Source of the DNA: an uncultured Verrucomicrobiae bacterium
Lineage (GTDB): Bacteria; Verrucomicrobiota; Verrucomicrobiia; Chthoniobacterales; UBA10450
Assembly (NCBI GenBank): GCA_963834385.1
Contig: CAWIBO010000002.1
Coordinates: forward strand, 32,001 to 96,000
Length of the DNA: 64,000 nucleotides
Direction of reading: 5' to 3'
Shown: one piece after another, positions 1-64,000 of the stretch
Layout: every line of letters starts with the position of its first letter
How positions within the stretch are numbered: position 1 is the first letter of the stretch
Notes under the pieces: generated by a model
The model's database searches: none
What the model was told of the DNA's origin: nothing
The model's input: the letters and a program-made list of their open reading frames with translations, nothing else
Program-made: the position numbers and the translations under genes

Positions 1-1581
1 CGCGTTCGGTGATCAGTTCGCGAAGCGGATCGGTGATGTCGCAGCAGTTCGTAGATGCCCTTGCGGCCCTTGTAGCCGGTCTGCGCCGCAGGCGTCGCAG
101 CCGCCGCCGGTGAAGAAATGCTTGTCGCCGATGTCGCGCTGGGAGAAGCCGAGCTGGTTGAGCACGGTCGGGCTCGGGCTCGTAAGGCCGCACGGCACTC
201 CTTGCAGATGGTGCGGAGCAGGCGCTGGGCGAGCACGCCCTCCAGGGTGGCGGAGACGAGGAAGGGCTCGACGCCCATGTCGATCAGACGGGTGACGGCG
301 CCCGGCGGCGTCGTTGGTGTGCAGGGTGGTGAAGCACCAAGTGGCCGGTGAGGGAGGCCTGGATGGCGATCTGCGCGGTTTCCATGTCGCGCATTTCGCC
401 GACCATGATGCGGTCCGGATCCTGACGCAGGAAGGCGCGGAGGACGCGGGCGAAGGTCAGGCCGATCGCTTCGTTGATCGGGACCTGCATGATGCCGTCG
501 ATGTCGTATTCCACCGGGTCCTCGGCGGTGAGCAGCTTGGCGTCGATGGTGTTGATCTTGCGCAGGCGGCGTAGAGCGTGGTGGTCTTGCCCGCGCCGGT
601 CGGGCCGGTGACGATGAAGATGCCGTTGGGCTTGCTGGATCGTCTCGTGGATGTACTCGTAGATGTAATCGGGCGTCAGCCCAGATTCTCGAGGTCGAGG
701 TTGACGGAGGAGCGGTCGAGCACGCGGAGCACGACGCTTTCGCCGATACTGGGTCGGCAGGGTGGAGACGCGCATGTCGACCGGGCGCCCGTCGATCATT
801 CGTTCATGATGCGGCCGTCCTGCGGGCAGGCGGCGCTCGGCGATGTTCATGTTCGCCATGACCTTGACGCGGGAGATGACCGGGAGTCGCGAGGTGACCG
901 GCGGCGGCGCCATTTCGTAAAGCGCGCCGTCCACGCGGTAGCGGATCTTGAACTCGTTCTCGAAGGGCTCGAAGTGAATGTCGCTCGCGCGGCTCCTTGA
1001 TGGCCTGGTAGAGCACCAGGTCGACGAAACGGATGATGGGCGCGCAGTTGGCCTCGGCCTCGAGCTGGCGGCGCTGGTATCGTCGCCGCGCAGGGTCATG
1101 AGCTCGCCGGCTTCGCCGAGCTGCTTCAGGATATCCTCCATGCTGGAGCTCTCGCTGCCGTAGTGCTCGTTGATCAGCTCCTCCACCTGACCGGTGGGCG
1201 AAACGACCACGTGGATCTCCTTGCCGAGGGCGAAGCGAAGATCCTCGGTCGCGCGCAGGTTGAGCGGATCGACCAGCGACACCGTCAGGGTGTTCTCATT
1301 CAGGCCCAGGGGAAGGGCGCCGTGGAGGCGGGCCAGCCCGGCCGGAATGAGCGCGCAGCACTTCCGGCGGGCTGACGTGATGGTCCAGGTCGATGAATTC
1401 GGCGCCGAGGTCATCGGCGATGACGCGGCCAGAAATCGTGCTCGGTGACGAAGCCGTCCTCGACGAGAGTCTGGGCCACGGTCTTGCCATTGACGTTGGC
1501 CTCCTCGAGGACGTCATCCGCCTGGCCGGGCTGCAAGACCTGCTGCTCCACGAAAAGATCGGCGACCTGCTTGTTGTTCAT
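1..1581 (-). CDS. GspE/PilB family type II/IV secretion ATPase, multiply frameshifted, runs off the window edge
   Basis: Start [10 protein letters not shown] at 1581. Fragments in several frames carry [25 protein letters not shown], Walker A ([10 protein letters not shown]), [22 protein letters not shown] and a C-terminal GCDAC zinc motif. Confidence 0.85.
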
Positions 1582-1596
1582 CGTCGGAAAAACCGC

Positions 1597-3298
1597 CTAA
1601 CCGTCATCGCCCATGGTGACCGCGATGACTTCCTCGGCGGAGGTCATGCCGGCGAGCACCTTGCGGATGCCGTCTTCGCGCAGGGTGCGCATGCCGAGTT
1701 CGCGGGCGCGTTGCCGCAGGACGAGGGTGGAAGCTGCTTGTTGATCATGTGGCGCACTTCGTCGTCGACGTCGAAGATCTCGAAGATGCCGAGACGGCCG
1801 TTGTAGCCGTTGCCCCGGCACTTCTCGCAACCGATCGGGCGCATGACCGTGGCCCCGGTGAGCTGGGAGGCATCCAGATTCAGCGCCCGCAGTTCCTCCT
1901 CGGAAAGCTCGGCCGGCTCTTGCAGTCGGCACAGAGCCGGCGGACGAGGCGCTGGGCCATGATGGCGCGCACGGCGGAGGCGATGAGGAACGGCTTCATG
2001 CCGATGTCGACCAGACGCGCCACGGCGGAGGGGGCGTCGTTGGTGTGCAGGGTGCTGAAAACCAAGGTGACCGGTGAGGGAGGCGTTGATGGCGATGTTG
2101 GCCGTCTCCAGGTCGCGAATTTCACCGATCATGATGATGTTCGGCGCCTGGCGGAGCATGGAGCGCAGCGCGGCGGCGAAGGTCATGCCGATGTCGTCCT
2201 TCACCATCACCTGGTTGATCCCGCTCATCTGGTATTCGACCGGGTCTTCCACGGTGATGATCTTGCGGTCGGGCTTGTTGATGAATTCAGGCAGGCGTAG
2301 AGCGTGGTGGTCTTGCCCGAGCCGGTCGGGCCGGTCACGAGGATGATGCCGTCGGGCAGGCTGAGGAGGTGCTCGAAGGTTTCCTGGTCGTCGCTGAAGA
2401 AGCCGAGCTCGGGCAGGCCGAGGAGCAGGCTCGATTTGTCGAGAATACGCATGACCACGCTTTCGCCGTGGTTGGTCGGAATGGTGGAGACGCGGAGATC
2501 GATCGCCTTGTTCCCGATCTTGACCTGGATGCGGCCGTCCTGCGGCAGGCGTTTCTCCGCGATGCTCATGGAGCCGGTCATGATCTTGAGGCGGGAGATG
2601 ATGGCAGACTGGAGCCGGCGGGGGGGCGCCTGCATTTCCTGGAGAACGCCATCGATGCGGAAGCGCACGCGAAACTTCGTCTCGAGCGGCTCGAGATGGA
2701 TGTCACTGGCGCCGGCCCGGTGCGCCTCGATCAGGAGCATGGAGACCATCTGGATGATGGGAGCGTCGGCCTCGTCGCCTTCCAGCGCCCCGGCGTTGTC
2801 GGTCAGCTCAAGGTCGAGGGCCGGTTCGCCGCCAAGTTGCTCGAGGAGGGCATCGGAGGCGTCGTCCGCCGACCCGTAATATTTGATCAGGGCCTCGCGG
2901 ATCTGGGCCGGGCTGGTGCAGACGAGCTCGAGTTCGCGCTGCAAAAGAAAGCCAAGGCTGTCGATGGTGTCGATGTCCAGGGGATCGCCCACGGCAACGA
3001 CCAGGCCGGAATCGCCCAGTCCCACCGGGATGACTTTGAAGCGGCGGGCGTGCGCGGGCCGGATCTGCTGGATGATCTCGGGCGGAATGACCCGGGTGGA
3101 GAGGTCGATCCAATCCATGTGCGCCTGTGCGGCGATGGTGCGGGAAACATCGGTTTCCGAGATGACGCCCTCCCGCACGAGCACCTCGACCGCGTTGGAG
3201 GAGCCGTTGCGCCGGGCTCGCGCGCCCGCGACCTGCTTGCCGGTAACGAGTCCCGCGTCCTGCAGCAACTCGAGCACGTAATCGTCGTTTCGGTGCAC
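1597..3298 (-). CDS. GspE/PilB family type II/IV secretion ATPase with MshEN-like N-terminus, frameshifted
   Basis: ORFs 2225-3298, 1644-2252, 1880-2125 and 1597-1932 join into one protein: [76 protein letters not shown]. Confidence 0.88.
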
Positions 3299-3307
3299 CG
3301 GGAGGAA

Positions 3308-5164
3308 TTATTCTACCGTGACGCTTTTCGCGAGATTGCGCGGCTTGTCCACATCGCGCCCGAGGGCGACCGAGAGATGGTAGGCAAGCAGTTGCAGGGG
3401 AATCACGGAAAGAATGGGGGTGACGACATCGTGGGCGACGGGGAGAACGATGATGTCGTTGGCGATTCCGTGCAGGCGGTCGGCTGAGGTCTCAGAGGTG
3501 ACTACGATGAGCGGGCCCTTGCGCGCCTTGACCTGCTCGATGTTGTTCAGGTTCTTGGAAAAAACGGCGTCATCCGGCGCGATGAAGAGACTGGGCAGGT
3601 CGGGGCGAACGAGGGCGATGATGCCGTGCTTCAGTTCGGCGCTGGGATGGCCCTCGGCGAAAAGATAGGTGATCTCCTTGAGTTTGAGGGCGCCCTCGAG
3701 AGCAATCGGATAGTTGAGCTGCCGGCCGAAGAAGAGCAGGCCGTTGGCCGAGACATATTTGCGGGCGATCTCCCGGATATGATCGCTCAGCTTCAGCACC
3801 TCCTCGATTTGCTCCGGCAGATGCTCGAGCGCCTCGATGATCCGGCTGCCCTCGGCGGTGGAAAGATGCCGCATGCGGCCAAGCAGCAGGCCGATCAGCG
3901 TCATGATCACGACCTGGGAAGTGAAAGACTTGGTGGCGGCGACGCCGATCTCGGGCCCGGCGTGCATGTAGACGCCGCCGTCGCTTTCGCGCGCGATGGT
4001 GCTGGCGACGTTGTTGCAGATGCCGAGGGTGCGAAAGCCCTTGCGCCGGCTTTCCCGCAGCGCGCCCAGGGTATCGGCCGTCTCGCCGCTCTGGCTGATG
4101 GCGAAGACCAGGGTGTCGCGGTCCATGGGCGAATTGCGATGGCGGAACTCGCTCGCGAATTCCACCTCGGTCGGGATGCCGGCCAGGTGTTCGATGATGT
4201 ATTCGCCCACCATGGCGGCGTGCAGCGCCGTCCCGCAGCCGGTGAGGACAATGCGGCTGACGTCGCGGAGCTCAGCCGTGCTCATGTTGAGGCCGCCCAG
4301 CTTGGCGGAGCATTCTTCCGGGCTGAGCCGGCCGCGCATGGCGTCCCGGACGGAATTGGGCTGCTCGAAGATTTCCTTGAGCATGTAATGCGGGTAATCG
4401 CCCTTTTTGATCTCCTCCGAGGTGAATTCGACCTTGGAAACTTCGTGCGGCCCCGCTTCGCCGGCCAGGCTCTGGATCTCGAAGCGGTCGCGTTCCACCA
4501 CCGCGATGTCGAAGTCATTCAGGTAAACGGCATCGCGGGTGTAGGCCACGATTGCGCTGACGTCGCTGGCGAGAAAGTTTTCGTCCTTGCCCACGCCGAG
4601 CACGAGCGGGGAGCCGCGCCGGGCGCCAATCATGAAATCGGGGATGTCGCTGTGCAGGAGGGCGATGCCATAGGTGCCGATGACCTGCTTGAGCGCGGCC
4701 CGGGTGGCATTCACCAGGCGGGCCTTCGACTCCGTCCCTTCCATCTTGTCGTAGATGCTGCCGATGAGGTGGGCCAGCACCTCCGTGTCCGTCTCCGAGA
4801 CAAAGGAATGCCCGCCTTCGCGTTCCAGTTCCGACTTGAGGGCGGCGTAGTTCTCGATGACGCCGTTATGCACCAGGGCGAGGCGCCCGCTCTGGTCGAA
4901 ATGCGGATGGGCGTTGTCGTCCGTGACCTTGCCGTGGGTGGCCCAGCGGGTATGGCTGATGCCGTAGTGGCCGGTGACCGGTTTCTCGGAGATCAACCGG
5001 GCCAGGTTGGCGATGCGGCCCGTCCGTTTCCGTGTTTCCACGCCGCCGCCGTTGACGATGGCGACGCCGGCGGAGTCGTAGCCGCGATATTCGAGGCGAC
5101 GGAGCCCGTCGAGGAGAATGGGGGCGGCTTCGGCCCGGCCCACGTAACCTACGATTCCGCACAT
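3308..5164 (-). CDS. glmS: Glutamine--fructose-6-phosphate aminotransferase (isomerizing)
   Basis: True start MCGIVGY (ATG at 5164); LEYRGYDSAG, HTRWATHG, SQSGETADT and the C-terminal DKPRNLAKSVTVE. Confidence 0.98.
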   Translation of the reverse strand: MCGIVGYVGRAEAAPILLDGLRRLEYRGYDSAGVAIVNGGGVETRKRTGRIANLARLISEKPVTGHYGISHTRWATHGKVTDDNAHPHFDQSGRLALVHNGVIENYAALKSELEREGGHSFVSETDTEVLAHLIGSIYDKMEGTESKARLVNATRAALKQVIGTYGIALLHSDIPDFMIGARRGSPLVLGVGKDENFLASDVSAIVAYTRDAVYLNDFDIAVVERDRFEIQSLAGEAGPHEVSKVEFTSEEIKKGDYPHYMLKEIFEQPNSVRDAMRGRLSPEECSAKLGGLNMSTAELRDVSRIVLTGCGTALHAAMVGEYIIEHLAGIPTEVEFASEFRHRNSPMDRDTLVFAISQSGETADTLGALRESRRKGFRTLGICNNVASTIARESDGGVYMHAGPEIGVAATKSFTSQVVIMTLIGLLLGRMRHLSTAEGSRIIEALEHLPEQIEEVLKLSDHIREIARKYVSANGLLFFGRQLNYPIALEGALKLKEITYLFAEGHPSAELKHGIIALVRPDLPSLFIAPDDAVFSKNLNNIEQVKARKGPLIVVTSETSADRLHGIANDIIVLPVAHDVVTPILSVIPLQLLAYHLSVALGRDVDKPRNLAKSVTVE

Positions 5165-5285
5165 GCCCGGAGCGTAACGCAACGCCCACGGGGTGACAAC
5201 AGTGGCGCCGACCTGACAAGACCGAAGTTCGTGCCACAATGGAGGGCACGGCCCGCGACCCGGGCCGCCGCGATTACTGGAACAA

Positions 5286-6584
5286 ATGCCCGCCAACGAC
5301 CTGCCGCCCGGCACCATGGAACGCACCCTTTCCATTATCATGGGGGGCGGCGCCGGGACCCGCCTCTTTCCCCTGACCAAGGATCGGGCGAAGCCGGCTG
5401 TGCCGCTCGGCGGCAAATACCGGCTGGTGGACATCCCGATCAGCAACTGCCTGAACTCCGGACTGCGCCGGATTTATGTGCTGACGCAGTTCAACACGAT
5501 GTCGCTGCACCGGCACATCCAGTCGAGTTACAAGTTCGACAACTTCACCCGCAGCTTTGTCGACATCCTGGCGGCGCAGCAGACGCCGGAGCATTCCGCC
5601 TGGTATCAGGGCACGGCCGACGCCGTGCGCCAGAACATGCGTTATTTCCTGGAGAAGCCCTACGACCATTTCCTCATCCTGAGCGGCGACCAGCTTTACC
5701 GGATGGATTTCCGGACCCTGCTCCAGCAGCACATCGCCTCGGGGGCCGATATCACGCTGGCGACCAAGCCGGTGACCCGGGCGCAGGCGGGGGACTTCGG
5801 GATCATGGAAAGCGGGGCCGATCGCCGGATCACGCGTTTTGTGGAGAAGCCGAAGGAGAAGGAAGTGCTCGACGGCATCCGGATGAATGCCGAGCTCCTG
5901 CAGGCGACGGGTTCAGGGGCCGATGAGGAACTTTTCCAGGCTTCGATGGGCATTTATGTCTTCAACCGGCAGGTGCTGGTGGACTGCCTCGACAACGACC
6001 TGGCCGACTTTGGGAAACACATCATTCCGCAGTCGATCAAGGACCGGCATGTGAGCGCCTTCATTTTCAAGGGTTACTGGGAGGACATCGGAACCATCCG
6101 GGCCTTTTATGAGGCGAACCTGGACCTGACCAATCTGGTGCCCTCTTACAGTTTCTTCGAGGCGGCCTCGCCGATCTACACCCACCCCCGGTTTCTTCCG
6201 GGGAGCAAAATCAACGGCGCCACCCTGCGCCAGGCGATCGTTTCCGACGGCTGCATCATCTCCGACGCGCACCTGGAGCGGAGTGTGGTGGGCATCCGCA
6301 GCATTATCCGGCCCGGGGCCACGATCCGGAACAGCATCGTCATGGGGGCCGACTATTTCGAAAGCGATGCGATGCCGGTGCAGGCGGATGTTCCGCCGAT
6401 GGGAATCGGCAAGAATTGCGTCATTGAAGGGGCGATCATCGACAAGAACGCCCGGATTGGCGATGGGGTGGTGATCACGCCGGAAGGAAAACCGGCGGAT
6501 CACGACGGCGACAATTTCTACACGCGGGACGGCGTGGTGGTGGTGCCGAAGAACGCGGTGATCCCGCACGGCGCCTGGATCTAG
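5286..6584 (+). CDS. glgC: Glucose-1-phosphate adenylyltransferase
   Basis: GGGAGTRLFPLTKDRAKPAVP, WYQGTADAV, LSGDQLYRMD, FVEKP, YWEDIGT and a beta-helix C-terminus. Start may be ATG at about 5316. Confidence 0.97.
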   Translation: MPANDLPPGTMERTLSIIMGGGAGTRLFPLTKDRAKPAVPLGGKYRLVDIPISNCLNSGLRRIYVLTQFNTMSLHRHIQSSYKFDNFTRSFVDILAAQQTPEHSAWYQGTADAVRQNMRYFLEKPYDHFLILSGDQLYRMDFRTLLQQHIASGADITLATKPVTRAQAGDFGIMESGADRRITRFVEKPKEKEVLDGIRMNAELLQATGSGADEELFQASMGIYVFNRQVLVDCLDNDLADFGKHIIPQSIKDRHVSAFIFKGYWEDIGTIRAFYEANLDLTNLVPSYSFFEAASPIYTHPRFLPGSKINGATLRQAIVSDGCIISDAHLERSVVGIRSIIRPGATIRNSIVMGADYFESDAMPVQADVPPMGIGKNCVIEGAIIDKNARIGDGVVITPEGKPADHDGDNFYTRDGVVVVPKNAVIPHGAWI

Positions 6585-6629
6585 GCGCGGGCGCTTCCCG
6601 GTCTTCGGGGGGTGGTGGGAGGCGGCCGG

Positions 6630-6851
6630 CTAGGGGCCGTCGCTCGAGCCGCGCATGCCGGCGGGCATGTTGGCGCCGACTTCCCAGTCCTGTTGTTCAT
6701 TCCAGGGGATGGAGGATTCCCGCCGGGCATTGGGATCGTCGACAATGGCGGCAGTCTCCTGCTTCGTGGCACAGGAAGAGGCCAGGAAAGAGGCGACGAG
6801 AAGAAGCAGAAGGGCGGTGGACCGCGTGAAGTTAAGGATTGTTTCCCGCAT
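6630..6851 (-). CDS. Small putative lipoprotein
   Basis: MRETILNF start, hydrophobic stretch ending in lipobox-like LASSC, short tail (SSIPWNEQQDWE); overlaps the stop of the upstream gene. Confidence 0.6.
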   Translation of the reverse strand: MRETILNFTRSTALLLLLVASFLASSCATKQETAAIVDDPNARRESSIPWNEQQDWEVGANMPAGMRGSSDGP

Positions 6852-7620
6852 AAACGACATTGTCTCCAGGTTGCACCTGAACCCCTCGGGACAGGCTGCT
6901 GGCAACGATATCGCCGATGGCGGTGGCCGGTTCAACTGAAGAAACGCGGATTTTGGCGATGAGACTGGCGCCGCGCAGGACCAGCATCTCCGAGGCGCGC
7001 TCGATGCCCTGGCGGGCGCCGAGATTGAGGACGACGAAGTTGTAGGCCTCGTTCACGGCGAGGACCGTGCCGCGCAGACCAGGCCGGCTCGCGGCGAGCT
7101 GGCGCTGTTTTTGTTCCTGCTCAATCTGCTCGGAGCGCTCCTGCACGGTGCGCAATTGCTCGGAAAGAAGGTTTCTTTCCCGTTCCGCGCCTTCCAGTTG
7201 CCGGCGGGTTTCCTCGAGTTGCGATTGCAACTCGGCCGCGGAGAGCCCGGGCACGCCGTCCGGGCCGGCCACGGGGGCGGCTTCGTCGAGCCGGCGGCGC
7301 AATTCCGCAATTTCGGTGTCGTTCGCCTGCAGCCGGGACTGGAGATCGGCCCGTTCGGTCTGCGTCTTGATCAGTTCGGCCTCGGCGTTGGCAATGCGGG
7401 ACTCCGATTCCTCGAACTTGACGTTGGCGGCGGCGATGACGGCCTCCTTTTCCTTGAGCGCGTCCTGCTGCTGCTTGTTCTGGCGCTCGGAAGCGTCGCG
7501 GGCGGCGAGGGCGTTCGCCTGTTCCGTGCGCAGGGTCTGCATGCGGCTGTTATTTAGCACGCCGAAAACCGCGGAGAGGGTGAGAAACAGCAGCGAGGCG
7601 CCGATGAGAATGCGAGGCAT
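6832..7620 (-). CDS. Membrane-anchored coiled-coil protein with C-terminal beta domain
   Basis: N-terminal TM helix, long heptad-rich region, C-terminal GTVLAVNEAYNFVVLNLG...VQPGDNV. Confidence 0.75.
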   Translation of the reverse strand: MPRILIGASLLFLTLSAVFGVLNNSRMQTLRTEQANALAARDASERQNKQQQDALKEKEAVIAAANVKFEESESRIANAEAELIKTQTERADLQSRLQANDTEIAELRRRLDEAAPVAGPDGVPGLSAAELQSQLEETRRQLEGAERERNLLSEQLRTVQERSEQIEQEQKQRQLAASRPGLRGTVLAVNEAYNFVVLNLGARQGIERASEMLVLRGASLIAKIRVSSVEPATAIGDIVASSLSRGVQVQPGDNVVYAGNNP

Positions 7621-7747
7621 GAGAGGGGGGAAACGGCAGTTTGTAACGCGGAACGGGCGCGCCTGGCAAACAGTTTTGGACGCCCGGGCGCGAATTTCTC
7701 TGTTTTTATTTGTCCACCGGCCTTTCCGCGCCTATAGGAACCGCGCC

Positions 7748-7885
7748 ATGGGTCAGCAACACCGAGTCCAGACCAAGCGCCGGCGCCGCAAGGCTTACCT
7801 GCAACGCAAGAAAGCCACGGCCAAGGAGCCTCGCCGCGAGGCGCCCAAGGCGCGTGGCAAAAAACAGGCGGCCGCGGCCAAGTAG
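7748..7885 (+). CDS. Small very basic protein (45 aa)
   Basis: MGQQHRVQTKRRRRKAYLQRKK...QAAAAK; ATG at 7748, TAG at 7883-7885; lies between an AT-rich divergent promoter region and the NYN gene. Confidence 0.65.
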   Translation: MGQQHRVQTKRRRRKAYLQRKKATAKEPRREAPKARGKKQAAAAK

Positions 7886-7905
7886 GCTGGCGCCAGGGCG
7901 GCGCA

Positions 7906-8310
7906 GTGTCCCCGCAATATCTCATCGTCGACGGCCACAGCGTCATTTTTGCCTGGCCGGAGTTAAAGGCCCTGCATCTGCGGCGCAACTCGCTCGCGCG
8001 CGACGCCCTTATCCGGACCCTGCGCGATTACCAGGACTGGACCGACATCAGGGTGGTGGTCGTTTTCGACGGCCAGGGCGGGAAGATCGAGCAGGTCACC
8101 CTGCCGGGTGAAATCCAGGTGTTTTATTCCCAGGCGGGGCAGACGGCCGATTCGGTCATTGAACGGCTCACCGGCAAGTACGCCCCGCAGTTCCGGCTGA
8201 CCGTGGCGACGGATGACCGGGCGGAACAGGATACGGCGGCCGCGTTCGGCGCCGACCATATTTCCACCCGCATGTTGCGGGCGCTGATTGAGGAAGCCGT
8301 CAGGCGGTAG
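7906..8310 (+). CDS. YacP/Rae1-like NYN domain protein
   Basis: LIVDGHSV, VVVFDG, YSQAGQTADSVIE and VATDD acidic motifs of the PIN/NYN fold. Confidence 0.85.
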   Translation: MSPQYLIVDGHSVIFAWPELKALHLRRNSLARDALIRTLRDYQDWTDIRVVVVFDGQGGKIEQVTLPGEIQVFYSQAGQTADSVIERLTGKYAPQFRLTVATDDRAEQDTAAAFGADHISTRMLRALIEEAVRR

Positions 8311-8325
8311 GAGCGCGGCGATGCC

Positions 8326-8793
8326 TCAGGCGGCGCCGAGCAGAGCCGGCCGGTTCTGGCGCGCGGCAGTCTGGCGGGCCCGCTGCTGGGCGGTGGCGAG
8401 CACGCGGGAAAGAACGCAGTAAAGCTGCTCGACCGGAAGATTTTTGCTCACGTAACCGTTGGCACCGGCGCGGAGCGCCTCGTGCATCCGGTTCTCGTCG
8501 TAGCCGACCCCGGTGAAAACGATGATGGGAAGCTGCGGCTGCACCTCGCGGATGAAGGAGATGAGGGCGATCCCGTCGACCTTGGGCATTCTCAGGTCGA
8601 CGATGGCGACTTCGCAATCGTGGAACTCGAGCCAGGAAGCGGTCTGGAACCCCTCGGTGAGCGATTCGCAGGTGTGACCTTTTTGGCGGAGGTAGGTGAC
8701 GAGGAACTTCGCGATGGCGGGGTCGTCGTCGATGATGAGGAAATCTGCGCGGTCGCGGTCGAGGATTTTCATGTGGCGTGTTATAATTTCCAT
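8326..8793 (-). CDS. Single-domain response regulator (REC)
   Basis: LIIDDD, IVDLRMPKVDG, FTG, GANGYVSK. Start is ATG 8793 or 8772; the longer upstream ORF extension runs through repeats. Confidence 0.88.
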   Translation of the reverse strand: MEIITRHMKILDRDRADFLIIDDDPAIAKFLVTYLRQKGHTCESLTEGFQTASWLEFHDCEVAIVDLRMPKVDGIALISFIREVQPQLPIIVFTGVGYDENRMHEALRAGANGYVSKNLPVEQLYCVLSRVLATAQQRARQTAARQNRPALLGAA

Positions 8794-8830
8794 AAGCAGG
8801 TAGCTTGCCACGCACCCGGGGCTGGTTCCC

Positions 8831-9186
8831 GGAGGGACGCGCTTCCGCGCGTCCGTGGACCTGCGGAAGCAGGTGCCTCCGTCGGGCCCGGGGTCATCCC
8901 CGAGCGTAGCGAGGGACCTCACGGGCGATGTTTGGCGTGGCGAGAGGGGGCGTGAATGGTAAATCGTGAATGGTGAATGGTATATAGAAGCGGGCCTCTT
9001 CGGTGGGGCGACGCTCCGCGGAGCCTGGGAGCACGCGCCGCCCCCCAGTGAAAGCGGGGCGGTAACGAGAATTCGGGCCAAAACGCCCGCCCTCATCTCC
9101 CTCTGCTGATCTCTGTGCCCTCTGCGTCTCTGCGGTGAAACCCCTGGCTGCGCGTGCTCCCAGGCTCGACAGAGTCTCGCCCTACC
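8831..9186. repeat. Composite intergenic repeat mosaic A (REP-like palindromes plus short tandem repeats)
   Basis: R1 double hairpin 8831-8880; R2 GTCATCCCCGAGCGTAGCGAGGGACCTC 8893-8940; R3 (GTGAATG)n 8945-8981; R4 inverted pair 9002-9032 and 9156-9186; R5 CTCTG-periodic 9101-9140. Confidence 0.9.
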
Positions 9187-10205
9187 TAGCGCAGCTTTTG
9201 TTCGAGGGCCTTGACCCGTTCGAACAGTTTTCCAAGGCGGCGCACCAGGGCCAGGTGGCGGATGGCGTCTTCCAGCGGTTCGGAAGGTGTGGCCCACCAG
9301 GTGCCGCCGTTGAGATTCTTGGAAACGCCGGTCTGGGCCCCGATTTTGGTGTCATCCCCAATCTCGATATGGCCGATAATGCCGACCTGCCCCCCGATGA
9401 GGACGCGCTGGCCGATCCGGACACTCCCGGCGATGCCGACCTGGGCGGCGATGACGGAATGTTTGCCGATCACGACGTTGTGCGCCACCTGCACCAGGTT
9501 GTCGATTTTCACGCCTTCCTGGATCCAGGTCCGGCCAAAGCGTGCCCGGTCGATCGTGGTGTTGGCGCCAATCTCGACCTCGTCATCAATTTGCACGATC
9601 CCAATCTGCGGCACCTTTTGCTGGCGCCCGTCCTGCACCTCAAACCCGAAACCGTCGGCCCCGATGACGGCGCCGCTGTGCAAAACGACCCGCGCACCGA
9701 GGCGGCAGCGTTCCCGGATGATGACGTTGGGATAGATCAGGCAATCCGGGCCGATCTCGCAGCCATGGCCGACGTAGCTGCCGGCTCCGATGACGGTGTT
9801 GGCCCCAACGGAAGCGCCCTCTTCAATGACGGCGTGCGCCTGGATCGAGACGTTCGGGCCCAGGCTGGCGCCGGGTGAAATCACGGCACTGGGATGGATG
9901 CCCGGAGGAAACCGGACCGGGGGCGGAGCGAGGCGCAGGACCACCTGCTCGAAAGCCCGGGCCGGCCTGGCCACCTGGATCCGGGCCGGGCCGATCTCCT
10001 CGGCGAAATCTTCCGGAACAAAGACGGCGCTGGCCCGGGTTTTCCGGAGCGCGTGGATGTAGCGCGAATCGCCGTAGAAACTGATCTCGCCTTCCGTGGC
10101 CTCGGCGAGGGAGGCCGCCCCGGTGATGGAGAGGCCGGCCTCGCCCTGCAGGCGGCCGCCGGTCAGTTCGGCCAGTTCCGCGAGGGTAAAGGAGGGTGTT
10201 TGCAA
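9186..10205 (-). CDS. lpxD: UDP-3-O-(3-hydroxyacyl)glucosamine N-acyltransferase
   Basis: Hexapeptide repeats, GADGFGF, VPQIGIV, EIGANTTIDR, KIDNLVQVAHNV. Confidence 0.97.
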   Translation of the reverse strand: MQTPSFTLAELAELTGGRLQGEAGLSITGAASLAEATEGEISFYGDSRYIHALRKTRASAVFVPEDFAEEIGPARIQVARPARAFEQVVLRLAPPPVRFPPGIHPSAVISPGASLGPNVSIQAHAVIEEGASVGANTVIGAGSYVGHGCEIGPDCLIYPNVIIRERCRLGARVVLHSGAVIGADGFGFEVQDGRQQKVPQIGIVQIDDEVEIGANTTIDRARFGRTWIQEGVKIDNLVQVAHNVVIGKHSVIAAQVGIAGSVRIGQRVLIGGQVGIIGHIEIGDDTKIGAQTGVSKNLNGGTWWATPSEPLEDAIRHLALVRRLGKLFERVKALEQKLR

Positions 10206-10226
10206 AGAGAGCCGGGCGGGGCCGCC

Positions 10227-11183
10227 CTATTTTTGGCCAAGACTGGCGCGGAGGGCGTCGAGCTGGCCCGCGGAACCAAGCTTCCCGTTCTTGTGCGCGA
10301 TGAAATCAGCGTAGGCCTGCATGAAAATCTTGCCGGGCGGCCGGAAATCGAACTCGGCAGGTTTGTCCCGGAAAAATTCGCGATGCACCCGGGTCCAGAC
10401 GAGCCGGCCATCGGTGTCGATATTGACCTTGGTGACGCCGAGTTTGGCGGCGGGCAGATATTCCTCCTCGTTCACGCCCCGCGCGCTCGGGTCGAGTTGG
10501 CCGCCCGCTTCGTTGATGCGTTTGACCTCCTCGACCGGAACGCTGGAGCTGCCATGCATGACGATCGGCATCCCGGGACATTTTTGGGAGATCGCCTCGA
10601 TGACATCGAACCGGAGCGACTGCTGGCCCTTGAACTTGTAGGCGCCGTGGCTGGTGCCAATGGCTGCGGCCAGGGAATCGCAGCCGGAGCGCTTTACAAA
10701 TTCCACCGCCTCCTCCGGGTTGGTCAGGCAGGCGTGGCCCTCGTCCACCTTGATGTCTTCCTCGACCCCGCCCAGCATGCCGAGCTCGGCCTCAACGCTG
10801 ACGCCCTTCGCGTGCGCGCGGTCCACGACCCGTTTGGTGATGGCGATGTTCTCCTCGAAGGATTCGTGGCTGGCGTCGATCATGACCGAGCTGTAGAACC
10901 CCGAGTCGATGCAATCGTAGCATGTCTCCTCGTCCCCGTGATCGAGATGCACGGCAAAAATGGCCTCCGGAAAGATCTCCTCGGCGGTGCGGATGATGGC
11001 CTCGAGCATGCGTTTGTCCGTATATTTCCGGGCGCCCTTGGAGAGCTGGATGATGAACGGCGCCTTGCTCTGGATGCAGCCGCGGAAAAGGCCCATGGTC
11101 TGCTCGAGGTTGTTGATGTTATAGGCGCCGACCGCGAATTTTTTGTAGGCGACTTTGTAAAGCTGGTTGGTGGTAACGATCAT
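10227..11183 (-). CDS. fba: Class II fructose-bisphosphate aldolase
   Basis: AVGAYNINN, VHLDHG, SVMIDAS, EAELG, IGTSHGAYK, MHGSS, KVNIDTD. Confidence 0.95.
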   Translation of the reverse strand: MIVTTNQLYKVAYKKFAVGAYNINNLEQTMGLFRGCIQSKAPFIIQLSKGARKYTDKRMLEAIIRTAEEIFPEAIFAVHLDHGDEETCYDCIDSGFYSSVMIDASHESFEENIAITKRVVDRAHAKGVSVEAELGMLGGVEEDIKVDEGHACLTNPEEAVEFVKRSGCDSLAAAIGTSHGAYKFKGQQSLRFDVIEAISQKCPGMPIVMHGSSSVPVEEVKRINEAGGQLDPSARGVNEEEYLPAAKLGVTKVNIDTDGRLVWTRVHREFFRDKPAEFDFRPPGKIFMQAYADFIAHKNGKLGSAGQLDALRASLGQK

Positions 11184-11282
11184 TGGTTGATGCTGGTTGA
11201 AGTGCCGGTGCCGGCAGGCGGGATCCCGGCCTCCCTGGCAGGGGATTCTAGAAGCGAATCCGCGAAAGCAAAAATCGAAAAA

Positions 11283-13286
11283 TCAGTGACCGTTGCTCTG
11301 CAGGGGCAGAACCACGGTAACCCGCGTGCCGCGCGGGTTGGAGTCGATGTCAACCCGGCCGTTGTGGTCGAAGACAGTCCGTTTCACGATCGGCAGGCCG
11401 AGGCCCATGCCGCGGGCCTTGGTGGTGCAGAAGGGTGAGAAGACCTTTTCCTTCATGTCCGGTGCGATCCCGCGACCATTATCCTGCACGGTCACGGCCA
11501 CGCCGCTGGTCTCATCGCCTTCGCGGATTGGTTTGGCGGCCAGGGTGACCTGCGGTTTCTGCTGCCCGGTGGTGGCCTCGGCCGCGTTGGTCACAAGGTG
11601 GGCAAAGGCCTCGGTCAGGGCGGTTTCATCGCCCATGACGGAGGGGAGATTCTGCGGCAGCGACGTTTCAATGGGCATGCCGTTGCCGGCAAGACGCTGG
11701 CGGGCGAGGTCAACCGCCTTGCGTACGGCCGCGCCAAGGTCCACCGGCTTGATGATCAGCTCGGGCGGGTGGGCGAAGTTGTTGATCTGGGTGATGATCT
11801 TGTCGAGCCGGTCGATCTCCTGCACCACGATCTGGTTGAAATCCTTGCGGAAATCGGCGTCGTCGAACCGCTCGGGCAGGAGCTGGGCGAAGGTCTTGAT
11901 CGCGACGAGCGGGTTGCGGATTTCGTGCGACATGCTGGCCGCGAGATCAGTCCAGAAAGTGGCGCGGTCGAGCAGGTCCTGTTTTTGCCGGAGGCTCTCC
12001 TCCGCGGTGAGATCATGGATGACCGCGACGGCGCCGAGCGGGGTGCGCTGGTCCGAGAGTTTGCGGGTCTCGGCCTGGAGGGATTTCTGGGAATTGCGCT
12101 CGACCCACTGGCGTGGGGGCAGGGTGGACTTGCCATCGAGGGTATCGCGGAGGAACCCGGCCAAAAACGTCCCGAGTGCTTCGACCGGACGATTCAGAAC
12201 GTCGTTGGGGGACAATCCGAGCATTTGCTCCGCGGTCGGGTTAAACCAGCGGACCACGCCGTCCTCGTCGGTGGCGACGATGCCGGGTGGGATCGACTTG
12301 AGCAGCGTTTCGGCGAGCGTTTTCTGGAGGGTGATTTCCTCGTAGAGCAGGGCGTTCTCGAGAACGGTGGAAACGTGCTCGGCCAGGATGGTGAGGCCCT
12401 CGAGGTCGTTGTAATCGAACGGCTGGCCGGTGACGCGATGGCCGAAAAAGAGCCAGCCGATGATGCGGCCCCGGGCGTAAAGGGGGACGATGACCTCGGC
12501 GCCGAAGGTGTCGAGGGCGCGTCGCTGCAGAGCGCGCTGGGAGGGATCGACCGCGTGGGCGAGGTTGGCGCGGCAGATCAGGTGGGCATGGAGCTCGAAC
12601 CAGCGAACGAGCGGGTCGCGCTCGCCGAACTCGATCTCGTAGGTCTCCGGCAGGCAGCGAAGTCCCGCCCGGAGGCGATAGCGGTCGCCCTGACGAATGC
12701 GCGAGAAGATGCCGACCCGCGTGACCGTGGCGGCGTCCGCCACGCTCTCGACCACGCTGGCGAGGAGCGCGTCGACATTGTCGAACCGACGGAAAACGCG
12801 CGGGAAGCGCATGATGGGAAGAGAAGGGCTGCTGAACCGGTCGGGCAACCGCTCGAGGGGGCGGGCAGGCACGGGCACAGGCGCGAGGGTCGATTGCTCG
12901 CGCAGATCGCGATTCTCCTGTTTGACCCGGAGGAAATCAAAAGCGCGACCGACCAGGGCCTGGAACCGGCGGCGGTCGAGCTGGAGATCTTCCACCGCGT
13001 AGATGCCGCTCTGTTCGGCCTCGCGCAGCGGATCGGAGCGGGGCGTGCCGAGCGCCGTGATGAGCACATCGGGCCACTCCTGCTGGACCTGGTCGAGCAG
13101 GTCGCGCGAATCCTTTGCCCGCAGGTCGAGGAGGAGCAGGGCCGGGGTGGTCTGTTGCAGCACGCTGTCCAGGCGGTCGGCGTCGGCCACGTGGCGGATC
13201 TCGGCCACGGAACGCAGGAAAGCCTTCACCCGGCGGGCGAGATCGGCATCCTGAGTATAGAGAACGACCGCGGGAGTGGGGATCAT
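11283..13286 (-). CDS. Cytoplasmic histidine kinase: degenerate REC-like, GAF, PAS, HisKA, HATPase
   Basis: H-box SHEIRNPLVAIKTFAQLLPER, DNGRGI, PFCTTK, GMGLGL; GAF (VIVPLY...FGHRVTGQPF); overlaps the upstream kinase by ATGA. Confidence 0.92.
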   Translation of the reverse strand: MIPTPAVVLYTQDADLARRVKAFLRSVAEIRHVADADRLDSVLQQTTPALLLLDLRAKDSRDLLDQVQQEWPDVLITALGTPRSDPLREAEQSGIYAVEDLQLDRRRFQALVGRAFDFLRVKQENRDLREQSTLAPVPVPARPLERLPDRFSSPSLPIMRFPRVFRRFDNVDALLASVVESVADAATVTRVGIFSRIRQGDRYRLRAGLRCLPETYEIEFGERDPLVRWFELHAHLICRANLAHAVDPSQRALQRRALDTFGAEVIVPLYARGRIIGWLFFGHRVTGQPFDYNDLEGLTILAEHVSTVLENALLYEEITLQKTLAETLLKSIPPGIVATDEDGVVRWFNPTAEQMLGLSPNDVLNRPVEALGTFLAGFLRDTLDGKSTLPPRQWVERNSQKSLQAETRKLSDQRTPLGAVAVIHDLTAEESLRQKQDLLDRATFWTDLAASMSHEIRNPLVAIKTFAQLLPERFDDADFRKDFNQIVVQEIDRLDKIITQINNFAHPPELIIKPVDLGAAVRKAVDLARQRLAGNGMPIETSLPQNLPSVMGDETALTEAFAHLVTNAAEATTGQQKPQVTLAAKPIREGDETSGVAVTVQDNGRGIAPDMKEKVFSPFCTTKARGMGLGLPIVKRTVFDHNGRVDIDSNPRGTRVTVVLPLQSNGH

Positions 13287-15811
13287 GCCGCGGCTACTTC
13301 GCTCTCAAAACGCACCAGCGGAAGAAGAATATGAAAAGCGGTGCCTTTTTTCACCTCGCTCTCGACCTCGATCTGGCCGCCGTGTTCCTGGATGATCCCG
13401 TGCACCACCGAGAGGCCGAGGCCGGTCCCGTAGTCCTTGGTCGTGAAGAACGGGTCAAAAACCTGTCCGATGTCCTCGGGGCGGATCCCCTCGCCGCTGT
13501 CGCGGATGGTGACGCGCAGGATTTCCTGGGTGCTGCCGTTCGTTCGGGAAAGGGCGGAGACGACATGGTCATCGCGGGTGATGCGCGTGCTCACGGCGAG
13601 TTCGCCGCCTGTGCCCATAGCGTCCATGGCGTTGATGAAGAAATTTAGAAAGACCTGCTCCAGCTGGTCAGCGTCGGCGCGGATTGTATCAACTTCCGCC
13701 TGCCATGCCCGCGTTAATTTAATATCTTTTTGGTAGAGGCGATGGCCGACGAGCTGGAGCGATTTCTCGAGCGTCTCGTGGACGTGCATCGGTTTGAGGA
13801 GGGGCTTGGCCGGGCGGGCGAAGCGGAGGAGTTGGTTGACCAGGCTGTCAATGCGGTCGATTTCGTGCCCGATCAGGTTGGAAAAGGTCTCGCGGAAATC
13901 GGAATCCTGGTAACGCTCCGGGAGAAGCTGGGCAAAGGTCTTGATCGAGACGAGGGGGTTCTTGATCTCGTGGGCCATCCCGGCGGAGAGCGTGCCAAGG
14001 CTGGCCAGACGGTCGCTCCGCCGGATCTGCAACTCGAGCTGCTTGAGCGCGGAAATATCGGTCAGCACCAGCAAGGCGCCCAGGGTGGCGCCATCCTCGT
14101 CGCGGAAGATGGAGCTGCTGGCCCGGACAATGCGCGGCCGGCTGCCATCGCCGACGCGCATCTCCGGGTCCTCCTTGCGTTCGCCCGTCTGGAGGGTGGC
14201 GAGGAGCATGCGGCAGAGGTCGGCCGGCAGCCGGTCGATTTCCTGGCCGAGAATGTCAGCGGCGTTCAGCCCGGTGATGAGCTCGGCTTCGTGGTTGAAA
14301 ACGGTGACCTGCTGCTGGGCATCGGCGGCAATGACGCCGGTGGTAAGGTTTTGCAGCAGCGTTTCATTATAAATCTTGGCGTTCTGGACCTCGGTGAAAA
14401 GCTCCGCGTTCTCGATCGCGACGGCGAGCTGTCCGCACAGGACCTGGAGGGCGTTTTGCTCCGGGATCCCGTACATTCGCCCGGAGAGCCGCGGGCCGAG
14501 AACCATGACGCCGGCCAGGTGTTCGCGTGAGGCGATCGGCATGGCGATGGCGACCTGGAGCCCCTCCATCAGGGCGGCCACGCGCCGCAGCTGCGGGGTG
14601 AGACGAATACGACGCAGTTCCTCGAGCACGAGCGGTTCCCGGGTCTCTTCCAGTTGCTGAACGAGCGGGCTCTCCCGGTCGAACTCGAGCAGATCGCGCT
14701 GCAGCTCGTTTTCCGGGAGGGGATACCGCTGGATGAGGCCACCGCGTGCCGGGAGGAGAATGACGACGCGATCTGTCTTCATGGCCTCGGTGACGGTGGC
14801 GCCGAAGCGTTCCATCAGTTCGCGGAGAGTGCTGACCGAGTTGAGGATGGTGGCGGCCTTGCTCACGGTGGCGCCGAAGTCGAGTTGCCGGCTGCCGACG
14901 AAGAGACGGTCTGCCAGGCGCTGGGAAATGCCGCGGGCCGGGGCCATGGCAAAGGCAACGACGAGAGCGGCGACGATGTGGGCCATTTGTGTCCCCCCCG
15001 ATCCGATGAAAGGGACGAGGGCGGTGGTGACCAGCCACCAGACCGCGCCGTAGAGAGTGAGGAGATAAAGGGTGAGCAGGGCGTAGGAGATCACCCGGCG
15101 AAAGAAAACGCCCACTTCCATGATGCGCCGGGTGGTGATGCCGTAGGCGATGATGAGGCTGAACAGAACGATGCGGAAAGGAGCGAGCCAGTTCAGGAGC
15201 GACTGGTGCACAAAAGGCCGGATGAAAAGGGCCAGGAGAGTCAGGCCGAGGATGACGGCCGTGCCCATGAGGATGAAAGAAAGCTCCGTGCGCTCGCGGC
15301 CGCGGGCGTTCTTGATGTCCCGAACGTAAAGCACCAGGAGCGCGAGCCCGGCGGCGGCGAAATAGATGCTGTAGAGGTAGACGCCGTTTCCGTAGACCGG
15401 AACAGGGGTCAGGTTGGGCGCCCCCTGGGCCTGCGAGAAGACCGTGTCGGCCATGAAGAAAGGAGTCTGGCAGAGGAGAACAATGCCGAGGGCGGCGCCC
15501 AGCCAGTAGCGGGTGCCGAAGAGAAGCTCCCGCCAGCTCTGGTTCGGTCTCTTGATCGAGATCCGGAGGAGATTGAAGGAATAGAGAAGGAAGGCGCCGG
15601 CGGCAGAGGCCTGCCTGATGTAGAACTCGGCAGTGGCGAGATTCTCGGTGATCGAGATCAGGTAAAGGCTGCCCAGCCAGACGGCGATGGTGCTGGAGAG
15701 GACGAGGAAGGTCTGATTGGATTTGCGGCCGGGGCTGGCCTGGAAAACCGCGAAGCCCAGCGCGATCTGGATGATCTGGGCGACAAGGATGGGCGTGGTC
15801 GCAGCGTTCAT
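13283..15811 (-). CDS. Multi-TM membrane sensor histidine kinase with GAF and PAS domains
   Basis: About 8-9 N-terminal hydrophobic helices, GAF (IAMPI...LGPRLSGRMY), PAS, H-box AHEIKNPLVSIKTFAQLLPER, DSGEGI, PFFTTK, GTGLGL. Confidence 0.93.
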   Translation of the reverse strand: MNAATTPILVAQIIQIALGFAVFQASPGRKSNQTFLVLSSTIAVWLGSLYLISITENLATAEFYIRQASAAGAFLLYSFNLLRISIKRPNQSWRELLFGTRYWLGAALGIVLLCQTPFFMADTVFSQAQGAPNLTPVPVYGNGVYLYSIYFAAAGLALLVLYVRDIKNARGRERTELSFILMGTAVILGLTLLALFIRPFVHQSLLNWLAPFRIVLFSLIIAYGITTRRIMEVGVFFRRVISYALLTLYLLTLYGAVWWLVTTALVPFIGSGGTQMAHIVAALVVAFAMAPARGISQRLADRLFVGSRQLDFGATVSKAATILNSVSTLRELMERFGATVTEAMKTDRVVILLPARGGLIQRYPLPENELQRDLLEFDRESPLVQQLEETREPLVLEELRRIRLTPQLRRVAALMEGLQVAIAMPIASREHLAGVMVLGPRLSGRMYGIPEQNALQVLCGQLAVAIENAELFTEVQNAKIYNETLLQNLTTGVIAADAQQQVTVFNHEAELITGLNAADILGQEIDRLPADLCRMLLATLQTGERKEDPEMRVGDGSRPRIVRASSSIFRDEDGATLGALLVLTDISALKQLELQIRRSDRLASLGTLSAGMAHEIKNPLVSIKTFAQLLPERYQDSDFRETFSNLIGHEIDRIDSLVNQLLRFARPAKPLLKPMHVHETLEKSLQLVGHRLYQKDIKLTRAWQAEVDTIRADADQLEQVFLNFFINAMDAMGTGGELAVSTRITRDDHVVSALSRTNGSTQEILRVTIRDSGEGIRPEDIGQVFDPFFTTKDYGTGLGLSVVHGIIQEHGGQIEVESEVKKGTAFHILLPLVRFESEVAAA

Positions 15812-15872
15812 CCGGTGCGGCGTGCGGGCTGGGAGGTGGGAAAACGAGGATCGCGCTCCATACCGTCGCGCG

Positions 15873-17114
15873 TCAGGCCGCCGGGCGAAGAATAATCATG
15901 GTCGCGGCGCTGCCCCCGATGCCGCGCACATTGACCAGGGCGCGGTCGATCCGGGTCCTGCGGGGCCGGTTGGCCACAAAGTTCAAATCGCACTTGGGAT
16001 CGGGGTTTTCGTAGTTGGCGGTGGGCGGGATGAGCTGGTCGCGCATGCTCAAGGCGCAGGCGATCAGCTGGAACGGGCCGCCGGCGGCCATGGCATTGCC
16101 GGTCACACCTTTGATTGAATTGACCGGGATATCGTAGGCGCGCGGCCCGAAAACCTCCTTGATGCTGGCGACTTCCGTTTCATCCAGCACCGGATGGCCC
16201 GGTCCGTAGGCGGAAATATAGTCGATCTGGTTGATATCGAGCCCGCCGTTGGCGAGCGCCAGCTTCATGGAATCGGCCAGGCCCGAGCCGGGCCGGCCGG
16301 CATCGCGGTCGCGTTGTTTTCCGTAACAGCAGATCTCAAAATGGATTTGCGCGCCGCGCGCTTCCGCCCGCGCCAGGTTTTCCAGGATCATGACGCCGGC
16401 GCCTTCCGCCAGGACGCCCGAGTCGCGTTCCAGGTCAAAGGGCCGGCTGGCTTTCTCCGGTTCGTCGTTGCGGCAGGAGCTCAGCCCGCTGGCAATGAAC
16501 ATCGACAGGGCCAGGGGCGTGATCGGGGTGTCCGTTCCCCCCGCGATGGCCACCTCTGCCTCGCCGGAGCGGATCATTTCCGCGGCCGTGGCAACGGCAT
16601 CAAGGCCCGATGGGCAGGCGGAGGAAATCGTGGCGGCATCGGCGCTCAGGCCGATCCGGTCGGCGATCATGTTGGCCGCCGCCTGCGGGATCATATGGGC
16701 CGCCGTGCTGGGGGCAGCCCGGTTGGGGCCCTTTTGCTCGACGTCCTCGAAGGCTTTTTCCAGCACATCAATGGCGCTGGAACTCACCCCGATCACCACC
16801 GGCGTCGGGCTGGGAAAATCGAGGTTCTTGGGATCGTAGCCGGCGTTCTCCAAGGCCATCATGGTGGCGGCAAAAGCGAACTGCGTATGCCGGGCCATGC
16901 GTTTCGGTTTCAGCTCGGGCTCGATGAAGTCCTGCGGATCGAAATTTTTCACCTCGCCCGCGATCCGGCTTTTGAACCCGGTGGTGTCAAAGTGGGTGAT
17001 GGGCGCGATGCCGCTGCGGCCGCTGAGAAGGGAATCCCAGAAAGCCTTCAAACCGATGCCATTTGGGGCGACCACGCCCATCCCGGTCACGACGACACGA
17101 TTTTTTTTTCTCAT
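15873..17114 (-). CDS. FabF-like beta-ketoacyl synthase family protein with atypical active site
   Basis: RVVVTGMGVVAPNG, SRIAGEVKNFDP, SSACPSG (Cys kept), SRPFDLERD, EGAG. His motifs are altered (AYGPGH, KGVTGNAMAAGG). Start ATG at 17114. Confidence 0.9.
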   Translation of the reverse strand: MRKKNRVVVTGMGVVAPNGIGLKAFWDSLLSGRSGIAPITHFDTTGFKSRIAGEVKNFDPQDFIEPELKPKRMARHTQFAFAATMMALENAGYDPKNLDFPSPTPVVIGVSSSAIDVLEKAFEDVEQKGPNRAAPSTAAHMIPQAAANMIADRIGLSADAATISSACPSGLDAVATAAEMIRSGEAEVAIAGGTDTPITPLALSMFIASGLSSCRNDEPEKASRPFDLERDSGVLAEGAGVMILENLARAEARGAQIHFEICCYGKQRDRDAGRPGSGLADSMKLALANGGLDINQIDYISAYGPGHPVLDETEVASIKEVFGPRAYDIPVNSIKGVTGNAMAAGGPFQLIACALSMRDQLIPPTANYENPDPKCDLNFVANRPRRTRIDRALVNVRGIGGSAATMIILRPAA

Positions 17115-17253
17115 GGAGTTATCGGTCCCGTTTCTTCTCACAACTGAATGCCCGGGGAGGAAGGTTTTTTAATGGTTATGTAATTTCTGGTAATTTCGGG
17201 AGACTTCTGCGTCGCCCACTGTTATTCACCAAATTTGAGAGTTATTCACAAGT

Positions 17254-17269
17254 TGCATCTTGCGTGCCG
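17254..17269 (-). promoter_or_regulatory. Putative sigma54 (-24/-12) promoter for the ketosynthase-kinase genes
   Basis: Minus strand reads CGGCACGCAAGATGCA: exact GG-N10-GC spacing and close to TGGCACG-N4-TTGC(A/T), inside an AT-rich intergenic region. Confidence 0.6.
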
Positions 17270-17376
17270 GAACAATTTGTTTCACCCTCGGGCCCGCCGC
17301 CACTCCTCGATTTCCGCTCCTCCCGTAAATCGTTCGTTGTCGGGCACAACCTTAGCTCTATCCCTGCCTCGCACCC

Positions 17377-18531
17377 ATGATCGCTTCTCCTGATCTGCCG
17401 CAGGTCCTTGTCATCGACGATGAAATAGGCCCCCGCGAGAGCCTGCGCATGCTTCTCAAGCCCAGTTACCGCGTCCACACCGCCGAATGCGTCGCCGACG
17501 GTGTCCGTCTTCTCCAGGAAAAAAAACCTGATGCCGTCATCACCGATATCCGCATGCCCGGCGTGAGCGGCATCGACGGCCTGCGCCAGATCCGCGAGAT
17601 CGACCCGCATGTCTCGGTCATCATGCTGACCGGGTTCGGCGCCCTGGAAACGGCGCAGGAGGCGCTTCGGCTCGGGGCCAACGATTATATCAGCAAGCCG
17701 TTCGACGCCCGCGAAATGCGCGAGGTCATCAGCCGCAACGTCGAGCGCACCCGGGTGCACCGCGCGGGGGAGAACGCCGCCCTGGAAATCCGCGGATTAA
17801 ACGATCGCCTCCTCAAAGAGCTGGCCCAGAAAGAACGCCTGGCCTCGCTCGGCCAGGCCTCGGCCGAGTTCGTCCACGATATCAGCAACCCGCTCACCAT
17901 CGTCTGGGGTTACGTCCAACTGCTTGCGCGCAAACTCGAGCAGCAGGAGAAAACCGAGGGCGAATCGGCCGCGTCCGCCCGTGAATTAAATATCATCGAA
18001 CAGAATGTCCGTCTCTGCCGCGACCTCCTGGTCATGTGGCAGAGCTACGGCAGCGAGGAAGCGGCGCCGCACAAGCCCATCTCGGTTTCCTCCATTGTTC
18101 GCGACGTCATCAAGGCCATGGAGGGCATGGCGGCGCAGCACAAAGTGACGCTGACCGGGCAGGTCTGCGAGGAACCGGGCAGCCTCCTGGGCGACGCCGT
18201 CCAGGTCCAGCGCGCCATCCAGAACGTGGTCACCAACGCCGTGCAGGCGGCGGCGGAAAGGGATAATGGCGGCACGGTCTCCGTCTCCTGCCAGCAACGG
18301 GAATTTTACACCGACGTGCGCGTGGAAGATTCCGGCACGGGGATGACCCCGGAACAGATCATCAAAATTTTCGATCCTTACTTCACGACCAAGCAGGGCA
18401 AGAGCGGCACCGGCCTCGGCCTCTACATCACGAAGAAGGTGGTCGATGATCATAACGGTTCGATCAAGGTCGACAGCACGCCGGGTGCGGGCAGCGTTTT
18501 TACCATCCGCCTTCCGCTGCTGAACGCCTGA
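17377..18531 (+). CDS. Hybrid response regulator/histidine kinase (REC-HisKA-HATPase)
   Basis: VLVIDDE, TDIRMPG, LTGFG, YISKPF; FVHDISNPL; EDSGTGM, YFTTK, GTGLGL. Confidence 0.93.
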   Translation: MIASPDLPQVLVIDDEIGPRESLRMLLKPSYRVHTAECVADGVRLLQEKKPDAVITDIRMPGVSGIDGLRQIREIDPHVSVIMLTGFGALETAQEALRLGANDYISKPFDAREMREVISRNVERTRVHRAGENAALEIRGLNDRLLKELAQKERLASLGQASAEFVHDISNPLTIVWGYVQLLARKLEQQEKTEGESAASARELNIIEQNVRLCRDLLVMWQSYGSEEAAPHKPISVSSIVRDVIKAMEGMAAQHKVTLTGQVCEEPGSLLGDAVQVQRAIQNVVTNAVQAAAERDNGGTVSVSCQQREFYTDVRVEDSGTGMTPEQIIKIFDPYFTTKQGKSGTGLGLYITKKVVDDHNGSIKVDSTPGAGSVFTIRLPLLNA

Positions 18532-18577
18532 GTCACTTTCGCTTGTCAGCACCGGTCGCATCCGGTTTGTTCGCGAG

Positions 18578-21007
18578 GTGCCCGCCGGTTATTGTGTTGC
18601 ACCTGTTTTCGCCCTTCGCACGACCGGTGTCCCGTTTCGGCACGTAGCCGGCCTGGCCACACCGCGGGCCACGGAGATCGCGCGCGCGCTTCTGACCGCC
18701 CGGGCCGAGCAAGCCCGGCTGCGCAAGGAACTGAACGATCTTTTCGGTCGGCAGGAGTTCCGCATGTCGGGCCCGCCCTTCCAGTTGGCGGTGGCCGTCA
18801 TGCGGGGTCGCGCCTTGACCGTGGCTCCCGGCGTGGTGCTGCCTCCGGCCGTGCCGGCACTGGCGGAGATTTCCGCCCGGATTGCGGAACTGGAGAAACA
18901 ATTCGAGCCGGTTTTGCGTGCGGAGGTGGCGCAGGCGCGCATGGCCCTGCGCCGCTCCTGCCGCGACGTTCTCCCCGATTACCTGATTTTCGGCGCGGGC
19001 GATATTCGGCGCGAAGTGGCCGAACTGGGGATCGAGGAAGTCGGCGGCGAGCTTCCCGCCCGCAATTCCAAGGAACGCGCGCGCGAGCGGCACCTCCTTC
19101 TCTATCTGCAGCGTCTCTGCGGCAAGAACGACACTTTCAGCCGGTTCGGTCCGTCAACCTGGGGTCGGCTGGATGAAACGGTCACAGGCGTCCGCTTTGA
19201 ACCGAGTGCCGGCATCGATGAACGTCATCTCCTTCTTGAACGCTGGACGGCCCATCTCCTGGCACGCGCCCTGAACGCTGATCCCGCCGCGCGCCGCCAG
19301 TTTTGTCCGCGGCTCCACCCGAACGGCCGGATCGAGGGGAACGAGTTCGTCTTCATCGAGGACAACCGGCGCGTGCCGCTGTCGCCTGCGCTGCGCGAGC
19401 TGCTCGACCAGTGTGACGGGCAAACGCCGGCGCAGGGGCTGGAGGCCGGGCTGCCACAACTGGAGGAGTTGGTGGACCTCGGTGTTCTTCTTTTGGGAGC
19501 CGAGGTGCCCGCGCTGGAAGCGAACGCTTTTGGCGTGCTGGTGCAGGATATCGCCGCGTGGCCGGCCGGCGAGGTTCGCACCGGCTGGCTCGACCGGGCG
19601 GAACGGCTGGGCCGGCTGCCGGCCGAGTTTGGCGCCAGCACGGCGATTGCGCACCGCGTGACGGTGATGAACGAAGCGCGCCGGCTTCTTGGTGAACTGG
19701 GCGAAACCGAAGCGCTGGGGCAGCGGGCGCTCTACAAGGCGGCCAACCCAATTCTCGAGGAGTGCGCCCGGTTCTCCCAATTCCATCTTGGCGTGGAGGC
19801 GGCGGCCGCGCTCACCCGCGAGGGCCGGCCCTGGCTTGACCTTTGGCGCGACACCTATGCCTTTGTCGCGAGCCGCCTTGCCCAGGCCCTGCGCCATCTC
19901 CACCAGTCGGCGCCCCGGCACGACGGTGCGGTGGCCTGGCCGGCGTTCCTGGCCCATTGCGCGCGGCAGAACATGCCGCTCACCGGTCATGGCCTGGTGG
20001 CCCCGGGGCACGTGGCGTTCCAGGAGGTAAAAGGGGCATTCCGCAGGGCCCTGGAAGAGCGTGCGGGAGAGGCCGAGGTGGAACTCACGGCGGAAGATTG
20101 CGCGATTGTGCGCCGCAGTTTTTCGTTCCCCGCCTTCGACGAATACACTTATCCGTCGGCAGACCTGCAGATTGCGGCGCGCTCCTTCGAGGCCATGGCG
20201 CGGGGCGAATACCAATGGATCATCGCGGAACTGCATCCGGCGGTGGCCCTGCTGCACCACGGGCTTTTTTGGAGCTGCCCGGAGAAGGAGGTGCTGGCCG
20301 GGGCGCTGCGGGCCACCACCTTTGGGCAACCGAGTCCGCATTACGGATTTCACGCGGCCGATTTTACGGCGCACACGACGGTGCACCTGATGGAAGCGCT
20401 GGGAGAACAGAGCGTGTTTGTCGCGCCGCAGCGCGGGCGGCCGGAGTGGAACCCGATCCCGCCCGCGGAGGTGGAGGTGGTGGTGCAGGAGGAGAGCGGC
20501 GACGTGGTCCTGCGCCAGCGCGGCACGGGGCGTCATCTTGGTTCGCTGGCCCGGAACTGGTTGATTCCGCTTGGTTTTCATCCGTTCCATTTCGGGCGGA
20601 CGCCGCACATGCCGCGTTTGCGCTGCGGGAACGTGATCGTGCAGCGCCGTTCCTGGACGGTGAAGCTCGAGGAGCTGGCCCCGGGCAATCATGCCGGCAT
20701 CTCGCCCGCGCTCGTCTCAGCGGTGGAGTCGCTCCGGGCGGAGAAAGGCTGGCCCCGGCACATTTACATTCGGCCGACCGAGCAGGCGCTCCGGCGGAGT
20801 GGAGCGGAGGGGCGCGACAAGGACACCAAGCCGGTCTACGTGGATCTCGAGAGCTACCTTTTCCTGGAAATCTTCCATCGTTGGCTGACGAAGGCGGGCG
20901 AACTGGAAGTGACCGAGATGCTGCCGGACCCCGAACATCTGTGCTGGCAGGAACCGGGTGGAAATCACACCTTTGAGATCCGCACCCTTATTGTGCCGGA
21001 AACATGA
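18578..21007 (+). CDS. Small LanB / PEARL-like (peptide aminoacyl-tRNA ligase-like) protein lacking an elimination domain
   Basis: YLQRLCGKNDTFSRFGP, SADLQI, IAELHP, PRLRCGNVIVQRRSW, KPVYVD, EMLPDPEHL...FEIR; about 810 aa, ends right after the glutamylation-type domain. Confidence 0.82.
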   Translation: MPAGYCVAPVFALRTTGVPFRHVAGLATPRATEIARALLTARAEQARLRKELNDLFGRQEFRMSGPPFQLAVAVMRGRALTVAPGVVLPPAVPALAEISARIAELEKQFEPVLRAEVAQARMALRRSCRDVLPDYLIFGAGDIRREVAELGIEEVGGELPARNSKERARERHLLLYLQRLCGKNDTFSRFGPSTWGRLDETVTGVRFEPSAGIDERHLLLERWTAHLLARALNADPAARRQFCPRLHPNGRIEGNEFVFIEDNRRVPLSPALRELLDQCDGQTPAQGLEAGLPQLEELVDLGVLLLGAEVPALEANAFGVLVQDIAAWPAGEVRTGWLDRAERLGRLPAEFGASTAIAHRVTVMNEARRLLGELGETEALGQRALYKAANPILEECARFSQFHLGVEAAAALTREGRPWLDLWRDTYAFVASRLAQALRHLHQSAPRHDGAVAWPAFLAHCARQNMPLTGHGLVAPGHVAFQEVKGAFRRALEERAGEAEVELTAEDCAIVRRSFSFPAFDEYTYPSADLQIAARSFEAMARGEYQWIIAELHPAVALLHHGLFWSCPEKEVLAGALRATTFGQPSPHYGFHAADFTAHTTVHLMEALGEQSVFVAPQRGRPEWNPIPPAEVEVVVQEESGDVVLRQRGTGRHLGSLARNWLIPLGFHPFHFGRTPHMPRLRCGNVIVQRRSWTVKLEELAPGNHAGISPALVSAVESLRAEKGWPRHIYIRPTEQALRRSGAEGRDKDTKPVYVDLESYLFLEIFHRWLTKAGELEVTEMLPDPEHLCWQEPGGNHTFEIRTLIVPET

Positions 21008-21786
21008 AGATCATCGCCATCGCCAACCAGAAAGGGGGAGTGGGTAAAACCACCACCGCGGTCAACCTGAGCGTGGCGCTCGGCGAAGTGGGCCAGCGCG
21101 TTCTCCTGATCGATCTCGATCCGCAGGGCAACGCCACCAGTTCCTTTGGTCTGCAGGAAATCGAGGGCGAAAGCCTTTACGACCCGATCCTTGGCCAGGC
21201 TCGCCTGGCGGACAAGATCGTGCCCACGCGGCATGGGAACGTTTTCATGATCACGGCCGACCTCGACCTCGCGGGAGCGGAGATCGAGATCGCCCGGATG
21301 CCGGATCACCTCACGCGGCTGCGGGAAGCGATGGAACCGCTGCGCCGGGATGCCACCTTCGACTTCGTCTTTCTCGATTGTCCGCCCTCGCTCGGCATTC
21401 TGATGACGAACGCGCTCGCGGCCGCGGACGAGCTGCTCACCCCGATCCAGTGCGAATACTTCGCGCTCGAGGGCCTGGTGAAAATTGTGCGCGTGGTGGA
21501 ACAGGTGCGCGATTCCGGGGCGAATCCCGGGGTGCGGATCAATGGGATCGTCATGACCATGTTCGACAGCCGGACCAATCTGAGCGGGCAGGTGGTGGAC
21601 GAAGTGCGCCAGCATTTTGGCGAACAAATCTACAGCACCATCATTCCCCGCAGCGTCCGCCTGAGTGAGGCGCCCAGTTTCGGCAAGTCGGTGCTCGAGC
21701 ATGATCCGACCGGCCCGGGTGCGCGGGCTTACCGGGCGCTGGCGGCGGAGTTCTGGGAGCGCCAGAAAGGCGGGAAGCGTCGTTAG
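21004..21786 (+). CDS. parA: ParA/Soj family ATPase
   Basis: ANQKGGVGKTTT, IDLDPQGNAT, LDCPPSLG, QCEYFALEGL, IPRSVRLSEAPSFG. Confidence 0.93.
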   Translation: MKIIAIANQKGGVGKTTTAVNLSVALGEVGQRVLLIDLDPQGNATSSFGLQEIEGESLYDPILGQARLADKIVPTRHGNVFMITADLDLAGAEIEIARMPDHLTRLREAMEPLRRDATFDFVFLDCPPSLGILMTNALAAADELLTPIQCEYFALEGLVKIVRVVEQVRDSGANPGVRINGIVMTMFDSRTNLSGQVVDEVRQHFGEQIYSTIIPRSVRLSEAPSFGKSVLEHDPTGPGARAYRALAAEFWERQKGGKRR

Positions 21787-21803
21787 TTGGAGGAAGGGCG
21801 GGC

Positions 21804-22106
21804 AGGGGGCGTGAATGGTGAATGGTGAATGGTGAATCGTGAATAGGCCGGTCGCGCCTTGTCGGTAGGGCGACGCTCCGCGGAGCCTGGGAGCCCGCCG
21901 GGCGAGCGAATCAGCCGTTGCGTCACGATCTGTCATCCCGAGCGCAGCGAGGGACCTCACGAGCAATGTTTGGTGTGGCAGCACCGTTTTCTCCCAGGCT
22001 CGACGGAGTCTCGCCCCACCGGGGGAGGGTGAAGGGTGAATGCCGGGTTTCGCGGAGGGACGAAGCTTCCGCTCGTCCATGGACCTGCGGAAGCAGGTCC
22101 CTCCGT
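21804..22106. repeat. Composite intergenic repeat mosaic B
   Basis: R3 (GTGAATG)n 21804-21844; R4 inverted pair 21864-21894 and 21991-22020 enclosing R2 at 21931-21978; R1 at 22054-22104. Confidence 0.9.
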
Positions 22107-22217
22107 TGAGTTTTCGCGGCGATTTGATGGGCGGGATTTGCCGAGAGCGGGAACCCGTGCTACGTTCAGTTGAACGTAAAAGGCGTCAGGGATTTTTCGC
22201 CGCGCGTATCAATCACG

Positions 22218-23472
22218 GTGGATTTACAGGGTAAACTCGCAATTCTGGCTGACGCGGCGAAGTACGACGCTTCCTGCGCGAGCAGCGGCACGACCAAACG
22301 CAACGCGCGTGTCTCGGGCGGCCTCGGCTCCACGGTCGGGACCGGGATTTGTCACAGCTACACCCCGGACGGGCGCTGCGTTTCCCTCCTCAAGATTCTT
22401 CTGACCAATTACTGCGTCTACGACTGCCTTTATTGCATCAACCGCGTTTCCAGCGATGTGCCACGGGCCCGTTTTACTCCCGACGAGGTGATCAAGCTGA
22501 CCCTCGATTTTTACCGCCGCAATTATATCGAGGGGCTTTTCCTCAGCTCGGGGATCATTCGCAATCCGGATTACACCATGGAGCAGGTGATCGCCGTGGC
22601 CCGTCGGCTCCGATTGGAACACCAGTTTCGCGGCTATATCCATTTAAAGACGATTCCCGAGGCTTCGCCCGCGCTGATCGAGGAAGCGGGCCGGTGGGCG
22701 GACCGAATCAGCATCAACATTGAGCTGCCGACCCCGGCCGATGTGGCGAGGCTCGCGCCGGAGAAAAGCTTCGAGAACACCCGCAAAGCCATGGGCGGGA
22801 TCCGGGATCGAATTGCCGAGGCGAAAGCGGCACGAAAAGAGACGGCGAAAGCGCCGGCTTTTGCCCCCGCTGGCCAAAGCACGCAAATGATCGTGGGCGC
22901 GACGGAAGCGAGCGACGCCACCATCCTGGAGCAGGCTTCCGATCTCTACGCGAAGCATAAGCTGCGTCGGGTTTATTACTCGGCTTTCAGTCCCATCCCG
23001 AGCGCGTCGAGCAAGCTGCCGTTGATCGCACCACCGTTGGTGCGGGAACACCGGCTTTACCAGGCCGACTGGCTGGTCCGTTTTTATGGGTTCAAACCGG
23101 CGGAGCTGACCACTCCGGAGGCGCAGAAATCTTGATCTGAACATTGATCCAAAACTGGCCTGGGCCCTGCGCCACCAGGCGGAGTTTCCCGTCGACCTGA
23201 ACCGCGCCGCGCGGGAATCGCTCCTGCGTGTGCCGGGGTTGGGCACCAAATCCGTTGAACGGATTTTGCGTCTGCGGCGCTGGCACAAGCTCCGGCTGGA
23301 TGACCTGACTCGTCTGCGTTTGCCGGTGAAGAAGGTTCTGCCTTTTGTCATCACGGCCGATTACCGGCCGGTCACACTCGAAGGGACGGAGCGGGACAGT
23401 TTTCTTTCTCCGCGGCCTGCCCAGATGGATTTGTTCCCGCGCGAAACCTCGGTGGTGACCGGTCAATTATGA
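22218..23472 (+). CDS. Putative DNA modification/repair radical SAM protein (TIGR03916-like); one frameshift near 23128
   Basis: KLAILADAAKYDASC, GICHSYTPDGRC, CVYDCLYC, REHRLYQADWL. Removing one A at CAGAAATC restores NLDLNIDPKLAWAL and the HhH LLRVPGLG. Confidence 0.9.
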
Positions 23473-24900
23473 TCCGGCCCATGGAGCATCTGCTTTTTGC
23501 GCCAGGCTTCGCCGGCTGGCAGCAGGCGGCGCGGGCGGCCCTTTCCCGCGAATTGATCCCGGAGGAGGTGGCCTGGCAGGAACTTGGGGCGGACCAGCCT
23601 GACCTCGCGCTCTTCGAAACGGAGGTCGTCGCAGCGGCGCCCGCGACCACGGCTTTCCGCGTTCCCCGCCGTTTCGTCGAGCTGGCCCGCCTGGTGGCTT
23701 TGCATCGCGAGGAGGCGCGCTGGGGCCTGCTTTACCGGCTCCTTTGGCGAATCACGCATGGTGAACCGCGCCTGCTCGATATTTTCGTGGATCCGGACGT
23801 GAGCCGCGCTTCCGCGCTGCAGAAGGCGGTCCGGCACGACATTCACAAGATGCGGGCGTTTGTCCGGTTTCGCGAGGTGAAGATGGCCGACGGGCCATGG
23901 TTCGTGGCCTGGTTCGAGCCGGAACACCACATCGTCGAACACAACGCGCAGTTCTTTGTCGATCGTTTCGCCTCGATGCGCTGGTCGATCCTGACCCCGG
24001 AACGATGCGCGCACTGGGATGGAAAGGAGTTGTCGATCACCGCCGGGGTGAACAGGAGCGAGGCGCCGCAGGAGGACGAGATCGAGCCGCTCTGGCTCAC
24101 CTATTACGCAAACATCTTTAACCCGGCCCGGGTGAAAGTGCAGGCCATGCAGGCGGAGATGCCGCGGAAGTACTGGCGGAATCTTCCGGAAAGCGAATTG
24201 ATTCCCGCTCTTTTACGCGAGGCCCCGCGAAGAATGGATGAGATGGCGAGGAAAAGCGCGGCCCAAACGGCGGAGGCGGAAGAGTTCTGGTCGCCGGCGC
24301 AGCCGCCCGCGACCTCGAGCTTGAAGAAGATGGAAGAGGCGGCGGCGGCCTGTCGCGCCTGTCACCTTTACAAGCGCGCCACGCAAACGGTCTTCGGCGA
24401 AGGCCCGAAGGAAGCCACCTTTATGCTCCTCGGCGAGCAACCGGGCGACCAGGAGGATTTGGCCGGCAAGCCGTTTGTCGGGCCGGCGGGGAAACTGCTC
24501 GACCGCGCCCTGGTGGAGGCGGGGATCGACCGGGACGAAGTTTACGTCACCAACACGGTCAAACATTTCAAGTGGGAACCGCGCGGCAAGCGGCGTCTGC
24601 ACCAGAAACCGAACTCGCGCGACATTGCCGCCTGTCGTCCGTGGTTCGAGGCGGAGCTGGCCCTGGTGAAACCGAAGCTCCTCATCTGCCTCGGCTCGAC
24701 CGCGGCCCAGGCCATCCTCGGGTCCGGTTTCCGGGTCACGCGTGAACGCGGCAAAGTGCTCGAGTCGCCCCTGGCCCCGCGTGTTCTGGCGACGGTCGCA
24801 TCCCTCCTCGCTCCTGCGCCAGCCTGACGAGGAAGCCCGGGCGCAGGCTTACGCTCTTTTCCTGGATGATCTGCGCGCAGCGGTTGCTGCCGTGGCCTGA
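23469..24900 (+). CDS. DUF4130 (TIGR03915-like)-UdgX family uracil-DNA glycosylase fusion; one frameshift near 24797
   Basis: HKMRAFVRF, WFEPEHHI, IFNPAR, MPRKYW; CRAC, GEQPGDQED, VKHFKW, R-loop GKRRLHQKP. Removing one base restores TVHPSSLLR through to TGA at 24900. Confidence 0.9.
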
Positions 24901-24907
24901 GGCCGCC

Positions 24908-25354
24908 CTAACCGGCTGGAGAAGGGCTGGCCTTCGCCTCTTTACGCGCCTTCTTGGCCGCTTTTTCCGCCTCGGTCCGCGGTCCAAGCTTCACCGTTTT
25001 GGCCTCGAGGGAGCCGTCCTCCTTCTTCCAGTAGGACCCCCGAACCTCCATCTCCGCGACCACATCCTTCAGCGTCGCCGGTTCGCCTCCCTTGGTGATG
25101 GTGGTGCGCTCGGAAATCTTGAAAACGCGCGGCTTCTCCTTGCCGGCCACGGTGAAGGTTCGGGCTTCGGCGTCAACCGTCCCGATGGTGCCGCGGTAGG
25201 GGCTGGCCCGTTCGATCTTGGGCGCGGGCGTCTCGGTGGGCGCGGCGGAGATTTCGGGGGTGGGCGAGGGGGAACCCTGGCCGCCCGCGAAAGGGGTGGA
25301 GAGGCAGAAAAACGCGGCTGCGAAAAGGCCCGCGCACAGGCACGAATGTTTCAT
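24908..25354 (-). CDS. Secreted hypothetical protein with small beta domain and Lys/Ala-rich tail
   Basis: Signal peptide, SPSPTP linker, GTIGTVDAEARTFTV...LEAKTVKLG. Confidence 0.7.
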   Translation of the reverse strand: MKHSCLCAGLFAAAFFCLSTPFAGGQGSPSPTPEISAAPTETPAPKIERASPYRGTIGTVDAEARTFTVAGKEKPRVFKISERTTITKGGEPATLKDVVAEMEVRGSYWKKEDGSLEAKTVKLGPRTEAEKAAKKARKEAKASPSPAG

Positions 25355-25379
25355 GGCATGGATTCCGGGTTGAAGGTTT

Positions 25380-25452
25380 TGGAGGTAAGGGGATTCGAAC
25401 CCCTGGCCTCGTCATTGCGAACGACGCGCTCTACCAACTGAGCTATACCCCC
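25380..25452 (-). tRNA. tRNA-Ala(CGC)
   Basis: GGGGGTATAGCTCAGTTGGTAGAGCGCGTCGTTCGCAATGACGAGGCCAGGGGTTCGAATCCCCTTACCTCCA: anticodon CGC, G3:U70 pair, CCA not encoded. Confidence 0.97.
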
Positions 25453-25559
25453 GTCTGGCGGCATCATGATACCCTCCTGAAGCGGGTTTTCAAACGGTCC
25501 GGCGAGCGCTTTGTGCCTGGCCAATTGCGCGTCGGCGCAGGCTGGCCTAGGAAACGACC

Positions 25560-26054
25560 ATGAAATCCTCCGCATCCCTGATCGTGGCGGTGGTGGCGCT
25601 GGCGATGGCGGCGACCGCCCTTGTGCTTACCCTGGGGCGCGCACCGCAGGACGAAGGGTCGGCTGAGCCTTACGAAGTCGCCGTCGCCATGGGCCGGCTC
25701 CAGCGGTTCGCGGAAAAGCTCTACTTCTCCGGCACCGCGGAGAACTGGCCGCTGGCGGATTTTTATCTGCACGAAATCGAGGAAACCAGCGATGAAGTGA
25801 TCCGGGCCGGGGCGATGGACGAGGGCGTCGCCGTCAGTGCCTACATGCGGACCATGTTTCCGCCAGCCCTGGCGGAAATGAAAAAGGCGCTCCAGACGCG
25901 ACAGGTGGAACCGTTCAACCGCGCCTACGAAGGCCTGCTCCTTTCCTGCAACGCCTGCCACCAATCCACCGGGCACGGCTATGTCCGGCTGAAGGCGCCG
26001 GCGGCTCCGAGTTACCCCAGCCAGGAATTCCGGCCGCAGGGCGGCCGTCCCTGA
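25560..26054 (+). CDS. Exported helical protein with a single C-terminal CxxCH (c-type heme) motif
   Basis: N-terminal signal/TM segment; SCNACHQ near the C-terminus, as in class II helical cytochromes c. Confidence 0.7.
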   Translation: MKSSASLIVAVVALAMAATALVLTLGRAPQDEGSAEPYEVAVAMGRLQRFAEKLYFSGTAENWPLADFYLHEIEETSDEVIRAGAMDEGVAVSAYMRTMFPPALAEMKKALQTRQVEPFNRAYEGLLLSCNACHQSTGHGYVRLKAPAAPSYPSQEFRPQGGRP

Positions 26055-26073
26055 ATCGCTTTGGCTGACCCGC

Positions 26074-26331
26074 TCAGCTCTTGCGGCCGATGATCAGCCG
26101 GTAAAGGAGCAGCAGGAGCATGGCGCCCACGACCGACATGATCCAGCCGGCGGCATAATTCGCTCCACCGAAGGTGATGCGACCGAGCCAGGTGCCGAGA
26201 AACGCGCCGGCAATGCCGAGCAGCATGGTGATGATGCAGCCGCCGGGATCCTTGCCCGGCATGAGCAGTTTGGCGATGCCGCCGACAATGAGACCAATGA
26301 CCAACGTCCAGATGATTGCGCCGATATCCAT
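26074..26331 (-). CDS. GlsB/YeaQ/YmgE (transglycosylase-associated) membrane protein
   Basis: GLIVGGIAKLLMPGKDPGG, LGIAGAFLG, SVVGAMLLL. Confidence 0.92.
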   Translation of the reverse strand: MDIGAIIWTLVIGLIVGGIAKLLMPGKDPGGCIITMLLGIAGAFLGTWLGRITFGGANYAAGWIMSVVGAMLLLLLYRLIIGRKS

Positions 26332-26390
26332 AAGTATAAGGTGTTGTTTAACGAATCGTCGGGGACCAGCCTGCCGGATTCGAAAAACAA

Positions 26391-27983
26391 TTACAACTCC
26401 ACAACTTGCGCCTTGTGAATATCTTCGCTCGCCTGCAGGGCCGCGAGCAGCTTCGGGGTCGGTTTTGTATCGAGGTTGAGCACCGTCAGCGCCGTGCCCC
26501 CCTCCTGGTTCCGGCTCAGCGACATGGTGGCGATGTTGACCCCATGGTCACCCAGGAGGGTGCCAATGCGCCCGACAATGCCGGGGCGATCGGTGTTCTC
26601 CAGAACAAGAATCACGCCCTGCGGCCGCGCCTCGACCGGGCGTCCGTTGACGCTGACGATGCGCGGGGTGACGCCAAAAAACGCGCCGGCGACTGAAACC
26701 GGGTCGCCCTCGGCGGCGGCGGAAAGCTCAAGCAAATCGGTGTAATCGCCCAGGGCGCTCAGACGGCTCTCCGTTACCCGCAGGCCGAGACTCTCGGCAA
26801 AGGCCGGGGCGTTGACTTCATTGACGTCGATGCCGCCGGCGCTGTGCAGAAACCCCTTCAGGACAGAGCGCGTGATCGCGGTGGTGTCGACTTCGTTGAC
26901 CTTGCCGCTGTAATTCACATTCAGCCGCTCCATCCGCGCGGGCGCGATTTGGGAAAGGAAACGGCCGAGCTTTTCCCCGAAGAGGAGGTGGGGTCCGACC
27001 ACCTCGAGTGTCTTGGCGTCGAGGTTCGGCATGTTGAGGGCGTTACGGATCGTTCCCTCAAGCAGGGCGGCCCGGATCGACTCGGCGATTTCAATGCCAA
27101 CGCTCTCCTGCGCCTCGGCGGTGGAGGCGCCGAGATGCGGGGTCAGGACGAGGCTGGGCGCCTTGCGGAGGGGTGAATCCGCCGGGAGCGGCTCCTGTTC
27201 AAAGACATCAAGGGCGGCGCCGCCCACCTGGCCGCTTTGCAGGGCCTCGAGCAGGGCGTTCTCGTCGATGAGGCCGCCGCGGGCGCAATTGATCACGCGA
27301 ACGCCGGGGCGGGTTCGGGCGAGCGTCTCCTTGTTGAGGAGGTGGCGGGTCTGCGGCGTGAGCGGGGTGTGCAGGGTGATGAAATCTGCGCGCGCCAGAA
27401 GCAGGTCGAGGTCTTCCGCCAGTTCCACCTGCAGGGTGCGGGCGCGGGTGGCGGCGAGGTAGGGGTCGAAGGCGACCACGCGCATGCCGAAGGAGATGGC
27501 GCGGCGGCTGAGCTCGCTCCCGATCCGGCCCATGCCGATGATGCCGAGGGTTTTGTTGTAAAGTTCCACCCCTTCGAATTGTTTCCGCTGCCAGCTCCCG
27601 CTCCGGACGGACGCGTCGGCCTGCGGAATCCTGCGCGCCACGCTCAGGAGGAGGGAAAAGGCGTGTTCCGCGGTCGAGACGGTATTGCCGCCGGGGGCGT
27701 TCATGACGATGATCCCGCGGCGGGTGGCGGCCTCCAGGTCGACGTTGTCGATCCCGACCCCGGCCCTTCCGATGACTCGGAGTTTGGTTGCCGCCTCCAC
27801 CACCGCCCGGGTCACCCGGGTTTCGCTCCGGACCACAAGGGCGCTGAACTCCGGAATTCTCGCGATCAGCTCCGCCTCCTTCAGGCCATGCTGGACGGAG
27901 ACTTCGAGCCGACCATCGCGTCCCAGTTCCTCGACGCCCCGGGCGGAAACGGGATCAGCCACCAGGACTTTAAGCGGGGTCAT
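26391..27983 (-). CDS. serA: D-3-phosphoglycerate dehydrogenase
   Basis: GRAGVGIDNVD, GMGRIG, NCARGG, TPHLGAST, plus ASB and C-terminal ACT domains. Confidence 0.97.
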   Translation of the reverse strand: MTPLKVLVADPVSARGVEELGRDGRLEVSVQHGLKEAELIARIPEFSALVVRSETRVTRAVVEAATKLRVIGRAGVGIDNVDLEAATRRGIIVMNAPGGNTVSTAEHAFSLLLSVARRIPQADASVRSGSWQRKQFEGVELYNKTLGIIGMGRIGSELSRRAISFGMRVVAFDPYLAATRARTLQVELAEDLDLLLARADFITLHTPLTPQTRHLLNKETLARTRPGVRVINCARGGLIDENALLEALQSGQVGGAALDVFEQEPLPADSPLRKAPSLVLTPHLGASTAEAQESVGIEIAESIRAALLEGTIRNALNMPNLDAKTLEVVGPHLLFGEKLGRFLSQIAPARMERLNVNYSGKVNEVDTTAITRSVLKGFLHSAGGIDVNEVNAPAFAESLGLRVTESRLSALGDYTDLLELSAAAEGDPVSVAGAFFGVTPRIVSVNGRPVEARPQGVILVLENTDRPGIVGRIGTLLGDHGVNIATMSLSRNQEGGTALTVLNLDTKPTPKLLAALQASEDIHKAQVVEL

Positions 27984-28001
27984 GTTGGAAGAATCCCCTT
28001 C

Positions 28002-29831
28002 CTAACCGAAGATCACGAGATGAATTTCCTGGGGCAGATCGGCGGCCACGTTCGTGACCACGCTGCCGCGCAGGAGCTTGGTCATGGCGTTCCGCTGGGA
28101 AGCGCCAATGATGAGGTAATCGACCCCCATGGTCGCGGAAAGATCGAGAATCGTGGCGGCCGCGTTCTCGCTCACGGCGTAGACGGGCAGGACGCTGACG
28201 CCGCGTTCCTCGCCCATCTTCAGCATGGCCGTCATAATGGCGTTGGCCTCGGGATCGTCCTGCCAGCGGGCGCCCCGGGCCAGGACGGAAGGAGCGGCTG
28301 AGAAATAGACCGCCACTTCCTTCACGAAAAGGACGCAAAGCACCGCTTTCCGTAGTTGCGCCTCGTCGAGGGCAAACCCTAGGACCGGGGTGATGCCGCG
28401 GGCCGCGACCATGATCTTCTGGCCCTCGGCGAAGCGGGGCTGGAGGGCGGTCGGCAGCTCCGGGGTCACCATCTCGGCCACGCCGCGCGTGACCGTGACG
28501 GTCTTGAGCCCGGAAAGTTTGTGTGAATAGGCGCGCATGGCGTAGCCGCCGCCCAGGACGCAGATGGCAAAGAAAAGCGCATCCGGCTTGGTTTTGGCGA
28601 TGGTCAGTTCCACCGCGGCCAGGACCAGGAAGGTCAGGCCCATGATGACCCGCTGCGGCCATTTCAGGTCGAGGTGTTTGTTGAAGGTGCAGGCGCCGAG
28701 ATTGACCGCGATGGCTCCGACCACGCCGATGGCATAAAGACCGGCCAGACCCTCGAACTCCTTGGTCACGGCGAGGATGAGAATGGGAATGCCTATCGCG
28801 ATATAAAGCGGAAGAGTCGGCACGCCATGGCGGTTCAGGCGGGTGAGTTGCCGCGGCATCTCGCCATCCTGCGCCATCATGTAGATGACGCCGATCAGTG
28901 CCACCACCGCGGTGTTGACCGCGCTGAAAAGGAGCAGGCCGAAAACGGCGCCGACGACAAAGCCGAGCCCATGCCCGACCGCGGCTCCGCCCAGCAATCC
29001 ACCGTAGTGCTCGGCGAGGAAACGGAGCATGTCCTCCTTGTGCGAGGCGAGGACGCCGGAAAGACTCGTTGGGATCGACAACATGGCCCAGCCGAGCAAA
29101 ATCGTGCCGAGAACAACCTCGACCGCGACCGGCACGATGGCTTTGGTGGCGGTCTTTTTGACCGTCGGCTTCGCGGGATCGGAGCCGGCATCCGGTTTCA
29201 TGACCCCGGTGATGTTGGCCACCGCCTCGACGCCGCTCAGGGCCAGGATCACGCCGACGAACGCGATCCAGGTCTGGCCCAGGTCGGTGTGGCGCGGCTC
29301 GAAGTATTCCGTGGTCAGGTGAGGCGAGCTGAGAAGGATGATCATGACCACCACCCCGACCGCGGGCAGGGCCAGCCAGAGCGAGACGCTCCCGCTGTGT
29401 TTCGGCCCGAAAAAGTTGATCACCCCGACGATGAGAATCAGAACCATCGTGGCGACCGGCGCGTGACTGGCGGGCACGCCGAAATAACTCACGGCCGCCC
29501 AGCCACTGAGGGCGGCCGTGACCATGAAATTGGCGACGAGGAGGAGCGCGCCGGTCGAGGCCAAAAAGCGGCTTTGCCGGCGGGCAGCCGAATAAACGCC
29601 GCCGCCGTCGGGGAAGTGCGTGCAGACGATGATGTAATTGTAAGCCACCACCGCAGTAAGGATGCAGACCGCGAGAATGATCGGAAATGAGGAGAAGCCG
29701 GCCGCGATAAAGGCCAGGCCGATGACGTAGGCCTTGCTCGTTCCCCAGTCGCCGTAAAGAAGCGCGGCCGCCCGCTTCCAATCGACGTTGCGCGGCCGGT
29801 GGACGCCGGGCTCAGGAATGGGCGTGGCCAT
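28002..29831 (-). CDS. APC family permease fused to a C-terminal universal stress protein domain
   Basis: LYGDWGTSKAY, GGGVYS, LSGVEAVAN, about 12 TM helices; C-terminal LIIGASQR...LRGSV. Confidence 0.88.
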   Translation of the reverse strand: MATPIPEPGVHRPRNVDWKRAAALLYGDWGTSKAYVIGLAFIAAGFSSFPIILAVCILTAVVAYNYIIVCTHFPDGGGVYSAARRQSRFLASTGALLLVANFMVTAALSGWAAVSYFGVPASHAPVATMVLILIVGVINFFGPKHSGSVSLWLALPAVGVVVMIILLSSPHLTTEYFEPRHTDLGQTWIAFVGVILALSGVEAVANITGVMKPDAGSDPAKPTVKKTATKAIVPVAVEVVLGTILLGWAMLSIPTSLSGVLASHKEDMLRFLAEHYGGLLGGAAVGHGLGFVVGAVFGLLLFSAVNTAVVALIGVIYMMAQDGEMPRQLTRLNRHGVPTLPLYIAIGIPILILAVTKEFEGLAGLYAIGVVGAIAVNLGACTFNKHLDLKWPQRVIMGLTFLVLAAVELTIAKTKPDALFFAICVLGGGYAMRAYSHKLSGLKTVTVTRGVAEMVTPELPTALQPRFAEGQKIMVAARGITPVLGFALDEAQLRKAVLCVLFVKEVAVYFSAAPSVLARGARWQDDPEANAIMTAMLKMGEERGVSVLPVYAVSENAAATILDLSATMGVDYLIIGASQRNAMTKLLRGSVVTNVAADLPQEIHLVIFG

Positions 29832-29931
29832 GGTCTAACTCGCGCGCTGGGCGAAAAACGGCCGGGGAACTGCCGGAAAGGCGCTCTGGGAAAGGTGATC
29901 CACTGGAGGAGGCTGGGGTTTTCGCATGAAC

Positions 29932-31005
29932 TCAACCGCGGTGCAAACCAGGGGCAGGCTTGAGCTCGGCCAAAACCTCGATCTCCGCAGTCTGCGGGAA
30001 CATATCGAAGGGAGTGATTGAGCGCGCGACGTAATGTTCGCCCAGGTCCAGAAGATCGCGCGCGAGCGTGGCCGGATTGCAGGAAATGTAAAGCAACGTC
30101 CCGGGCGTCTGGCGCCGGAGGATGTCCCGGACGGCCGGATCGAGGCCCGCCGCCGGCGGATCGACAATGACCGTTGTGTGGGGCAGCGGAGCCGCCCGGA
30201 GGATCTTCTGAAGCTCCGCCGCGACGTCACCCGCATGATATTCCTCGTTCGGCCCTGCCCCCGCCCTGGCGGCCTCCACCGCGAACCGGTCCCAGTCGAT
30301 GCCCACGCCCCGCGCAGCCCGGTCCGCCGCACCGCGGAGGAAGAAGCCGGCGCCGCAGTAGGCGTCGACGAGCAGCTCCTGCCCCTCCGGGATGAGCGAA
30401 CGGACCTGCTCAAGGAGGAGCGCGGCCACCTCATCGTTGGTCTGCTCGAAGACGCGGGGTCCGCCGCCCGCGCGCAAGGTGTAATGGCCGGGCCGCGGCC
30501 GCTCCCGGCGCAGGGCGGAAAGTTTCGCGTTCACCTCCTCCTGCGCAATCGGGCAGCGTTCGATGTCGAGGAGGACGTGCTCCTGCCGGCGGTAAAAGCC
30601 GATGACGCCACCTTCGGAGTGAACGGTGATGCGGTTGCGATAACCGTAGGGGTGCGGGGAGGCCACCATCGGGCGCATGGGCACCTCTGGAAGACGGCCG
30701 AGGCGCTGCAGCGTTTGTTCCACCTGGCGCGCCTTGACCTGCAACTGGCGATCGTAGGCCATGTGCTGGTAACTGCATCCGCCGCAGGCGCCAAAATAGG
30801 GGCAGCCGGGTTCAACCCGGTCGGGCGAAGCCAGGAGCAGCTCCGTCATCTCGGCCTCCGCGAACCGTTTTTTTTCACGCACCACCTGGGCCGAGATTTT
30901 TTCGCCGGTAATGGTCAGGGGCACAAAGACCGTCTTGCCTTCGTGCCGCCCGACACCGGCCCCGCCAAAGGCAATATCGTGAATCTCGAGGGCGATCTTC
31001 TCCAT
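29932..31005 (-). CDS. RlmD/TrmA-family RNA m5U methyltransferase with TRAM domain
   Basis: TRAM N-terminus, CPYFGACGGC, FEQTN, DAYCGAG, VDPP, YISCNPATLARD, DMFPQT. Confidence 0.9.
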   Translation of the reverse strand: MEKIALEIHDIAFGGAGVGRHEGKTVFVPLTITGEKISAQVVREKKRFAEAEMTELLLASPDRVEPGCPYFGACGGCSYQHMAYDRQLQVKARQVEQTLQRLGRLPEVPMRPMVASPHPYGYRNRITVHSEGGVIGFYRRQEHVLLDIERCPIAQEEVNAKLSALRRERPRPGHYTLRAGGGPRVFEQTNDEVAALLLEQVRSLIPEGQELLVDAYCGAGFFLRGAADRAARGVGIDWDRFAVEAARAGAGPNEEYHAGDVAAELQKILRAAPLPHTTVIVDPPAAGLDPAVRDILRRQTPGTLLYISCNPATLARDLLDLGEHYVARSITPFDMFPQTAEIEVLAELKPAPGLHRG

Positions 31006-31079
31006 GGCAGCGCCCTCAGGCGGGAGACAAAGCCTGGTCGACCGGCCGAAGAAGGCGAACGGGTGCGCCGGGGAACCCG

Positions 31080-31487
31080 CTAATAATGCCGGGTGTAGGG
31101 ATACTTCGACTCGTAGCCCAGCTCGGGCGGAAACTCCGAGAAACCGGCGTGTTTCCAGTGGGTGTCGCTGGGCAGGATCGGCATGTAGCCGTCGCGATGC
31201 ATCGGGATGGGCCAGAAAAGAAACTCGTAAAGACCGATGCCGAACCGGGCCACGGTCCGCCGGATGCCGCGGACAACCCCGTAGGAGGCCGCGGCAGCGT
31301 TGCCTTCGCGGTCATTGATGTAGGCAATCTGGTGCGGGATCTCGGTCGCGCCCATGAACATGTTGGACACGCCACGGCTGAATTTGCGCGTTGGTCCGTA
31401 ATCGTTCCCCGGCGGATCGTGGATATCGGCCCGGGCAAAGGCGAGCAGGAGGAGGCTGGAGGCGAAAGCGACGGCAAAAGTCTTCAT
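31080..31487 (-). CDS. Exosortase-system-associated protein, TIGR04073-like
   Basis: Signal peptide, then RKFSRGVSNMFMGATEIP...GxxRTVARFGIGLYEFLFWP. Confidence 0.7.
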   Translation of the reverse strand: MKTFAVAFASSLLLLAFARADIHDPPGNDYGPTRKFSRGVSNMFMGATEIPHQIAYINDREGNAAAASYGVVRGIRRTVARFGIGLYEFLFWPIPMHRDGYMPILPSDTHWKHAGFSEFPPELGYESKYPYTRHY

Positions 31488-31503
31488 ACGCGTTCCCGAA
31501 ACT

Positions 31504-32469
31504 CTAGGTAATCGGGGGGATGGGGGCAATCTCCGATTTTGTCTCGGGCGAAAGGGGGGGCTGGCCGCGGGTGGCCCGGAGCGAAATGAAGATGGTCACG
31601 CTGAGAACGGAAATGATGAAGGCCAGGGAAGCCCAGTTCGGCAGGTGATAAATGTCGCCGATCAACATTTTGATGCCGACGAAGGAGAGGACAATGGCGA
31701 GACCCGTCTTCAGGTAAACGAACCGGTCGATGATGTGGGCCAGCAGAAAGTAAAGGGAACGCAGGCCGAGGATGGCGCAGACGTTGGAGGTATAAATGAT
31801 GAACTCGTTCTGGGTGATGGCAAAGACCGCCGGGATGGAGTCGACCGCAAAGACCAGGTCCATGGTCTCGATGACAACGAGGACAAGCGCGAGCGGGGTC
31901 AGCATCCAGCGGCCCTGTTGTTTCACAATGAACTGCTGCTCGTGATACTCCGGGGTGATGCGCATCCATCTCCGGCAAAGCCGCAGGACGAAATTGCTTT
32001 CGAGATCGATCTCCTCGCCCCGACTGAAGAGCATGCGCAGACCGGTCAGGAGCAGGAAGGCGCCAAAGATGTAGAGAATCCAGTGGAACCGGTTCACCAG
32101 GGCCACGCCGAGACCGATCATGGTGCCGCGCATGACCAGGGCGCCGAGGATGCCCCAGACCAGGACGCGGTGCTGGTAGCGCCGCCGCACCTGGAAATAG
32201 GTGAAGATCATCACGAAAACGAAGATGTTATCGACGCTGAGCGAGTACTCGATGATGTAGCCGGTGAGGAACTCGAGGGCGGCCTTGGAGCCGTACTGGT
32301 ACCAGACCAGGCCGTTGAACCCGAGGGAGAGGGTGACCCAGACGCCGGTCCAGATGGCGGCCTCGCGGGCTCCCACCACATGCGCCTTGCGGTTGAACCC
32401 AAAGAGGTCAATGGCGAGCACGGTGAAGACACCGACATGGAAAAAGACCCAGAACCAGATGCTCGTCAC
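31504..32469 (-). CDS. TerC/Alx family membrane protein
   Basis: EYSLSVDNIFVF, QHRVLVWGILGA, DLVFAVDSIPA, TSNVCAILGLRSLY; GTG start at 32469. Confidence 0.93.
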   Translation of the reverse strand: MTSIWFWVFFHVGVFTVLAIDLFGFNRKAHVVGAREAAIWTGVWVTLSLGFNGLVWYQYGSKAALEFLTGYIIEYSLSVDNIFVFVMIFTYFQVRRRYQHRVLVWGILGALVMRGTMIGLGVALVNRFHWILYIFGAFLLLTGLRMLFSRGEEIDLESNFVLRLCRRWMRITPEYHEQQFIVKQQGRWMLTPLALVLVVIETMDLVFAVDSIPAVFAITQNEFIIYTSNVCAILGLRSLYFLLAHIIDRFVYLKTGLAIVLSFVGIKMLIGDIYHLPNWASLAFIISVLSVTIFISLRATRGQPPLSPETKSEIAPIPPIT

Positions 32470-32567
32470 GGGCCGTAGCGTTCCACGACGGACACCGCCG
32501 CGCAAAAGATTAACGCGCGACTTTTTCCCTCGCCATCGGCCCGCTTCAACGTAGCTTTCCGGCTCGC

Positions 32568-34457
32568 ATGGATTCTGAACTCGCCAAGCTGGTGGAAGCG
32601 GCCAAACTCACGGAGAAGGCGGCCCAGAGGATCGAGCAGCTCAAGCCGGGCTCATTCTGCCTCCACAAAAGCTGGGGCTTTGGCCGGGTGGCTGATTGGA
32701 ACCTTCTCCTGAACCAGCTCGTGATCGATTTTCAGTCCAAGAAGGCGCACCCCATGCAGCTGGCCTACGCGGCCGAGCATGTCACCCCCATTCCCCCCGG
32801 GCATTTCCTCGCGCGCAAGGCGGACGATCTCGCGGCCATCAAGGCCGAGGTGAAAAGCGATCCTGCCGGCGTCGTCCGCAACATCCTGGAAGGCATGGGC
32901 GGCCGGGCCACCGTGACCCAGATCAGCGAGGTCCTGGTCGGCGATGTCTTTACCGAGCCGGAATGGAAACGGTGGTGGGACTCGACCAAAAAACAGCTTA
33001 AGAGCACCGGTCTTTTCACCGTGCCGACGAAAAAGACCGAGCCGGTCCAGCTCCGGGGCGAAGCGGTCGCCCACGCGGACGAGCTGATCCAGGCGTTCAC
33101 CGAGGCGCGCCAGCCGAAAGACCAGGCCACCGCCCTCGACCAGATCATCAAATTTCACCACGATTTCAAGGAACCGGAAGCGCAGTTGCAGCCCCTGATC
33201 GGGATGCTGGAAGAGTCGGCGGCCAAAAACCAGAAACTGCACCCGGCCCTTTCCTTCGAGCTGATCATCGGGCGGGACGATCTCCTGGCGCGCGCGTCGA
33301 AGCTGCGCCCGACCCGGCCGGAACTCACCCTGGCCAGACTGATCCTGGAGGAGGAGCCGCGGCTCGCCCTGATTTTGCCCAAGATGCCGGCCGGCAAGGA
33401 ACGCCGCGTCATCCAGGCTTTTCCCGCCGCCCTGGGCGACCGCTGGAAAGAGCGCGCGCTCAAGCTCATGCACGAGAACCAGCCGCGCCTGGTCTCGGCG
33501 GTGACCAGAGTGTTTGCCGAGACCGGTTGCCTGGCTGATTTGCATACCGCCTTCGAACGCAGCCTCCGGGAACGCTCGGCCACGAGCGAGATGCTGGCCT
33601 GGCTGATCAAGGAACGGGACGAAAAAGTGGTGAACCTGATCAATCCCGAGCTGCTCGTGGCCATCCTCGCGGCCATCGAACGCGACCAGCACAACGAAAG
33701 CCGGGGCAACCGCCTGCGCGATCTCCTGCTCGACGACAAACAGCTCGTGCCCGACATGTTTCGCGACGTGGAGCCGGAAGCCGCGCGGGATTCCATGCGG
33801 CGCCTGCAGCTCACCCCGGTCTTTGACGATCTGACCAAGCGTTCGCTCATGGCCCGGATCATCAAACTGTATCCGGAGATGGAGAGCCTGGTCTCGGGCG
33901 ACACACGGGAAGAGAAGGTCGAGGCGCTGATCGTATCCTGGAGCAGCCTGGACAAGCGCAAGACCGAGTACGAGGACCTGGTAAACAAGAAGATCCCGGA
34001 GAACACCAAGGAGATCGCCCTCGCCCGGTCGTATGGGGATCTGCGCGAGAATTTCGAGTTCAAGGCCGCCAAGGAAATGCAGGCCGTCCTGATGCGGCGC
34101 AAGACCGAGCTGGAGCAGATGCTGCACAGCGCCCGCGGCACCGGTTTTGAAAACCCCGATACCTCGCAGGTTTCCATCGGCACGATCGTGAGCCTGCGCG
34201 AGGAAAAATCGGGGCAGGAAGAAACCTACACAGTCCTGGGCGCCTGGGATGGCGACCCGGACCGTCATATTATTTCCTACAAGACGGTGATCGGGCAGGC
34301 GTTGCTGGGCCATCGTGCCGGGGAAGTGGTCGAGTTGAACACCGACCATGGCACCGGCCGCTTCACCATCCGCTCAATCGAGGCGGCGCCGCCCGACGAG
34401 GCACCGGCGGCGGAGATGGAATCAGTGGCTCTCGGCGAAGCCGCGGCCACGCGTTGA
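32568..34457 (+). CDS. greA: GreA/GreB family transcription elongation factor with a long N-terminal extension
   Basis: C-terminal [47 protein letters not shown]; about 450 extra N-terminal residues. Confidence 0.88.
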
Positions 34458-34546
34458 CGGACGGAGCCCGGCGAAATGGGCTTGCGGGCGGGGAGCGTCC
34501 CCCCGGATACTGGCCCGGCGGACAAGCGTGCCGCATTCCTCCCTTT

Positions 34547-36055
34547 ATGACCGACCCCATCCAACTGGCGCACGCTGATCATCCTCTTTTTCTGCTTCCC
34601 GGAATGGCCAACCGCCACGGCCTCGTCGCCGGGGCCACCGGCACGGGCAAGACGGTCACGCTGCAAACCATGGCCGAAGGTTTCAGTGAGCGAGGCATCC
34701 CGGTTTTCATGGCCGATGTCAAAGGCGATCTCGCTGGGATGAGCCGGCCCGGGGGGACGCACCCGAAGCTGGTGGAGCGCGCCAAGGAACTGGGCCTGAA
34801 GAACTATGCGGGGACGGCGTTCCCGGTCGTTTTTTGGGACATCTTCGGCGAACAGGGGCATCCGGTGCGCGCGACCGTTTCCGAGATGGGGCCGCTCCTG
34901 CTCGGGCGCCTGCTCGACCTGAACGAAACGCAGTCCGGGGTCCTGCATATCGTTTTCAAGGTGGCGGACGACAACGGGCTGCTCCTGCTCGATTTGAAAG
35001 ACCTGCGCTCCATGCTCCAGCATGTGGCGGAGAACGCCGGGGAGTTCAAAACCGAGTACGGGAATGTCTCGGCCGCCAGCGCGGGCGCCATCCAGCGCAG
35101 CCTGCTCGCCCTCGAGTCGCAGGGGGCGGAAAAGTTTTTTGGCGAGCCGGCCTTGAACCTTGATGACCTGATCCAGACGGCGGAGGGCGGCCGCGGGGTG
35201 ATCAATATCCTGGCGGCGGACAGGCTGATGCAGCAGTCGCCCAAGGTCTACTCGACTTTTCTTCTCTGGCTGCTTTCCGAGTTGTTCGAGAATCTCCCGG
35301 AAGTGGGCGACCCGGAGAAGCCCAGGCTCGTGTTCTTTTTCGACGAGGCCCACCTCCTTTTTTCCGACATCGAAGGGCATGTGCGCGAGAAGGTGGAACA
35401 GATGGTCCGGCTCATTCGATCGAAAGGGGTTGGCGTTTATTTCGTGAGCCAGAATCCGCTCGATATCCCGGATGTCGTCCTCGGGCAGCTTGGGAACAGG
35501 GTGCAGCACGCGCTGCGCGCCTTTACTCCGCGCGACCAGAAGGCGGTCAAGGCGGCTGCGGAAACGTTTCGCCAGAATGAGAAACTCGATGTCACGGCCG
35601 TCCTGACCGAATTGAAGGTGGGCGAGGCGCTTGTCTCGCTGCTCGACGAACAGGGGGCGCCGCGGGTGGTTGAGCGTGCCAAAATCCTCCCGCCGCGGAG
35701 CCAGCTTGGCGCGATTACTCCGGAACAGCGGCAGCAGACCATGCAATCCTCCGTTTTACAGGGGCACTACGAGAAATCCGTCGACCGCGAGTCCGCCTAC
35801 GAAAAGCTGAAGGCCAGCGCGGAAGCGAAGACCGCGGCCGCGGGCGAGAGTGCCGCGGCGCCGCCGCAAGGCGGAGGCGGGTCCACCCTTGGGAAACTTT
35901 TCGCACCGGAGATCGGGCCGCGCGGCGGACGTCGCGACAGCATGGCCACGAGCATCGTCAAAAGCGTGGTCCGTTCCACCGGGACCCAGATTGGTCGCGA
36001 GATTATGCGCGGTCTGATGGGCGGCCTGCTCGGTCGCGGTTCCCGCCGCCGGTAG
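34547..36055 (+). CDS. DUF853 / HerA-like ATPase (YjgR family)
   Basis: [50 protein letters not shown]. Confidence 0.93.
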
Positions 36056-36059
36056 CAAC

Positions 36060-36355
36060 GGTAGGGCGAGACTCCGTCGAGCCTGGGAGCAGGGGTGGTC
36101 TCGCCGCACGTTTTTCGCGAGGTCCCTCGCTGGCGCTCGGGATGACGGGAGGCTTGCAGGAAACGCAGTTAAGTGCGCGACGCGAAATCCCGTGTCATCC
36201 CGAGCCGCGCAGACGGCGAGGGACCCCACATAGAAAGGACAGGCTTCGCTCCCGCGGGAGAGGTCGCCCGCGTGTTTCCCCCATGTTTTGACGCTTCGAG
36301 AGTAGCCTCGCCGCACGTTGTTCGCGAGGTCCCTCGCTGGCGCTCGGGATGACGG
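36060..36355. repeat. Composite intergenic repeat mosaic C
   Basis: R4 at 36060-36090; two near-identical 49-bp reverse R2 copies at 36100-36148 and 36307-36355; a forward R2 variant at 36193-36225. Confidence 0.9.
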
Positions 36356-36373
36356 AGCGCGCGGAATCGTCCT

Positions 36374-36559
36374 CTACGGCACGATCGGACCGGTGAACAG
36401 CGCCACCATCGTCCAGCCCACATAGAGCACGATGGCAGCCGCAACCACGGTCAAAACCAGACGAAGGAAAACCGGCATCTGTTTGCGCCGTCGCACCACC
36501 ACGAGGAAGGCGAGAGCGGTCAGTCCGGCAAGAAACCAAAAGATCAGGGCGGTGGTCAT
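36374..36559 (-). CDS. Small two-TM membrane protein
   Basis: Two hydrophobic helices separated by RRRK; TAGAAT -10-like hexamer about 20 nt upstream. Confidence 0.55.
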   Translation of the reverse strand: MTTALIFWFLAGLTALAFLVVVRRRKQMPVFLRLVLTVVAAAIVLYVGWTMVALFTGPIVP

Positions 36560-36651
36560 GGGATATCAGGGAGGCGCCATTCTACACCGGGCCGGGAAAC
36601 TGTCGCCTGCGAAACGGGCGGAGCCGGGGTGGGCGGCGGCAACGGTGCCCG

Positions 36652-37164
36652 CTAATCGGAGGCCGGGGCGGGCACGGTCCGGATCCCGACGCGGCCGACA
36701 TAGTCGTCGGCCTGGAGAAGGTCGTTCCCGGCACGCTGCACGATCTTGAGCAGGGTATCCATGGAGGAGACTTCCTCGAGTTGCTCGGCCAGGAACCACT
36801 GCAGAAAATTGATGGTGATGTAGTCGTCCTCCTTGCGAGCCAGCGCGACGAGGGCGTTGATCTGATGGGTGACCTTGACCTCCTGGTCGAGCGAGAGCTG
36901 GATGGCGGCCTCGGGATCCTTGAATTTCGACTTGGGGGCCTCGAGAGCGGGGATGGATACGCGTCCGCCGGCATCCACGACATATTTCATGAAGCGCAGG
37001 GCGTGGTCCTTTTCCTCCTCGGCCTGCTTGAAGAAATGGGCGGAGAGCTGGGGGAGAGCCTCGGCCGCGAAATGGGCGGCGATGGCATAATACTGGAGGG
37101 AGGCGCTGAACTCGTAACCGATCTGTTCGTTGATGGCGTTGACGACCTTTTTTCCGATGAGCAT
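36652..37164 (-). CDS. Non-heme ferritin
   Basis: INEQIGYEFSASLQY, QAEEEKDHA, EVKVTHQIN, FLQWFLAEQLEE; ATG at 37164. Confidence 0.93.
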   Translation of the reverse strand: MLIGKKVVNAINEQIGYEFSASLQYYAIAAHFAAEALPQLSAHFFKQAEEEKDHALRFMKYVVDAGGRVSIPALEAPKSKFKDPEAAIQLSLDQEVKVTHQINALVALARKEDDYITINFLQWFLAEQLEEVSSMDTLLKIVQRAGNDLLQADDYVGRVGIRTVPAPASD

Positions 37165-37243
37165 GGGGTGGGGATCCTTTCCCCGGGTACTTACGGCAGG
37201 GCGGGGAGGGGATAAAGGCGAAAGTGCCGTTGGGGGGTGAAGG

Positions 37244-37279
37244 CAAAAGGCCCGGTGAGAAATCTCACCGGGCCTTTTG
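37244..37279. terminator. Rho-independent terminator after 5S rRNA (symmetric, potentially bidirectional)
   Basis: CAAAAGGCCCGGTGAGA-AA-TCTCACCGGGCCTTTTG, a perfect inverted repeat. Confidence 0.88.
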
Positions 37280-37280
37280 T

Positions 37281-37396
37281 TCTGGCGACGTCCTACTCTC
37301 GCACAACCTATCGTCGCACTACCATCGGGGCTGCAGCGTTTCACTTCCGTGTTCGGAATGGGAACGGGTGGGGCCACTGCGCTATGGTCACCAGAG
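37281..37396 (-). rRNA. rrf: 5S rRNA
   Basis: Reverse complement contains CCCGTTCCCATTCCGAACACGGAAGTGAA and GAGAGTAGGACGTCGCCAG; terminal stem CTGGTGAC/GTCGCCAG. Confidence 0.97.
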
Positions 37397-37583
37397 GGCG
37401 GAGCCGCGCGGGGGCGCGAGGCCGAATCTCTGGCGACCGACTGAGAAAGAACCTGACTGGTTCTCTGATATCTACATACAGGAAGTGTTCCGCACAATTG
37501 GAAGGCTTCGTTTTATTTTCAAGTCATTCCCCTCTGTTGGCCGCTGCATCCTTGCGGACGCAGCGGGTTAACAGAAAAGTAAA

Positions 37584-40444
<2,861 letters not shown>

Positions 40445-40763
40445 ATCTGTTCCGGTCCCGGCTTTCGCCAGAACCAGAGATTTTTTATGATAACTGAAAC
40501 TCTCACGGGCCAGGGATCTTACCCCCCGGCCGTTTATTTCAGACTCAGCTCTTCAAAGTTGTACTTACTTACTACCCTGTATGTAGATATCAAAGAACCA
40601 GCGGTCCCAGCACCATTTCAGCCCACAAAAAAACCCAACCCTGTCTTCCGACTCAAAAACGTTTCCGTTCAACAGCCGGGACAAAATTGAGTTCCAATTT
40701 GCAGTCCCAAAATGTGCAAGAACCACCCCGGCTTTGCCGAGGCCCGCTTTCGGCGGGACGAAG

Positions 40764-40791
40764 AAAATAACCCGCCCCGCCTTTCCGTCAA
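40764..40791 (-). promoter_or_regulatory. Putative sigma70 promoter for the 23S-5S unit
   Basis: Minus strand TTGACG-N16-TATTTT, about 320 bp upstream of the 23S 5' end. Confidence 0.55.
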
Positions 40792-40940
40792 CGCCGGAAA
40801 TGAAGATTTTTCGAAAAATCTCTCCCGGCCGAAGCCTCCGGGAGGAAGCACTTTAGGTTGCCCCCCTCCCCGAACAAGCCCGGCCACCCCAAAAAAAGTT
40901 AAGAGGACTGCCCAGGCCGCCGGCGCCGTATTCCCTCTGT

Positions 40941-41801
40941 ATGGGACGGAAGAAAAAGCAGCGCCCCCGCCAGGAGCAATCGCAGCAGCCCGGTCGCGAA
41001 CACCTCATGAAGCCTCGGCCCAGGGCCGATGACCCCGGCTATCGCGGCAGCGGCAAGTTAAAGGACAAGGTCGCGCTGATCACCGGCGGCGACAGCGGCA
41101 TCGGCCGCGCCGTGGCCCTCTTTTTCGCCCGGGAAGGGGCCGACATCTCCATCGTCTACCTGGAGGAGAAAAAGGACGCGAAGGAGACCCGGCGCCTGGT
41201 GGAAAAGGAGGGACGCCGCTGCCTCCTCCTCGCCGGCGACATCGGCAGCGAAAAGTTCTGCCGGCGAGCGGTCGAGCGGACGGTTTCCCGGCTGGGCGGA
41301 CTCAATATCCTGGTGAACAACGCCGCCGAGCAGCACCCGAAGGAGAGCATCGAGGAAATCAGCGCCAAACAGCTCGAGCGAACCTTTCGCACCAACCTCT
41401 TTTCCTTCTTTTACCTGACCAAGGCGGCCCTGCCGCACCTCGGGAAAGGCGACTCGGTGATCAACACCACCTCGGTCACGGCCTACAAAGGGAGCGACCA
41501 TCTGCTCGATTATTCCTCGACCAAGGGCGCCATCGTCGCCTTCACCCGCTCCTTCTCCCAGGCCGTGGTCGACCGCGGCATCCGGGTCAACGGGGTGGCC
41601 CCGGGCCCGATCTGGACCCCGCTCATCCCCTCCACCTTCCCGGGCGAACGCGTGGAGACATTCGGCTCCGACGTGCCGATGAAGCGGGCCGGGCAGCCCG
41701 AGGAGATTGCGCCCTGCTACGTTTTCCTGGCCTCGGACGACAGTTCCTACATGACCGGGCAGATTCTTCATCCGAACGGCGGCACGATCGTGAACGGCTG
41801 A
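40941..41801 (+). CDS. SDR family oxidoreductase (YghA/YhxC stress-protein type)
   Basis: YRGSGKL, TGGDSGIG, NNAAEQ, YSSTKG, APGPIWTPLIP. Confidence 0.93.
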   Translation: MGRKKKQRPRQEQSQQPGREHLMKPRPRADDPGYRGSGKLKDKVALITGGDSGIGRAVALFFAREGADISIVYLEEKKDAKETRRLVEKEGRRCLLLAGDIGSEKFCRRAVERTVSRLGGLNILVNNAAEQHPKESIEEISAKQLERTFRTNLFSFFYLTKAALPHLGKGDSVINTTSVTAYKGSDHLLDYSSTKGAIVAFTRSFSQAVVDRGIRVNGVAPGPIWTPLIPSTFPGERVETFGSDVPMKRAGQPEEIAPCYVFLASDDSSYMTGQILHPNGGTIVNG

Positions 41802-41835
41802 CCCGGCGGACCGGAACCGCGGAAACAGGCAGGTC

Positions 41836-43785
41836 TCAGCCGAGGGGCAGACCGTCGCGGATGACGGCCGGTTTCTGACCGTTCAGCGAGAGATAGGTGT
41901 AACCCTGCAGGCCGCGCTCGTAATCGGCCAGGAGTTTCATGGCCTCGTTCGGTTTCATGCGGTCGCTCTTGATGGCCGCATCCACCTGCGCCTTGACCAG
42001 GCGGAGCAGTTCCACCTTGTCCCACTGGGTCAGGGCAAGGACATCGCCGATGGTGCTGCCCTCGATCACCTCCTCGATGTACCAGCCCGATTCCTCGTCC
42101 TCATCGAGAAAGACGTGCACCTCGTTGACGCGGCCGAAGAGGTTGTGCAGGTCGCCCATGATGTCCTGGTAGGCGCCGATCAGGAAGACGCCGAGGTAGT
42201 ACGGCTCGCCCGGGGCGATGGCGTGCAGCGGAAGCGTTTCCTTCACGTCCTGCAGGTCGATGAACTTCGAGATCTTGCCGTCGGAATCGCAGGTGATGTC
42301 GACGATGGTGGCGTTGCGGCTGGGGGGCTCGGTCAGCCGATGAATGGGCATGATCGGAAAGAGCTGTCCGAGGGCCCAGTGGTCGAGGAGCGACTGGAAG
42401 ACGGAGAAATTGCAGATGTACTGGTCCCCGAGGGCGGTCTCCAGTTCCTTCACTTCGTCCGGGACATAACGCAGTCCCTTGTGCATCCCGACGATCTGCT
42501 CCGCCAGCTGCCAGTAAACGCGGTCGATCTTGGCCTTGCTCTCCAGCTCGAGCAGGCCGAGCTCGAACATCTGTTGTGATTCCTCCCGGATTTGCTGCGC
42601 GTCGTGCAGCATTTCGCGGCGGTTATTGCGCCGCAGCTTGGCCTGCACCTCCATGATGTCGCCTACGAGTTTGTGGTCGGCCTCGGCCGGCTCCACTTTA
42701 TCCTTGAGCACTTTCTCGATGGAGCCAAAGGCCTCGACCACCAGCACCGAGTGGTGGGCCACGATGGCGCGTCCGCTTTCGCTGATGATGACGGGGTGGG
42801 GCACCTTCTCGGAGTCGCAGACGTCGGCAATGTTCCAGACGACGTCGCTGGCGTATTCCTGGAGGGAGTAGTTGGTGGAGCAGTCGAAGGTGGTGCGCGA
42901 ACCGTCGTAATCGACCCCGAGACCGCCGCCGACGTCGAGATAACCGAGCTCGTGTCCCATCTTCACCAGCTTGGCGTAGTAACGGGCGGCCTCGCGCACG
43001 GCGCGCTTGATCGTGGAAATGTCGGGCACCTGCGAGCCGACGTGGAAGTGGACCAGCTTGAGACAATGGGCGTAGCCCTCGCGCTTGAGCATCTCGCTCG
43101 CGGCCACCAGGCTGGCGGTGTCGAGGCCGAACTTCGCGTTCTCGCCGCCGCTGAGCGACCATTTCCCGTCGCCCTTGGTTTGCAGACGGACGCGGATGCC
43201 GATGTAGGGCTCGACTCCGGTTTCGCGGCCGATGCGGATGCACTGCTCAAGTTCCTCGAGCTTTTCCACCACGATGATGACCGACTTGCCGAGGCGACGG
43301 CCGAGGAGCGCGCTGCGGATGAAGGCGCCGTCCTTGTAGCCGTTGCAGACGATGAGGCTTTCCGGGTCGCGATGCATGGCGAGGGCGGCGATGAGCTCCG
43401 GTTTGCTCCCGACCTCGAGGCCGAAATGGAATTCCAGGCCGGCATCGACGATTTCCTCCACGACTTCGCGGAGCTGGTTGACCTTGATCGGGAAGACCCC
43501 GCGGTAATGGCTGCGGTACTTGAACTCGGCGATGGCCGCCTGGAAGGCCTTGTTGACCGACTGGACCCGGTGGCGGAGCAGATCCTGGAAACGGACAACG
43601 AGCGGAAAGCCGAGGCCGCGTTCGCGGGCTTCCTGCACGACCTCGAGGAGATCGATGGAACCGCCGGCCTGCTGGAGCGGACGCGCGATGACGTTGCCCT
43701 TGCGGTTGATGCTGAAGTACTCGCCACCCCAGCCTTCCACGTTGTAGGCGGCGGACGCGGCCTCAACGTCCCATTCGTTCTTCAT
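41836..43785 (-). CDS. speA: Biosynthetic arginine decarboxylase
   Basis: FPIKVNQ (PLP lysine), EVGSKPEL, CNGYKD, HFHVGSQ, DVGGGLG, ESGRA, DITCDSDG, GAYQDIMGDLHNLFG. Confidence 0.97.
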   Translation of the reverse strand: MKNEWDVEAASAAYNVEGWGGEYFSINRKGNVIARPLQQAGGSIDLLEVVQEARERGLGFPLVVRFQDLLRHRVQSVNKAFQAAIAEFKYRSHYRGVFPIKVNQLREVVEEIVDAGLEFHFGLEVGSKPELIAALAMHRDPESLIVCNGYKDGAFIRSALLGRRLGKSVIIVVEKLEELEQCIRIGRETGVEPYIGIRVRLQTKGDGKWSLSGGENAKFGLDTASLVAASEMLKREGYAHCLKLVHFHVGSQVPDISTIKRAVREAARYYAKLVKMGHELGYLDVGGGLGVDYDGSRTTFDCSTNYSLQEYASDVVWNIADVCDSEKVPHPVIISESGRAIVAHHSVLVVEAFGSIEKVLKDKVEPAEADHKLVGDIMEVQAKLRRNNRREMLHDAQQIREESQQMFELGLLELESKAKIDRVYWQLAEQIVGMHKGLRYVPDEVKELETALGDQYICNFSVFQSLLDHWALGQLFPIMPIHRLTEPPSRNATIVDITCDSDGKISKFIDLQDVKETLPLHAIAPGEPYYLGVFLIGAYQDIMGDLHNLFGRVNEVHVFLDEDEESGWYIEEVIEGSTIGDVLALTQWDKVELLRLVKAQVDAAIKSDRMKPNEAMKLLADYERGLQGYTYLSLNGQKPAVIRDGLPLG

Positions 43786-43941
43786 TTCTTCGGGTGCGTG
43801 GGGTTCCAGGGTCGATGGCGCATAATCAGGCAGCGTCGCCAACATTCAAGCAGGCCTTTGCAAAAAAATCCGGGCGAGGGAGCGCGTGGGCGCGGTGGCG
43901 CCTGCTTGTGTTTCGAAATCGGGCGGGTACCGTTGCCGCGG

Positions 43942-44424
43942 ATGAACAAGACCGTGATCGAGGTTCAAGTTCGCGGAGTGCTGCCGACGACCGGCGGCTG
44001 CGCGGTCTTTATCGGCAACGCGGACAAGGTTTTTGTGATCTACGTCGACCAGACGGTCGGCGGCGCCATCACCATGTTCATGCGGGAGGTGGCCAAGGAA
44101 CGGCCGTTGACGCACGATCTCATGGCGCATCTCATGACCGCGGTGGGGGCGCACGTGGAGCGCGTCATCATCAACGATCTCAAGAACGCGACCTATTATG
44201 CGCGCATGATCATTGCCGCGGAAAACGAACTGCAGCAAAGGAAGATCATCGAGCTGGATGCGCGCCCGAGCGATTGCATCGCCATCGCGGTGCAGCAAAA
44301 GGCGCCGATCTACGTGAGCCAGGAAGTCTGGGACGAAGTGGAGGACATGAGCGACGTCCTGCGCAAGATGGAGGAGGAAGGCCTCAAGCCCGACCCGGAA
44401 GGGAGCGAGGAAGAGGAGGAGTAG
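43942..44424 (+). CDS. Bifunctional nuclease family protein (DUF151)
   Basis: RPLTHDL, LDARPSDCIAIA, APIYV. Confidence 0.92.
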   Translation: MNKTVIEVQVRGVLPTTGGCAVFIGNADKVFVIYVDQTVGGAITMFMREVAKERPLTHDLMAHLMTAVGAHVERVIINDLKNATYYARMIIAAENELQQRKIIELDARPSDCIAIAVQQKAPIYVSQEVWDEVEDMSDVLRKMEEEGLKPDPEGSEEEEE

Positions 44425-44436
44425 TTTCGTCTCCGC

Positions 44437-46206
44437 TCAGGAGGCGAAGTTGAGCAGTTCGGGATAGTTTTTCTGCGCCACCTCGTGGCAACGCTGCTGG
44501 ATTTCTCCCGGCGTCTCCATCTCCATCACCTCCTCGGCGAGGGCCCGGCAGACATCCATCTCGAGGCATTGCACCGCCCGCTTCACCTGCGGGACCAGGG
44601 CCGCGCTCACGCTCAATTCGTCCATCTCCAGGCCGAGCAGAAGCGGAATCAGGGCCACGTCGCCCGCCATCTCCCCGCAGACCCCGACCCAGATTTTCTG
44701 CGCGTGCGCGGCGTCGGCCACCATTTTCAGGAGGCGGAGCACAGCCGGATGAGTGGGTTCGTAAAGCGCGGCGATCTGCTCGTTGGTCCGGTCGACCGCG
44801 AGGGCGTACTGGATGAGGTCGTTCGTGCCGATGCTGAAGAAATCGACTTCGCGCGCCAGGACGCGTGCGGAAATGGCCGCGCTCGGCACCTCGATCATGG
44901 CGCCCACCTCGGTGGCCACGCTGTAGGGCTGGTTGCGTTCGCGCAATTCGGCCCGGCATTCCTCGAGCAGGACCAGCGCCCGGCGCAGCTCGGCCAGGCC
45001 GGAGATCATCGGGAACATGATCTTGAGGTTGCCGACGGCGCTGGCCCGGAGCATGGCGCGCAACTGCGTCTTGAAGATCTCCGGTTTCTCCAGGGAGAAG
45101 CGAATGGCGCGGCAGCCGAGGAACGGGTTGAGTTCGTCGGCGTGGTCGACCGAGCCGGCGAGCTTGTCGCCTCCGAGGTCGAAGGTCCGGATGATGAGCG
45201 GATGGGGCAGAACCCGCTGCGCCACTTCGCGGTAGGTTTCGAACTGCTCCTCTTCCGTCGGCAAAGTGGACCGGTTCAGGTAAAGGAATTCCGTGCGGTA
45301 GAGGCCGACGCCTTCGGCGCCGTTCTCGCGCACCGCCTCCACTTCGTCCGGCAACTCGATGTTGGCCGAGAGAACGATGTGGCGGCCGTCCCGGGTGGTC
45401 GAGGTGGTTTCGCGCAGGCCGTGCAGTTCCTGCGCCACCTGCGACTTCTTCGATTCCAGCTCGCCGTAATGGCGCAGCGTCTCCTCGTTCGGGTTGATGA
45501 TGAGGACGCCGTTGTAGCCATCGACCAGCGCCTCCTGCCCGGTTTCCAGTCGCTCCGTGACATCGTGCAGGCCGACTGCGGCCGGAATCCCGAGCGAGCG
45601 GGCCATGATGGCCGTGTGGGAGGTGCGGCTGCCGAGGTCGGTTGCGAGACCCAGGATGAGCGCGCGGTCCATCGAAGCGGTGTCGGAGGGGGTGATATTG
45701 TGCGCCACCAGGATCTGCGGCTCGGTGATGCCGTGGAAAGATTTCGGGGCCCGGCCCTGAAGATTATGGATGACGCGGCGGGCCACGTCCTGGATGTCCA
45801 GGGCCCGCTCCCGCAGGTAGGGATCATCAATTTTGCTCAGGGTGTCGGCATAGCGCGCGGCCACCTCCTGGAAGGCGTAGTCGACGTTGCAAAGCTCGGC
45901 CTCGAGCATGCGCAGGACCTCGTCGATCAGGGTGCGGTCCTCCACCACGAGGAGATGGGCGTCGAAGATGGCCGCGTCCTTGGCCCCGATGGCCTCGGCG
46001 ATCTTCTGCTGCGTTTCGAGGATCTGGGCGCGGGTCTGGATGAGGGCGGTCTCGAAGCGGCCGATCTCGCCGGCGATGTCGCCGCGCTCGATCGCATAAC
46101 GGGGAACCTCGGCATGATCGTCGCGCACGACCTGAATGGTGCCGCGGGCGATCCCGGGGGAGACGCCCGCCCCGTGAAACCGCATTTCGTTTCCGTCCCC
46201 GCTCAT
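44437..46206 (-). CDS. ptsI: PTS enzyme I (PEP-protein phosphotransferase)
   Basis: GSRTSHTAIMAR, GVGLYRTEF, IIRTFDLGGDK, MIEVPSAA, SIGTNDL, GVCGEMAG. Confidence 0.96.
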   Translation of the reverse strand: MSGDGNEMRFHGAGVSPGIARGTIQVVRDDHAEVPRYAIERGDIAGEIGRFETALIQTRAQILETQQKIAEAIGAKDAAIFDAHLLVVEDRTLIDEVLRMLEAELCNVDYAFQEVAARYADTLSKIDDPYLRERALDIQDVARRVIHNLQGRAPKSFHGITEPQILVAHNITPSDTASMDRALILGLATDLGSRTSHTAIMARSLGIPAAVGLHDVTERLETGQEALVDGYNGVLIINPNEETLRHYGELESKKSQVAQELHGLRETTSTTRDGRHIVLSANIELPDEVEAVRENGAEGVGLYRTEFLYLNRSTLPTEEEQFETYREVAQRVLPHPLIIRTFDLGGDKLAGSVDHADELNPFLGCRAIRFSLEKPEIFKTQLRAMLRASAVGNLKIMFPMISGLAELRRALVLLEECRAELRERNQPYSVATEVGAMIEVPSAAISARVLAREVDFFSIGTNDLIQYALAVDRTNEQIAALYEPTHPAVLRLLKMVADAAHAQKIWVGVCGEMAGDVALIPLLLGLEMDELSVSAALVPQVKRAVQCLEMDVCRALAEEVMEMETPGEIQQRCHEVAQKNYPELLNFAS

Positions 46207-46247
46207 CTGGCGAGGAGGATAGCCTGTCTGTCAAACGGCGAAAGCCG

Positions 46248-46559
46248 TCAATCCTCGTTGAAGCGCGCCTGGATCAGGTCGCCGATCTCACGCAGGGCCC
46301 GGTCGGCATCCGGTCCGTCGCATTCGATCCTGAGTTTCGAGCCCTGCCCGGCGGCCAGCATCATCAGGCCCATGATGCTTTTGCCGTTGACCTTTTCGCC
46401 TTCCTTTTCCACCCAGACCTCGCAGCGATAGCGGCTGGCAATGCGCACGAACATGGCCGCGGGCCGGGCATGCAGCCCGAGGCGGTTCACGATCGTCATC
46501 TCCTTCTCCAGTTTGCTCCCGGGAGGGTTGTGCGCGGATTTACGGTTCAAGAGTCCCAT
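46248..46559 (-). CDS. ptsH: HPr phosphocarrier protein
   Basis: GLHARPAA (His15) and NGKSIMGLMML (Ser46). Confidence 0.95.
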   Translation of the reverse strand: MGLLNRKSAHNPPGSKLEKEMTIVNRLGLHARPAAMFVRIASRYRCEVWVEKEGEKVNGKSIMGLMMLAAGQGSKLRIECDGPDADRALREIGDLIQARFNED

Positions 46560-47544
46560 CTTTTGCTCCCATCAAGTTGAGCAACTTTGCGTTAAATTCC
46601 AGCGCGCTGTTCTTTCCCATGCTTTTCAGCTTCTGGTCCATCGCCGCCACCTCGACCAGGCGGGCCACGTCGCGCCCCGGCCGGATGGGAATGGTCACAT
46701 GCGGCACCCGCATCTTCAGGATCTCATAATATTCCCGTTCGATCCCGATGCGGTCGATCTCCTCGATCTCGGTCCAGTCTTTCAGGGTCACCACCAGATC
46801 GAGCCGTTTCTCCACCCGGATGGCGCCGATGCCGAAGACGGAGACCACGTTGATGATGCCGATCCCGCGCACCTCCATGTGGTAGCGGGTCAGCTCGGGC
46901 GAGGTGGCCATGAGTTCCCGGCCCTCCAGCGAGGTGATGCGGGTGGCGTCATCGGCCACCAGGCTGTAGCCCCGCTCAATCAGGCCAAGGACGCATTCGC
47001 TTTTGCCCACGCCACTCGACCCCCGGATGAGGACGCCAATGCCAAGGATGTCGACCATGCTCCCGAATTCCGTCGCCGTCGGGGAGAAGGCCATCTCCAG
47101 CGCGATGGTGGCGGCATTGATAAACTTCATCGTGATCGCCGGGGTGCGAAAAACCGCGATCTCCATTTCCTCCGCCACTTCCTGCAGCTCCGGGGCGAGG
47201 TGAAACCCGCGGGAAACGACCAGGCAGGGAATTTTTTGCTCGCAGAGCGCGCGGAAACGCTTGATCCGCACCGCGGGCGAGAGGCTTTTCAGGTAGGAGT
47301 TCTCGGCGGCGCCCAGGACCTGCACCCGTTTGTCGGCGAAATAATTATAGAAGCCGGAGAGGGCCAGACCGGGACGGTTGATGGTGGGCTCGCGAATTTT
47401 CCGGTGGAAGCCGACCTGTTTGCCTTCCAGCCGGAGCTGGAGCCGGTTGGCGTGATCGCGGAAAAAGCTTTCCACCGTGACCACCGGGACGTTGCGCCGA
47501 ACTGCGCTCTCGGAGGTGATGGTCTGGGCGGCGCGCTCCGGCAT
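46540..47544 (-). CDS. hprK: HPr kinase/phosphorylase
   Basis: INRPGLALSGF, GSSGVGKSE, LVADD, HMEVRGIGII, PIRPGRD. Confidence 0.96.
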   Translation of the reverse strand: MPERAAQTITSESAVRRNVPVVTVESFFRDHANRLQLRLEGKQVGFHRKIREPTINRPGLALSGFYNYFADKRVQVLGAAENSYLKSLSPAVRIKRFRALCEQKIPCLVVSRGFHLAPELQEVAEEMEIAVFRTPAITMKFINAATIALEMAFSPTATEFGSMVDILGIGVLIRGSSGVGKSECVLGLIERGYSLVADDATRITSLEGRELMATSPELTRYHMEVRGIGIINVVSVFGIGAIRVEKRLDLVVTLKDWTEIEEIDRIGIEREYYEILKMRVPHVTIPIRPGRDVARLVEVAAMDQKLKSMGKNSALEFNAKLLNLMGAKDGTLEP

Positions 47545-47637
47545 GTTATCCTAGCTGTATCGCGGGAAGAGGAGGATTGCCACCATTACCCGTCTCCGCG
47601 CGGGGAGGAGCGGAGGAGCCGCCGCCCCTTTTGCGGA

Positions 47638-47666
47638 TTGACGCCCGCCGGCCAGCCTCCTATACC
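47638..47666 (+). promoter_or_regulatory. Putative sigma70 promoter for the 47704 gene
   Basis: TTGACG-N17-TATACC, ending 37 nt before the ATG, followed by a GGAG Shine-Dalgarno-like motif. Confidence 0.45.
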
Positions 47667-47703
47667 GGACGGCGACCGCCATAACCTTCAACCGGAGAAT
47701 ATT

Positions 47704-48657
47704 ATGCGTCTTATCTGCGTTGGTATCCTGCTGATGGTCAGTTTTTCCCCTGCCTTCGCGCGTTCACCGCGGCAGGTTGAAGTTCCGGCCACGATCCTCA
47801 CGGTTTCGCAGGAGGATCTTCGGGACATAGGGGTGAGCCTCGACCTTTCCGGGGCCACGGGCCTGGCCTTGAATCCCACGGCGCAGGTTCCCGCGCCGGG
47901 AGCGATCATCGCCCAGGCGAGCTATTTTGGCCTGAACGGCTTCGAGGTGGGCAACACCGACTTCCACTTTTATGGGTTCAACGCCGCGGTCCGCCCGGGA
48001 CGCTGGCCCGTGGAGTTCAGTGTGGGGATCAACCATCTGCTGGTGGAGAGCGAAATACGCGGGATCGAGGAGCAGATCGAGGACGTTTCCGGCTCGGCGG
48101 GCGTGAAGATCCTGCTTCGGCCAAGCATCAGCCGAAACGACGCCGGGTTTGACCTCCGAAGCATCATCGACGGCACTTCGCTCGCCGTCGGCGGCGGCAT
48201 CAACGACACCTTCTTTGGCAACGCCCGCGGGTACGCCGCGGCCACCACGCATTGGCCGGCCGGGATCCGGACCCATCTCGGTTTTCGCTTTGATCACCTC
48301 GAGATCGACGACGGAAAATCCCGGCGGGAGTCGGACCAGCCTTCCGTTTACGGCGGGCTGGAGATCCCGTTGATCAAGACGACCGTGGCCATCCCCGACA
48401 ACCGCACGATGGTGCTCGGCGGCCTGACGCTTTTCGGCGAAATGGGCTCGAAGAGCATCGACAGCGCGCGGGCGGAGATTCCCTTTGCCACCGGGGTGAG
48501 GGTCAATTCGCGCGGCATCCCTTTCCTGAGCGATGTGCCCCTGCTGGGGCGCTTGTTCTTCACCGCGGGCGCGCAGCGCACGGGCCTGGGGGATAACGTG
48601 AACCTGATCATCATGATCACCCCACATCTCGCGGGCGACTCCGGGACCGATTATTAG
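47704..48657 (+). CDS. Exported hypothetical protein: beta-barrel-like sequence interleaved with secretin signature motifs
   Basis: Signal peptide (AFA); QVEVPATILTVSQEDLRDIGV, KTTVAIPDNRTMVLGGL, GIPFLSDVPLLGRLF, NLIIMITPHL; also GATGLALNPTA and amphipathic strands. Confidence 0.7.
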   Translation: MRLICVGILLMVSFSPAFARSPRQVEVPATILTVSQEDLRDIGVSLDLSGATGLALNPTAQVPAPGAIIAQASYFGLNGFEVGNTDFHFYGFNAAVRPGRWPVEFSVGINHLLVESEIRGIEEQIEDVSGSAGVKILLRPSISRNDAGFDLRSIIDGTSLAVGGGINDTFFGNARGYAAATTHWPAGIRTHLGFRFDHLEIDDGKSRRESDQPSVYGGLEIPLIKTTVAIPDNRTMVLGGLTLFGEMGSKSIDSARAEIPFATGVRVNSRGIPFLSDVPLLGRLFFTAGAQRTGLGDNVNLIIMITPHLAGDSGTDY

Positions 48658-48666
48658 GCGGCGCGC

Positions 48667-49251
48667 CTATTTCGAGGCCGGATCGATCAGGCCGAATTCG
48701 CCGCTTTTGCGACGGTAAAGGACATTGACCATGGAAGTGCGCGCGTTCATGAAAACGAGGAAGTGGCGGTGCGACATCTCGAGCTGGAGCACGGCTTCGT
48801 CCACGAACATCGGTTTGAGCGGGACCGATTCCTTGCGCACGACCGGGTGATGGGATCCCTCTTCCTCCTCGGCTGATTCGACCGGTTCCGGCTCGAGGAC
48901 ATGTTCCTCGAGGTGGTGCACGATGTCGTGCCGCGGCCGGTGCTTGCGCATCAGCCGCGTCTTGTACTTGCGCATCTGGCGGGCGACCTTGTCGGTCACG
49001 GCGTCGATGGCGGCGTACATGTCGTCCGTTTCCTCAGTGGCCTCGATGGTGATGTGATTGGAACAGACGAGCACGACCTCGGCGCTGTGCCGGTATTTCA
49101 CGACCTCGAGGATGACGTGGGCCTCGATGATTCGGGGATAATCCAGGTGCAGACCCTCGATCTTCTTCGTGACGTAATCGTTGATCGCGGGGGTGATCTG
49201 GAGATGGCGCCCGGTGATTTTGACGGGCGGATGAGCGTTGGCTGTTTGCAT
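48667..49251 (-). CDS. hpf: Ribosome hibernation promoting factor (long HPF)
   Basis: ITGRHLQIT, DMYAAID, RQMRKYK, KPMFVDEAVLQL, VLYRRKSG. Confidence 0.95.
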   Translation of the reverse strand: MQTANAHPPVKITGRHLQITPAINDYVTKKIEGLHLDYPRIIEAHVILEVVKYRHSAEVVLVCSNHITIEATEETDDMYAAIDAVTDKVARQMRKYKTRLMRKHRPRHDIVHHLEEHVLEPEPVESAEEEEGSHHPVVRKESVPLKPMFVDEAVLQLEMSHRHFLVFMNARTSMVNVLYRRKSGEFGLIDPASK

Positions 49252-49260
49252 AGGCGTGTC

Positions 49261-50040
49261 TTACATCTTGAACCGTTCGCCGAGGTAGAGCTGGCGGCTG
49301 ATGGGATCGTTGATCAGGAAGTCCTTTGAACCCTCGCTCTCGACCCGCCCTTCGTAAATAAGATAGGCACGATCAACGATGGAGAGCGTTTCCCGCACGT
49401 TATGGTCGGTGATGAGGATGGCGAGGCCGGCCTGGCGAAGATTGGTCACGATCTGCTGGACATCGTAGACCGCGATCGGGTCGACCCCGCTAAACGGCTC
49501 GTCCAGCATGAGCAGGGTCGGGTTCGTGACCAGGGAGCGGGCGATGGTGAGCCGGCGTTTTTCGCCGCCGCTCAAGGTGAGGGCGATGTTCCGGGCGATC
49601 TTCTCGATGCCGAACTGGTGCAGAAGCTCGGCGCAACGCTCGCGGCGCTGTTTCCGGCTGAGCGGGAGGGTCTCGAGGATGGCGAGGATGTTCTGTTCCA
49701 CCGTCATCTTCCGGAAGATCGACTCTTCCTGCGGGAGGTAGCCCATTCCCAGCCGGGCCCGACGGTGCATCGGGAAGGTGGTGACGTCCTTGCCCTTGAA
49801 AAGGACATGCCCCCCATCGGGCCGGATCAGGCCCACGATCATGTAAAAGCTCGTTGTTTTTCCGGCGCCGTTCGGGCCGAGCAGACCCACGATCTCGCCC
49901 GCCCGGACGTTGATGTCGATGCCGTTCACCACGGCCCGCCCGCCGTAGATCTTGACCAGTTGCTCGGTCTCGAGGACCGGGGCGGCCGGGGAGACCGCCG
50001 GTCCCGGCGCGGTCGCGGCTGGCAGGGTCCCTGTTTTCAT
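49261..50040 (-). CDS. lptB: LPS export ABC transporter ATP-binding protein
   Basis: GPNGAGKTT, YLPQEESIF, LSGGEKRR, LDEPFSGVDP, ITDHNVRETL. Confidence 0.96.
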   Translation of the reverse strand: MKTGTLPAATAPGPAVSPAAPVLETEQLVKIYGGRAVVNGIDINVRAGEIVGLLGPNGAGKTTSFYMIVGLIRPDGGHVLFKGKDVTTFPMHRRARLGMGYLPQEESIFRKMTVEQNILAILETLPLSRKQRRERCAELLHQFGIEKIARNIALTLSGGEKRRLTIARSLVTNPTLLMLDEPFSGVDPIAVYDVQQIVTNLRQAGLAILITDHNVRETLSIVDRAYLIYEGRVESEGSKDFLINDPISRQLYLGERFKM

Positions 50041-50645
50041 GGCGTGGGCGAGGGCGCGGGGCTGGCTTCGGCCTCCTTCTTTTTCTCCTGGTGCAGCTCC
50101 GTCCGGCTCGGTCCGCGCGTCTCCAACTGGCCTTTGGCGTTCAGGACCATGACCGTCTCGGGACTGATGGCGACGTGCATGTTCATTCCCTGCTGCACCC
50201 GGGGCGTTCCGCTCAGGACCACGTTGCCGTCGCCGGCCGTGTAGACCGCGCTTTCGGCCCGGCCGATGGAGCGTTCCGCGACGCCGTCTTTCGGCGCGGG
50301 CCGTTCCCGCACCACGCCCACGTTGCCTTCGGCGACCGCCCGTTCCAGGCCCTGCTTCTGGTCCTTGTTGATATAAACGGTCAGTTTGTCCGACTGCATG
50401 CTGAAGCGCGGGTCCGTCACTTTCACGTTCCCGGTGAAGGTCCCCACATTATTTTGCGCATCGAAAAATGCCTGGTCGGCGAAAATCTCCGTCTTGATCG
50501 GCTCTTTCGGGTTTCCCTTTTCCTTCGCCGTCATGCCCGAAATCATGTTCTCCAAAGTGGGCGCGGGATCTTTTTTCTCCTGGGCGAACCCGGCGATCGG
50601 CGCCACCAGCAGGGCGAGCATGAGCAGGAACAGCCTCCTGTTCAT
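50037..50645 (-). CDS. lptA: LptA/OstA family periplasmic protein
   Basis: Signal peptide, FTGNVKV, AVAEGNV, LSGTPRV; lies directly upstream of lptB. Confidence 0.8.
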   Translation of the reverse strand: MNRRLFLLMLALLVAPIAGFAQEKKDPAPTLENMISGMTAKEKGNPKEPIKTEIFADQAFFDAQNNVGTFTGNVKVTDPRFSMQSDKLTVYINKDQKQGLERAVAEGNVGVVRERPAPKDGVAERSIGRAESAVYTAGDGNVVLSGTPRVQQGMNMHVAISPETVMVLNAKGQLETRGPSRTELHQEKKKEAEASPAPSPTP

Positions 50646-51166
50646 TTGGGCGTTTCCGGCATCAGATTCGAACTGGCGACGATGACCATCTGCACGTTCC
50701 CCTTCATCTGTCCCTGCCGCGCCCGAGTGTCGAACTCGAGGGTGTCGCCCGCAATTTGAAAATCGCTGCGACTCACGGTCGTGCGCCGGCCGGAGGTAAG
50801 AACGCGCGTGCGGAGGTTAAGGGTGCCTTCCGGCATGACGATCTCAAGCTCAGGGGCGTCTTCCGCCGTGAACGTCACCATCTTCAAGTCGCGCAGGAGG
50901 ACATCGCTCTCGCTCAACCGTTTGGCGGTGCCGGCCTCGAAACGGGCCCGGAGCTGCCCTTGCTCGTCGTAATCGGGCAAAATGATCCCTTTGGCTTCGT
51001 GGCCGACGGGCAGCGGGAGATCGGTCAGTTGCCGGCTGGCCACGCGGCGTTCCCGCCGTTCCTTTTTGCGCTCCTCCGTGCTTTGTCCAAGGACCAGCCC
51101 GGCCACGAGCAGGAAAACGAGAAGGAAAAAAACGCCGGCGCGGCGAGGGCTACGTGGCGGCGGCAT
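50642..51166 (-). CDS. lptC: LptC-like protein
   Basis: N-terminal TM helix and a jellyroll-like beta region ending GNVQMVI; lies between kdsA and lptA. Confidence 0.65.
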   Translation of the reverse strand: MPPPRSPRRAGVFFLLVFLLVAGLVLGQSTEERKKERRERRVASRQLTDLPLPVGHEAKGIILPDYDEQGQLRARFEAGTAKRLSESDVLLRDLKMVTFTAEDAPELEIVMPEGTLNLRTRVLTSGRRTTVSRSDFQIAGDTLEFDTRARQGQMKGNVQMVIVASSNLMPETPK

Positions 51167-51962
51167 GAATAGCCTTTAACACGCGAAGGTGCTTCGGCAA
51201 CTGCCGGAGCGGGATCTGATTCGGGCCGTCGCTCAAAGCCCGGGCCGGATTTTCATGCACCTCCATGAAGAGCCCGTCGCAACCCGCGGCCACGGCGGCA
51301 CGCGCCAGCACGGGCGCCAATTCCCCGTCGCCCGAGGTCGCATCACCGGCGCCGCCGGGGCGTTGCACCGCATGGGTGGCATCGAAAACCACCCGGTAGC
51401 CATCCTGTCGCATCCAGTAAAGCGAGCGCATGTCCGCGACCAGATTGTTGTAGCCAAAGGTGGTGCCGCGCTCGGTGAAAAAATAGCGGGTGCCGCCAAA
51501 GGCCTCCAGTTTCCCGGCAATATGGCGCACGTCCCACGGCGCCAGGAACTGGCCTTTCTTGACGTTCACCGCCCGTCCGGTGGCGGCCGCGGCGCGCAGC
51601 AGGTCCGTCTGGCGGCAAAGAAAGGCGGGAATCTGCAGCACGTCGATCCATTCTCCCGCAGCCTCGGCTTCGCCCGGGGAATGCACATCGGTCGTCACCG
51701 GCATGGCGTGTTCCCGCCCGAGATCGGCCAGGAGGGCGCAACCTTCCTTCAGCCCGAGCCCGCGAAAGGAACGGACCGAGGTCCGGTTGGCTTTGTCGTA
51801 GGAAGCCTTGAAAATGAAGGGCACTTCCGCTTCGCCGCAGATCTCCGCGATCCGCCGGGCCATCCGGCGCACGAACTTCTCCGATTCGATCACGCACGGT
51901 CCCAGGATGAAGCAAAGCCGGGAACCCCCAATGGTGACCGGACCGATTTTCAGGGGTTTCAT
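51150..51962 (-). CDS. kdsA: KDO8P synthase
   Basis: GPCVIES, KASYDKANRTS, QIPAFLCRQT, KKGQFL, ERG, DATH, ALSDG. Confidence 0.97.
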   Translation of the reverse strand: MKPLKIGPVTIGGSRLCFILGPCVIESEKFVRRMARRIAEICGEAEVPFIFKASYDKANRTSVRSFRGLGLKEGCALLADLGREHAMPVTTDVHSPGEAEAAGEWIDVLQIPAFLCRQTDLLRAAAATGRAVNVKKGQFLAPWDVRHIAGKLEAFGGTRYFFTERGTTFGYNNLVADMRSLYWMRQDGYRVVFDATHAVQRPGGAGDATSGDGELAPVLARAAVAAGCDGLFMEVHENPARALSDGPNQIPLRQLPKHLRVLKAIHAAAT

Positions 51963-52022
51963 CGCGGCATGATGCTTCAGGAAAGGCCGGCAGACAACGC
52001 GGCAAGTTCGCCCGGCCGCAGA

Positions 52023-52739
52023 TCAGGAGGGAGTGCCGCGACGCCGGCGGACGAGGTCGTAGAGGCCAAAGGGAGCGTAAAGGAGGAAAAAGAAGAGAAA
52101 CGCGAGGAGATGCATCTGGAAAAGGTAGATGGGCCTTTCATCGGAGAGATAGCTCAGGAGGGAGAACGCCTCCGGTTTGTGCAGCAGGAACCCGTAATTG
52201 ACGCCGGTCAGCAGGTCGACCGTGAAGGTGACGACAAAATAAAGCTCGGTCCAGGCGAAGACGCGAAAGATGGACCGGAATTCCGGCCGATAGCCGCGCA
52301 TGACCATAAGGAAAACGATGCCCGCGACGATGGCGCCGTGCCCCACGAAGAAGCTGAGGAAACGGATGTCCGGGAAGCCATGGCGGAGATTGGGGGTGAT
52401 GATGGCCTGGACCGTCCCGCCCAAGCCCCAGAAATAGGCCACCTCGAGCCAGCGCACCCGGCCGGTCAGAAGGGCGACGATGATGGCGACCATGGCCCAG
52501 TCGCAAAGCTGGAAGGGGAGCGCGTTCTCCCAGTAGAGCGTGCTCGTTTTCCAGACGTAGGCGGCGTAGGCGATGTAGTTCAGCCCAAGCACCCCGGCGA
52601 AAGCATGCGCCACCACACGTTCGCCCCGGGGCCATTGCGCCTTGCGCACGACGGAAGCCAGGAAAAAGGGCAATGCCCCCGTGGCCATGATCACGGTCAG
52701 ATGGGCCACGCCGAACGGCTGGAAGACGGGCGGTTCCAT
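52023..52739 (-). CDS. TIGR02206/YwaF-like (TMEM164-related) membrane protein
   Basis: LPFQLCD, GTVQAIITP, FFVGHG, NYGFLLHKP. Confidence 0.8.
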   Translation of the reverse strand: MEPPVFQPFGVAHLTVIMATGALPFFLASVVRKAQWPRGERVVAHAFAGVLGLNYIAYAAYVWKTSTLYWENALPFQLCDWAMVAIIVALLTGRVRWLEVAYFWGLGGTVQAIITPNLRHGFPDIRFLSFFVGHGAIVAGIVFLMVMRGYRPEFRSIFRVFAWTELYFVVTFTVDLLTGVNYGFLLHKPEAFSLLSYLSDERPIYLFQMHLLAFLFFFLLYAPFGLYDLVRRRRGTPS

Positions 52740-52745
52740 GTGCGG

Positions 52746-53555
52746 CTACCGGATGACCCAGAGGTTGCAGGGGATAACGTCCGTGATCCACGCGATCCGC
52801 GGCGACAACTCCCCGCTCGCGGAGGCGACCGGCACCATGAGAAGATCGGCCTCCACCGCCTGGACAAATTCCGAGGCGGCCCAGCCGGTGTTCCCCTGGA
52901 GGCAGCGCGCCTCAATCGGGACTTCCGTGGGTCCCGCGGCCAGGATGAATTTTTCCAGGGCCATTTCCTCATCCTCCAGGGTAAAGGTCCGATCCTCGCC
53001 CTCGCCAGCGAGGGTGGCCCGTGCCTGGTCAAACGCGGTATAGACCCGGACCACGTAAAGCCGTTCCGTGCGCTCGGCGGAAGCAAGGGCGAGGGCCTGC
53101 CGGAAAGCCCGGGCGCTGTGCTCGGAATGATCGGCCAGGAAAACCATGCGGCGCAGCGGGCGCGGCTCCAGCTCGGGGCGGGTGAAAAGCGCGACGGAGC
53201 AATGCGATTCACGCACGAGGCGCCGCGCGACATCACCGAGGAACGGGCGCAGCACCACTTCCTTCTCCAGGGCGCCGGCCACGATCAGGTCGACCCCGTG
53301 GTCGCGGCAGGCGGTCAGGATGGCGGTGGCCGGATCCCCCGTCTGGTAGAGCACGGGCGCATCCGCCGGCAGGCCGAGCTGGGCCCGGATGCCGTGGAAT
53401 TTCTGCTCGGTCTCTGCGGTCCGTTCGCCCACGTAGACCAGGCTGAGCCGGGCGCCAAAGCGCTCCGCCATGCGCCGGCCTTCCGCGAGGACCTGGGCGA
53501 ACCGGGGCGAGAAAGCCGCGGCCACCGCGACCGATTTGTAGGGGGCTTCTGGCAT
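52746..53555 (-). CDS. Universal stress protein (tandem domains)
   Basis: AFSPR, GDPATAI, VDLIVAGA, LGDVARRLVRESHCSV. Confidence 0.82.
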   Translation of the reverse strand: MPEAPYKSVAVAAAFSPRFAQVLAEGRRMAERFGARLSLVYVGERTAETEQKFHGIRAQLGLPADAPVLYQTGDPATAILTACRDHGVDLIVAGALEKEVVLRPFLGDVARRLVRESHCSVALFTRPELEPRPLRRMVFLADHSEHSARAFRQALALASAERTERLYVVRVYTAFDQARATLAGEGEDRTFTLEDEEMALEKFILAAGPTEVPIEARCLQGNTGWAASEFVQAVEADLLMVPVASASGELSPRIAWITDVIPCNLWVIR

Positions 53556-53659
53556 GGGCAGCGCCTAACCTTGCTGCTTCGCCGGACCGGGGCAACCCGC
53601 CTCTCGCTTTTGTAGATTGCGCCTTTTCATCCACGGTCTGCTCTGCGAATTTGCCGCCC

Positions 53660-54139
53660 ATGCGGCGCGCGATTTATCCCGGCAGCTTCGACCCCGTCAC
53701 CAATGGTCACCTTGATGTGATCGAGCGGGCCTGCAAACTCTTTGATGAGGTGGTTGTCGCGGTGGCGCAGAACGACCAGAAAAAGCCGCTTTTCTCGCTG
53801 GAGGACCGGCTCCGTTTCCTGCGCGAGACGGTGGGGGGCAATCCAGCGGTGGTGATTGCCCGGTTCGACGGGCTTCTGGTCGAGTTCGCCCTGGCCCGCG
53901 AGGCCATCGCGGTGGTGCGCGGCCTGCGCGCCGTTTCCGATTTCGAGTTCGAATTTCAGATGGCCCTGATGAACCGAAAGCTGGAGCCGCAGGTAGAAAC
54001 GATTTTCCTCATGCCCAAGGAGGATTACACTTACCTGAGTTCACGCATCGTGAAGGAGATTGCCCGCCTGGGCGGCGACACGACGAAGTTTGTGCCCCCG
54101 CCCGTGGCGGCCGCGCTCCGCCAGAAATTCGCCTCATGA
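53660..54139 (+). CDS. coaD: Pantetheine-phosphate adenylyltransferase
   Basis: YPGSFDPVTNGH, RGLRAVSDFEFE, SSRIVKE. Confidence 0.97.
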   Translation: MRRAIYPGSFDPVTNGHLDVIERACKLFDEVVVAVAQNDQKKPLFSLEDRLRFLRETVGGNPAVVIARFDGLLVEFALAREAIAVVRGLRAVSDFEFEFQMALMNRKLEPQVETIFLMPKEDYTYLSSRIVKEIARLGGDTTKFVPPPVAAALRQKFAS

Positions 54140-54606
54140 AAATTCATCTGCGACAGATTCCCTCCGAGGGCACACGGCTGGAAGGCGAGGAAAACTGCGC
54201 CTTCCCGGAGCTGGAAAGCGAGGGGATCCAGTGCGCCGGGCCGCTGCGCTACGCGCTCGACGTCGGCCTCACCGGGGTTGATCTCTGGGCCAACGGCAGC
54301 CTGGCCCAGCCGGTCGACCTGACCTGCGTTTCCTGTCTGGACCGGTTTGTCCATACCATCGAGGTGCCCCAGTTCGCCACCCTCGTCGAAGCCCCCGGGG
54401 CCGAGCTCGTCGACCTCACCCCGGCGGCGCGCGAGGATATTCTGCTTAACCTGCCGGCGCACCCGCGCTGCGACATTCACGGGGGGAGGGAATGCCGGGC
54501 CGCCCGCGCGCCCGCGGCCGAACCGGGGCAGGTGGAGCAGGCCAGCGCAGAAAAGCGGGAGCACGACTGGGGCGCGCTCGACAAGCTGCGCTTGAAAAAG
54601 AAGTAG
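54136..54606 (+). CDS. YceD/DUF177 family protein
   Basis: CVSCL, DLTPAAREDILLNLP, WGALDKL; precedes rpmF. Confidence 0.88.
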   Translation: MKIHLRQIPSEGTRLEGEENCAFPELESEGIQCAGPLRYALDVGLTGVDLWANGSLAQPVDLTCVSCLDRFVHTIEVPQFATLVEAPGAELVDLTPAAREDILLNLPAHPRCDIHGGRECRAARAPAAEPGQVEQASAEKREHDWGALDKLRLKKK

Positions 54607-54681
54607 CCGGGCGGGGGGCAGGAGCGCCCCCGAAAGAGGCGGTTGTCATCCCGGAATTATCTGCTTACTTACGCCGCTTCT

Positions 54682-54861
54682 ATGGGAGTCCCAAAACGCA
54701 AAACCTCCAAGATGCGACTGCGCACCCGCCGGGCCGCCAATCGCTGGCACGCCCCGCAGCTGAACAAGTGCGCCCAGTGCGGCACCGCCATCCCGTCCCA
54801 CACCGCCTGTCCTTCCTGCGGATATTACAAGGGACGCCAGGTTCTCACGGTCGAGGCCTGA
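54682..54861 (+). CDS. rpmF: 50S ribosomal protein L32
   Basis: MGVPKRKTSK, CxxC...HxxCxxCGYYKGRQV. Confidence 0.97.
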   Translation: MGVPKRKTSKMRLRTRRAANRWHAPQLNKCAQCGTAIPSHTACPSCGYYKGRQVLTVEA

Positions 54862-54952
54862 GCCGGGCGCCCGGGCCTTTTGGATTGCGTGGGCGAAGTG
54901 TTCCCGTAATCCTGCAGTGAGGGAACGGGGCACCCCTGGCTCCTCCCGGCGC

Positions 54953-56182
54953 ATGCTCTCGTCTCATCCGATTTCGGCCCCCTCTCCGGGAACGAGTGCG
55001 CCGCGGCGCTGTTCGGTCATTATCCCCGTGCACGACGGAGGCGCCGTTTTTCAACGCTGCCTCGCTTCCGTCACGGCGGCGCTTGGCCCAGCCGACGAGC
55101 TCATCGTGGTGGCCGACGGCGAAAGCGACGGCGCCTGGCGGGCAGCCCACGATTTCCCCTGTCGCGTTCTCCGGGTTCCCCGCCACTGCGGCCCGGCCGG
55201 GGCGCGCAACCAGGGGGTCGCGGAGGCGGAGGGCGAGTTCATCGTCTTCATCGACGCCGACGTCACGGTGGCGCCGGATTGTCTTGATCGAATGGTGCAA
55301 CGCTTCGCGGACGAGCCGGGCCTCGTGGCCTTGATCGGTTCCTATGATGACGCGCCCGGTGATCCCGGGTTTGTCTCGCAATACCGGAACCTCCTTCACC
55401 ATTACGTGCACCAGCGCGGCGCCACCGAGGCTTCCACCTTCTGGGGCGCCTGCGGCGCGATCCGGCGCGACATTTTCCTGGCTGCGGGCGGGTTCGACGA
55501 AAACTACGCCCGTTCCTCCATCGAGGACATCGAACTCGGATACCGTCTGCGCGCGGCCTCGCATCGCCTTCGTCTGGCCCGGGAAATTCAGGTGAAACAT
55601 TGGAAGAAATGGACTGCGTGGATGCTTTGGCGCAGCGACACCCTGGACCGTGCCATGCCCTGGACGGAACTGATCCTCGAGCAGTATACCCGGGGCCGCC
55701 GCCTGGTGGTCGCGCGCGATCTCAACCTGGGTCTCTCCTACCAGGTCAGCCTGCTCGTATCCTGGAGTTTTCTCGGTGCCCTGGCAGCCTCGCCATTCCT
55801 GCCCGCGGCCGGCTGGGCGGTGGCGCTGCTCGGCGCCCTCTTTCTCCTGCTGCACCTGCCGCTCCTTCTTTTCTTTCAACGGCGGCGCGGGATGGTCTTC
55901 GCCATCCGGGCGCTGCCGTGGCGTTTCCTTTACGACCTTTGCAGCGGTCTTGGCTTCATTTTCGGCCTGGCCCGGTTTTGCGGGAGATCCTGGAACTCGG
56001 CCCCGGTTGCCTCCGGTTCATCCGCGCCCACTGCCGGCGGTGAAGCGTTCCGCCAGATAACCGAGAGTGTTGGCGGTTTGCCAGACACCGAGCAGGAAAG
56101 CCATCCGGAGGGCGCGCGTCCGGGGCTTTTGCGCGAGCGCGCGGCGGAAACATCCGGCGTGGAACTTCCAGTCCGGCTTTAA
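54953..56182 (+). CDS. Family 2 glycosyltransferase with C-terminal TM helices
   Basis: SVIIPVHD, VADGESD, GPAGARN, FIDAD, GFDE, IEDIELGYR. Confidence 0.88.
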   Translation: MLSSHPISAPSPGTSAPRRCSVIIPVHDGGAVFQRCLASVTAALGPADELIVVADGESDGAWRAAHDFPCRVLRVPRHCGPAGARNQGVAEAEGEFIVFIDADVTVAPDCLDRMVQRFADEPGLVALIGSYDDAPGDPGFVSQYRNLLHHYVHQRGATEASTFWGACGAIRRDIFLAAGGFDENYARSSIEDIELGYRLRAASHRLRLAREIQVKHWKKWTAWMLWRSDTLDRAMPWTELILEQYTRGRRLVVARDLNLGLSYQVSLLVSWSFLGALAASPFLPAAGWAVALLGALFLLLHLPLLLFFQRRRGMVFAIRALPWRFLYDLCSGLGFIFGLARFCGRSWNSAPVASGSSAPTAGGEAFRQITESVGGLPDTEQESHPEGARPGLLRERAAETSGVELPVRL

Positions 56183-56911
56183 AGCTGCCGGCTGGCCGAT
56201 CCGGCCCCGGCCTTCGTGATAATCGTAGGCGCCCTGGCCGTAGGTGAAATGCAGGCGACAGAAAGACGCGAAATTTAGATCGTGGTAATGGCGCACCACG
56301 GCCTCGGGAGCATAGGCGATCTCGCGGCCGCCGTTCAGCCACCGCCGGCAGAGCTCCCGGTCCTCCGCGGCGGCCCGGGGCCAATGCAGGGAAAATCCCC
56401 CGGCTTCCCGCAACTCCGCCGCCGCGACTGCCATGTTGCTGCTCGGGTAGAAATGCGCCCGGCCCTGGGCCGGATCGTAATAGGCGCAGACCGAGTCCAG
56501 GATGAGGTGACAGGTCGCCGCATAGGGGTTCTCCTCCAGGCCATTGATGGTTCGGCCGCCAAAAAGCGTGTGCGGACGGTCGGCCAGGCGGCTTTCCAGT
56601 CGGCGCAGCCAGTCGGTCGCCGGACGGCAATCATCGTCGGTGAAGGCAAGATACTCCCCCCGGGCCCGCGCAATCCCGAGATTGCGCGCCGCCGCCGGCC
56701 CGGACGGCGACTGGCGCAGGAGCGAGAGATCAAGCTGCGCCCGAAAAGGATTCGTCACCGCGTCGAGCGCATGCGCACTGCCATCGTCGACCACCAGCAC
56801 TTCGAAGCGGTCGCGCGGGTAATCCAAAGCGGCGATCGCCTGGAGACAGGCCCCCAGCGCGACCGGCCGGTTGCGGGTTGGAATAATGACGGAGAATTGC
56901 AGCGGGGACAC
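56018..56911 (-). CDS. Family 2 glycosyltransferase
   Basis: SVIIPTRNR, VVDDGS, GPAAARN, FTDDDC, AEDREL. Confidence 0.9.
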   Translation of the reverse strand: MSPLQFSVIIPTRNRPVALGACLQAIAALDYPRDRFEVLVVDDGSAHALDAVTNPFRAQLDLSLLRQSPSGPAAARNLGIARARGEYLAFTDDDCRPATDWLRRLESRLADRPHTLFGGRTINGLEENPYAATCHLILDSVCAYYDPAQGRAHFYPSSNMAVAAAELREAGGFSLHWPRAAAEDRELCRRWLNGGREIAYAPEAVVRHYHDLNFASFCRLHFTYGQGAYDYHEGRGRIGQPAALKPDWKFHAGCFRRALAQKPRTRALRMAFLLGVWQTANTLGYLAERFTAGSGRG

Positions 56912-56973
56912 GCGGATGTTGTTCGGTCGTTGCTTCTCTTCACTTTGGCCGTTAGGAGAGTCAACCAGAAGTC

Positions 56974-58029
56974 ATGAGCGCGATTGCCTTGGGAATTATC
57001 GGGTGCGGCCGGGCCGCGCGGGAACTGCACCTGCCGGCGCTGCGAACATTGCCCGAGGATTGGAAGGTGGCGGCCCTGGCCGATCTGGAGGCGCCGAGCC
57101 TTGACGCGCTGGGGAAGACCTGTCCGGGGGCCCGCCGCTACCGGCAGCCGGAGGAACTCCTGGCCGACCCGGCGGTGACGGCGGCCCTCATCTGCACGCC
57201 GGCGGCCACGCATGCCGCCCTCGCCCTGGCCGCGCTCGCCGCGGGCAAGCATGTCCTCGTGGAAAAGCCGCTCGCGCCTTCACTGGCAGAGGGCGAAGAG
57301 ATGGCCGCTGCCGCCGCTTCGTCTTCACGACTGGTCACCGCGGCCGGATTCAACCAGCGCTGTCACCGCCTGGTGCGGCGGGCGCGCCCGCTCGTCGCCT
57401 CGGGGGCGCTCGGCGAGATCCATCATCTGAATTTTCTATGGAGTTCGCCGATGCAACACGCCCCCAATTTCCCGGCCTGGCGGCACCGGGCGGCCACGGG
57501 CGGTGGTGCGCTGCTCGAGATTGGTTCGCACCAGCTCGATCTTGCCCGTTTCCTCCTCGAGGACGAGTTCAGCGAAATCCAGATGCTGGAACGTTCCGGC
57601 CGATATGAGCAGGAGAGTGTCGGCCTCCTTGGACGCAGCCGGAAAGGCGTTCTCGTCTCGTGCACGCTCACCCAGACGAGCGCGTTCGCCAATGAAGTGC
57701 GAATCCTGGGCGATCGCGCGTCCGTTTCCTTCTCGCTTTTCCGCGCGGAGAGTTTTCGTTTCGCGCCGGTGAGCCTTCATCCGGGCGGCTGGCGCTCGCG
57801 CCTGCCGTCACGGTCGTTTCTGCGCGAGCTGCCGGAGCTGGTTCGCATCGCCCGGGCGGGCGGCGATTTCTTCCTTTCCTATCGCGCGCAATGGCAGGCC
57901 TTCGCCGGGGCCATCCGGTCCGGGACGCCTCCGGCGGCCTCGTGGACGGACGGTCTGGCCGCGCTCCGGGCGGCTGATGCCGCCCTCAACTCGGCGGGCA
58001 CCGGCGCCTCTGTTCGAGTCAGCAACTGA
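56974..58029 (+). CDS. Gfo/Idh/MocA family oxidoreductase
   Basis: GIIGCG, HVLVEKP, GFNQR, GGGALLEIGSHQLD. Confidence 0.9.
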   Translation: MSAIALGIIGCGRAARELHLPALRTLPEDWKVAALADLEAPSLDALGKTCPGARRYRQPEELLADPAVTAALICTPAATHAALALAALAAGKHVLVEKPLAPSLAEGEEMAAAAASSSRLVTAAGFNQRCHRLVRRARPLVASGALGEIHHLNFLWSSPMQHAPNFPAWRHRAATGGGALLEIGSHQLDLARFLLEDEFSEIQMLERSGRYEQESVGLLGRSRKGVLVSCTLTQTSAFANEVRILGDRASVSFSLFRAESFRFAPVSLHPGGWRSRLPSRSFLRELPELVRIARAGGDFFLSYRAQWQAFAGAIRSGTPPAASWTDGLAALRAADAALNSAGTGASVRVSN

Positions 58030-58033
58030 CCGG

Positions 58034-59008
58034 ATGAACGAGGTGAATGACGGGCCGGCTTTGTCGGTCATCCTGGCCACCTCCGGCCGCTTCGCGAACA
58101 TCGCCGCGACAGTTCATCACCTGGCCCGGCAAACGGTGGCCGCGCGAATCGAATTGGTTGTGCTCGCCCCCGATGTCTCGGATTTCGGGCTGCCGCCCGA
58201 AGTGCGAGCGGCGTTTCACGGTGCGCAGTTGCTTGGTCTTGGGCGGCTCACCAACGTGGCACACGCCAACGCCGCCGGGGTGCGCCACGCAACCGCGCCG
58301 GTGGTCGTCTTTGCGGAGGATCACGCTTATCCCGAGCCGGAGTGGGCGGAGGCTTTGCTCGCGCGACACGACGAAGGATGGGCCGTGGTCGGGCCGGTGG
58401 TGCGAAACGGCAACCCCGGGACGACGGCCAGCTGGGCGGATTATATCCCCGGCTATGGTCTCTGGCCTTTCGGTTGCCGCGGCGGCCCCGTCTCCCTGTT
58501 GCCGGGTCATAACAGCAGCTACAAACGCGTTCTTCTTTTGGCCGAAGGAGAGAAGCTCGAGGAGAAGCTGGAGGCCGAGGCGGCTTTCCACGAGGAACTG
58601 GCCGCGCGCGGGGAGGGACTTTTTCTTGAAGATCGCGCGGTCATTTCGCATCTGAGTTTTGCCAGTTGGCGCCCCCTGCTCACCGCTCAGTTCCATCATG
58701 CCCGCCTCTACGCGGCCCGTCGCCGCGAACGCTGGAACGCGTGGCGGGCCCGCGGCTATGCGCTCGGTTCGTTTATCCTTCCGTTCCTCCGGCTGGCGCG
58801 ACTCCTCAGAAAAAATGTTTCCTTCCCCGCGCGACCGTCGCGCACGCGCATCATCGCCGGAATTTTTCTTACTCTGACGGTGGACGCGGCCGGTCAGGCA
58901 GTCGGTTATCTCACCGGGCCGGGACACGCCGTCGAACACCTGACCGGTTACGAGTATGATCGGGGACGCTACGACGAAGGGACGGGCCGGCCGGCGGCCT
59001 TTTCCTGA
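58034..59008 (+). CDS. GT2-like glycosyltransferase (EDH variant)
   Basis: LSVILAT, VFAEDH, NGNPG, HNSSY. Confidence 0.8.
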   Translation: MNEVNDGPALSVILATSGRFANIAATVHHLARQTVAARIELVVLAPDVSDFGLPPEVRAAFHGAQLLGLGRLTNVAHANAAGVRHATAPVVVFAEDHAYPEPEWAEALLARHDEGWAVVGPVVRNGNPGTTASWADYIPGYGLWPFGCRGGPVSLLPGHNSSYKRVLLLAEGEKLEEKLEAEAAFHEELAARGEGLFLEDRAVISHLSFASWRPLLTAQFHHARLYAARRRERWNAWRARGYALGSFILPFLRLARLLRKNVSFPARPSRTRIIAGIFLTLTVDAAGQAVGYLTGPGHAVEHLTGYEYDRGRYDEGTGRPAAFS

Positions 59009-60183
59009 ACAGCGGCGGCCAGGTGGCGCCGCATGGCGTCGGCGTGGTTTTCTGCGCTGAACCGGGCCTTGGCGCGTTCGATGGATTCGGGGGGCAGGCT
59101 GCCGTTGGGGAAAAGTCCGCCCGCAGCGACGGTGCGCAATTTTTCCCAGAGCGCGTGCTCCTCGTTGGGTGGAACGAGCAGACCGTTCACGCCTTCCTCG
59201 ATGATTTCCGGCAGACCGCCGGCGGCGCTGGCGATTACCGGCACGCCATGCACGATGGCTTCGGCGGCGACGAGGCCGAAGGGCTCGGGCCAGAGTGAGG
59301 GAACGACGGAAGCCCAGGCCGTTTCCAGTTCCCTCGCCACGGCGTCGGGTTCGAGCCAGCCGCAAAAATGCGCCGCCTCCGCCAGGCCGAGCCGGCTCGC
59401 CTCCGCCTCCAGCGCCGGACGAAGGGGTCCGCGCCCGACCAGACGGAGGGTGGCGGCGGGAAACTGGTGGCGCAATCTCGCGAAGGCACGCAAAAGGAGT
59501 CCGGCGCCCTTCTCGCGATCAAAGCGGCCGCAGAAGAGAAATTGGGGCGTGGCGCTGGGGCGCCGGCGGAAGCCCGGCCCGGGAGAACGCACCGGGAGAA
59601 GGATTGTCTCCGCGTGCAGGTCGTGCCGGGCCAGTTCCTGCCGGACCCAATCGCTGCAGGCCACGATGCGGGTCACACTCTTGATTGCCCGCCGAATCAG
59701 CGCGTAGCGCGGCTGCTCCCGCAGCCAGTGCGGCGCGCTGAGGCATCCGGTGCGCCAGCAGACCAGCCCGGGCGGCGTCCGGCAATGGCCGTTATCCGGA
59801 AGCAGCTTGGTCCCCAGCGGACAGATGCACTTGTAATCGGAGACGAGCAGGACCGTGGGGAGATGGGCCAGGCCGCGCACGATGGCGGGCGAAAGATGGT
59901 GCGCGAACATGTTGATAAGAGCGGCGTCGGGCTGGAAGTCGGCGAGCGCCCTCCGGAGCGTCGTTGCGGCAAATGGATTGTGAACTTGAAGAACCGTTTG
60001 CGCGGCGAGCAGGCTGGTTCCGAAAGCCTGATACTCGGCCGTGCCATCACCAGCGGTGCCGGCGGTGCTCGTCAGCAGCCGAACGTCCTCCCCCCGCGCG
60101 CGCAGGGTGTCGCGCAGGAGCGCCAGGTAGTTCTCGGCCCCTCCCTGCCCGCGGTTCCAGTCGGTCACGAGGAGAATTTTCAT
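58969..60183 (-). CDS. Family 4 (GT-B) glycosyltransferase
   Basis: GGAE, DYKCICP, GRFDREKG, PEPFGLVAAEA, GGLPE. Confidence 0.92.
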   Translation of the reverse strand: MKILLVTDWNRGQGGAENYLALLRDTLRARGEDVRLLTSTAGTAGDGTAEYQAFGTSLLAAQTVLQVHNPFAATTLRRALADFQPDAALINMFAHHLSPAIVRGLAHLPTVLLVSDYKCICPLGTKLLPDNGHCRTPPGLVCWRTGCLSAPHWLREQPRYALIRRAIKSVTRIVACSDWVRQELARHDLHAETILLPVRSPGPGFRRRPSATPQFLFCGRFDREKGAGLLLRAFARLRHQFPAATLRLVGRGPLRPALEAEASRLGLAEAAHFCGWLEPDAVARELETAWASVVPSLWPEPFGLVAAEAIVHGVPVIASAAGGLPEIIEEGVNGLLVPPNEEHALWEKLRTVAAGGLFPNGSLPPESIERAKARFSAENHADAMRRHLAAAVQEKAAGRPVPSS

Positions 60184-60211
60184 CGTGCGCCCTCGCGCCA
60201 GGAGACCGGGC

Positions 60212-61165
60212 TCATTTTATGAAGTCGACTTTGCGCAGTTCGTAGTGGTCCAGCATCTCTCCCTCACGCCGGCCGGAGAGGCCGAGCAGCCCAACGAATT
60301 CGCCCGCGCCTTTCGCCGTGAGCAGGGCGACCACCATCGGAAGCGCCAGTGGGTTGATTCGGTGTTTTCGCATAAATTTCCACGCGGTCGGCAGGACACG
60401 CCGGCCGAGGACAACGGGAATGAGGGGGGCGCCGCCGGCGTAAAGCAGGCGCCGCCAGGCCGGCCACCGGCTCGCTCGCTGGCTTCCGATCTGTGTGCCC
60501 GCGAGGTAGCTCTCGAGGAGACTGTGTGGCGGGCGGCTGATGTTCAGGTGAGCGATGCGCGCTTCCGGGACGAAGAGCGCGCGCGCGCCTTTTTGCTGCA
60601 GAGCAATCCGGAGTTCGTCTCCATGGGAAAAAAGGCGGGCGAGATCGCCGGGCAGGGCGAGGAGAACATCCCGGCGGTAGAGCGCGTTATAAAGCGGGGT
60701 ATCCGCGATCTCCCGGCCCGGTTCGTCGGCGTTCCACCGCGCGTAATCGGCCAGAAATCCGGCCCAACTGGCGGCGCGGCCCGGGTTCGCGTTGGCAAAG
60801 CCCGGCACGACCGCGGTCCACGGTCCGGAGCGCACCGCGGCCAGCATGATGGCCACGGCTTCCGGTTCCAGGAAACTGTGGGTTTCACCAATGAAAATGC
60901 AGGGGGCGCTTGCGGCCCGGACCCCGGCGGCGCGCGCCGCCCCGAGAGGCGAAAGCGAAGGCACCTCCAGCGTCCGCCACGCGGCGAAAGCGTCCCGCAC
61001 CCGGGCCGCGGGAGAGAAATCGGCATCGGGGGGATGGACCAGGAGAACTTCGAGACGGCGCGCCATGGTCTGCCGCCGCAGGCGCTCCACCACCGGCTGA
61101 ATCGTTTCCCACGTGTCGGTGGGCAGAATGATGGAGAGTTCCGGGCCCTGGGTCTCGTCAGACAT
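60212..61165 (-). CDS. GT2-like glycosyltransferase (ETH variant)
   Basis: LSIILPTD, ARAAG, FIGETHSF, NANPG; ATG at 61165 overlaps the upstream stop. Confidence 0.8.
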   Translation of the reverse strand: MSDETQGPELSIILPTDTWETIQPVVERLRRQTMARRLEVLLVHPPDADFSPAARVRDAFAAWRTLEVPSLSPLGAARAAGVRAASAPCIFIGETHSFLEPEAVAIMLAAVRSGPWTAVVPGFANANPGRAASWAGFLADYARWNADEPGREIADTPLYNALYRRDVLLALPGDLARLFSHGDELRIALQQKGARALFVPEARIAHLNISRPPHSLLESYLAGTQIGSQRASRWPAWRRLLYAGGAPLIPVVLGRRVLPTAWKFMRKHRINPLALPMVVALLTAKGAGEFVGLLGLSGRREGEMLDHYELRKVDFIK

Positions 61166-62108
61166 AATCGGTGCGGCGAATCTCGTAACGGGAGAGACGG
61201 TGTTCATGGCCGGCGGCGCTCAGGCCCAGGTAACCGAGGAGTTCTCCAAAGGCTCGGATGAGAAAGACGAGGAAGACGAACAACGTGACCCCCGCCGGCA
61301 TTCTTTCTTTTCGCCCCGTGCTCCGTAAACCCCGCCAGGCGCGGGCGGTGAGCAGGAACGGGATCAGCGGGCTGGCCGCGACAAGAAAGAGACGCCGGCC
61401 GACGCTCCACCGGCGCGCCCGTCGCCAGCCAATGGTAAACCCGAGCAGGAAATGCTCGTCAATCCATGCGCCCGGCGCCTGGATATTAAGGTGGTCGATG
61501 CCGGCGCGCGGTTCGAAAAAGATTCGGTGTCCGTTGCGCCGGATTGTCTCCCGCAGCACTTCGCCCTCGCTTAACGCGTTCTCGAGCTCCGGGCCCAGCT
61601 CCGCGAAGACCTCCCGCCGATACACGACGTCATAGACCGGCGCCCCCGCGATCTCGCCGGCTGGCAGGACCCGGCTCCATCCGCCGTAGGCGGCCAGGAA
61701 GGCGGACCAGCTCAGAATCGTTCCCGGATTAGCGTTTTCGAAGCCGGGGGTCGCCATTGACCACGGACCTTCCTTCACTTTCGCGACAAGAATTTCGGCC
61801 GCGTCTGCGTGCAGGAAACTGTGGGTTTCCCCGAGGAAAATAAACGGCGCGCGCGCCGCTTGAATCCCCGCGGCTCGCGCATGGGCGAGGGGAACAAGTG
61901 TGGTGACCTCAACCACCCGGAGGTCGCCAAATTTGTCGCGAAAGGAAAGCGCGCCTTCAGTCGCCGCCCGGTCGGGGGTGGTGACGATCACTTCAATCTC
62001 ACCGGCCATGGTCTGTTCCGTCAGCCGGGAGAGGACCGGCGCAATGGTCTCAAAGTCATCGGTCGGCAGGACGACAGAGAGGGTGGGACTGAAAGGATCT
62101 GAGTTCAT
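61158..62108 (-). CDS. GT2-like glycosyltransferase (ETH variant)
   Basis: LSVVLPTD, ARAAG, FLGETHSF, NANPG; ATG at 62108 overlaps the GT8 stop (ATGA). Confidence 0.8.
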   Translation of the reverse strand: MNSDPFSPTLSVVLPTDDFETIAPVLSRLTEQTMAGEIEVIVTTPDRAATEGALSFRDKFGDLRVVEVTTLVPLAHARAAGIQAARAPFIFLGETHSFLHADAAEILVAKVKEGPWSMATPGFENANPGTILSWSAFLAAYGGWSRVLPAGEIAGAPVYDVVYRREVFAELGPELENALSEGEVLRETIRRNGHRIFFEPRAGIDHLNIQAPGAWIDEHFLLGFTIGWRRARRWSVGRRLFLVAASPLIPFLLTARAWRGLRSTGRKERMPAGVTLFVFLVFLIRAFGELLGYLGLSAAGHEHRLSRYEIRRTDYV

Positions 62109-63040
62109 CTCCGCGGCGTCCGGCGTGACCACCATCGCACAAATCGGAGGTGGAGCCGTTCCAGCGGGGCCAGGTAGCGCCGGAAACGCCATGATTCGTA
62201 GAAGGCCAGCGCCCGGTGCCGCAGCGTCCCGGGCGGCCGCGTCCCGCGCCAGGCTGTCTGGTCCAGCCAGTCCCGGTATTCCTCCTGGTATCGTCCCGGC
62301 CCACCATATAACCACGGCTTGAGCGCCCCGGTGAAATGGACCACCGCCGGCGCGAACTTCTCATCCGCGCCCGCTTGTCGTTCTGCCGCCGGGGTCCAGT
62401 TCCAGCGCGACTCCATGCGTTTCCAGCGGCCGCAAAGAACCGCGTTCAGCGCTTCCTGGTCCCAAAAATAAACTCGTTGCGAAAAACGTTCGAGATAGGC
62501 GAGGGCACGCTGCTCGACTTCTTCGCGGCGCCACAAGGGAAGATCGATCAGCATAAGGCCGGCGTTGAAATACGGCCGTTGTGCAGGCAGCCCGAGCTCC
62601 CGGAAACCGGCCACGCCGAAGGGCGACCCGACAGAGGGGACCAGAAAATCCTGCGCCGCGCAGAGGACGTGCTGCGCGAGATCAACCTGCCAGAGCGGTT
62701 CCAGGTCGGCCCGCACGAGCATGTCGCCATCGAGCCAGAGAACGCGCTCCACCGGCGGGGGCAGCCACCGTGCCAGGGTCAGCTTGTGGTAGGTGGTTGT
62801 GCTCATCCGGCCCCAGTGCGGCAGGCGCTTGAACTCGTCCCGCGGACGCGTGATCCAATTCACCGAAACAGGGAGCGACGCCGCAATCTTGCTCCTCGTG
62901 GCCGGGTCAATTTCATCGTCCACCACGTGGAGCTCCGCCTTCGTTCCGGGAGCGAGATGACCAAGAGCGCTCCGGAGCATCACCGCCAGAGGCAGCGCGT
63001 AATTTTCGTCGGCCGCGGCCGCAATCGTAATCGTGCTCAT
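62105..63040 (-). CDS. Family 8 glycosyltransferase
   Basis: ADENY, WLDGD, YFNAG, DQEALN, HFTGALKPW. Confidence 0.92.
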   Translation of the reverse strand: MSTITIAAAADENYALPLAVMLRSALGHLAPGTKAELHVVDDEIDPATRSKIAASLPVSVNWITRPRDEFKRLPHWGRMSTTTYHKLTLARWLPPPVERVLWLDGDMLVRADLEPLWQVDLAQHVLCAAQDFLVPSVGSPFGVAGFRELGLPAQRPYFNAGLMLIDLPLWRREEVEQRALAYLERFSQRVYFWDQEALNAVLCGRWKRMESRWNWTPAAERQAGADEKFAPAVVHFTGALKPWLYGGPGRYQEEYRDWLDQTAWRGTRPPGTLRHRALAFYESWRFRRYLAPLERLHLRFVRWWSRRTPRR

Positions 63041-64000
63041 TGGCGGCCGGTGCTCTTTTCAGGTCGCGGGGCGAAGGCCAAACCGCGGGCAAGGGTAAAG
63101 CCAAGGCGGCGCAGCCGCGCCGGACCTCCCGGCCAGACCAGCCAGCCCCCGAGGTAGACGGCGAGGAAAATAAGCGCCGCCCGGAGAAGGAGGAGAGGAT
63201 TTGGCAGGGCCGTGCCGGCGGCGCGTTCGAACAACCAGAGAGCCAGGAACGCCGCAATCGCAAAAAGCACAGGGCGCTGCATCGCTTTTAAAAAGGAGAA
63301 AAGAGGGAAGGCCGAGGAGCGCAGCGCATAGATAATTGAACAGGGAGCGAGCAGCCACGAGACCAGCGCCAGACCGGTGGCGACCCCGATTGGACCCGCC
63401 ACGACCGCGCCGCCCGTCAGGGCCAGAAGCATTATGATCGATTGGGCCGTGTTCCAGCGCCGTTGCCGATCGGCCCGGCCTTCCGCCAGGAGGAACCATG
63501 AGCCGAGTCGGCCGACGGACTGCGCCAGGGCGGCGATTGTCAGGAGACGCGCGAACGGGATGACCGGTTCCCACCGGGGCCCGAGGATCAGCAGGATCAG
63601 GGGCTCCATTACGGCAATGGCGAAAAGGAGGCTGGGCAAAATCAGAGCCAGGACAAGTTCCACCGCCCGTCCGGCGGCGAGCCGGTGCCGGTCCGGTTCG
63701 CCGTGCGTCCGGCTGAGGCCGGCCACCGCCACATCGAGCAAGGGGGCGTAAAGGTTTTCCAGGATGAGGAAGGCGAAACGCCGGGCATTTTCGTAAAAGC
63801 CGAGGACGACAGGTCCGGCCAGCCATCCCACAAGGAGACGGTCCACCGATGAGGAAGTGGCGAGCATGACGCGCCCCACGGTGAACTCCCGGGCATAACG
63901 GCGGAGCCGTGAGGGAATCCCGGGGTCCGCTCCCGGATCAAGAGTGACCGGGCGCCAGCCGGATATCGTCCACAGCAGGACGCCGCGGCTGAGCAACATC
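63037..64000 (-). CDS. Wzx-type polysaccharide flippase (5' part outside the window)
   Basis: Multiple TM helices, DRLLVG, LGFY, LGPRW. Confidence 0.8.
   Translation of the reverse strand, partial: MLLSRGVLLWTISGWRPVTLDPGADPGIPSRLRRYAREFTVGRVMLATSSSVDRLLVGWLAGPVVLGFYENARRFAFLILENLYAPLLDVAVAGLSRTHGEPDRHRLAAGRAVELVLALILPSLLFAIAVMEPLILLILGPRWEPVIPFARLLTIAALAQSVGRLGSWFLLAEGRADRQRRWNTAQSIIMLLALTGGAVVAGPIGVATGLALVSWLLAPCSIIYALRSSAFPLFSFLKAMQRPVLFAIAAFLALWLFERAAGTALPNPLLLLRAALIFLAVYLGGWLVWPGGPARLRRLGFTLARGLAFAPRPEKSTGRQ

Follow-up and report, generated by a model that had tools for sequence, protein, structure and literature searches.

The analysed window, a 64,000-nucleotide stretch of DNA from an uncultured Verrucomicrobiae bacterium, carries a gene cassette comprising a ketosynthase gene (KS), two histidine kinase genes (HK1 and HK2) and a REC-HK hybrid gene (Table 1). 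A first-pass annotation had described KS, HK1 and HK2 as a co-oriented run, with an ATGA overlap between the two kinase genes and the hybrid divergent from them. The open reading frames lay exactly in this arrangement, with 61 bp between KS and HK1. The H-box histidine and the N and G boxes were retained in HK1, HK2 and REC-HK. The REC-like N-terminus ascribed to HK2 received a mixed answer: Pfam REC did not match the HK2 protein of the window, but it did match a distant orthologue (E 2.6e-8), and Asp54 was invariant (30/30). KS had also been called a lone gene, and indeed no ACP, FabD or FabG family matched any of the 10 proteins scanned in the 6.8-21.8 kb interval, which are part of the open reading frames of the window. 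The sole match to an ACP motif in the genome lay on a contig other than that of KS.

Two features went beyond the first-pass annotation, namely the replacement of both catalytic histidines of KS and the presence of a LanB-N-like gene downstream of REC-HK. The latter gene was conserved in the window's family only and is a putative member of the circuit, possibly an accessory enzyme. We recovered the sigma54-type site previously placed upstream of KS, the score of which was reached by 2 out of 100 shuffles. Using a pattern drawn up post hoc, we detected a KS-facing site in only 8 out of 56 family intergenic regions and a stricter form of the REC-HK-facing site in 33 out of 56 (0.4% in shuffles), a form that the REC-HK-facing site of the window matched less well. 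No sigma70 promoters were found, and terminators did not exceed chance level.

Table 1. Genes, domains and promoter-like sites of the cassette, in window coordinates
Feature	Position	Strand	Details
KS, His-less FabF-fold ketosynthase, predicted signal synthase	15873..17114	-	413 aa from ATG; Pfam ketoacyl-synt
HK1, membrane kinase, predicted receptor	13283..15811	-	842 aa; 7TM + 2 further helices + GAF-PAS-HisKA-HATPase
HK1 residues 1-228, HisKA_7TM sensor domain, part co-inherited with KS	15128..15811	-	Atlas, Pfam, model, trees
HK2, cytoplasmic kinase	11283..13286	-	667 aa; atypical REC (Asp54)-GAF-PAS-HisKA-HATPase
REC-HK, divergent hybrid, REC-HisKA-HATPase	17377..18531	+	384 aa; in the cassette of all three lineages
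LanB N-terminal-domain-only protein	18578..21007	+	Pfam Lant_dehydr_N; after REC-HK
sigma54-type -24/-12 site facing KS	17254..17269	-	GG-N10-GC, 10/12 consensus letters
Weaker sigma54-type site facing REC-HK	17342..17357	+	Sequence match

A FabF-fold ketosynthase with both catalytic histidines replaced

The catalytic triad of FabF has been defined as Cys-His-His (10.1101/2021.02.13.431092). In KS, Cys167 is kept, Tyr303 and Asn340 replace the two histidines, and Arg397 and Gly233 are present. This Cys-Tyr-Asn combination occurred in all 62 family loci and in all 142 close homologues. Across three lineage sets, the cysteine was invariant and position 340 was mostly Asn, while position 303 was Tyr in the window's family (62 out of 62), His in loci from other classes (35 out of 39) and Trp in a third family (26 out of 27). 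Beyond the cysteine, KS has in common with FabF Lys335, the Asn396 equivalent and Asp269, the equivalent of FabF Asp265, which was retained in 62 out of 62 family loci; mutation of FabF Asp265 is reported to reduce transacylation 200-300-fold (10.1101/2021.02.13.431092). By contrast, KS has Pro and His in place of FabF Thr305 and Thr307, a shortened loop 2 and Ile or Leu at the Phe400 gate. The FabF GFGG/Phe400 gate is absent, and all 62 loci instead have G-[LIM]-GG, ahead of which Arg stands in for Phe (NSFGFGG in FabF, NVRGIGG in KS). Since changes at Thr305/Thr307, loop 2 and the Phe400 gate lower transacylation in FabF (10.1101/2021.02.13.431092), KS may, by analogy, be a poor catalyst.

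The structural model of KS (pLDDT 76.9) adopted a thiolase/KAS II fold, with a Foldseek TM of ~0.86 to 4LS8. The best sequence matches were likewise to FabF/KAS II (TIGR03150; PDB 1J3N, 4LS8), although the score against NCBIfam TIGR03150 (371.2 bits) was below the curated cut-off for fabF of 493.75; against the StlD/DarB model it was 28.1 bits (cut-off 450). Closest family, structure and database names were thus all FabF, as they would be for an ordinary second FabF lying beside kinases by chance. We find this explanation hardly credible. KS is not the genome's only fabF, a point on which the first-pass proposal depended: a Cys-His-His FabF is encoded at C2:612349, and its orthologues in 20 out of 20 relatives examined are 74-80% identical. 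In the phylogeny, a branch with an SH-like support of 87 separated 91 of the 92 kinase-linked KS rows from Cys-His-His FabF. With a canonical FabF elsewhere and its own histidines replaced, KS was rejected as a housekeeping FabF. It also differs from FabF in lying outside any fab cluster and in its hypervariable acyl-pocket region; column identity over residues 121-150 was 0.30-0.51, compared with 0.75-0.94 for FabF.

The loss of both histidines, together with parts of the malonyl/pantetheine site, would also suit a KS that acts as a cytoplasmic acyl-binding co-sensor. Here Cys167 would capture an acyl group supplied by acyl-ACP or by imported fatty acids, KS would control HK1 by contact, no signal would be released, and KS and HK1 would co-evolve through a protein interface. 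We also found ketosynthases that keep Cys-His-His and are fused to a PilZ, REC or PocR-GGDEF domain, which suggests that a ketosynthase can be a regulated output. The kinases could accordingly control KS as their output, with KS transferring acyl groups to a lipid or peptide of the envelope.

Linkage to a seven-helix sensor kinase

Family-level synteny alone was rejected as proof of linkage, since FBA, LpxD and ParA are also conserved there, and distant lineages were therefore used. The neighbourhoods tied KS homologues to kinases in three lineages, as the first-pass annotation had anticipated for multi-TM kinases. KS and the HK1 membrane region shared one locus in 62 out of 62 family loci. 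KS lay directly 5' of the 7TM kinase HK1 in all 39 loci from other classes (one named Kiritimatiellia) and in 26 out of 27 third-family loci, the sole exception being at a contig end. The loci from other classes further contained REC-HK (35/39), FadL (34/39) and a sigma54 activator (15/39). The sigma54 activator at which the relay had earlier been suggested to end is thus encoded within the cassette at those 15 loci; that of the window would act in trans. No FadL match was found in the window's genome (89.6% complete). A single-protein scan of genome contigs yielded 2 clade members among 43 loci, and a metagenome scan returned mainly short contigs and ordinary FabF. A search of 201 genomes belonging to the same phylum as an Omnitrophota locus gave canonical FabF for all 30 of the top matches inspected, with no clade member among them.

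Some of these neighbours would fit a circuit in which KS converts or detoxifies a foreign lipid-like compound, the cassette is induced when the 7TM domain detects that compound, and both proteins track an environmental ligand. An adenylyltransferase-like gene (25 out of 27 third-family loci) and an FAD oxidase (15 out of 39 distant loci) could encode inactivating enzymes, FadL could serve uptake, and receptors without KS do occur, at two loci (L213 and L215). However, no catabolic pathway was linked to the cassette, and catabolic modules are typically scattered paralogues, whereas in the window's family the cassette was present in 118 out of 151 genomes and 27 out of 28 genera, normally once per genome and at a fixed site. 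We therefore regard conversion or detoxification of an external ligand as quite unlikely.

In the predicted model, the N-terminus of HK1 forms seven helices (residues 3-226) ahead of the histidine kinase part, and this domain matched a GPCR-like fold (Z 16.7, rmsd 3.4, 222 aligned). Atlas assigned it to HisKA_7TM (0.96). Pfam HisKA_7TM (PF16927) matched 16 out of 27 HK1 orthologues; HK1 of the window matched it in one scan and not in another. A match of the sensor region to LuxN was weak (1 out of 27 members, E 0.006), and among the LuxN matches listed for five genomes, none reached LuxN positions below 423. With HK1 residues 1-470 as the query, a PDB profile search matched the GAF part alone and a plasmid search gave no match. 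No other part measured evolved as fast as the 7TM domain, whose mean identity was 45% and whose outer helix halves were more variable than its inner ones (0.39 versus 0.53, p 1.7e-4). In KS and 7TM alike, the variation falls where specificity would be expected. A variable periplasmic side and a more conserved cytoplasmic side are the reverse of what control by contact with a cytoplasmic KS would predict.

Co-inheritance of KS and the 7TM domain

Distances for KS and the HK1 membrane domain were correlated (partial r 0.58, p 0.001, n 14; 0.40, n 30), and the membrane domain showed no correlation with the kinase core of the same protein (-0.02; 0.03). In both lineages tested, the KS tree was favoured by HK1 windows 10-250 and the reference tree by windows 251-832. 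REC-HK, LanB-N, ParA, FBA, LpxD, FadL, the sigma54 activator and the FAD oxidase all favoured the reference tree. In tests that mostly used fast ML trees of related genomes, co-inheritance was kept against a housekeeping tree including the unlinked FabF (+233 versus -119, n 15), in the third family (+124 versus -250, n 26 of 27) and in the pooled set (+585 versus -1431, n 56 and 55 of 62). The switch from the KS tree to the background tree lay near the HK1 domain border in three lineages, just past a conserved motif that closes helix 7. LanB-N was considered as a co-swapped partner and rejected: distances suggested it (r 0.34, p 0.008), but tree tests did not bear this out (-127; -18, not significant). 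For the third-family nucleotidyltransferase, neither the KS tree nor the background tree fitted better (+5).

KS and the 7TM sensor domain are thus inherited as one block across three lineages, with imperfect coupling. In genus g6, 7TM favoured the HK2 tree over the KS tree (-20.2, KH 0.016, n 8), and in genus g264 its preference for the KS tree was not significant (+18.1, n 12). In a six-genome subgroup, the remainder of HK1 followed the KS tree as well (+47.7). Among six close relatives from one genus, KS and 7TM formed three matched pairs. Loci L352 and L354 shared HK2 (96%) and REC-HK (94%), but their KS and 7TM were only 75% and 39% identical; for L380 and L382, KS was 97% identical and 7TM 66%. 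L030/L352 and L374 have a 7TM that is nearer to a type other than that of the KS it is paired with. The two receptors without KS (L213 and L215) likewise count against a strict pairing. KS and the sensor domain co-vary, incongruently with flanking and housekeeping genes, with exceptions in two genera.

As neighbours, KS and 7TM could also be moved jointly by recombination between conserved anchors for reasons other than a functional pairing, and KS as a hitch-hiking kinase output would fit a switch point directly after a conserved motif as well as the mismatched types. Yet the gene on the other side of KS (REC-HK or FadL) never tracked the KS tree, the switch recurred near the domain border in all three lineages, and the 7TM domain evolved fastest of the parts measured, all of which makes this output role very unlikely. 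Direct partners co-evolve too, and FadL is a fatty-acid import family, both of which suit the contact co-sensor. That role is nevertheless unlikely, since the cytoplasmic GAF, PAS and HK2 domains did not follow the KS tree and a metabolic sensor would not be expected to vary by type among close relatives. Co-inheritance of KS with the 7TM sensor domain alone gives new support to a synthase-receptor pair.

A proposed signalling circuit

We consider it probable that KS makes a small lipid-derived signal that is read by the adjacent 7TM domain, and that exchange of the block between relatives gives rise to strain-specific types. Cys167 would take an acyl chain from acyl-ACP of the ordinary fatty-acid pathway. 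As KS is without both histidines, we infer that malonyl-ACP is not the acceptor of the chain; a second, beta-ketoacyl chain is the likeliest acceptor (a two-chain condensation as in PpyS/DarB), ahead of an amine or alcohol. At loci with FadL, this protein could give the hydrophobic signal passage through the outer membrane; in Sinorhizobium, long-chain AHL signals enter by way of FadL (PMC9938287). The 7TM domain of HK1 is predicted to bind the signal from the periplasmic side. Phosphate would then pass from HK1 to HK2, to the REC-HK hybrid and to the sigma54 activator, encoded in the cassette at many distant loci and presumably in trans for the window, which may feed back on the sigma54-type promoters.

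In the Vibrio LuxM-LuxN and CqsA-CqsS to LuxO circuits, a synthase gene adjoins a multi-helix membrane kinase, the ligand is lipid-like and the terminal regulator is a sigma54 activator. The cassette resembles them in its synthase-like gene beside such a kinase, its predicted lipid-like ligand and its predicted sigma54 end point, but the synthase families differ. In Staphylococcus agr and Bacillus comQXP, the N-terminal sensor part of the receptor varies along with the signal-making gene. The matched KS/7TM types resemble these specificity groups, which supports the synthase-receptor reading; comQ of Bacillus is polymorphic, incongruent with gyrA and defines groups (PMC4408185), as the signal-making gene does in both systems. 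Unlike these Gram-positive peptide systems, the cassette, judged by its genes alone, pairs an enzyme of the lipid type with a GPCR-like 7TM sensor, and its output is of the sigma54 type.

The first-pass annotation had drawn an analogy with Photorhabdus PpyS-PluR and DarABC-PauR, which holds at the level of function: a stand-alone ketosynthase acting on fatty-acid intermediates, with a proposed signal. It does not extend to enzyme type or partner. PpyS is described as having a Cys-His-Asn triad, as being modelled on OleA and as using Glu105 (PMC4578411). Most distant KS members share this triad, whereas KS of the window has Cys-Tyr-Asn, and the DarB model score and the description of PpyS set it apart as FabF-type. 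PpyS and DarB signals are received by LuxR solos (PMC7154725), whereas the partner here, a membrane kinase, belongs to a multi-kinase relay; no LuxR family was annotated among the conserved neighbours.

We found no description of such a KS/7TM system in the literature searched, in which coverage of subscription journals was thin. We see an even chance that the cassette represents an undescribed quorum-sensing family of Verrucomicrobiota, with a His-less FabF-fold enzyme, a new class of lipid signal and a GPCR-like 7TM kinase, the block being swapped into dialects. Such a family would amount to an agr-like system that draws on fatty-acid chemistry and serves Gram-negative bacteria of soil and water. 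If true, this would uncover a new chemistry for ketosynthases that lack the histidine pair and provide the first ligand class for HisKA_7TM sensors with a GPCR-like fold. The natural matched and mismatched KS/sensor types in close relatives make the synthase-receptor idea directly testable. It would also bring cell-to-cell signalling to a widespread, mostly uncultured family and to two other lineages of the phylum.

Gene layout and the ketosynthase enzyme

The first-pass annotation had described a FabF-like ketosynthase gene (KS) leading a multi-TM GAF-PAS kinase (HK1) and a cytoplasmic REC-like-GAF-PAS kinase (HK2) that overlap by ATGA, with a sigma54-type site upstream of KS and a divergent hybrid regulator (REC-HK). 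All of these features were present as claimed, and HK1, HK2 and REC-HK retained their phospho-accepting histidine and ATP-binding motifs. Across family intergenic regions, searched with a site pattern picked after the data were seen, the sigma54-type site directed toward REC-HK was the better conserved, occurring in 33/56 versus 8/56 for one directed toward KS. Close homologues carry database names that put the organism in Chthoniobacterales, Verrucomicrobiota. The LanB N-terminal-only gene (LanB-N), which overlaps ParA by ATGA, was kept throughout the family and followed the background tree. Between 38000 and 42000, G+C dropped to 0.52-0.59 versus about 0.64 elsewhere in the window, marking a possible acquired segment.

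Features of the ketosynthase locus in the window
Feature	Coordinates	Strand
KS	15873-17114	-
HK1	13283-15811	-
HK2	11283-13286	-
REC-HK, divergent from KS	17377-18531	+
Sigma54-type site facing KS	17254-17269	
LanB-N (N-terminal-only protein), flanked by REC-HK and ParA	18578-21007	+

KS was not the only fabF in the genome: a canonical Cys-His-His FabF lies on the same contig, in addition to other intact ketosynthase genes, and canonical FabF was found at 74-80% identity in 20/20 relatives examined. The window KS has a FabF fold yet scored under the fabF cut-off, and we consider it extremely improbable that it is an ordinary FabF. We numbered its residues by motif alignment to Thermus FabF together with PMC7138838 and 10.1101/2021.02.13.431092, which describe the two FabF histidines as acting in decarboxylation, His340 as essential for condensation, and Asp265 and Phe400 as important for acyl transfer. 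KS retains Cys167 and replaces the HGTST histidine with Tyr303 and the GHLLG histidine with Asn340 (142/142 close homologues); NSFGFGG has become NVRG[LIM]GG, with Arg397 in 62/62 loci, and FabF Asp265 is retained as Asp269, also in 62/62 loci. Gly233 stands in place of a malonyl-pocket Phe. Among distant members, position 303 was His in 35/39 loci of other classes and Trp in 26/27 loci of a third family, position 340 was mostly Asn and position 397 mostly His. Because the replacements are invariant, they argue for a new function of KS rather than decay, and since the cysteine alone is common to all members, ordinary decarboxylative elongation appears unlikely. Variation clusters at residues 121-150, a stretch conserved in FabF that, from FabF structure, presumably lines the acyl pocket.

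Other ketosynthases departed from this arrangement. A Cys-Asn-His subgroup (Asn 303, His 340) with Arg 335 in L131, L134, L146 and L147 represents another active-site solution inside the same cassette. In further variants, at L177 and L155 (G437), Gln takes the place of the second histidine; L155 adjoins a kinase match. Cys-His-His FabF-type ketosynthases are fused behind PilZ, REC, PocR or PocR-GGDEF domains in P0174, P0194, P0200, P0212, P0237, P0238, P0249, P0253 and P0258, suggesting that there the ketosynthase serves as a signal-controlled output. That the window KS is itself a regulated output enzyme, hitch-hiking beside the kinases, we regard as improbable.

Distribution of the cassette

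The KS clade was found in 19/24 other family genomes, in 118/151 family genomes in a wider count, and in 0/16 genomes from the order's other families. Genus g10, with KS in 0/18 genomes searched, shows a clean apparent loss in an otherwise KS-keeping family. Within the family the whole neighbourhood is syntenic and, housekeeping genes being included, this is little proof alone. When 401 genomes of the phylum were searched with a profile, 39 loci emerged as a second tier, spread over 37 genomes that belong to other classes; one related protein cluster carries the name Kiritimatiellia. The neighbourhood comparison suggested by the first-pass annotation bore out the linkage to kinases. KS preceded HK1 in 39/39 of these distant loci, with REC-HK in 35/39, a FadL/TodX outer-membrane channel in 34/39 (the misses being four contig ends and one real absence), and a sigma54 activator in 15/39, some of the remaining loci having a short REC-HTH gene; the neighbouring family genes FBA, ParA and LanB-N were missing there. 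In the KS tree (263 rows), 91/92 kinase-linked rows fell to one side of a branch with modest support (87), away from Cys-His-His FabF.

An HK1 sensor-region query matched 61/401 genomes, revealing the third family, with KS in 20/61 genomes and followed by a 7TM kinase in 26/27 loci, and two further families (L211, L212). At L213 (G089) and L215 (G322) the receptor kinase is present and KS missing, making them candidate signal-blind or eavesdropping arrangements; three other loci stop at a contig edge. Two different KS copies were present in G004 (L032, L039), G717, G272 (L115, L151) and G148 (L117, L152); short contigs carry the second copies, and the L151 and L152 proteins are identical, so binning errors are possible.

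Accessory genes also varied. A streptomycin-adenylyltransferase-like gene occurred in 25/27 third-family cassettes (L220-L249), in one of two positions; at L224 the two kinases are separated by an inserted carbamoyltransferase gene and GDSL-like gene, and an FAD oxidase lies immediately upstream of KS at L228, L232 and L234. The third-family HK2 counterpart L221:4416-6257 (-), which keeps an H-box-like motif and has no Pfam match, is possibly a degenerate kinase. Close to the cassette, four distant loci encode a fusion of a FeeM-like N-acyl amino acid synthase with an aminotransferase, as at L144:15627-17249 (+).

Co-inheritance of KS and the membrane domain

HK1 residues 1-310 belong to the HisKA_7TM family. 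The model (pLDDT 85.5) predicts seven helices up to residue 226, with a hairpin separating helix 4 from helix 5, and then two more long helices before the GAF domain. Residues 1-228 matched membrane domains of GPCRs (222 residues aligned with the GABA-B receptor at Z 16.7 and rmsd 3.4), a model-based match that shows fold, not function. Inner-loop stretches hold 15 Lys/Arg versus one in the outer, which supports an N-out topology; on that topology, conservation is lower in the outer halves of the helices than in the inner (0.39 versus 0.53). A kinship with LuxN was at most hinted at: one of 27 members matched it (E 0.006), and in five genomes none of the matches listed reached LuxN positions below 423.

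With background distance removed, KS and membrane-domain distances were correlated (r 0.58, n=14; r 0.40, n=30), and the membrane domain did not track its own kinase core. Compared with the kinase-core tree, the KS tree explained the membrane alignment better by 282 log units (n=22, AU p 1.7e-16), yet the KS tree was still rejected when set against the alignment's own tree. For the HK2 N-terminus the preference was reversed. Along HK1, windows preferred the KS tree up to about residue 250 and the reference tree beyond it. This held in both lineages (n=17, n=32), although single windows of the distant lineage gave a weaker preference, and all other tested genes on either side of the block followed the reference tree. 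The pattern stood against a housekeeping tree with unlinked FabF, and in the third family and a pooled family set, in which L041 and L381 are apparently one genome. Coverage filters removed frameshifted or contig-end loci, hence the n values; the unpublished genomes G007 and G002 were included in family tallies and tree tests, except in a repeat of the key test without both (+268 versus -318). Within genus g17, the KS and 7TM of six close relatives formed three matched pairs (88-94% and 73% identity within pairs, 68-76% and 39-58% between), whereas HK2, 82-96% identical, grouped the six otherwise.

Several observations speak against strict coupling. Genus g6 showed the opposite preference and genus g264 no significant one, the block at times reaches into the rest of HK1, and at L380/L382 the 7TM differs while KS is almost identical, so the receptor can change alone. 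A rival scheme, in which KS acts on the kinase by contact, as a co-sensor, has in our view a low probability.

A proposed signalling route

Literature searches for a KS/7TM kinase system or its receptor family found no description. Assignments of KS to FabF and of the cassette to a PpyS/DarB-LuxR system were both tested and rejected; PpyS and DarB share the idea of a ketosynthase-made signal. The proposed system would resemble membrane-kinase quorum sensing with specificity groups, as in agr and LuxM/LuxN. The likeness extends to comQXP (PMC4408185).

On balance, we favour KS and the 7TM kinase as a synthase-receptor pair. An acyl chain would be loaded on Cys167 from acyl-ACP (an ACP motif match lies on contig C1) and handed to an acceptor that is not malonyl. 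The likeliest acceptor would be a second beta-ketoacyl chain, which PMC4578411 proposes for PpyS. The FAD oxidase, methyltransferase, adenylyltransferase-like and carbamoyltransferase genes that vary among loci might fit a hydroxylated product. This product would reach the periplasm, FadL perhaps helping where present, as PMC9938287 describes for uptake of long-chain AHL signals in Sinorhizobium. Handling of an external ligand by the cassette seems to us rather unlikely. In the synthase-receptor pair, the product would bind the 7TM domain. The signal may then pass by phosphotransfer through HK2, in which Asp54 is invariant, and REC-HK to a sigma54 activator, for which the window genome encodes five full-length candidates, none at the locus.

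Follow-up and report, generated by a model that had tools for sequence, protein, structure and literature searches.

A PEARL-type ligase gene in a conserved sensor-kinase and ketosynthase block of soil Verrucomicrobia, and a tentative small-acid substrate

Characterised PEARLs make antibiotics or amino-acid-derived metabolites within biosynthetic clusters. The gene studied here raises the question of what such an enzyme could be acting on when its immediate neighbours are a hybrid histidine kinase and parA. It lies at 18578..21007 (+ strand) of the window, by which we mean the whole stretch of 64,000 nucleotides that was analysed.

The enzyme and its predicted active site

The open reading frame encodes 809 aa from a GTG start and has no internal stop. 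It begins 46 bp past the stop codon (18531) of the upstream hybrid kinase, and its 3' end shares an ATGA overlap with parA at 21004. An earlier note on this DNA had described an intact PEARL-type frame with just this gap and overlap, and the coordinates bear it out, as do the motifs that it quoted: QRLCGKNDTFSRFGP (residues 178-192), AELH (550-553), KPVYVD (751-756), EMLP (780-783) and EIR (800-802). Searched with both Pfam models that the note had set against each other, the protein scores 50 bits with PF04738 (cut-off 28; E 1.8e-13) and shows no PF14028 match at E<=0.1. NCBIfam returned no match. A PDB search with the single sequence found nothing; a profile built from 52 sequences of the PEARL family matched TbtB (PDB 6EC7, E 3e-7), the sole solved relative found with it. 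The PF04738 and TbtB matches, the motifs and the residue invariance described below lead us to predict an amide ligase of the PEARL (LanB_C) type that depends on ATP and aminoacyl-tRNA.

The key residues are R14, Y176, R179, K183, D529, E551, H553, R690, E800 and R802. In TglB the PEARL-specific ATP residues are D542, E801 and R803, together with E564 and a His after it, and those that act at the tRNA 3' end and in forming the amide include R10 of TglB, Y205 and R208 of BhaB7, and a K-N motif (PMC11962472, PMC11117183). Equivalents of both sets are found here, the ATP residues being matched by motif and spacing to published partial alignments rather than by a full-length alignment. The ATP residues D529, E551, H553, E800 and R802 are invariant in 72/72 orthologues, so that the catalytic residues are present, not absent. 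The tRNA-end and amide-formation residues R14, R179 and K183 are likewise found in 72/72, N184 of the K-N motif in 71/72, and position 176 is Tyr in 67 orthologues and Phe in 5.

One could argue that the protein is instead the half of a split LanB dehydratase that carries out glutamylation, and the PF04738 match and the similarity to TbtB fit this idea. However, the PEARL Asp and Arg are missing from TbtB (PDB 6EC7/6EC8), which modifies Ser/Thr side chains by glutamylation, does so without ATP and works with an elimination partner. In split LanBs, Tyr and Leu replace the Asp and Arg; here D529 and R802 are in place, and the protein reads K-N-D-T where dehydratases carry R/K-S/T-T/S-P. Neither LanC nor an elimination domain was found among 42 window proteins scanned (part of the window's ORFs), in line with the note's statement on LanC. 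In the genome (assembly 89.6% complete), profile searches found one PF04738 locus and no LanC (PF05147); the PF14028 search was blank, but so was its control. With the PEARL-specific Asp, Glu and Arg retained and no elimination partner found, the PEARL identity is supported, and the split-LanB reading, to which we give only the slimmest chance, appears already largely refuted.

Residues 245-300 (19310..19477, + strand) form a segment that by its position would be a RiPP recognition element (RRE). This segment is deleted in 16/71 intact orthologues, with at least four changes on the tree, and is present in the window protein and in most relatives outside the family. Profile searches of Pfam, NCBIfam and the PDB were negative for an RRE fold; a PqqD match appeared in 1/40 relatives (E 0.009). 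The RRE has been reported to be dispensable even for the peptide-acting BhaB7 and TglB (PMC11962472).

The surrounding block and its distribution

PEARL stands at the end of a gene block that is fixed and comprises three histidine kinases along with a FabF-like ketosynthase. Directly upstream, in 73/73 loci with enough flank, lies the hybrid receiver-histidine kinase RRHK (17377..18531, + strand), the first gene of a predicted RRHK-PEARL-parA operon. On the opposite strand follow the ketosynthase (15873..17114, - strand; 65/65 loci), the membrane sensor kinase HK_B (13283..15811, - strand; 60/60), which has a HisKA_7TM-like N-terminus, GAF, PAS, HisKA and HATPase domains and a conserved tail ending in Ala-Ala, and the cytoplasmic GAF-PAS histidine kinase HK_A (11283..13286, - strand; 55/55), which overlaps the end of HK_B. 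Farther off, with fba and lpxD in between, is the single-domain response regulator RR1 (8326..8772, - strand; 148 aa), whose tail ends in Gly-Ala-Ala. On the other side, parA/soj (21004..21786, + strand) is found in 77/77 loci, and the ATGA overlap in 59/79. By tblastn mapping, gene order is conserved across the whole region.

These neighbours change the picture given by the earlier note. PEARL is not an orphan, since it occurs and is lost together with the ketosynthase/kinase block, and the claim that there are no tailoring genes overlooked a divergent ketosynthase-like gene 1.5 kb upstream that travels with it. The placement outside natural-product biosynthesis holds up better: within one family the gene is syntenic, near-core and for the most part single-copy, it lies inside a signalling block, and it is surrounded by kinases, parA and a ketosynthase that stands alone, not by an NRPS/PKS or nucleoside cluster. 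In gene inventory, the block may match a quorum-sensing synthase/receptor module, in which a locus makes a diffusible product that binds its own receptor and feeds back on expression.

FabF is defined by a Cys-His-His catalytic triad, which this ketosynthase does not have. Aligned to PDB 1J3N, it keeps Cys167, and the two catalytic His positions are Tyr303 and Asn340. In the family the Cys is found in 62/62 proteins, the Tyr in 61/62 and the Asn in 62/62; most relatives outside the order have Cys-His-Asn. The window protein also scores below the TIGR03150 cut-off (NCBIfam). Since both His are lost, the family ketosynthase may not condense anything. No gene for an acyl-carrier protein or an exporter was seen within the block.

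The divergent gap between ketosynthase and RRHK holds a direct repeat, TTATTCAC-N12-TTATTCAC(A) (17222..17250, + strand), the sole such pair in the window and the genome. TTATTCACA occurs in 59/67 of these gaps in the family and the repeat pair in 39/67. The repeat is DnaA-box-like and is likely a regulator site. A small ORF in this gap was considered as a precursor and ruled out, as the shared signal is the DNA repeat, whose spacing breaks the frame in 8/39 pairs. A sigma-70 promoter scan gave no site.

Outside the genus g193, PEARL was found in 105/108 sampled genomes of the family, HK_B in 103/108 and RR1 in 101/108. In g193 each of the three is found in 0/12 genomes, and parA is retained. 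This loss is one event, a contiguous deletion that also took fba and stops at parA. In 5/5 genomes from other families parA likewise occurs without PEARL. Because parA is kept where the block is missing, it is probably a neighbour and not a block member. The block predates PEARL.

A metagenome scan placed 77/80 loci in PEARL's own family by neighbourhood and identity. In one locus (L289) PEARL-parA is present and the kinase block is absent from the 8 kb upstream; in another (L290) a 4.5-kb insertion separates the hybrid kinase from PEARL. Beside PEARL, one locus (L142) has an inserted O-methyltransferase gene and another (L281) an inserted desaturase-like gene. The closest outside relatives (L288, L296) are tandem PEARL pairs adjoining other enzymes, as in biosynthetic clusters. 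A link of the mnmG-parA type was sought in outside relatives and not found, the order in L291 being GIDA-family gene, PEARL, methyltransferase-like ORF. Among 29 candidate stretches on viral contigs none was related to PEARL, and plasmids gave only partial actinomycete matches of 27-38%.

The gene slot in other lineages and the possible substrate

The position beside the hybrid kinase is filled differently in other lineages. In the sister family f75, a PaaK-like AMP ligase (matching PF00501 and PDB PaaK, E 1.9e-21) adjoins it in 11/11 fetched module loci, facing either way. The PEARL profile has no match in f75 (0/27), and the ligase has none in the PEARL family (0/121), the latter in a search that had no positive control of its own. 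PaaK-like ligases and PEARLs both use ATP to activate a carboxylate.

Among 40 loci of other families, a FadL/TodX channel is added in 31, and the flank past the hybrid kinase is visible in 33. In 28/33 the next recognised gene, intervening genes not being excluded in every locus, is for an enzyme of small-molecule type: 17 loci have a flavoprotein of the vanillyl-alcohol/p-cresol oxidase type, 7 a SAM methyltransferase, 3 a methyltransferase of the PEMT type and 1 a radical SAM enzyme. The other 5 have none of these. The slot gene of about 535 aa in other classes was at one stage taken for a GH3 and is in fact a VAO/PCMH-type oxidase. The idea that the ketosynthase loses its His where a ligase is present is weakened by L235, which keeps the His despite a PaaK-like gene. 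FeeG is an oxidative decarboxylase of N-acyl-tyrosines (PMC8762209).

Our preferred explanation, which is tentative and may well prove wrong, is that PEARL amidates a small hydrophobic acid made or sensed by the adjoining ketosynthase/sensor-kinase circuit. By PEARL chemistry, ATP would convert the carboxyl to an acyl phosphate, the amine of an aminoacyl-tRNA would attack it to form the amide, and the tRNA would then be hydrolysed off. By context, the ketosynthase-like protein would make or bind the acid, HK_B, the 7TM kinase, would read it, and conjugation to an amino acid would act as the on or off switch of the signal. The older module would have acquired PEARL in a single recruitment at the family's base. 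That the substrate is a small-molecule carboxylate we infer from the gene-slot comparison alone, which favours such an acid somewhat more than a protein C-terminus. Consistent with the small-acid explanation as a whole are the ligase, flavoprotein or methyltransferase in the slot elsewhere, the joint absence of PEARL, HK_B and RR1 from g193, the methyltransferase and desaturase-like insertions, the repeated deletion at the RRE position, the failure of two motif tests to turn up a precursor in 20,595 short ORFs, and the precedent for small-molecule substrates in SinB1/B2 (bioRxiv 10.64898/2026.05.21.726688) and SnaE (PMC11212132). Several observations stand against it. The slot lies at the block's edge, and hence bystanders or regulated outputs may be among its occupants, five of the 33 loci hold no such enzyme, and the PaaK-like gene has no fixed orientation. 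The g193 absence is a single contiguous deletion that included fba; the ketosynthase lacks both His, with neither carrier protein nor exporter in the block; the RRE fold is unconfirmed by profile searches, and the RRE is dispensable in BhaB7 and TglB; L289 has PEARL-parA without the kinase block in the 8 kb upstream; and the Ala-Ala end of HK_B is far more fixed with PEARL (53/56 family loci) than in PEARL-less modules (4/48).

[quoted passage not shown] Genome-wide, only 64/2169 called proteins end in Ala-Ala. RR1 follows PEARL in its distribution and ends in Ala-Ala in 16/19 and Val-Ala in 3/19 cases; the one homologue in five PEARL-less module genomes (40% identity) lacks this tail. Ala-Ala has been termed the classical degron of ClpXP (PMC8119881), the genome has a clpX-like gene, BhaB7 can use whole proteins to which an Ala-ending 14-mer is fused (PMC11962472), and the DnaA-box-like repeat and parA lie on either side of the operon. 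Nevertheless, tails and PEARL occur in one lineage, so their match is a single event. Ala-Ala degrons can be conserved without any ligase, the four PEARL-less HK_B with Ala-Ala are joined by several more with similar small-residue tails, and a PAAAA end abolished BhaB7 activity. RR1 may be no more than the protein that accepts phosphate within the block, in place of the NtrC-like regulator seen in 18 other loci, and the small-molecule enzymes in the slot elsewhere would be left unexplained. It is unlikely that the fuller version of this idea applies, in which a natural-product-derived, tRNA-dependent ligase would add a non-encoded residue to the C-termini of sensor kinase and receiver, masking Ala-Ala ClpXP degrons and giving soil Verrucomicrobia a ribosome-independent control of proteolysis, possibly in a cell-cycle-linked circuit.

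Scaffold peptides are the substrate of most characterised PEARLs, and PEARL could be an ordinary pearlin enzyme, with the genes for its scaffold and for tailoring located in another part of the genome. The tandem pairs of the outside relatives, the incomplete assembly and the segment retained in the window protein speak for this; the single PF04738 locus and the repeated segment loss in orthologues do not. No scaffold peptide with tailoring or release enzymes is encoded with PEARL, and the gaps flanking it contain no conserved ORF and no room for a precursor. Two motif tests, which would miss a divergent scaffold, found an F(N/D)L(D/E) or BhaA-like end in 4/20,595 short ORFs of the genome, all four inside larger genes, and the genome's acidic short ORFs include no convincing precursor. 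The note's suggestion of a distant peptide thus gains no support from the genome scan, and we consider it quite improbable. We would give about as little credence to a tie to parA, or to a hitch-hiker whose place by the kinases reflects conserved gene order only. The ATGA coupling, L289, the insertion in L290 and the region-wide order fit this reading, but parA stays without PEARL in g193 and the other-family genomes, the ParA C-terminus is not conserved, and the g193 deletion takes PEARL with the block and halts at parA.

Relation to known systems

Like TglB, BhaB1/4/5/7 and AmmB (PMC11962472, PMC11117183), the protein has PF04738 without an elimination domain in about 800 aa. It shares with them the tRNA-end residues and the Asp/Glu/Glu/Arg of the ATP-grasp, with motifs and spacing alike (D542-E564 in TglB, D529-E551 here). 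Unlike these enzymes, it comes without scaffold peptide, protease or tailoring cluster, adjoins sensor kinases and, within one family, is near-core and usually single-copy; the segment at the RRE position is often deleted in its orthologues. SinB1/SinB2 of sinefungin and SnaE of threopeptin also have no precursor peptide, and their substrate, actual or proposed, is a small carboxylate of non-ribosomal origin, as we suggest here. They belong to actinomycete nucleoside or NRPS/PKS antibiotic clusters, whereas PEARL sits with a conserved two-component block and a stand-alone ketosynthase.

GH3/ANL-type ligases conjugate an acid with an amino acid through ATP activation of the small acid, the amide then switching signalling. 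The logic proposed here, beside a receptor, would resemble theirs and that of ketosynthase-made bacterial signals, with a different fold and a tRNA donor.

The PEARL described here is near-core in a family of soil Verrucomicrobia and wired into a phylum-spanning signalling block. If the small-acid explanation is true, the block would be a chemical signalling system of ketosynthase and 7TM kinase that is still uncharacterised and is tailored differently from lineage to lineage, and in it a PEARL would be able to replace an adenylate-forming ligase. If protein tagging is true, it would be a new post-translational control of protein lifetime. The natural variants of 670-690 aa are a guide to how small a PEARL can be.

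The PEARL gene and its neighbourhood

By its sequence, the protein encoded at 18578–21007 (plus strand) is a PEARL, a tRNA-using amide ligase, and would be expected to act as one. Reading the ORF upheld the earlier note's description: the frame of 809 aa is intact, begins 46 bp downstream of the gene for a hybrid receiver-kinase (17377–18531, plus strand) and shares an ATGA overlap at its 3′ end with parA. The Pfam comparison proposed at the time gave a match above cut-off to PF04738 and none to PF14028. An alignment of PEARLs and dehydratases yields three discriminating motifs (PMC11212132, supplement, in part). Our protein has the PEARL form at all three: Y-x-Q-R..K-N-D-T (176–186), S-A-D (D529) and E-I-R (E800, R802). 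The key residues of TglB are D542, E564, E801 and R803 (PMC11117183, section 10, in part); split LanBs carry Tyr at the D542 position and Leu at the R803 position (PMC11117183, in part). Matched to TglB and BhaB by motif rather than by full-length alignment, D529 and E551 lie 22 residues apart, as do D542 and E564. The catalytic residues, which had been singled out for checking, are conserved: R14, R179, K183, R383, D529, E551, H553, R690, E800 and R802 are invariant in the window protein and in 71 orthologues, these being all the complete ORFs obtained from 80 genome loci.

The earlier note also called the gene an orphan, and here we disagree, as the PEARL sits in a fixed kinase/ketosynthase block. 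The 80 best of the 226 genome loci share one gene order: a GAF-PAS kinase (HK_A, 11283–13286), a 7TM kinase (HK_B, 13283–15811) and a FabF-like ketosynthase (15873–17114) on the minus strand, then the hybrid kinase, PEARL and parA on the plus strand. At loci with enough flank, the neighbours are always kept (hybrid kinase 73/73, ketosynthase 65/65, HK_B 60/60, HK_A 55/55, parA 77/77). One of 80 metagenome loci (L290) has a 4.5-kb insertion. At L185 (G623) the PEARL is intact, the ketosynthase frameshifted and HK_B interrupted, which may reflect a faulty assembly or a decaying block. At L281:1739–2869 an inserted ORF of the fatty-acid-desaturase family precedes the PEARL, and a related ORF follows parA at L275:5826–6887. 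G679 (2% contamination) has a further PEARL copy (L142:395–1591), separated from parA by an O-methyltransferase.

Homologues with named hosts place the source of the window in the Chthoniobacterales (Verrucomicrobiota). Within our samples the PEARL is restricted to a single family. It is present in 44/48 genomes of that family and in 0/252 from 15 other families of the order; among 400 genomes of the phylum it occurs in 2/2 family members, plus one partial 34% match elsewhere. In a 120-genome family sample, 105 carry the PEARL, 103 HK_B and 101 RR1 (a single-domain response regulator of 148 aa, 8326–8772, minus strand), each of which is found in 0/12 genomes of one member genus, g193. Two unpublished genomes (G559, G757) are counted in the tallies given here, and no claim depends on those two alone. 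Four g193 genomes show NYN, lpxD, enoyl-CoA hydratase and parA in succession at this place: block, fba and RR1 are missing and parA is kept. Since g193 is nested inside the family in the ParA tree, without starred support, the absence of these genes is probably a single secondary loss.

The family PEARLs form one clade with support 100 (FastTree; 80 rows, of which 14 are from the family and one is the metagenome locus L289). The clade is nested among relatives, and the few of these that carry names belong to Kofleriaceae and Anaeromyxobacter. The surroundings of outside relatives were read from three short contigs. Two of these (L288, L296) are high-GC, Myxococcota-like and carry tandem PEARL pairs, with a GH3 gene adjoining and divergent from the pair in L288; in L291 a methyltransferase-like ORF follows the PEARL. 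The tandem pairs are possibly uncharacterised pearlin clusters, and the family PEARL may have been recruited from a cluster of this kind. Residues 245–300 are cleanly deleted in 16/71 intact orthologues and residues 48–100 in 17/71. For the 245–300 deletion, the starred branches of a quick tree force at least four changes, and most full-length outside relatives keep the segment. Natural variants of 672–688 aa (L042, L071, L085 and others) lack both segments and retain all catalytic residues. From its position and pattern, we take segment 245–300 to be a putative RiPP recognition element, an assignment unconfirmed by Pfam, NCBIfam and PDB searches. Such an element is apparently unimportant for BhaB7 and TglB (PMC11962472, in part).

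An older module with a variable position

The kinase/ketosynthase block predates the PEARL. In the sister family f75, where the PEARL profile has no match, 11/27 genomes carry a ketosynthase orthologue; ketosynthase and hybrid kinase are kept in 11/11 loci, and HK_B and HK_A are also seen in 10 (one contig ends). The PEARL slot swaps with a 420-aa PaaK-like AMP-dependent ligase, which lies beside the f75 hybrid kinase in 11/11 loci, in either orientation, and was not found among 121 PEARL-family genomes in a search without its own positive control. Close relatives of this ligase occur in Streptomyces (L336:7986–15427) with an MFS transporter, GNAT, acyl-protein synthase and acyl-CoA reductase.

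The HK_B sensor half is found in 50/401 phylum genomes, and we examined 40 of the 47 outside the PEARL family. A FadL/TodX channel gene is present in 31 of the 40. The hybrid-kinase flank is visible in 33, the other 7 being truncated or differently arranged. In 17/33 the next recognised gene past it, with intervening genes possible in some loci, encodes a VAO/p-cresol-methylhydroxylase-type flavoprotein. Seven others have a SAM methyltransferase there, three a PEMT-type methyltransferase and one a radical SAM enzyme; the remaining 5 show no such enzyme type. The ketosynthase triad is mostly Cys-His-Asn in these outside loci (Cys in 37/37, His in 31/37, Asn in 30/37), Cys-Trp-Asn in f75 (Trp 11/11, Asn 9/11) and, within the PEARL family, Cys-Tyr-Asn (62/62, 61/62 and 62/62), and the HK_B N-terminus resembles HisKA_7TM domains. 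The module therefore comprises a receptor in the membrane, a protein that handles acyl groups, commonly a channel for hydrophobic molecules, and a single variable enzyme of a small-molecule-modifying family, whose position the PEARL occupies. The O-methyltransferase family of L142 also sits in the modules of L219, L220 and L255.

The module of Cys-His-Asn ketosynthase (FabF scaffold), 7TM kinase, GAF-PAS kinase, FadL and hybrid kinase, with swappable tailoring enzymes, recurs across Verrucomicrobiota (L216–L255, L173–L183, window 11283–18531) and in itself appears to be a chemical signalling system not described so far. Searches of the open-access literature returned no paper on Udaeobacter with lantibiotic dehydratase, and Chthoniobacterales were absent among the matches listed for PEARL, LanB or lanthipeptide and for quorum sensing, ketosynthase and histidine kinase. 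The gene is a real, intact, near-core PEARL embedded in a phylum-wide ketosynthase/7TM-kinase module, a setting unreported in the literature searched. It shares the PF04738 domain and residue motifs with known PEARLs but differs from them in this near-core, signalling-block setting.

What the enzyme may act on

Our leading reading, still tentative, is that the PEARL conjugates a small hydrophobic acid with an amino acid and so makes or cancels the ligand of HK_B. The acid's carboxylate would be phosphorylated by ATP, the activated acid attacked by aminoacyl-tRNA and the N-acyl amino acid freed through tRNA hydrolysis; its formation would make or cancel the ligand. ATP and aminoacyl-tRNA are the chemistry of PEARLs (PMC11962472, in part), and SinB1/B2 (bioRxiv 10.64898/2026.05.21.726688, in part) and SnaE (PMC11212132, in part) are precedents for small-molecule substrates. 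A small acid as substrate class is suggested by the gene context only. Counting against it, the slot lies at the block's edge and is sometimes empty, the family ketosynthase lacks both His, and a carrier-protein gene was not seen in the block. The main rival, which we find rather unlikely, is that the PEARL extends the Ala-Ala tails of HK_B and RR1. Once loci with broken or open ends are dropped, HK_B ends in Ala-Ala in 53/56 family loci versus 4/48 PEARL-less modules, against 64/2169 called proteins genome-wide. RR1 does so in 16/19 and matches the PEARL in distribution; five PEARL-less module genomes gave one 40% RR1 homologue, without the tail. Ala-Ala is the classical ClpXP degron (PMC8119881, in part). 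BhaB7 extends tagged proteins (PMC11962472, in part), and a PEARL could do likewise with these tails. However, tails and PEARL belong to a single lineage, a PAAAA end blocks BhaB7, and degrons do not require a ligase.

The remaining explanations are less likely than both of these. A scaffold peptide elsewhere in the genome seems improbable to us: known-motif tests found no precursor among 20,595 short ORFs, the motif occurring in four, all inside larger genes, which agrees with the earlier claim that a precursor peptide is lacking. Linkage to parA, or hitch-hiking with it, we rate marginally lower still; the metagenome locus L289 has PEARL and parA with no block within 8 kb upstream. That the protein is a split LanB we consider extremely improbable. 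A profile built from 52 relatives does match the split LanB TbtB at E 3e-7. The host genome (assembly 89.6% complete) holds a single PF04738 locus, with no LanC match and no PF14028 match, the control of the latter search being silent as well.

Promoter repeat, parA and the rest of the window

The divergent promoter gap between ketosynthase and hybrid kinase contains a DnaA-box-like direct repeat (17222–17250; conserved TTATTCAC, 20-bp period), the sole such repeat in the genome. TTATTCACA occurs in 59/67 family gaps versus 1/47 outside gaps on that strand. Because of this repeat and the coupling to parA, one could speculate about a link to the cell cycle. A further TTATTCACA lies directly after dnaA in the window's own genome (G000 C2:719000). 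There, parA (window 21004–21786) and a parB-like gene (G000 C1:148723–149691) are on separate contigs, and in the short flanks covered for five other genomes of Chthoniobacterales no parB is evident beside parA.

Elsewhere in the window, a radical SAM gene is paired with a DUF4130/uracil-DNA-glycosylase gene (22170–24827); the radical SAM ORF ends at 23135 and homology runs on past it, so a frameshift is probable. The same holds for a type II/IV secretion ATPase gene seemingly split over two overlapping ORFs (1647–3298). A tRNA-Ala(CGC) gene lies at 25380–25452, and a stretch of lower GC without long ORFs (about 37500–41000) resembles a putative rRNA operon on the minus strand. Finally, glycosyltransferase-like and flippase-like ORFs cluster with oxidoreductase ORFs at 54917–64000 and are likely involved in surface polysaccharide synthesis.

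Follow-up and report, generated by a model that had tools for sequence, protein, structure and literature searches.

Five secretin-derived segments in native order within a predicted exported 12-stranded barrel of a verrucomicrobial genome

How does an exported protein of 317 residues come to carry five signature motifs of the secretins, in the order in which secretins carry them, within a chain that otherwise does not resemble a secretin? The question is raised by a gene in a 64,000-nucleotide stretch of contig CAWIBO010000002.1 (the window) from an uncultured member of the Verrucomicrobiae. An earlier note, made from the sequence of the window, had left a choice between a barrel gene into which pieces of a secretin gene were pasted in frame and a highly derived minimal secretin. 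Our preferred reading is that the gene (P0001) encodes a monomeric barrel with ordered secretin grafts, which would have arisen by short-patch recombination and would function as a tag; taken as a whole, we give this reading a probability of roughly 0.6. The anatomy by itself, a barrel with five grafted secretin-core pieces in native order, we hold with high confidence.

The frame of P0001 (47704-48657, +) translates without a stop into 317 aa, as first described, and a GGAG resembling a ribosome-binding site lies 7-8 nt ahead of its ATG. Judged by eye, aa 1-19 (47704..47760, +) are signal-peptide-like and a possible sigma-70-like promoter (TTGACG, 17 nt, TATACC) occupies 47638..47666 (+); a consensus promoter scan upstream of the gene returned 0 sites, missing this pair because the second hexamer has no final T. 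The gene is solitary and flanked by two housekeeping genes, hprK (46540..47544, -; TIGR00679, E 3.5e-105) and hpf/yfiA (48667..49251, -; TIGR00741, E 4.2e-22), the latter ending 9 nt from the P0001 stop. Its neighbours hprK, hpf, lptB and ptsH all run on the other strand, and no T2SS, T3SS or pilus genes were found among them. Neither GC nor GC3 sets the gene apart, as its GC3 is 0.81 versus 0.81-0.87 in five neighbours and the segments (0.84) hardly differ from the rest (0.82). The P0001 frame stays open for 421 codons further upstream (46441-47703, +), antisense to hprK and ptsH, which is probably a shadow of high GC and does not indicate a longer gene. Direct and inverted repeats around P0001 are short, chance-like pairs, none of which consistently marks the segment junctions.

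Across 29 hprK loci of the same family, hpf lies directly upstream in seven (2-268 nt between the matches), is separated by an intervening gene in one, and is missing within 1.5 kb in 21. Since the arrangement differs in this way, the site is variable and the gene is a lineage-specific addition. Two of these loci (L171, L183), as well as the same-family and background tallies, include unpublished genomes (G002, G007, G014) that enter negative and background counts only. More generally, most relatives have different genes upstream of hprK (L163-L191), often without hpf, which marks the region as a hotspot of gene turnover.

All five motifs reported in the earlier note are present in secretin order. 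Segment 1 (aa 22-45; 47767..47838, +), corresponding to the strand and helix with which the secretin domain opens, begins about 2 residues behind the signal peptide and precedes the N-terminal motif of the barrel family described below; it is missing from plain barrels, i.e. family members without segments. Segment 2 (aa 133-143; 48100..48132, +), a motif resembling the secretin gate strand and the weakest of the five, overwrites the end of barrel strand 4 and is followed by about 10 extra turn residues. Segment 3 (aa 224-241; 48373..48426, +) is a secretin hairpin with VLGGL at its end; it forms an insertion in the turn that links strands 8 and 9, lengthening both (E207-230 and E234-248 in the AlphaFold2 model), with about 12 extra residues compared to the family. 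Segment 4 (aa 270-285; 48511..48558, +), the secretin amphipathic helical loop (AHL; within PF00263 positions 130-167), is an insertion in the turn that joins strands 10 and 11. Segment 5 (aa 300-309; 48601..48630, +), the last secretin strand, is modelled as strand 12 and stands in place of the family's own last strand, which ends in G/N-x-x-F in 39 of 44 plain barrels and is presumed to be the BAM signal; P0001 does not have this ending. Alignment to homologues thus places the segments at the N-terminus, in three turns and in the last strand. Barrels of this type have both termini in the periplasm as standard, so the sites of segments 2-4 are periplasmic turns and no surface loop is affected.

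The segments were scored with position-specific matrices built from verrucomicrobial secretins (the wrong-frame rows L148, L152 and L156 left out), giving 22.6, 15.0, 33.7, 33.6 and 23.8 for segments 1 to 5. Segments 1, 3, 4 and 5 exceeded each of the 162 plain-barrel controls and of the 1000 shuffles, and none of their scores was matched in 1.62 million windows from the 3874 other long ORFs of the genome; the score of segment 2 was matched by one of the 162 controls, by three of the 1000 shuffles and once in the genomic windows. For segment 4, not one of 879 million shuffled windows reached 27, and its score of 33.6 marks it as an AHL beside the 33.3 obtained for the GspD-type secretin of the host. 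Pfam PF00263 reports P0001 at 35.8 bits (cut-off 27.5), though in two stretches and not continuously over its length, the best being aa 268-309 aligned to positions 130-167 of 169, and the NCBIfam secretin models give 44 bits at best versus cut-offs of 238-750. N0-N3 domains are lacking, as had been stated at the outset (no match to Secretin_N/PF03958 at E up to 10). A proteome scan found no other protein with such segments, leaving P0001 as the sole mosaic found in this genome (G000; 2.9 Mb, 5 contigs), which encodes three full-length secretins away from P0001. The gene content of this genome suggests a soil-dwelling member of the Verrucomicrobiota.

The remainder of the chain belongs to a different family. 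The scaffold (aa 46-299; 47839..48600, +; interrupted by segments 2-4) derives from an unnamed barrel family of Abditibacteriota (A5): P0001 aligns to a profile of 44 plain barrels over 223 columns (HHalign 99.9%, E 3.9e-31), and an HMM of the same 44 sequences matches it at E 4.8e-43. Invariant columns of the alignment, which includes P0001, comprise among others G50, G53, N57, P58, E104, K135, N173, R195, D197, E246 and R292. About three quarters of the mature chain align to this non-secretin family, while P0001 and a host-type secretin profile share 64 C-terminal columns. The plain-barrel profile itself matches the secretin profile with a probability of 0.1 on the HHalign scale (0.1%), and neither PF00263 nor YjbH (PF06082) has a match among the 44 plain members. 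P0001 is therefore a variant of the family and not a typical member, aligning with it throughout but ending in another last strand. The view that the sequence between the motifs is not secretin-like was borne out, as aa 45-223 alone match no Pfam family; the proposed likeness to YjbH was not, since PF06082 matches neither P0001 nor any other protein of the genome nor the 44 relatives.

An exhaustive search with P0001 returned 38 other hits, of which 35 are plain barrels of about 250 core residues, so that most homologues lack the segments; the other three are a second chimera (P0002), a secretin fragment and a short secretin-like protein. Among 88 barrel ORFs from retrieved loci, the motifs occur in the two copies of the P0001 gene and in no other, and each of the 24 named genome loci with a family member carries an Abditibacteriota or Armatimonadota label. 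Plain barrels stand alone, with no neighbours conserved across 16 loci. Some plain members (P0004, P0009, P0033, P0091, P0019) have long C-terminal extensions, a FecR fusion or a tandem duplication, and the extensions recall inverse autotransporters. P0086 and L007:1498-2307(-), the latter from one genome of the same order, represent a distant sister family without secretin motifs (HHalign 97.8%).

The AlphaFold2 model of P0001 is a closed barrel of 12 strands (mean pLDDT 81), calculated from an alignment that consists almost wholly of plain barrels, with segments 1 and 4 at low confidence (pLDDT <50 for aa 22-39 and 57 for aa 271-280). It superimposes on the translocator of NalP (Z 18.6, rmsd 2.8, 218 aligned), on FapF (Z 18.2, rmsd 3.0, 221 aligned), which is also the top match by Foldseek, and on a COG4313 channel (Z 17.4, rmsd 2.9, 218 aligned). 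The P0002 model likewise has 12 strands (pLDDT 86; Z 17.5 to FapF), and there are no secretins among the 50 best fold matches of either model, which in itself argues against nothing. Together with the family homology over 223 columns, the P0001 model confirms that the intervening sequence is a barrel, as had been suspected.

These results speak against the highly derived minimal secretin of the earlier note, which would assemble into a 12-15-mer ring. Five core motifs in order would be expected of such a protein, its nearest Atlas entries by features are short secretin-domain clusters (0.92 and 0.91), and secretins without N-domains exist, as outlined in PMC8134430. The Atlas likewise returned nothing but secretin-domain clusters for P0001 and for aa 45-223 (0.88-0.90, to be taken as leads), missing the barrel family. 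However, about three quarters of the mature chain belong to a family without secretin likeness, the model closes into a barrel of 12 strands, and neither pilus nor T2SS genes adjoin P0001, so we give this alternative very little credence. When P0001 (aa 20-317) was modelled in a complex with the Amuc_1098-type secretin domain of the host, the score was 0.00, which counts neither for nor against an interaction.

An artefact of assembly or consensus is a further explanation to which we attach next to no weight. It could be invoked because P0001 is a singleton and because the junctions of segments 1, 3, 4 and 5 are unbridged by the short-read pieces listed. Yet no match to the segments turned up elsewhere in the genome among the BLASTn matches listed, and most of 47830-48362 is covered by short-read contigs from two studies, each with 1-5 differences. 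A 288-nt short-read contig bridges the right junction of segment 2 with 1 difference, and another (48611-48762) bridges the junction between P0001 and hpf. One run could be related to the source sample, and X2 and X4 contributed no useful coverage of P0001. Since no donor DNA was found in the assembly and the same architecture appears in three further records, we regard an artefact as very unlikely.

These three records, P0002, P0087 and P0088, were obtained from Logan/ENA, JGI and NCBI, share about 90% identity and all pass the PF00263 cut-off. The source of P0087 names it 'Flp pilus assembly secretin CpaC'. Their motifs are kept through substitutions, and a counterpart of segment 5 stands in place of the G/N-x-x-F strand in each. 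The lineage has a 16-residue insert at segment 1, which is not called in P0088, while segments 2, 4 and 5 lie at sites equivalent to those in P0001, shorter and in register; segment 3 of P0002 does not score above background, and segment 4 of P0088 scores weakly. No relatives of P0002 appeared in a scan of genome contigs.

Did both lineages inherit the segments from one ancient interleaving of barrel and secretin, the inserts of P0002 having since shrunk by most of their length? Both lineages are altered at the same sites, and a single clade of all chimeras is not rejected by the AU test (p=0.294). On the other hand, in trees calculated without the segment columns (27 and 64 rows), the two lineages are joined in 0 of 200 bootstrap trees with either set, P0002 is nearer to plain barrels (about 40% identity) than to P0001 (27%), and P0001 has the same nearest barrel sequence as the plain P0089 group, being sister to plain P0089 with a support of 99/89 (27 rows) and 56/61 (64 rows), albeit as a long branch. 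A common origin thus seems unlikely, and two origins are favoured.

Concerning the source of the scaffold, the barrel profile found nothing in 300 genomes of the same family or in 300 of the same phylum, and P0002 as query found barrels in 14 of 151 genomes of the phylum of G061. A word-based search of 4925 candidates (lengths 174-555) matched P0001 to itself alone. Because the profile is missing from same-family and same-phylum genomes, a transfer from the Abditibacteriota side is likely, and the barrel of P0001 was probably acquired horizontally; the transfer would be old because GC3 matches that of the host.

The model of secretin pieces pasted into a barrel gene holds as far as the in-frame pieces are concerned, since neither outcome named in the earlier note as refuting it, a continuous PF00263 alignment or segments in all homologues, was observed, but the copying process it implies lacks a DNA match to a donor. 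BLASTn at word size 7 gave no fragment match to the three secretin genes of the genome among the matches listed, all being at chance level, and in register the segments share 40-65% identity with host secretins, no single one of which is matched. Thus no donor DNA was found in the genome, and the grafts should be old or foreign. The loop grafts of G062, too, agree with secretins from the same genome at no more than 36 of 51 bases, so that recent copying is not apparent. At the protein level, in plain barrels, the site of segment 2 already ranks 3rd of 235 and that of segment 3 2nd of 237 in secretin likeness, while those of segments 4 and 5 fall outside the top five positions. Since two of the four testable sites were already secretin-like, the pattern partly fits microhomology-guided patches of the SPDIR type, i.e. 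patches of 3 to about 100 bp at microhomologies, as outlined in bioRxiv 10.1101/2023.11.22.568220. The segments of P0001 (30-75 bp) fall within this size range, and such patches likewise come from unrelated DNA. However, SPDIR is very rare in that outline, its donors are heterologous DNA generally, and the outline gives no case of a single gene family supplying five patches in order, and doing so in more than one lineage. Random short-patch recombination gives no reason for a repeated secretin donor, so selection or a recognition bias must supply it.

Alternatively, the motifs could have converged by point mutations and small indels, binding the membrane or a periplasmic factor, with no DNA being copied. 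The missing donor would then be expected, and segments 2, 4 and 5 of P0002 are indeed in-register blends of barrel and secretin with hardly any change in length. Segments 1, 3 and 4 of P0001 and segment 1 of P0002, however, are insertions of about 10-26 residues that fit several secretin-specific positions at once, and convergence leaves the native order unexplained, which makes it improbable.

Secretin motifs were also found beyond the barrels. Around G061 (Abditibacteriaceae-type), five of 15 genomes encode six exported proteins with the AHL motif alone: a vWA protein (L224:1550-3007(-), score 31), three VIT-vWA proteins (L227:2235-4421(-), 29; L226:861-3371(+), 27; L248:1045-2751(-), 21), an N-acetylmuramoyl-L-alanine amidase (L246:615-1448(+), 24) and, weakly, a large propeller-containing protein (L247:1-2721(-), 19). 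Per 1.5 million shuffled windows, 0.015 are expected at 24, 0.11 at 21 and 0.33 at 19, hence the two lowest scores are weak when taken alone. Two VIT-vWA homologues (L226, L248) retain the motif at the same place, and the loop-only grafts lie in low-complexity or terminal stretches of unrelated scaffolds.

Such locations might suggest functionless scars of a process that copies secretin DNA and is tolerated in periplasmic turns and disordered tails, all the more as P0001 was found in one lineage only and the confidence of its model is low at segments 1 and 4. Against this, the motifs remain near consensus even though the DNA match is gone and the barrel has strongly diverged, they persist in the P0002 trio and in the two VIT-vWA homologues, and five ordered in-frame pieces are hard to obtain without selection. 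We therefore consider scars rather unlikely.

In our preferred reading of grafts with a function, the barrel gene would have come from the Abditibacteriota side by horizontal transfer, and five secretin-core pieces would have been grafted onto it when short patches of secretin-gene DNA recombined with it, assisted by microhomology; selection and a long period of divergence would have followed. Comparable grafting would have taken place separately in the P0002 lineage and, for the loop motif alone, in the vWA proteins and the amidase. The sequences of these proteins are observed, and independent grafting is their probable origin. As for the role of the segments, the AHL is the most conserved secretin sequence, with a proposed central role in associating with the membrane and inserting without BAM, as outlined in PMC6155069, and our reading of segment 4 draws on this proposed role. 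The segments might form a secretin-like tag on the periplasmic side, in which the AHL would anchor in the inner leaflet and, together with the swapped last strand, would shift recognition and insertion of the barrel from the BAM signal to secretin-handling factors. Such an anchoring or assembly tag is a tentative suggestion drawn from sequence. A broader claim, that grafting is a recurrent process in several envelope-rich lineages (Abditibacteriota, Verrucomicrobiota and probably others) and that the pieces are kept as a portable tag, is plausible while falling short of an even chance; the tag would anchor proteins in the membrane, allow them to insert without BAM or have them recognised by factors that handle secretins. 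If true, P0001 would be the extreme case, with all five pieces and the BAM signal traded for secretin parts.

Compared with known systems, P0001 shares five ordered core motifs including the AHL with secretins (PF00263; GspD, PilQ, InvG; the Amuc_1098 family NF042912), but it lacks N0-N3, a continuous secretin domain and secretion-system neighbours, and the remaining chain has another fold. The mitochondrial GspD outlined in PMC8134430 is likewise short, with the AHL and without N0-N3, yet it represents one uninterrupted C-terminal stretch of the secretin domain and forms a pore, whereas the motifs of P0001 are dispersed in a different fold. FapF (5o65), the COG4313 channel (4rl8) and the NalP translocator (1uyo) resemble the modelled 12-strand barrel. 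Identity to these is 8-10%, there is no Pfam or PDB sequence hit, and a shared fold shows no function. To our knowledge, none of the three has been described with secretin segments. The closest likeness is to the A5 family (sister P0086/L007), with continuous homology and invariant residues kept; unlike P0001, its plain members have none of the five segments, and the last strand of most of them ends in G/N-x-x-F. While usual chimeras join whole domains, in P0001 one outer-membrane fold is interrupted at five points by pieces of another, unrelated one and still stays intact. The recurrence of a similar patchwork in a second lineage points to an undescribed process in exported proteins. A literature search at the level of titles and abstract openings, covering few subscription journals, found no published description of secretin pieces being grafted. 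The small barrel, with its plain relatives as controls, offers a natural experiment on whether the amphipathic loop of secretins suffices for BAM-independent insertion. Such chimeras are also a source of mis-annotation as they pass the Pfam secretin cut-off, e.g. P0087 as CpaC.

Several other secretin-like genes were encountered along the way. In G022, from the same family as the P0001 genome, an exported 514-aa frame (L229:4318-5859(+)) has compressed secretin motifs in order in its first half, fused to an unrelated C-terminal domain. P0039, an exported protein of 256 aa, carries motifs 1, 3, 4 and 5 spaced by sequence of unassigned origin and is possibly another mosaic or a true mini-secretin. 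Of 16 retrieved stretches, five (L249-L253; four giant or weak PF00263 matches and one short) had no segment above the thresholds. In two families of the phylum of P0001, tandem pairs of divergent secretin-like genes of 480-720 aa recur (L254-L261) in genomes with up to 18 PF00263 matches each; considered as mosaics, they were rejected, being eight divergent full secretin-like genes. A genome of the same order encodes a BlaR1/M56-like N-terminus (judged by eye) joined to a degenerate secretin-like domain (L161:154-2196(+)). Finally, Abditibacteriota genomes possess several small, degenerate secretin-like genes of 300-400 aa with one N domain (L222, L223, L225, L211), three of which stand in tandem in G062.
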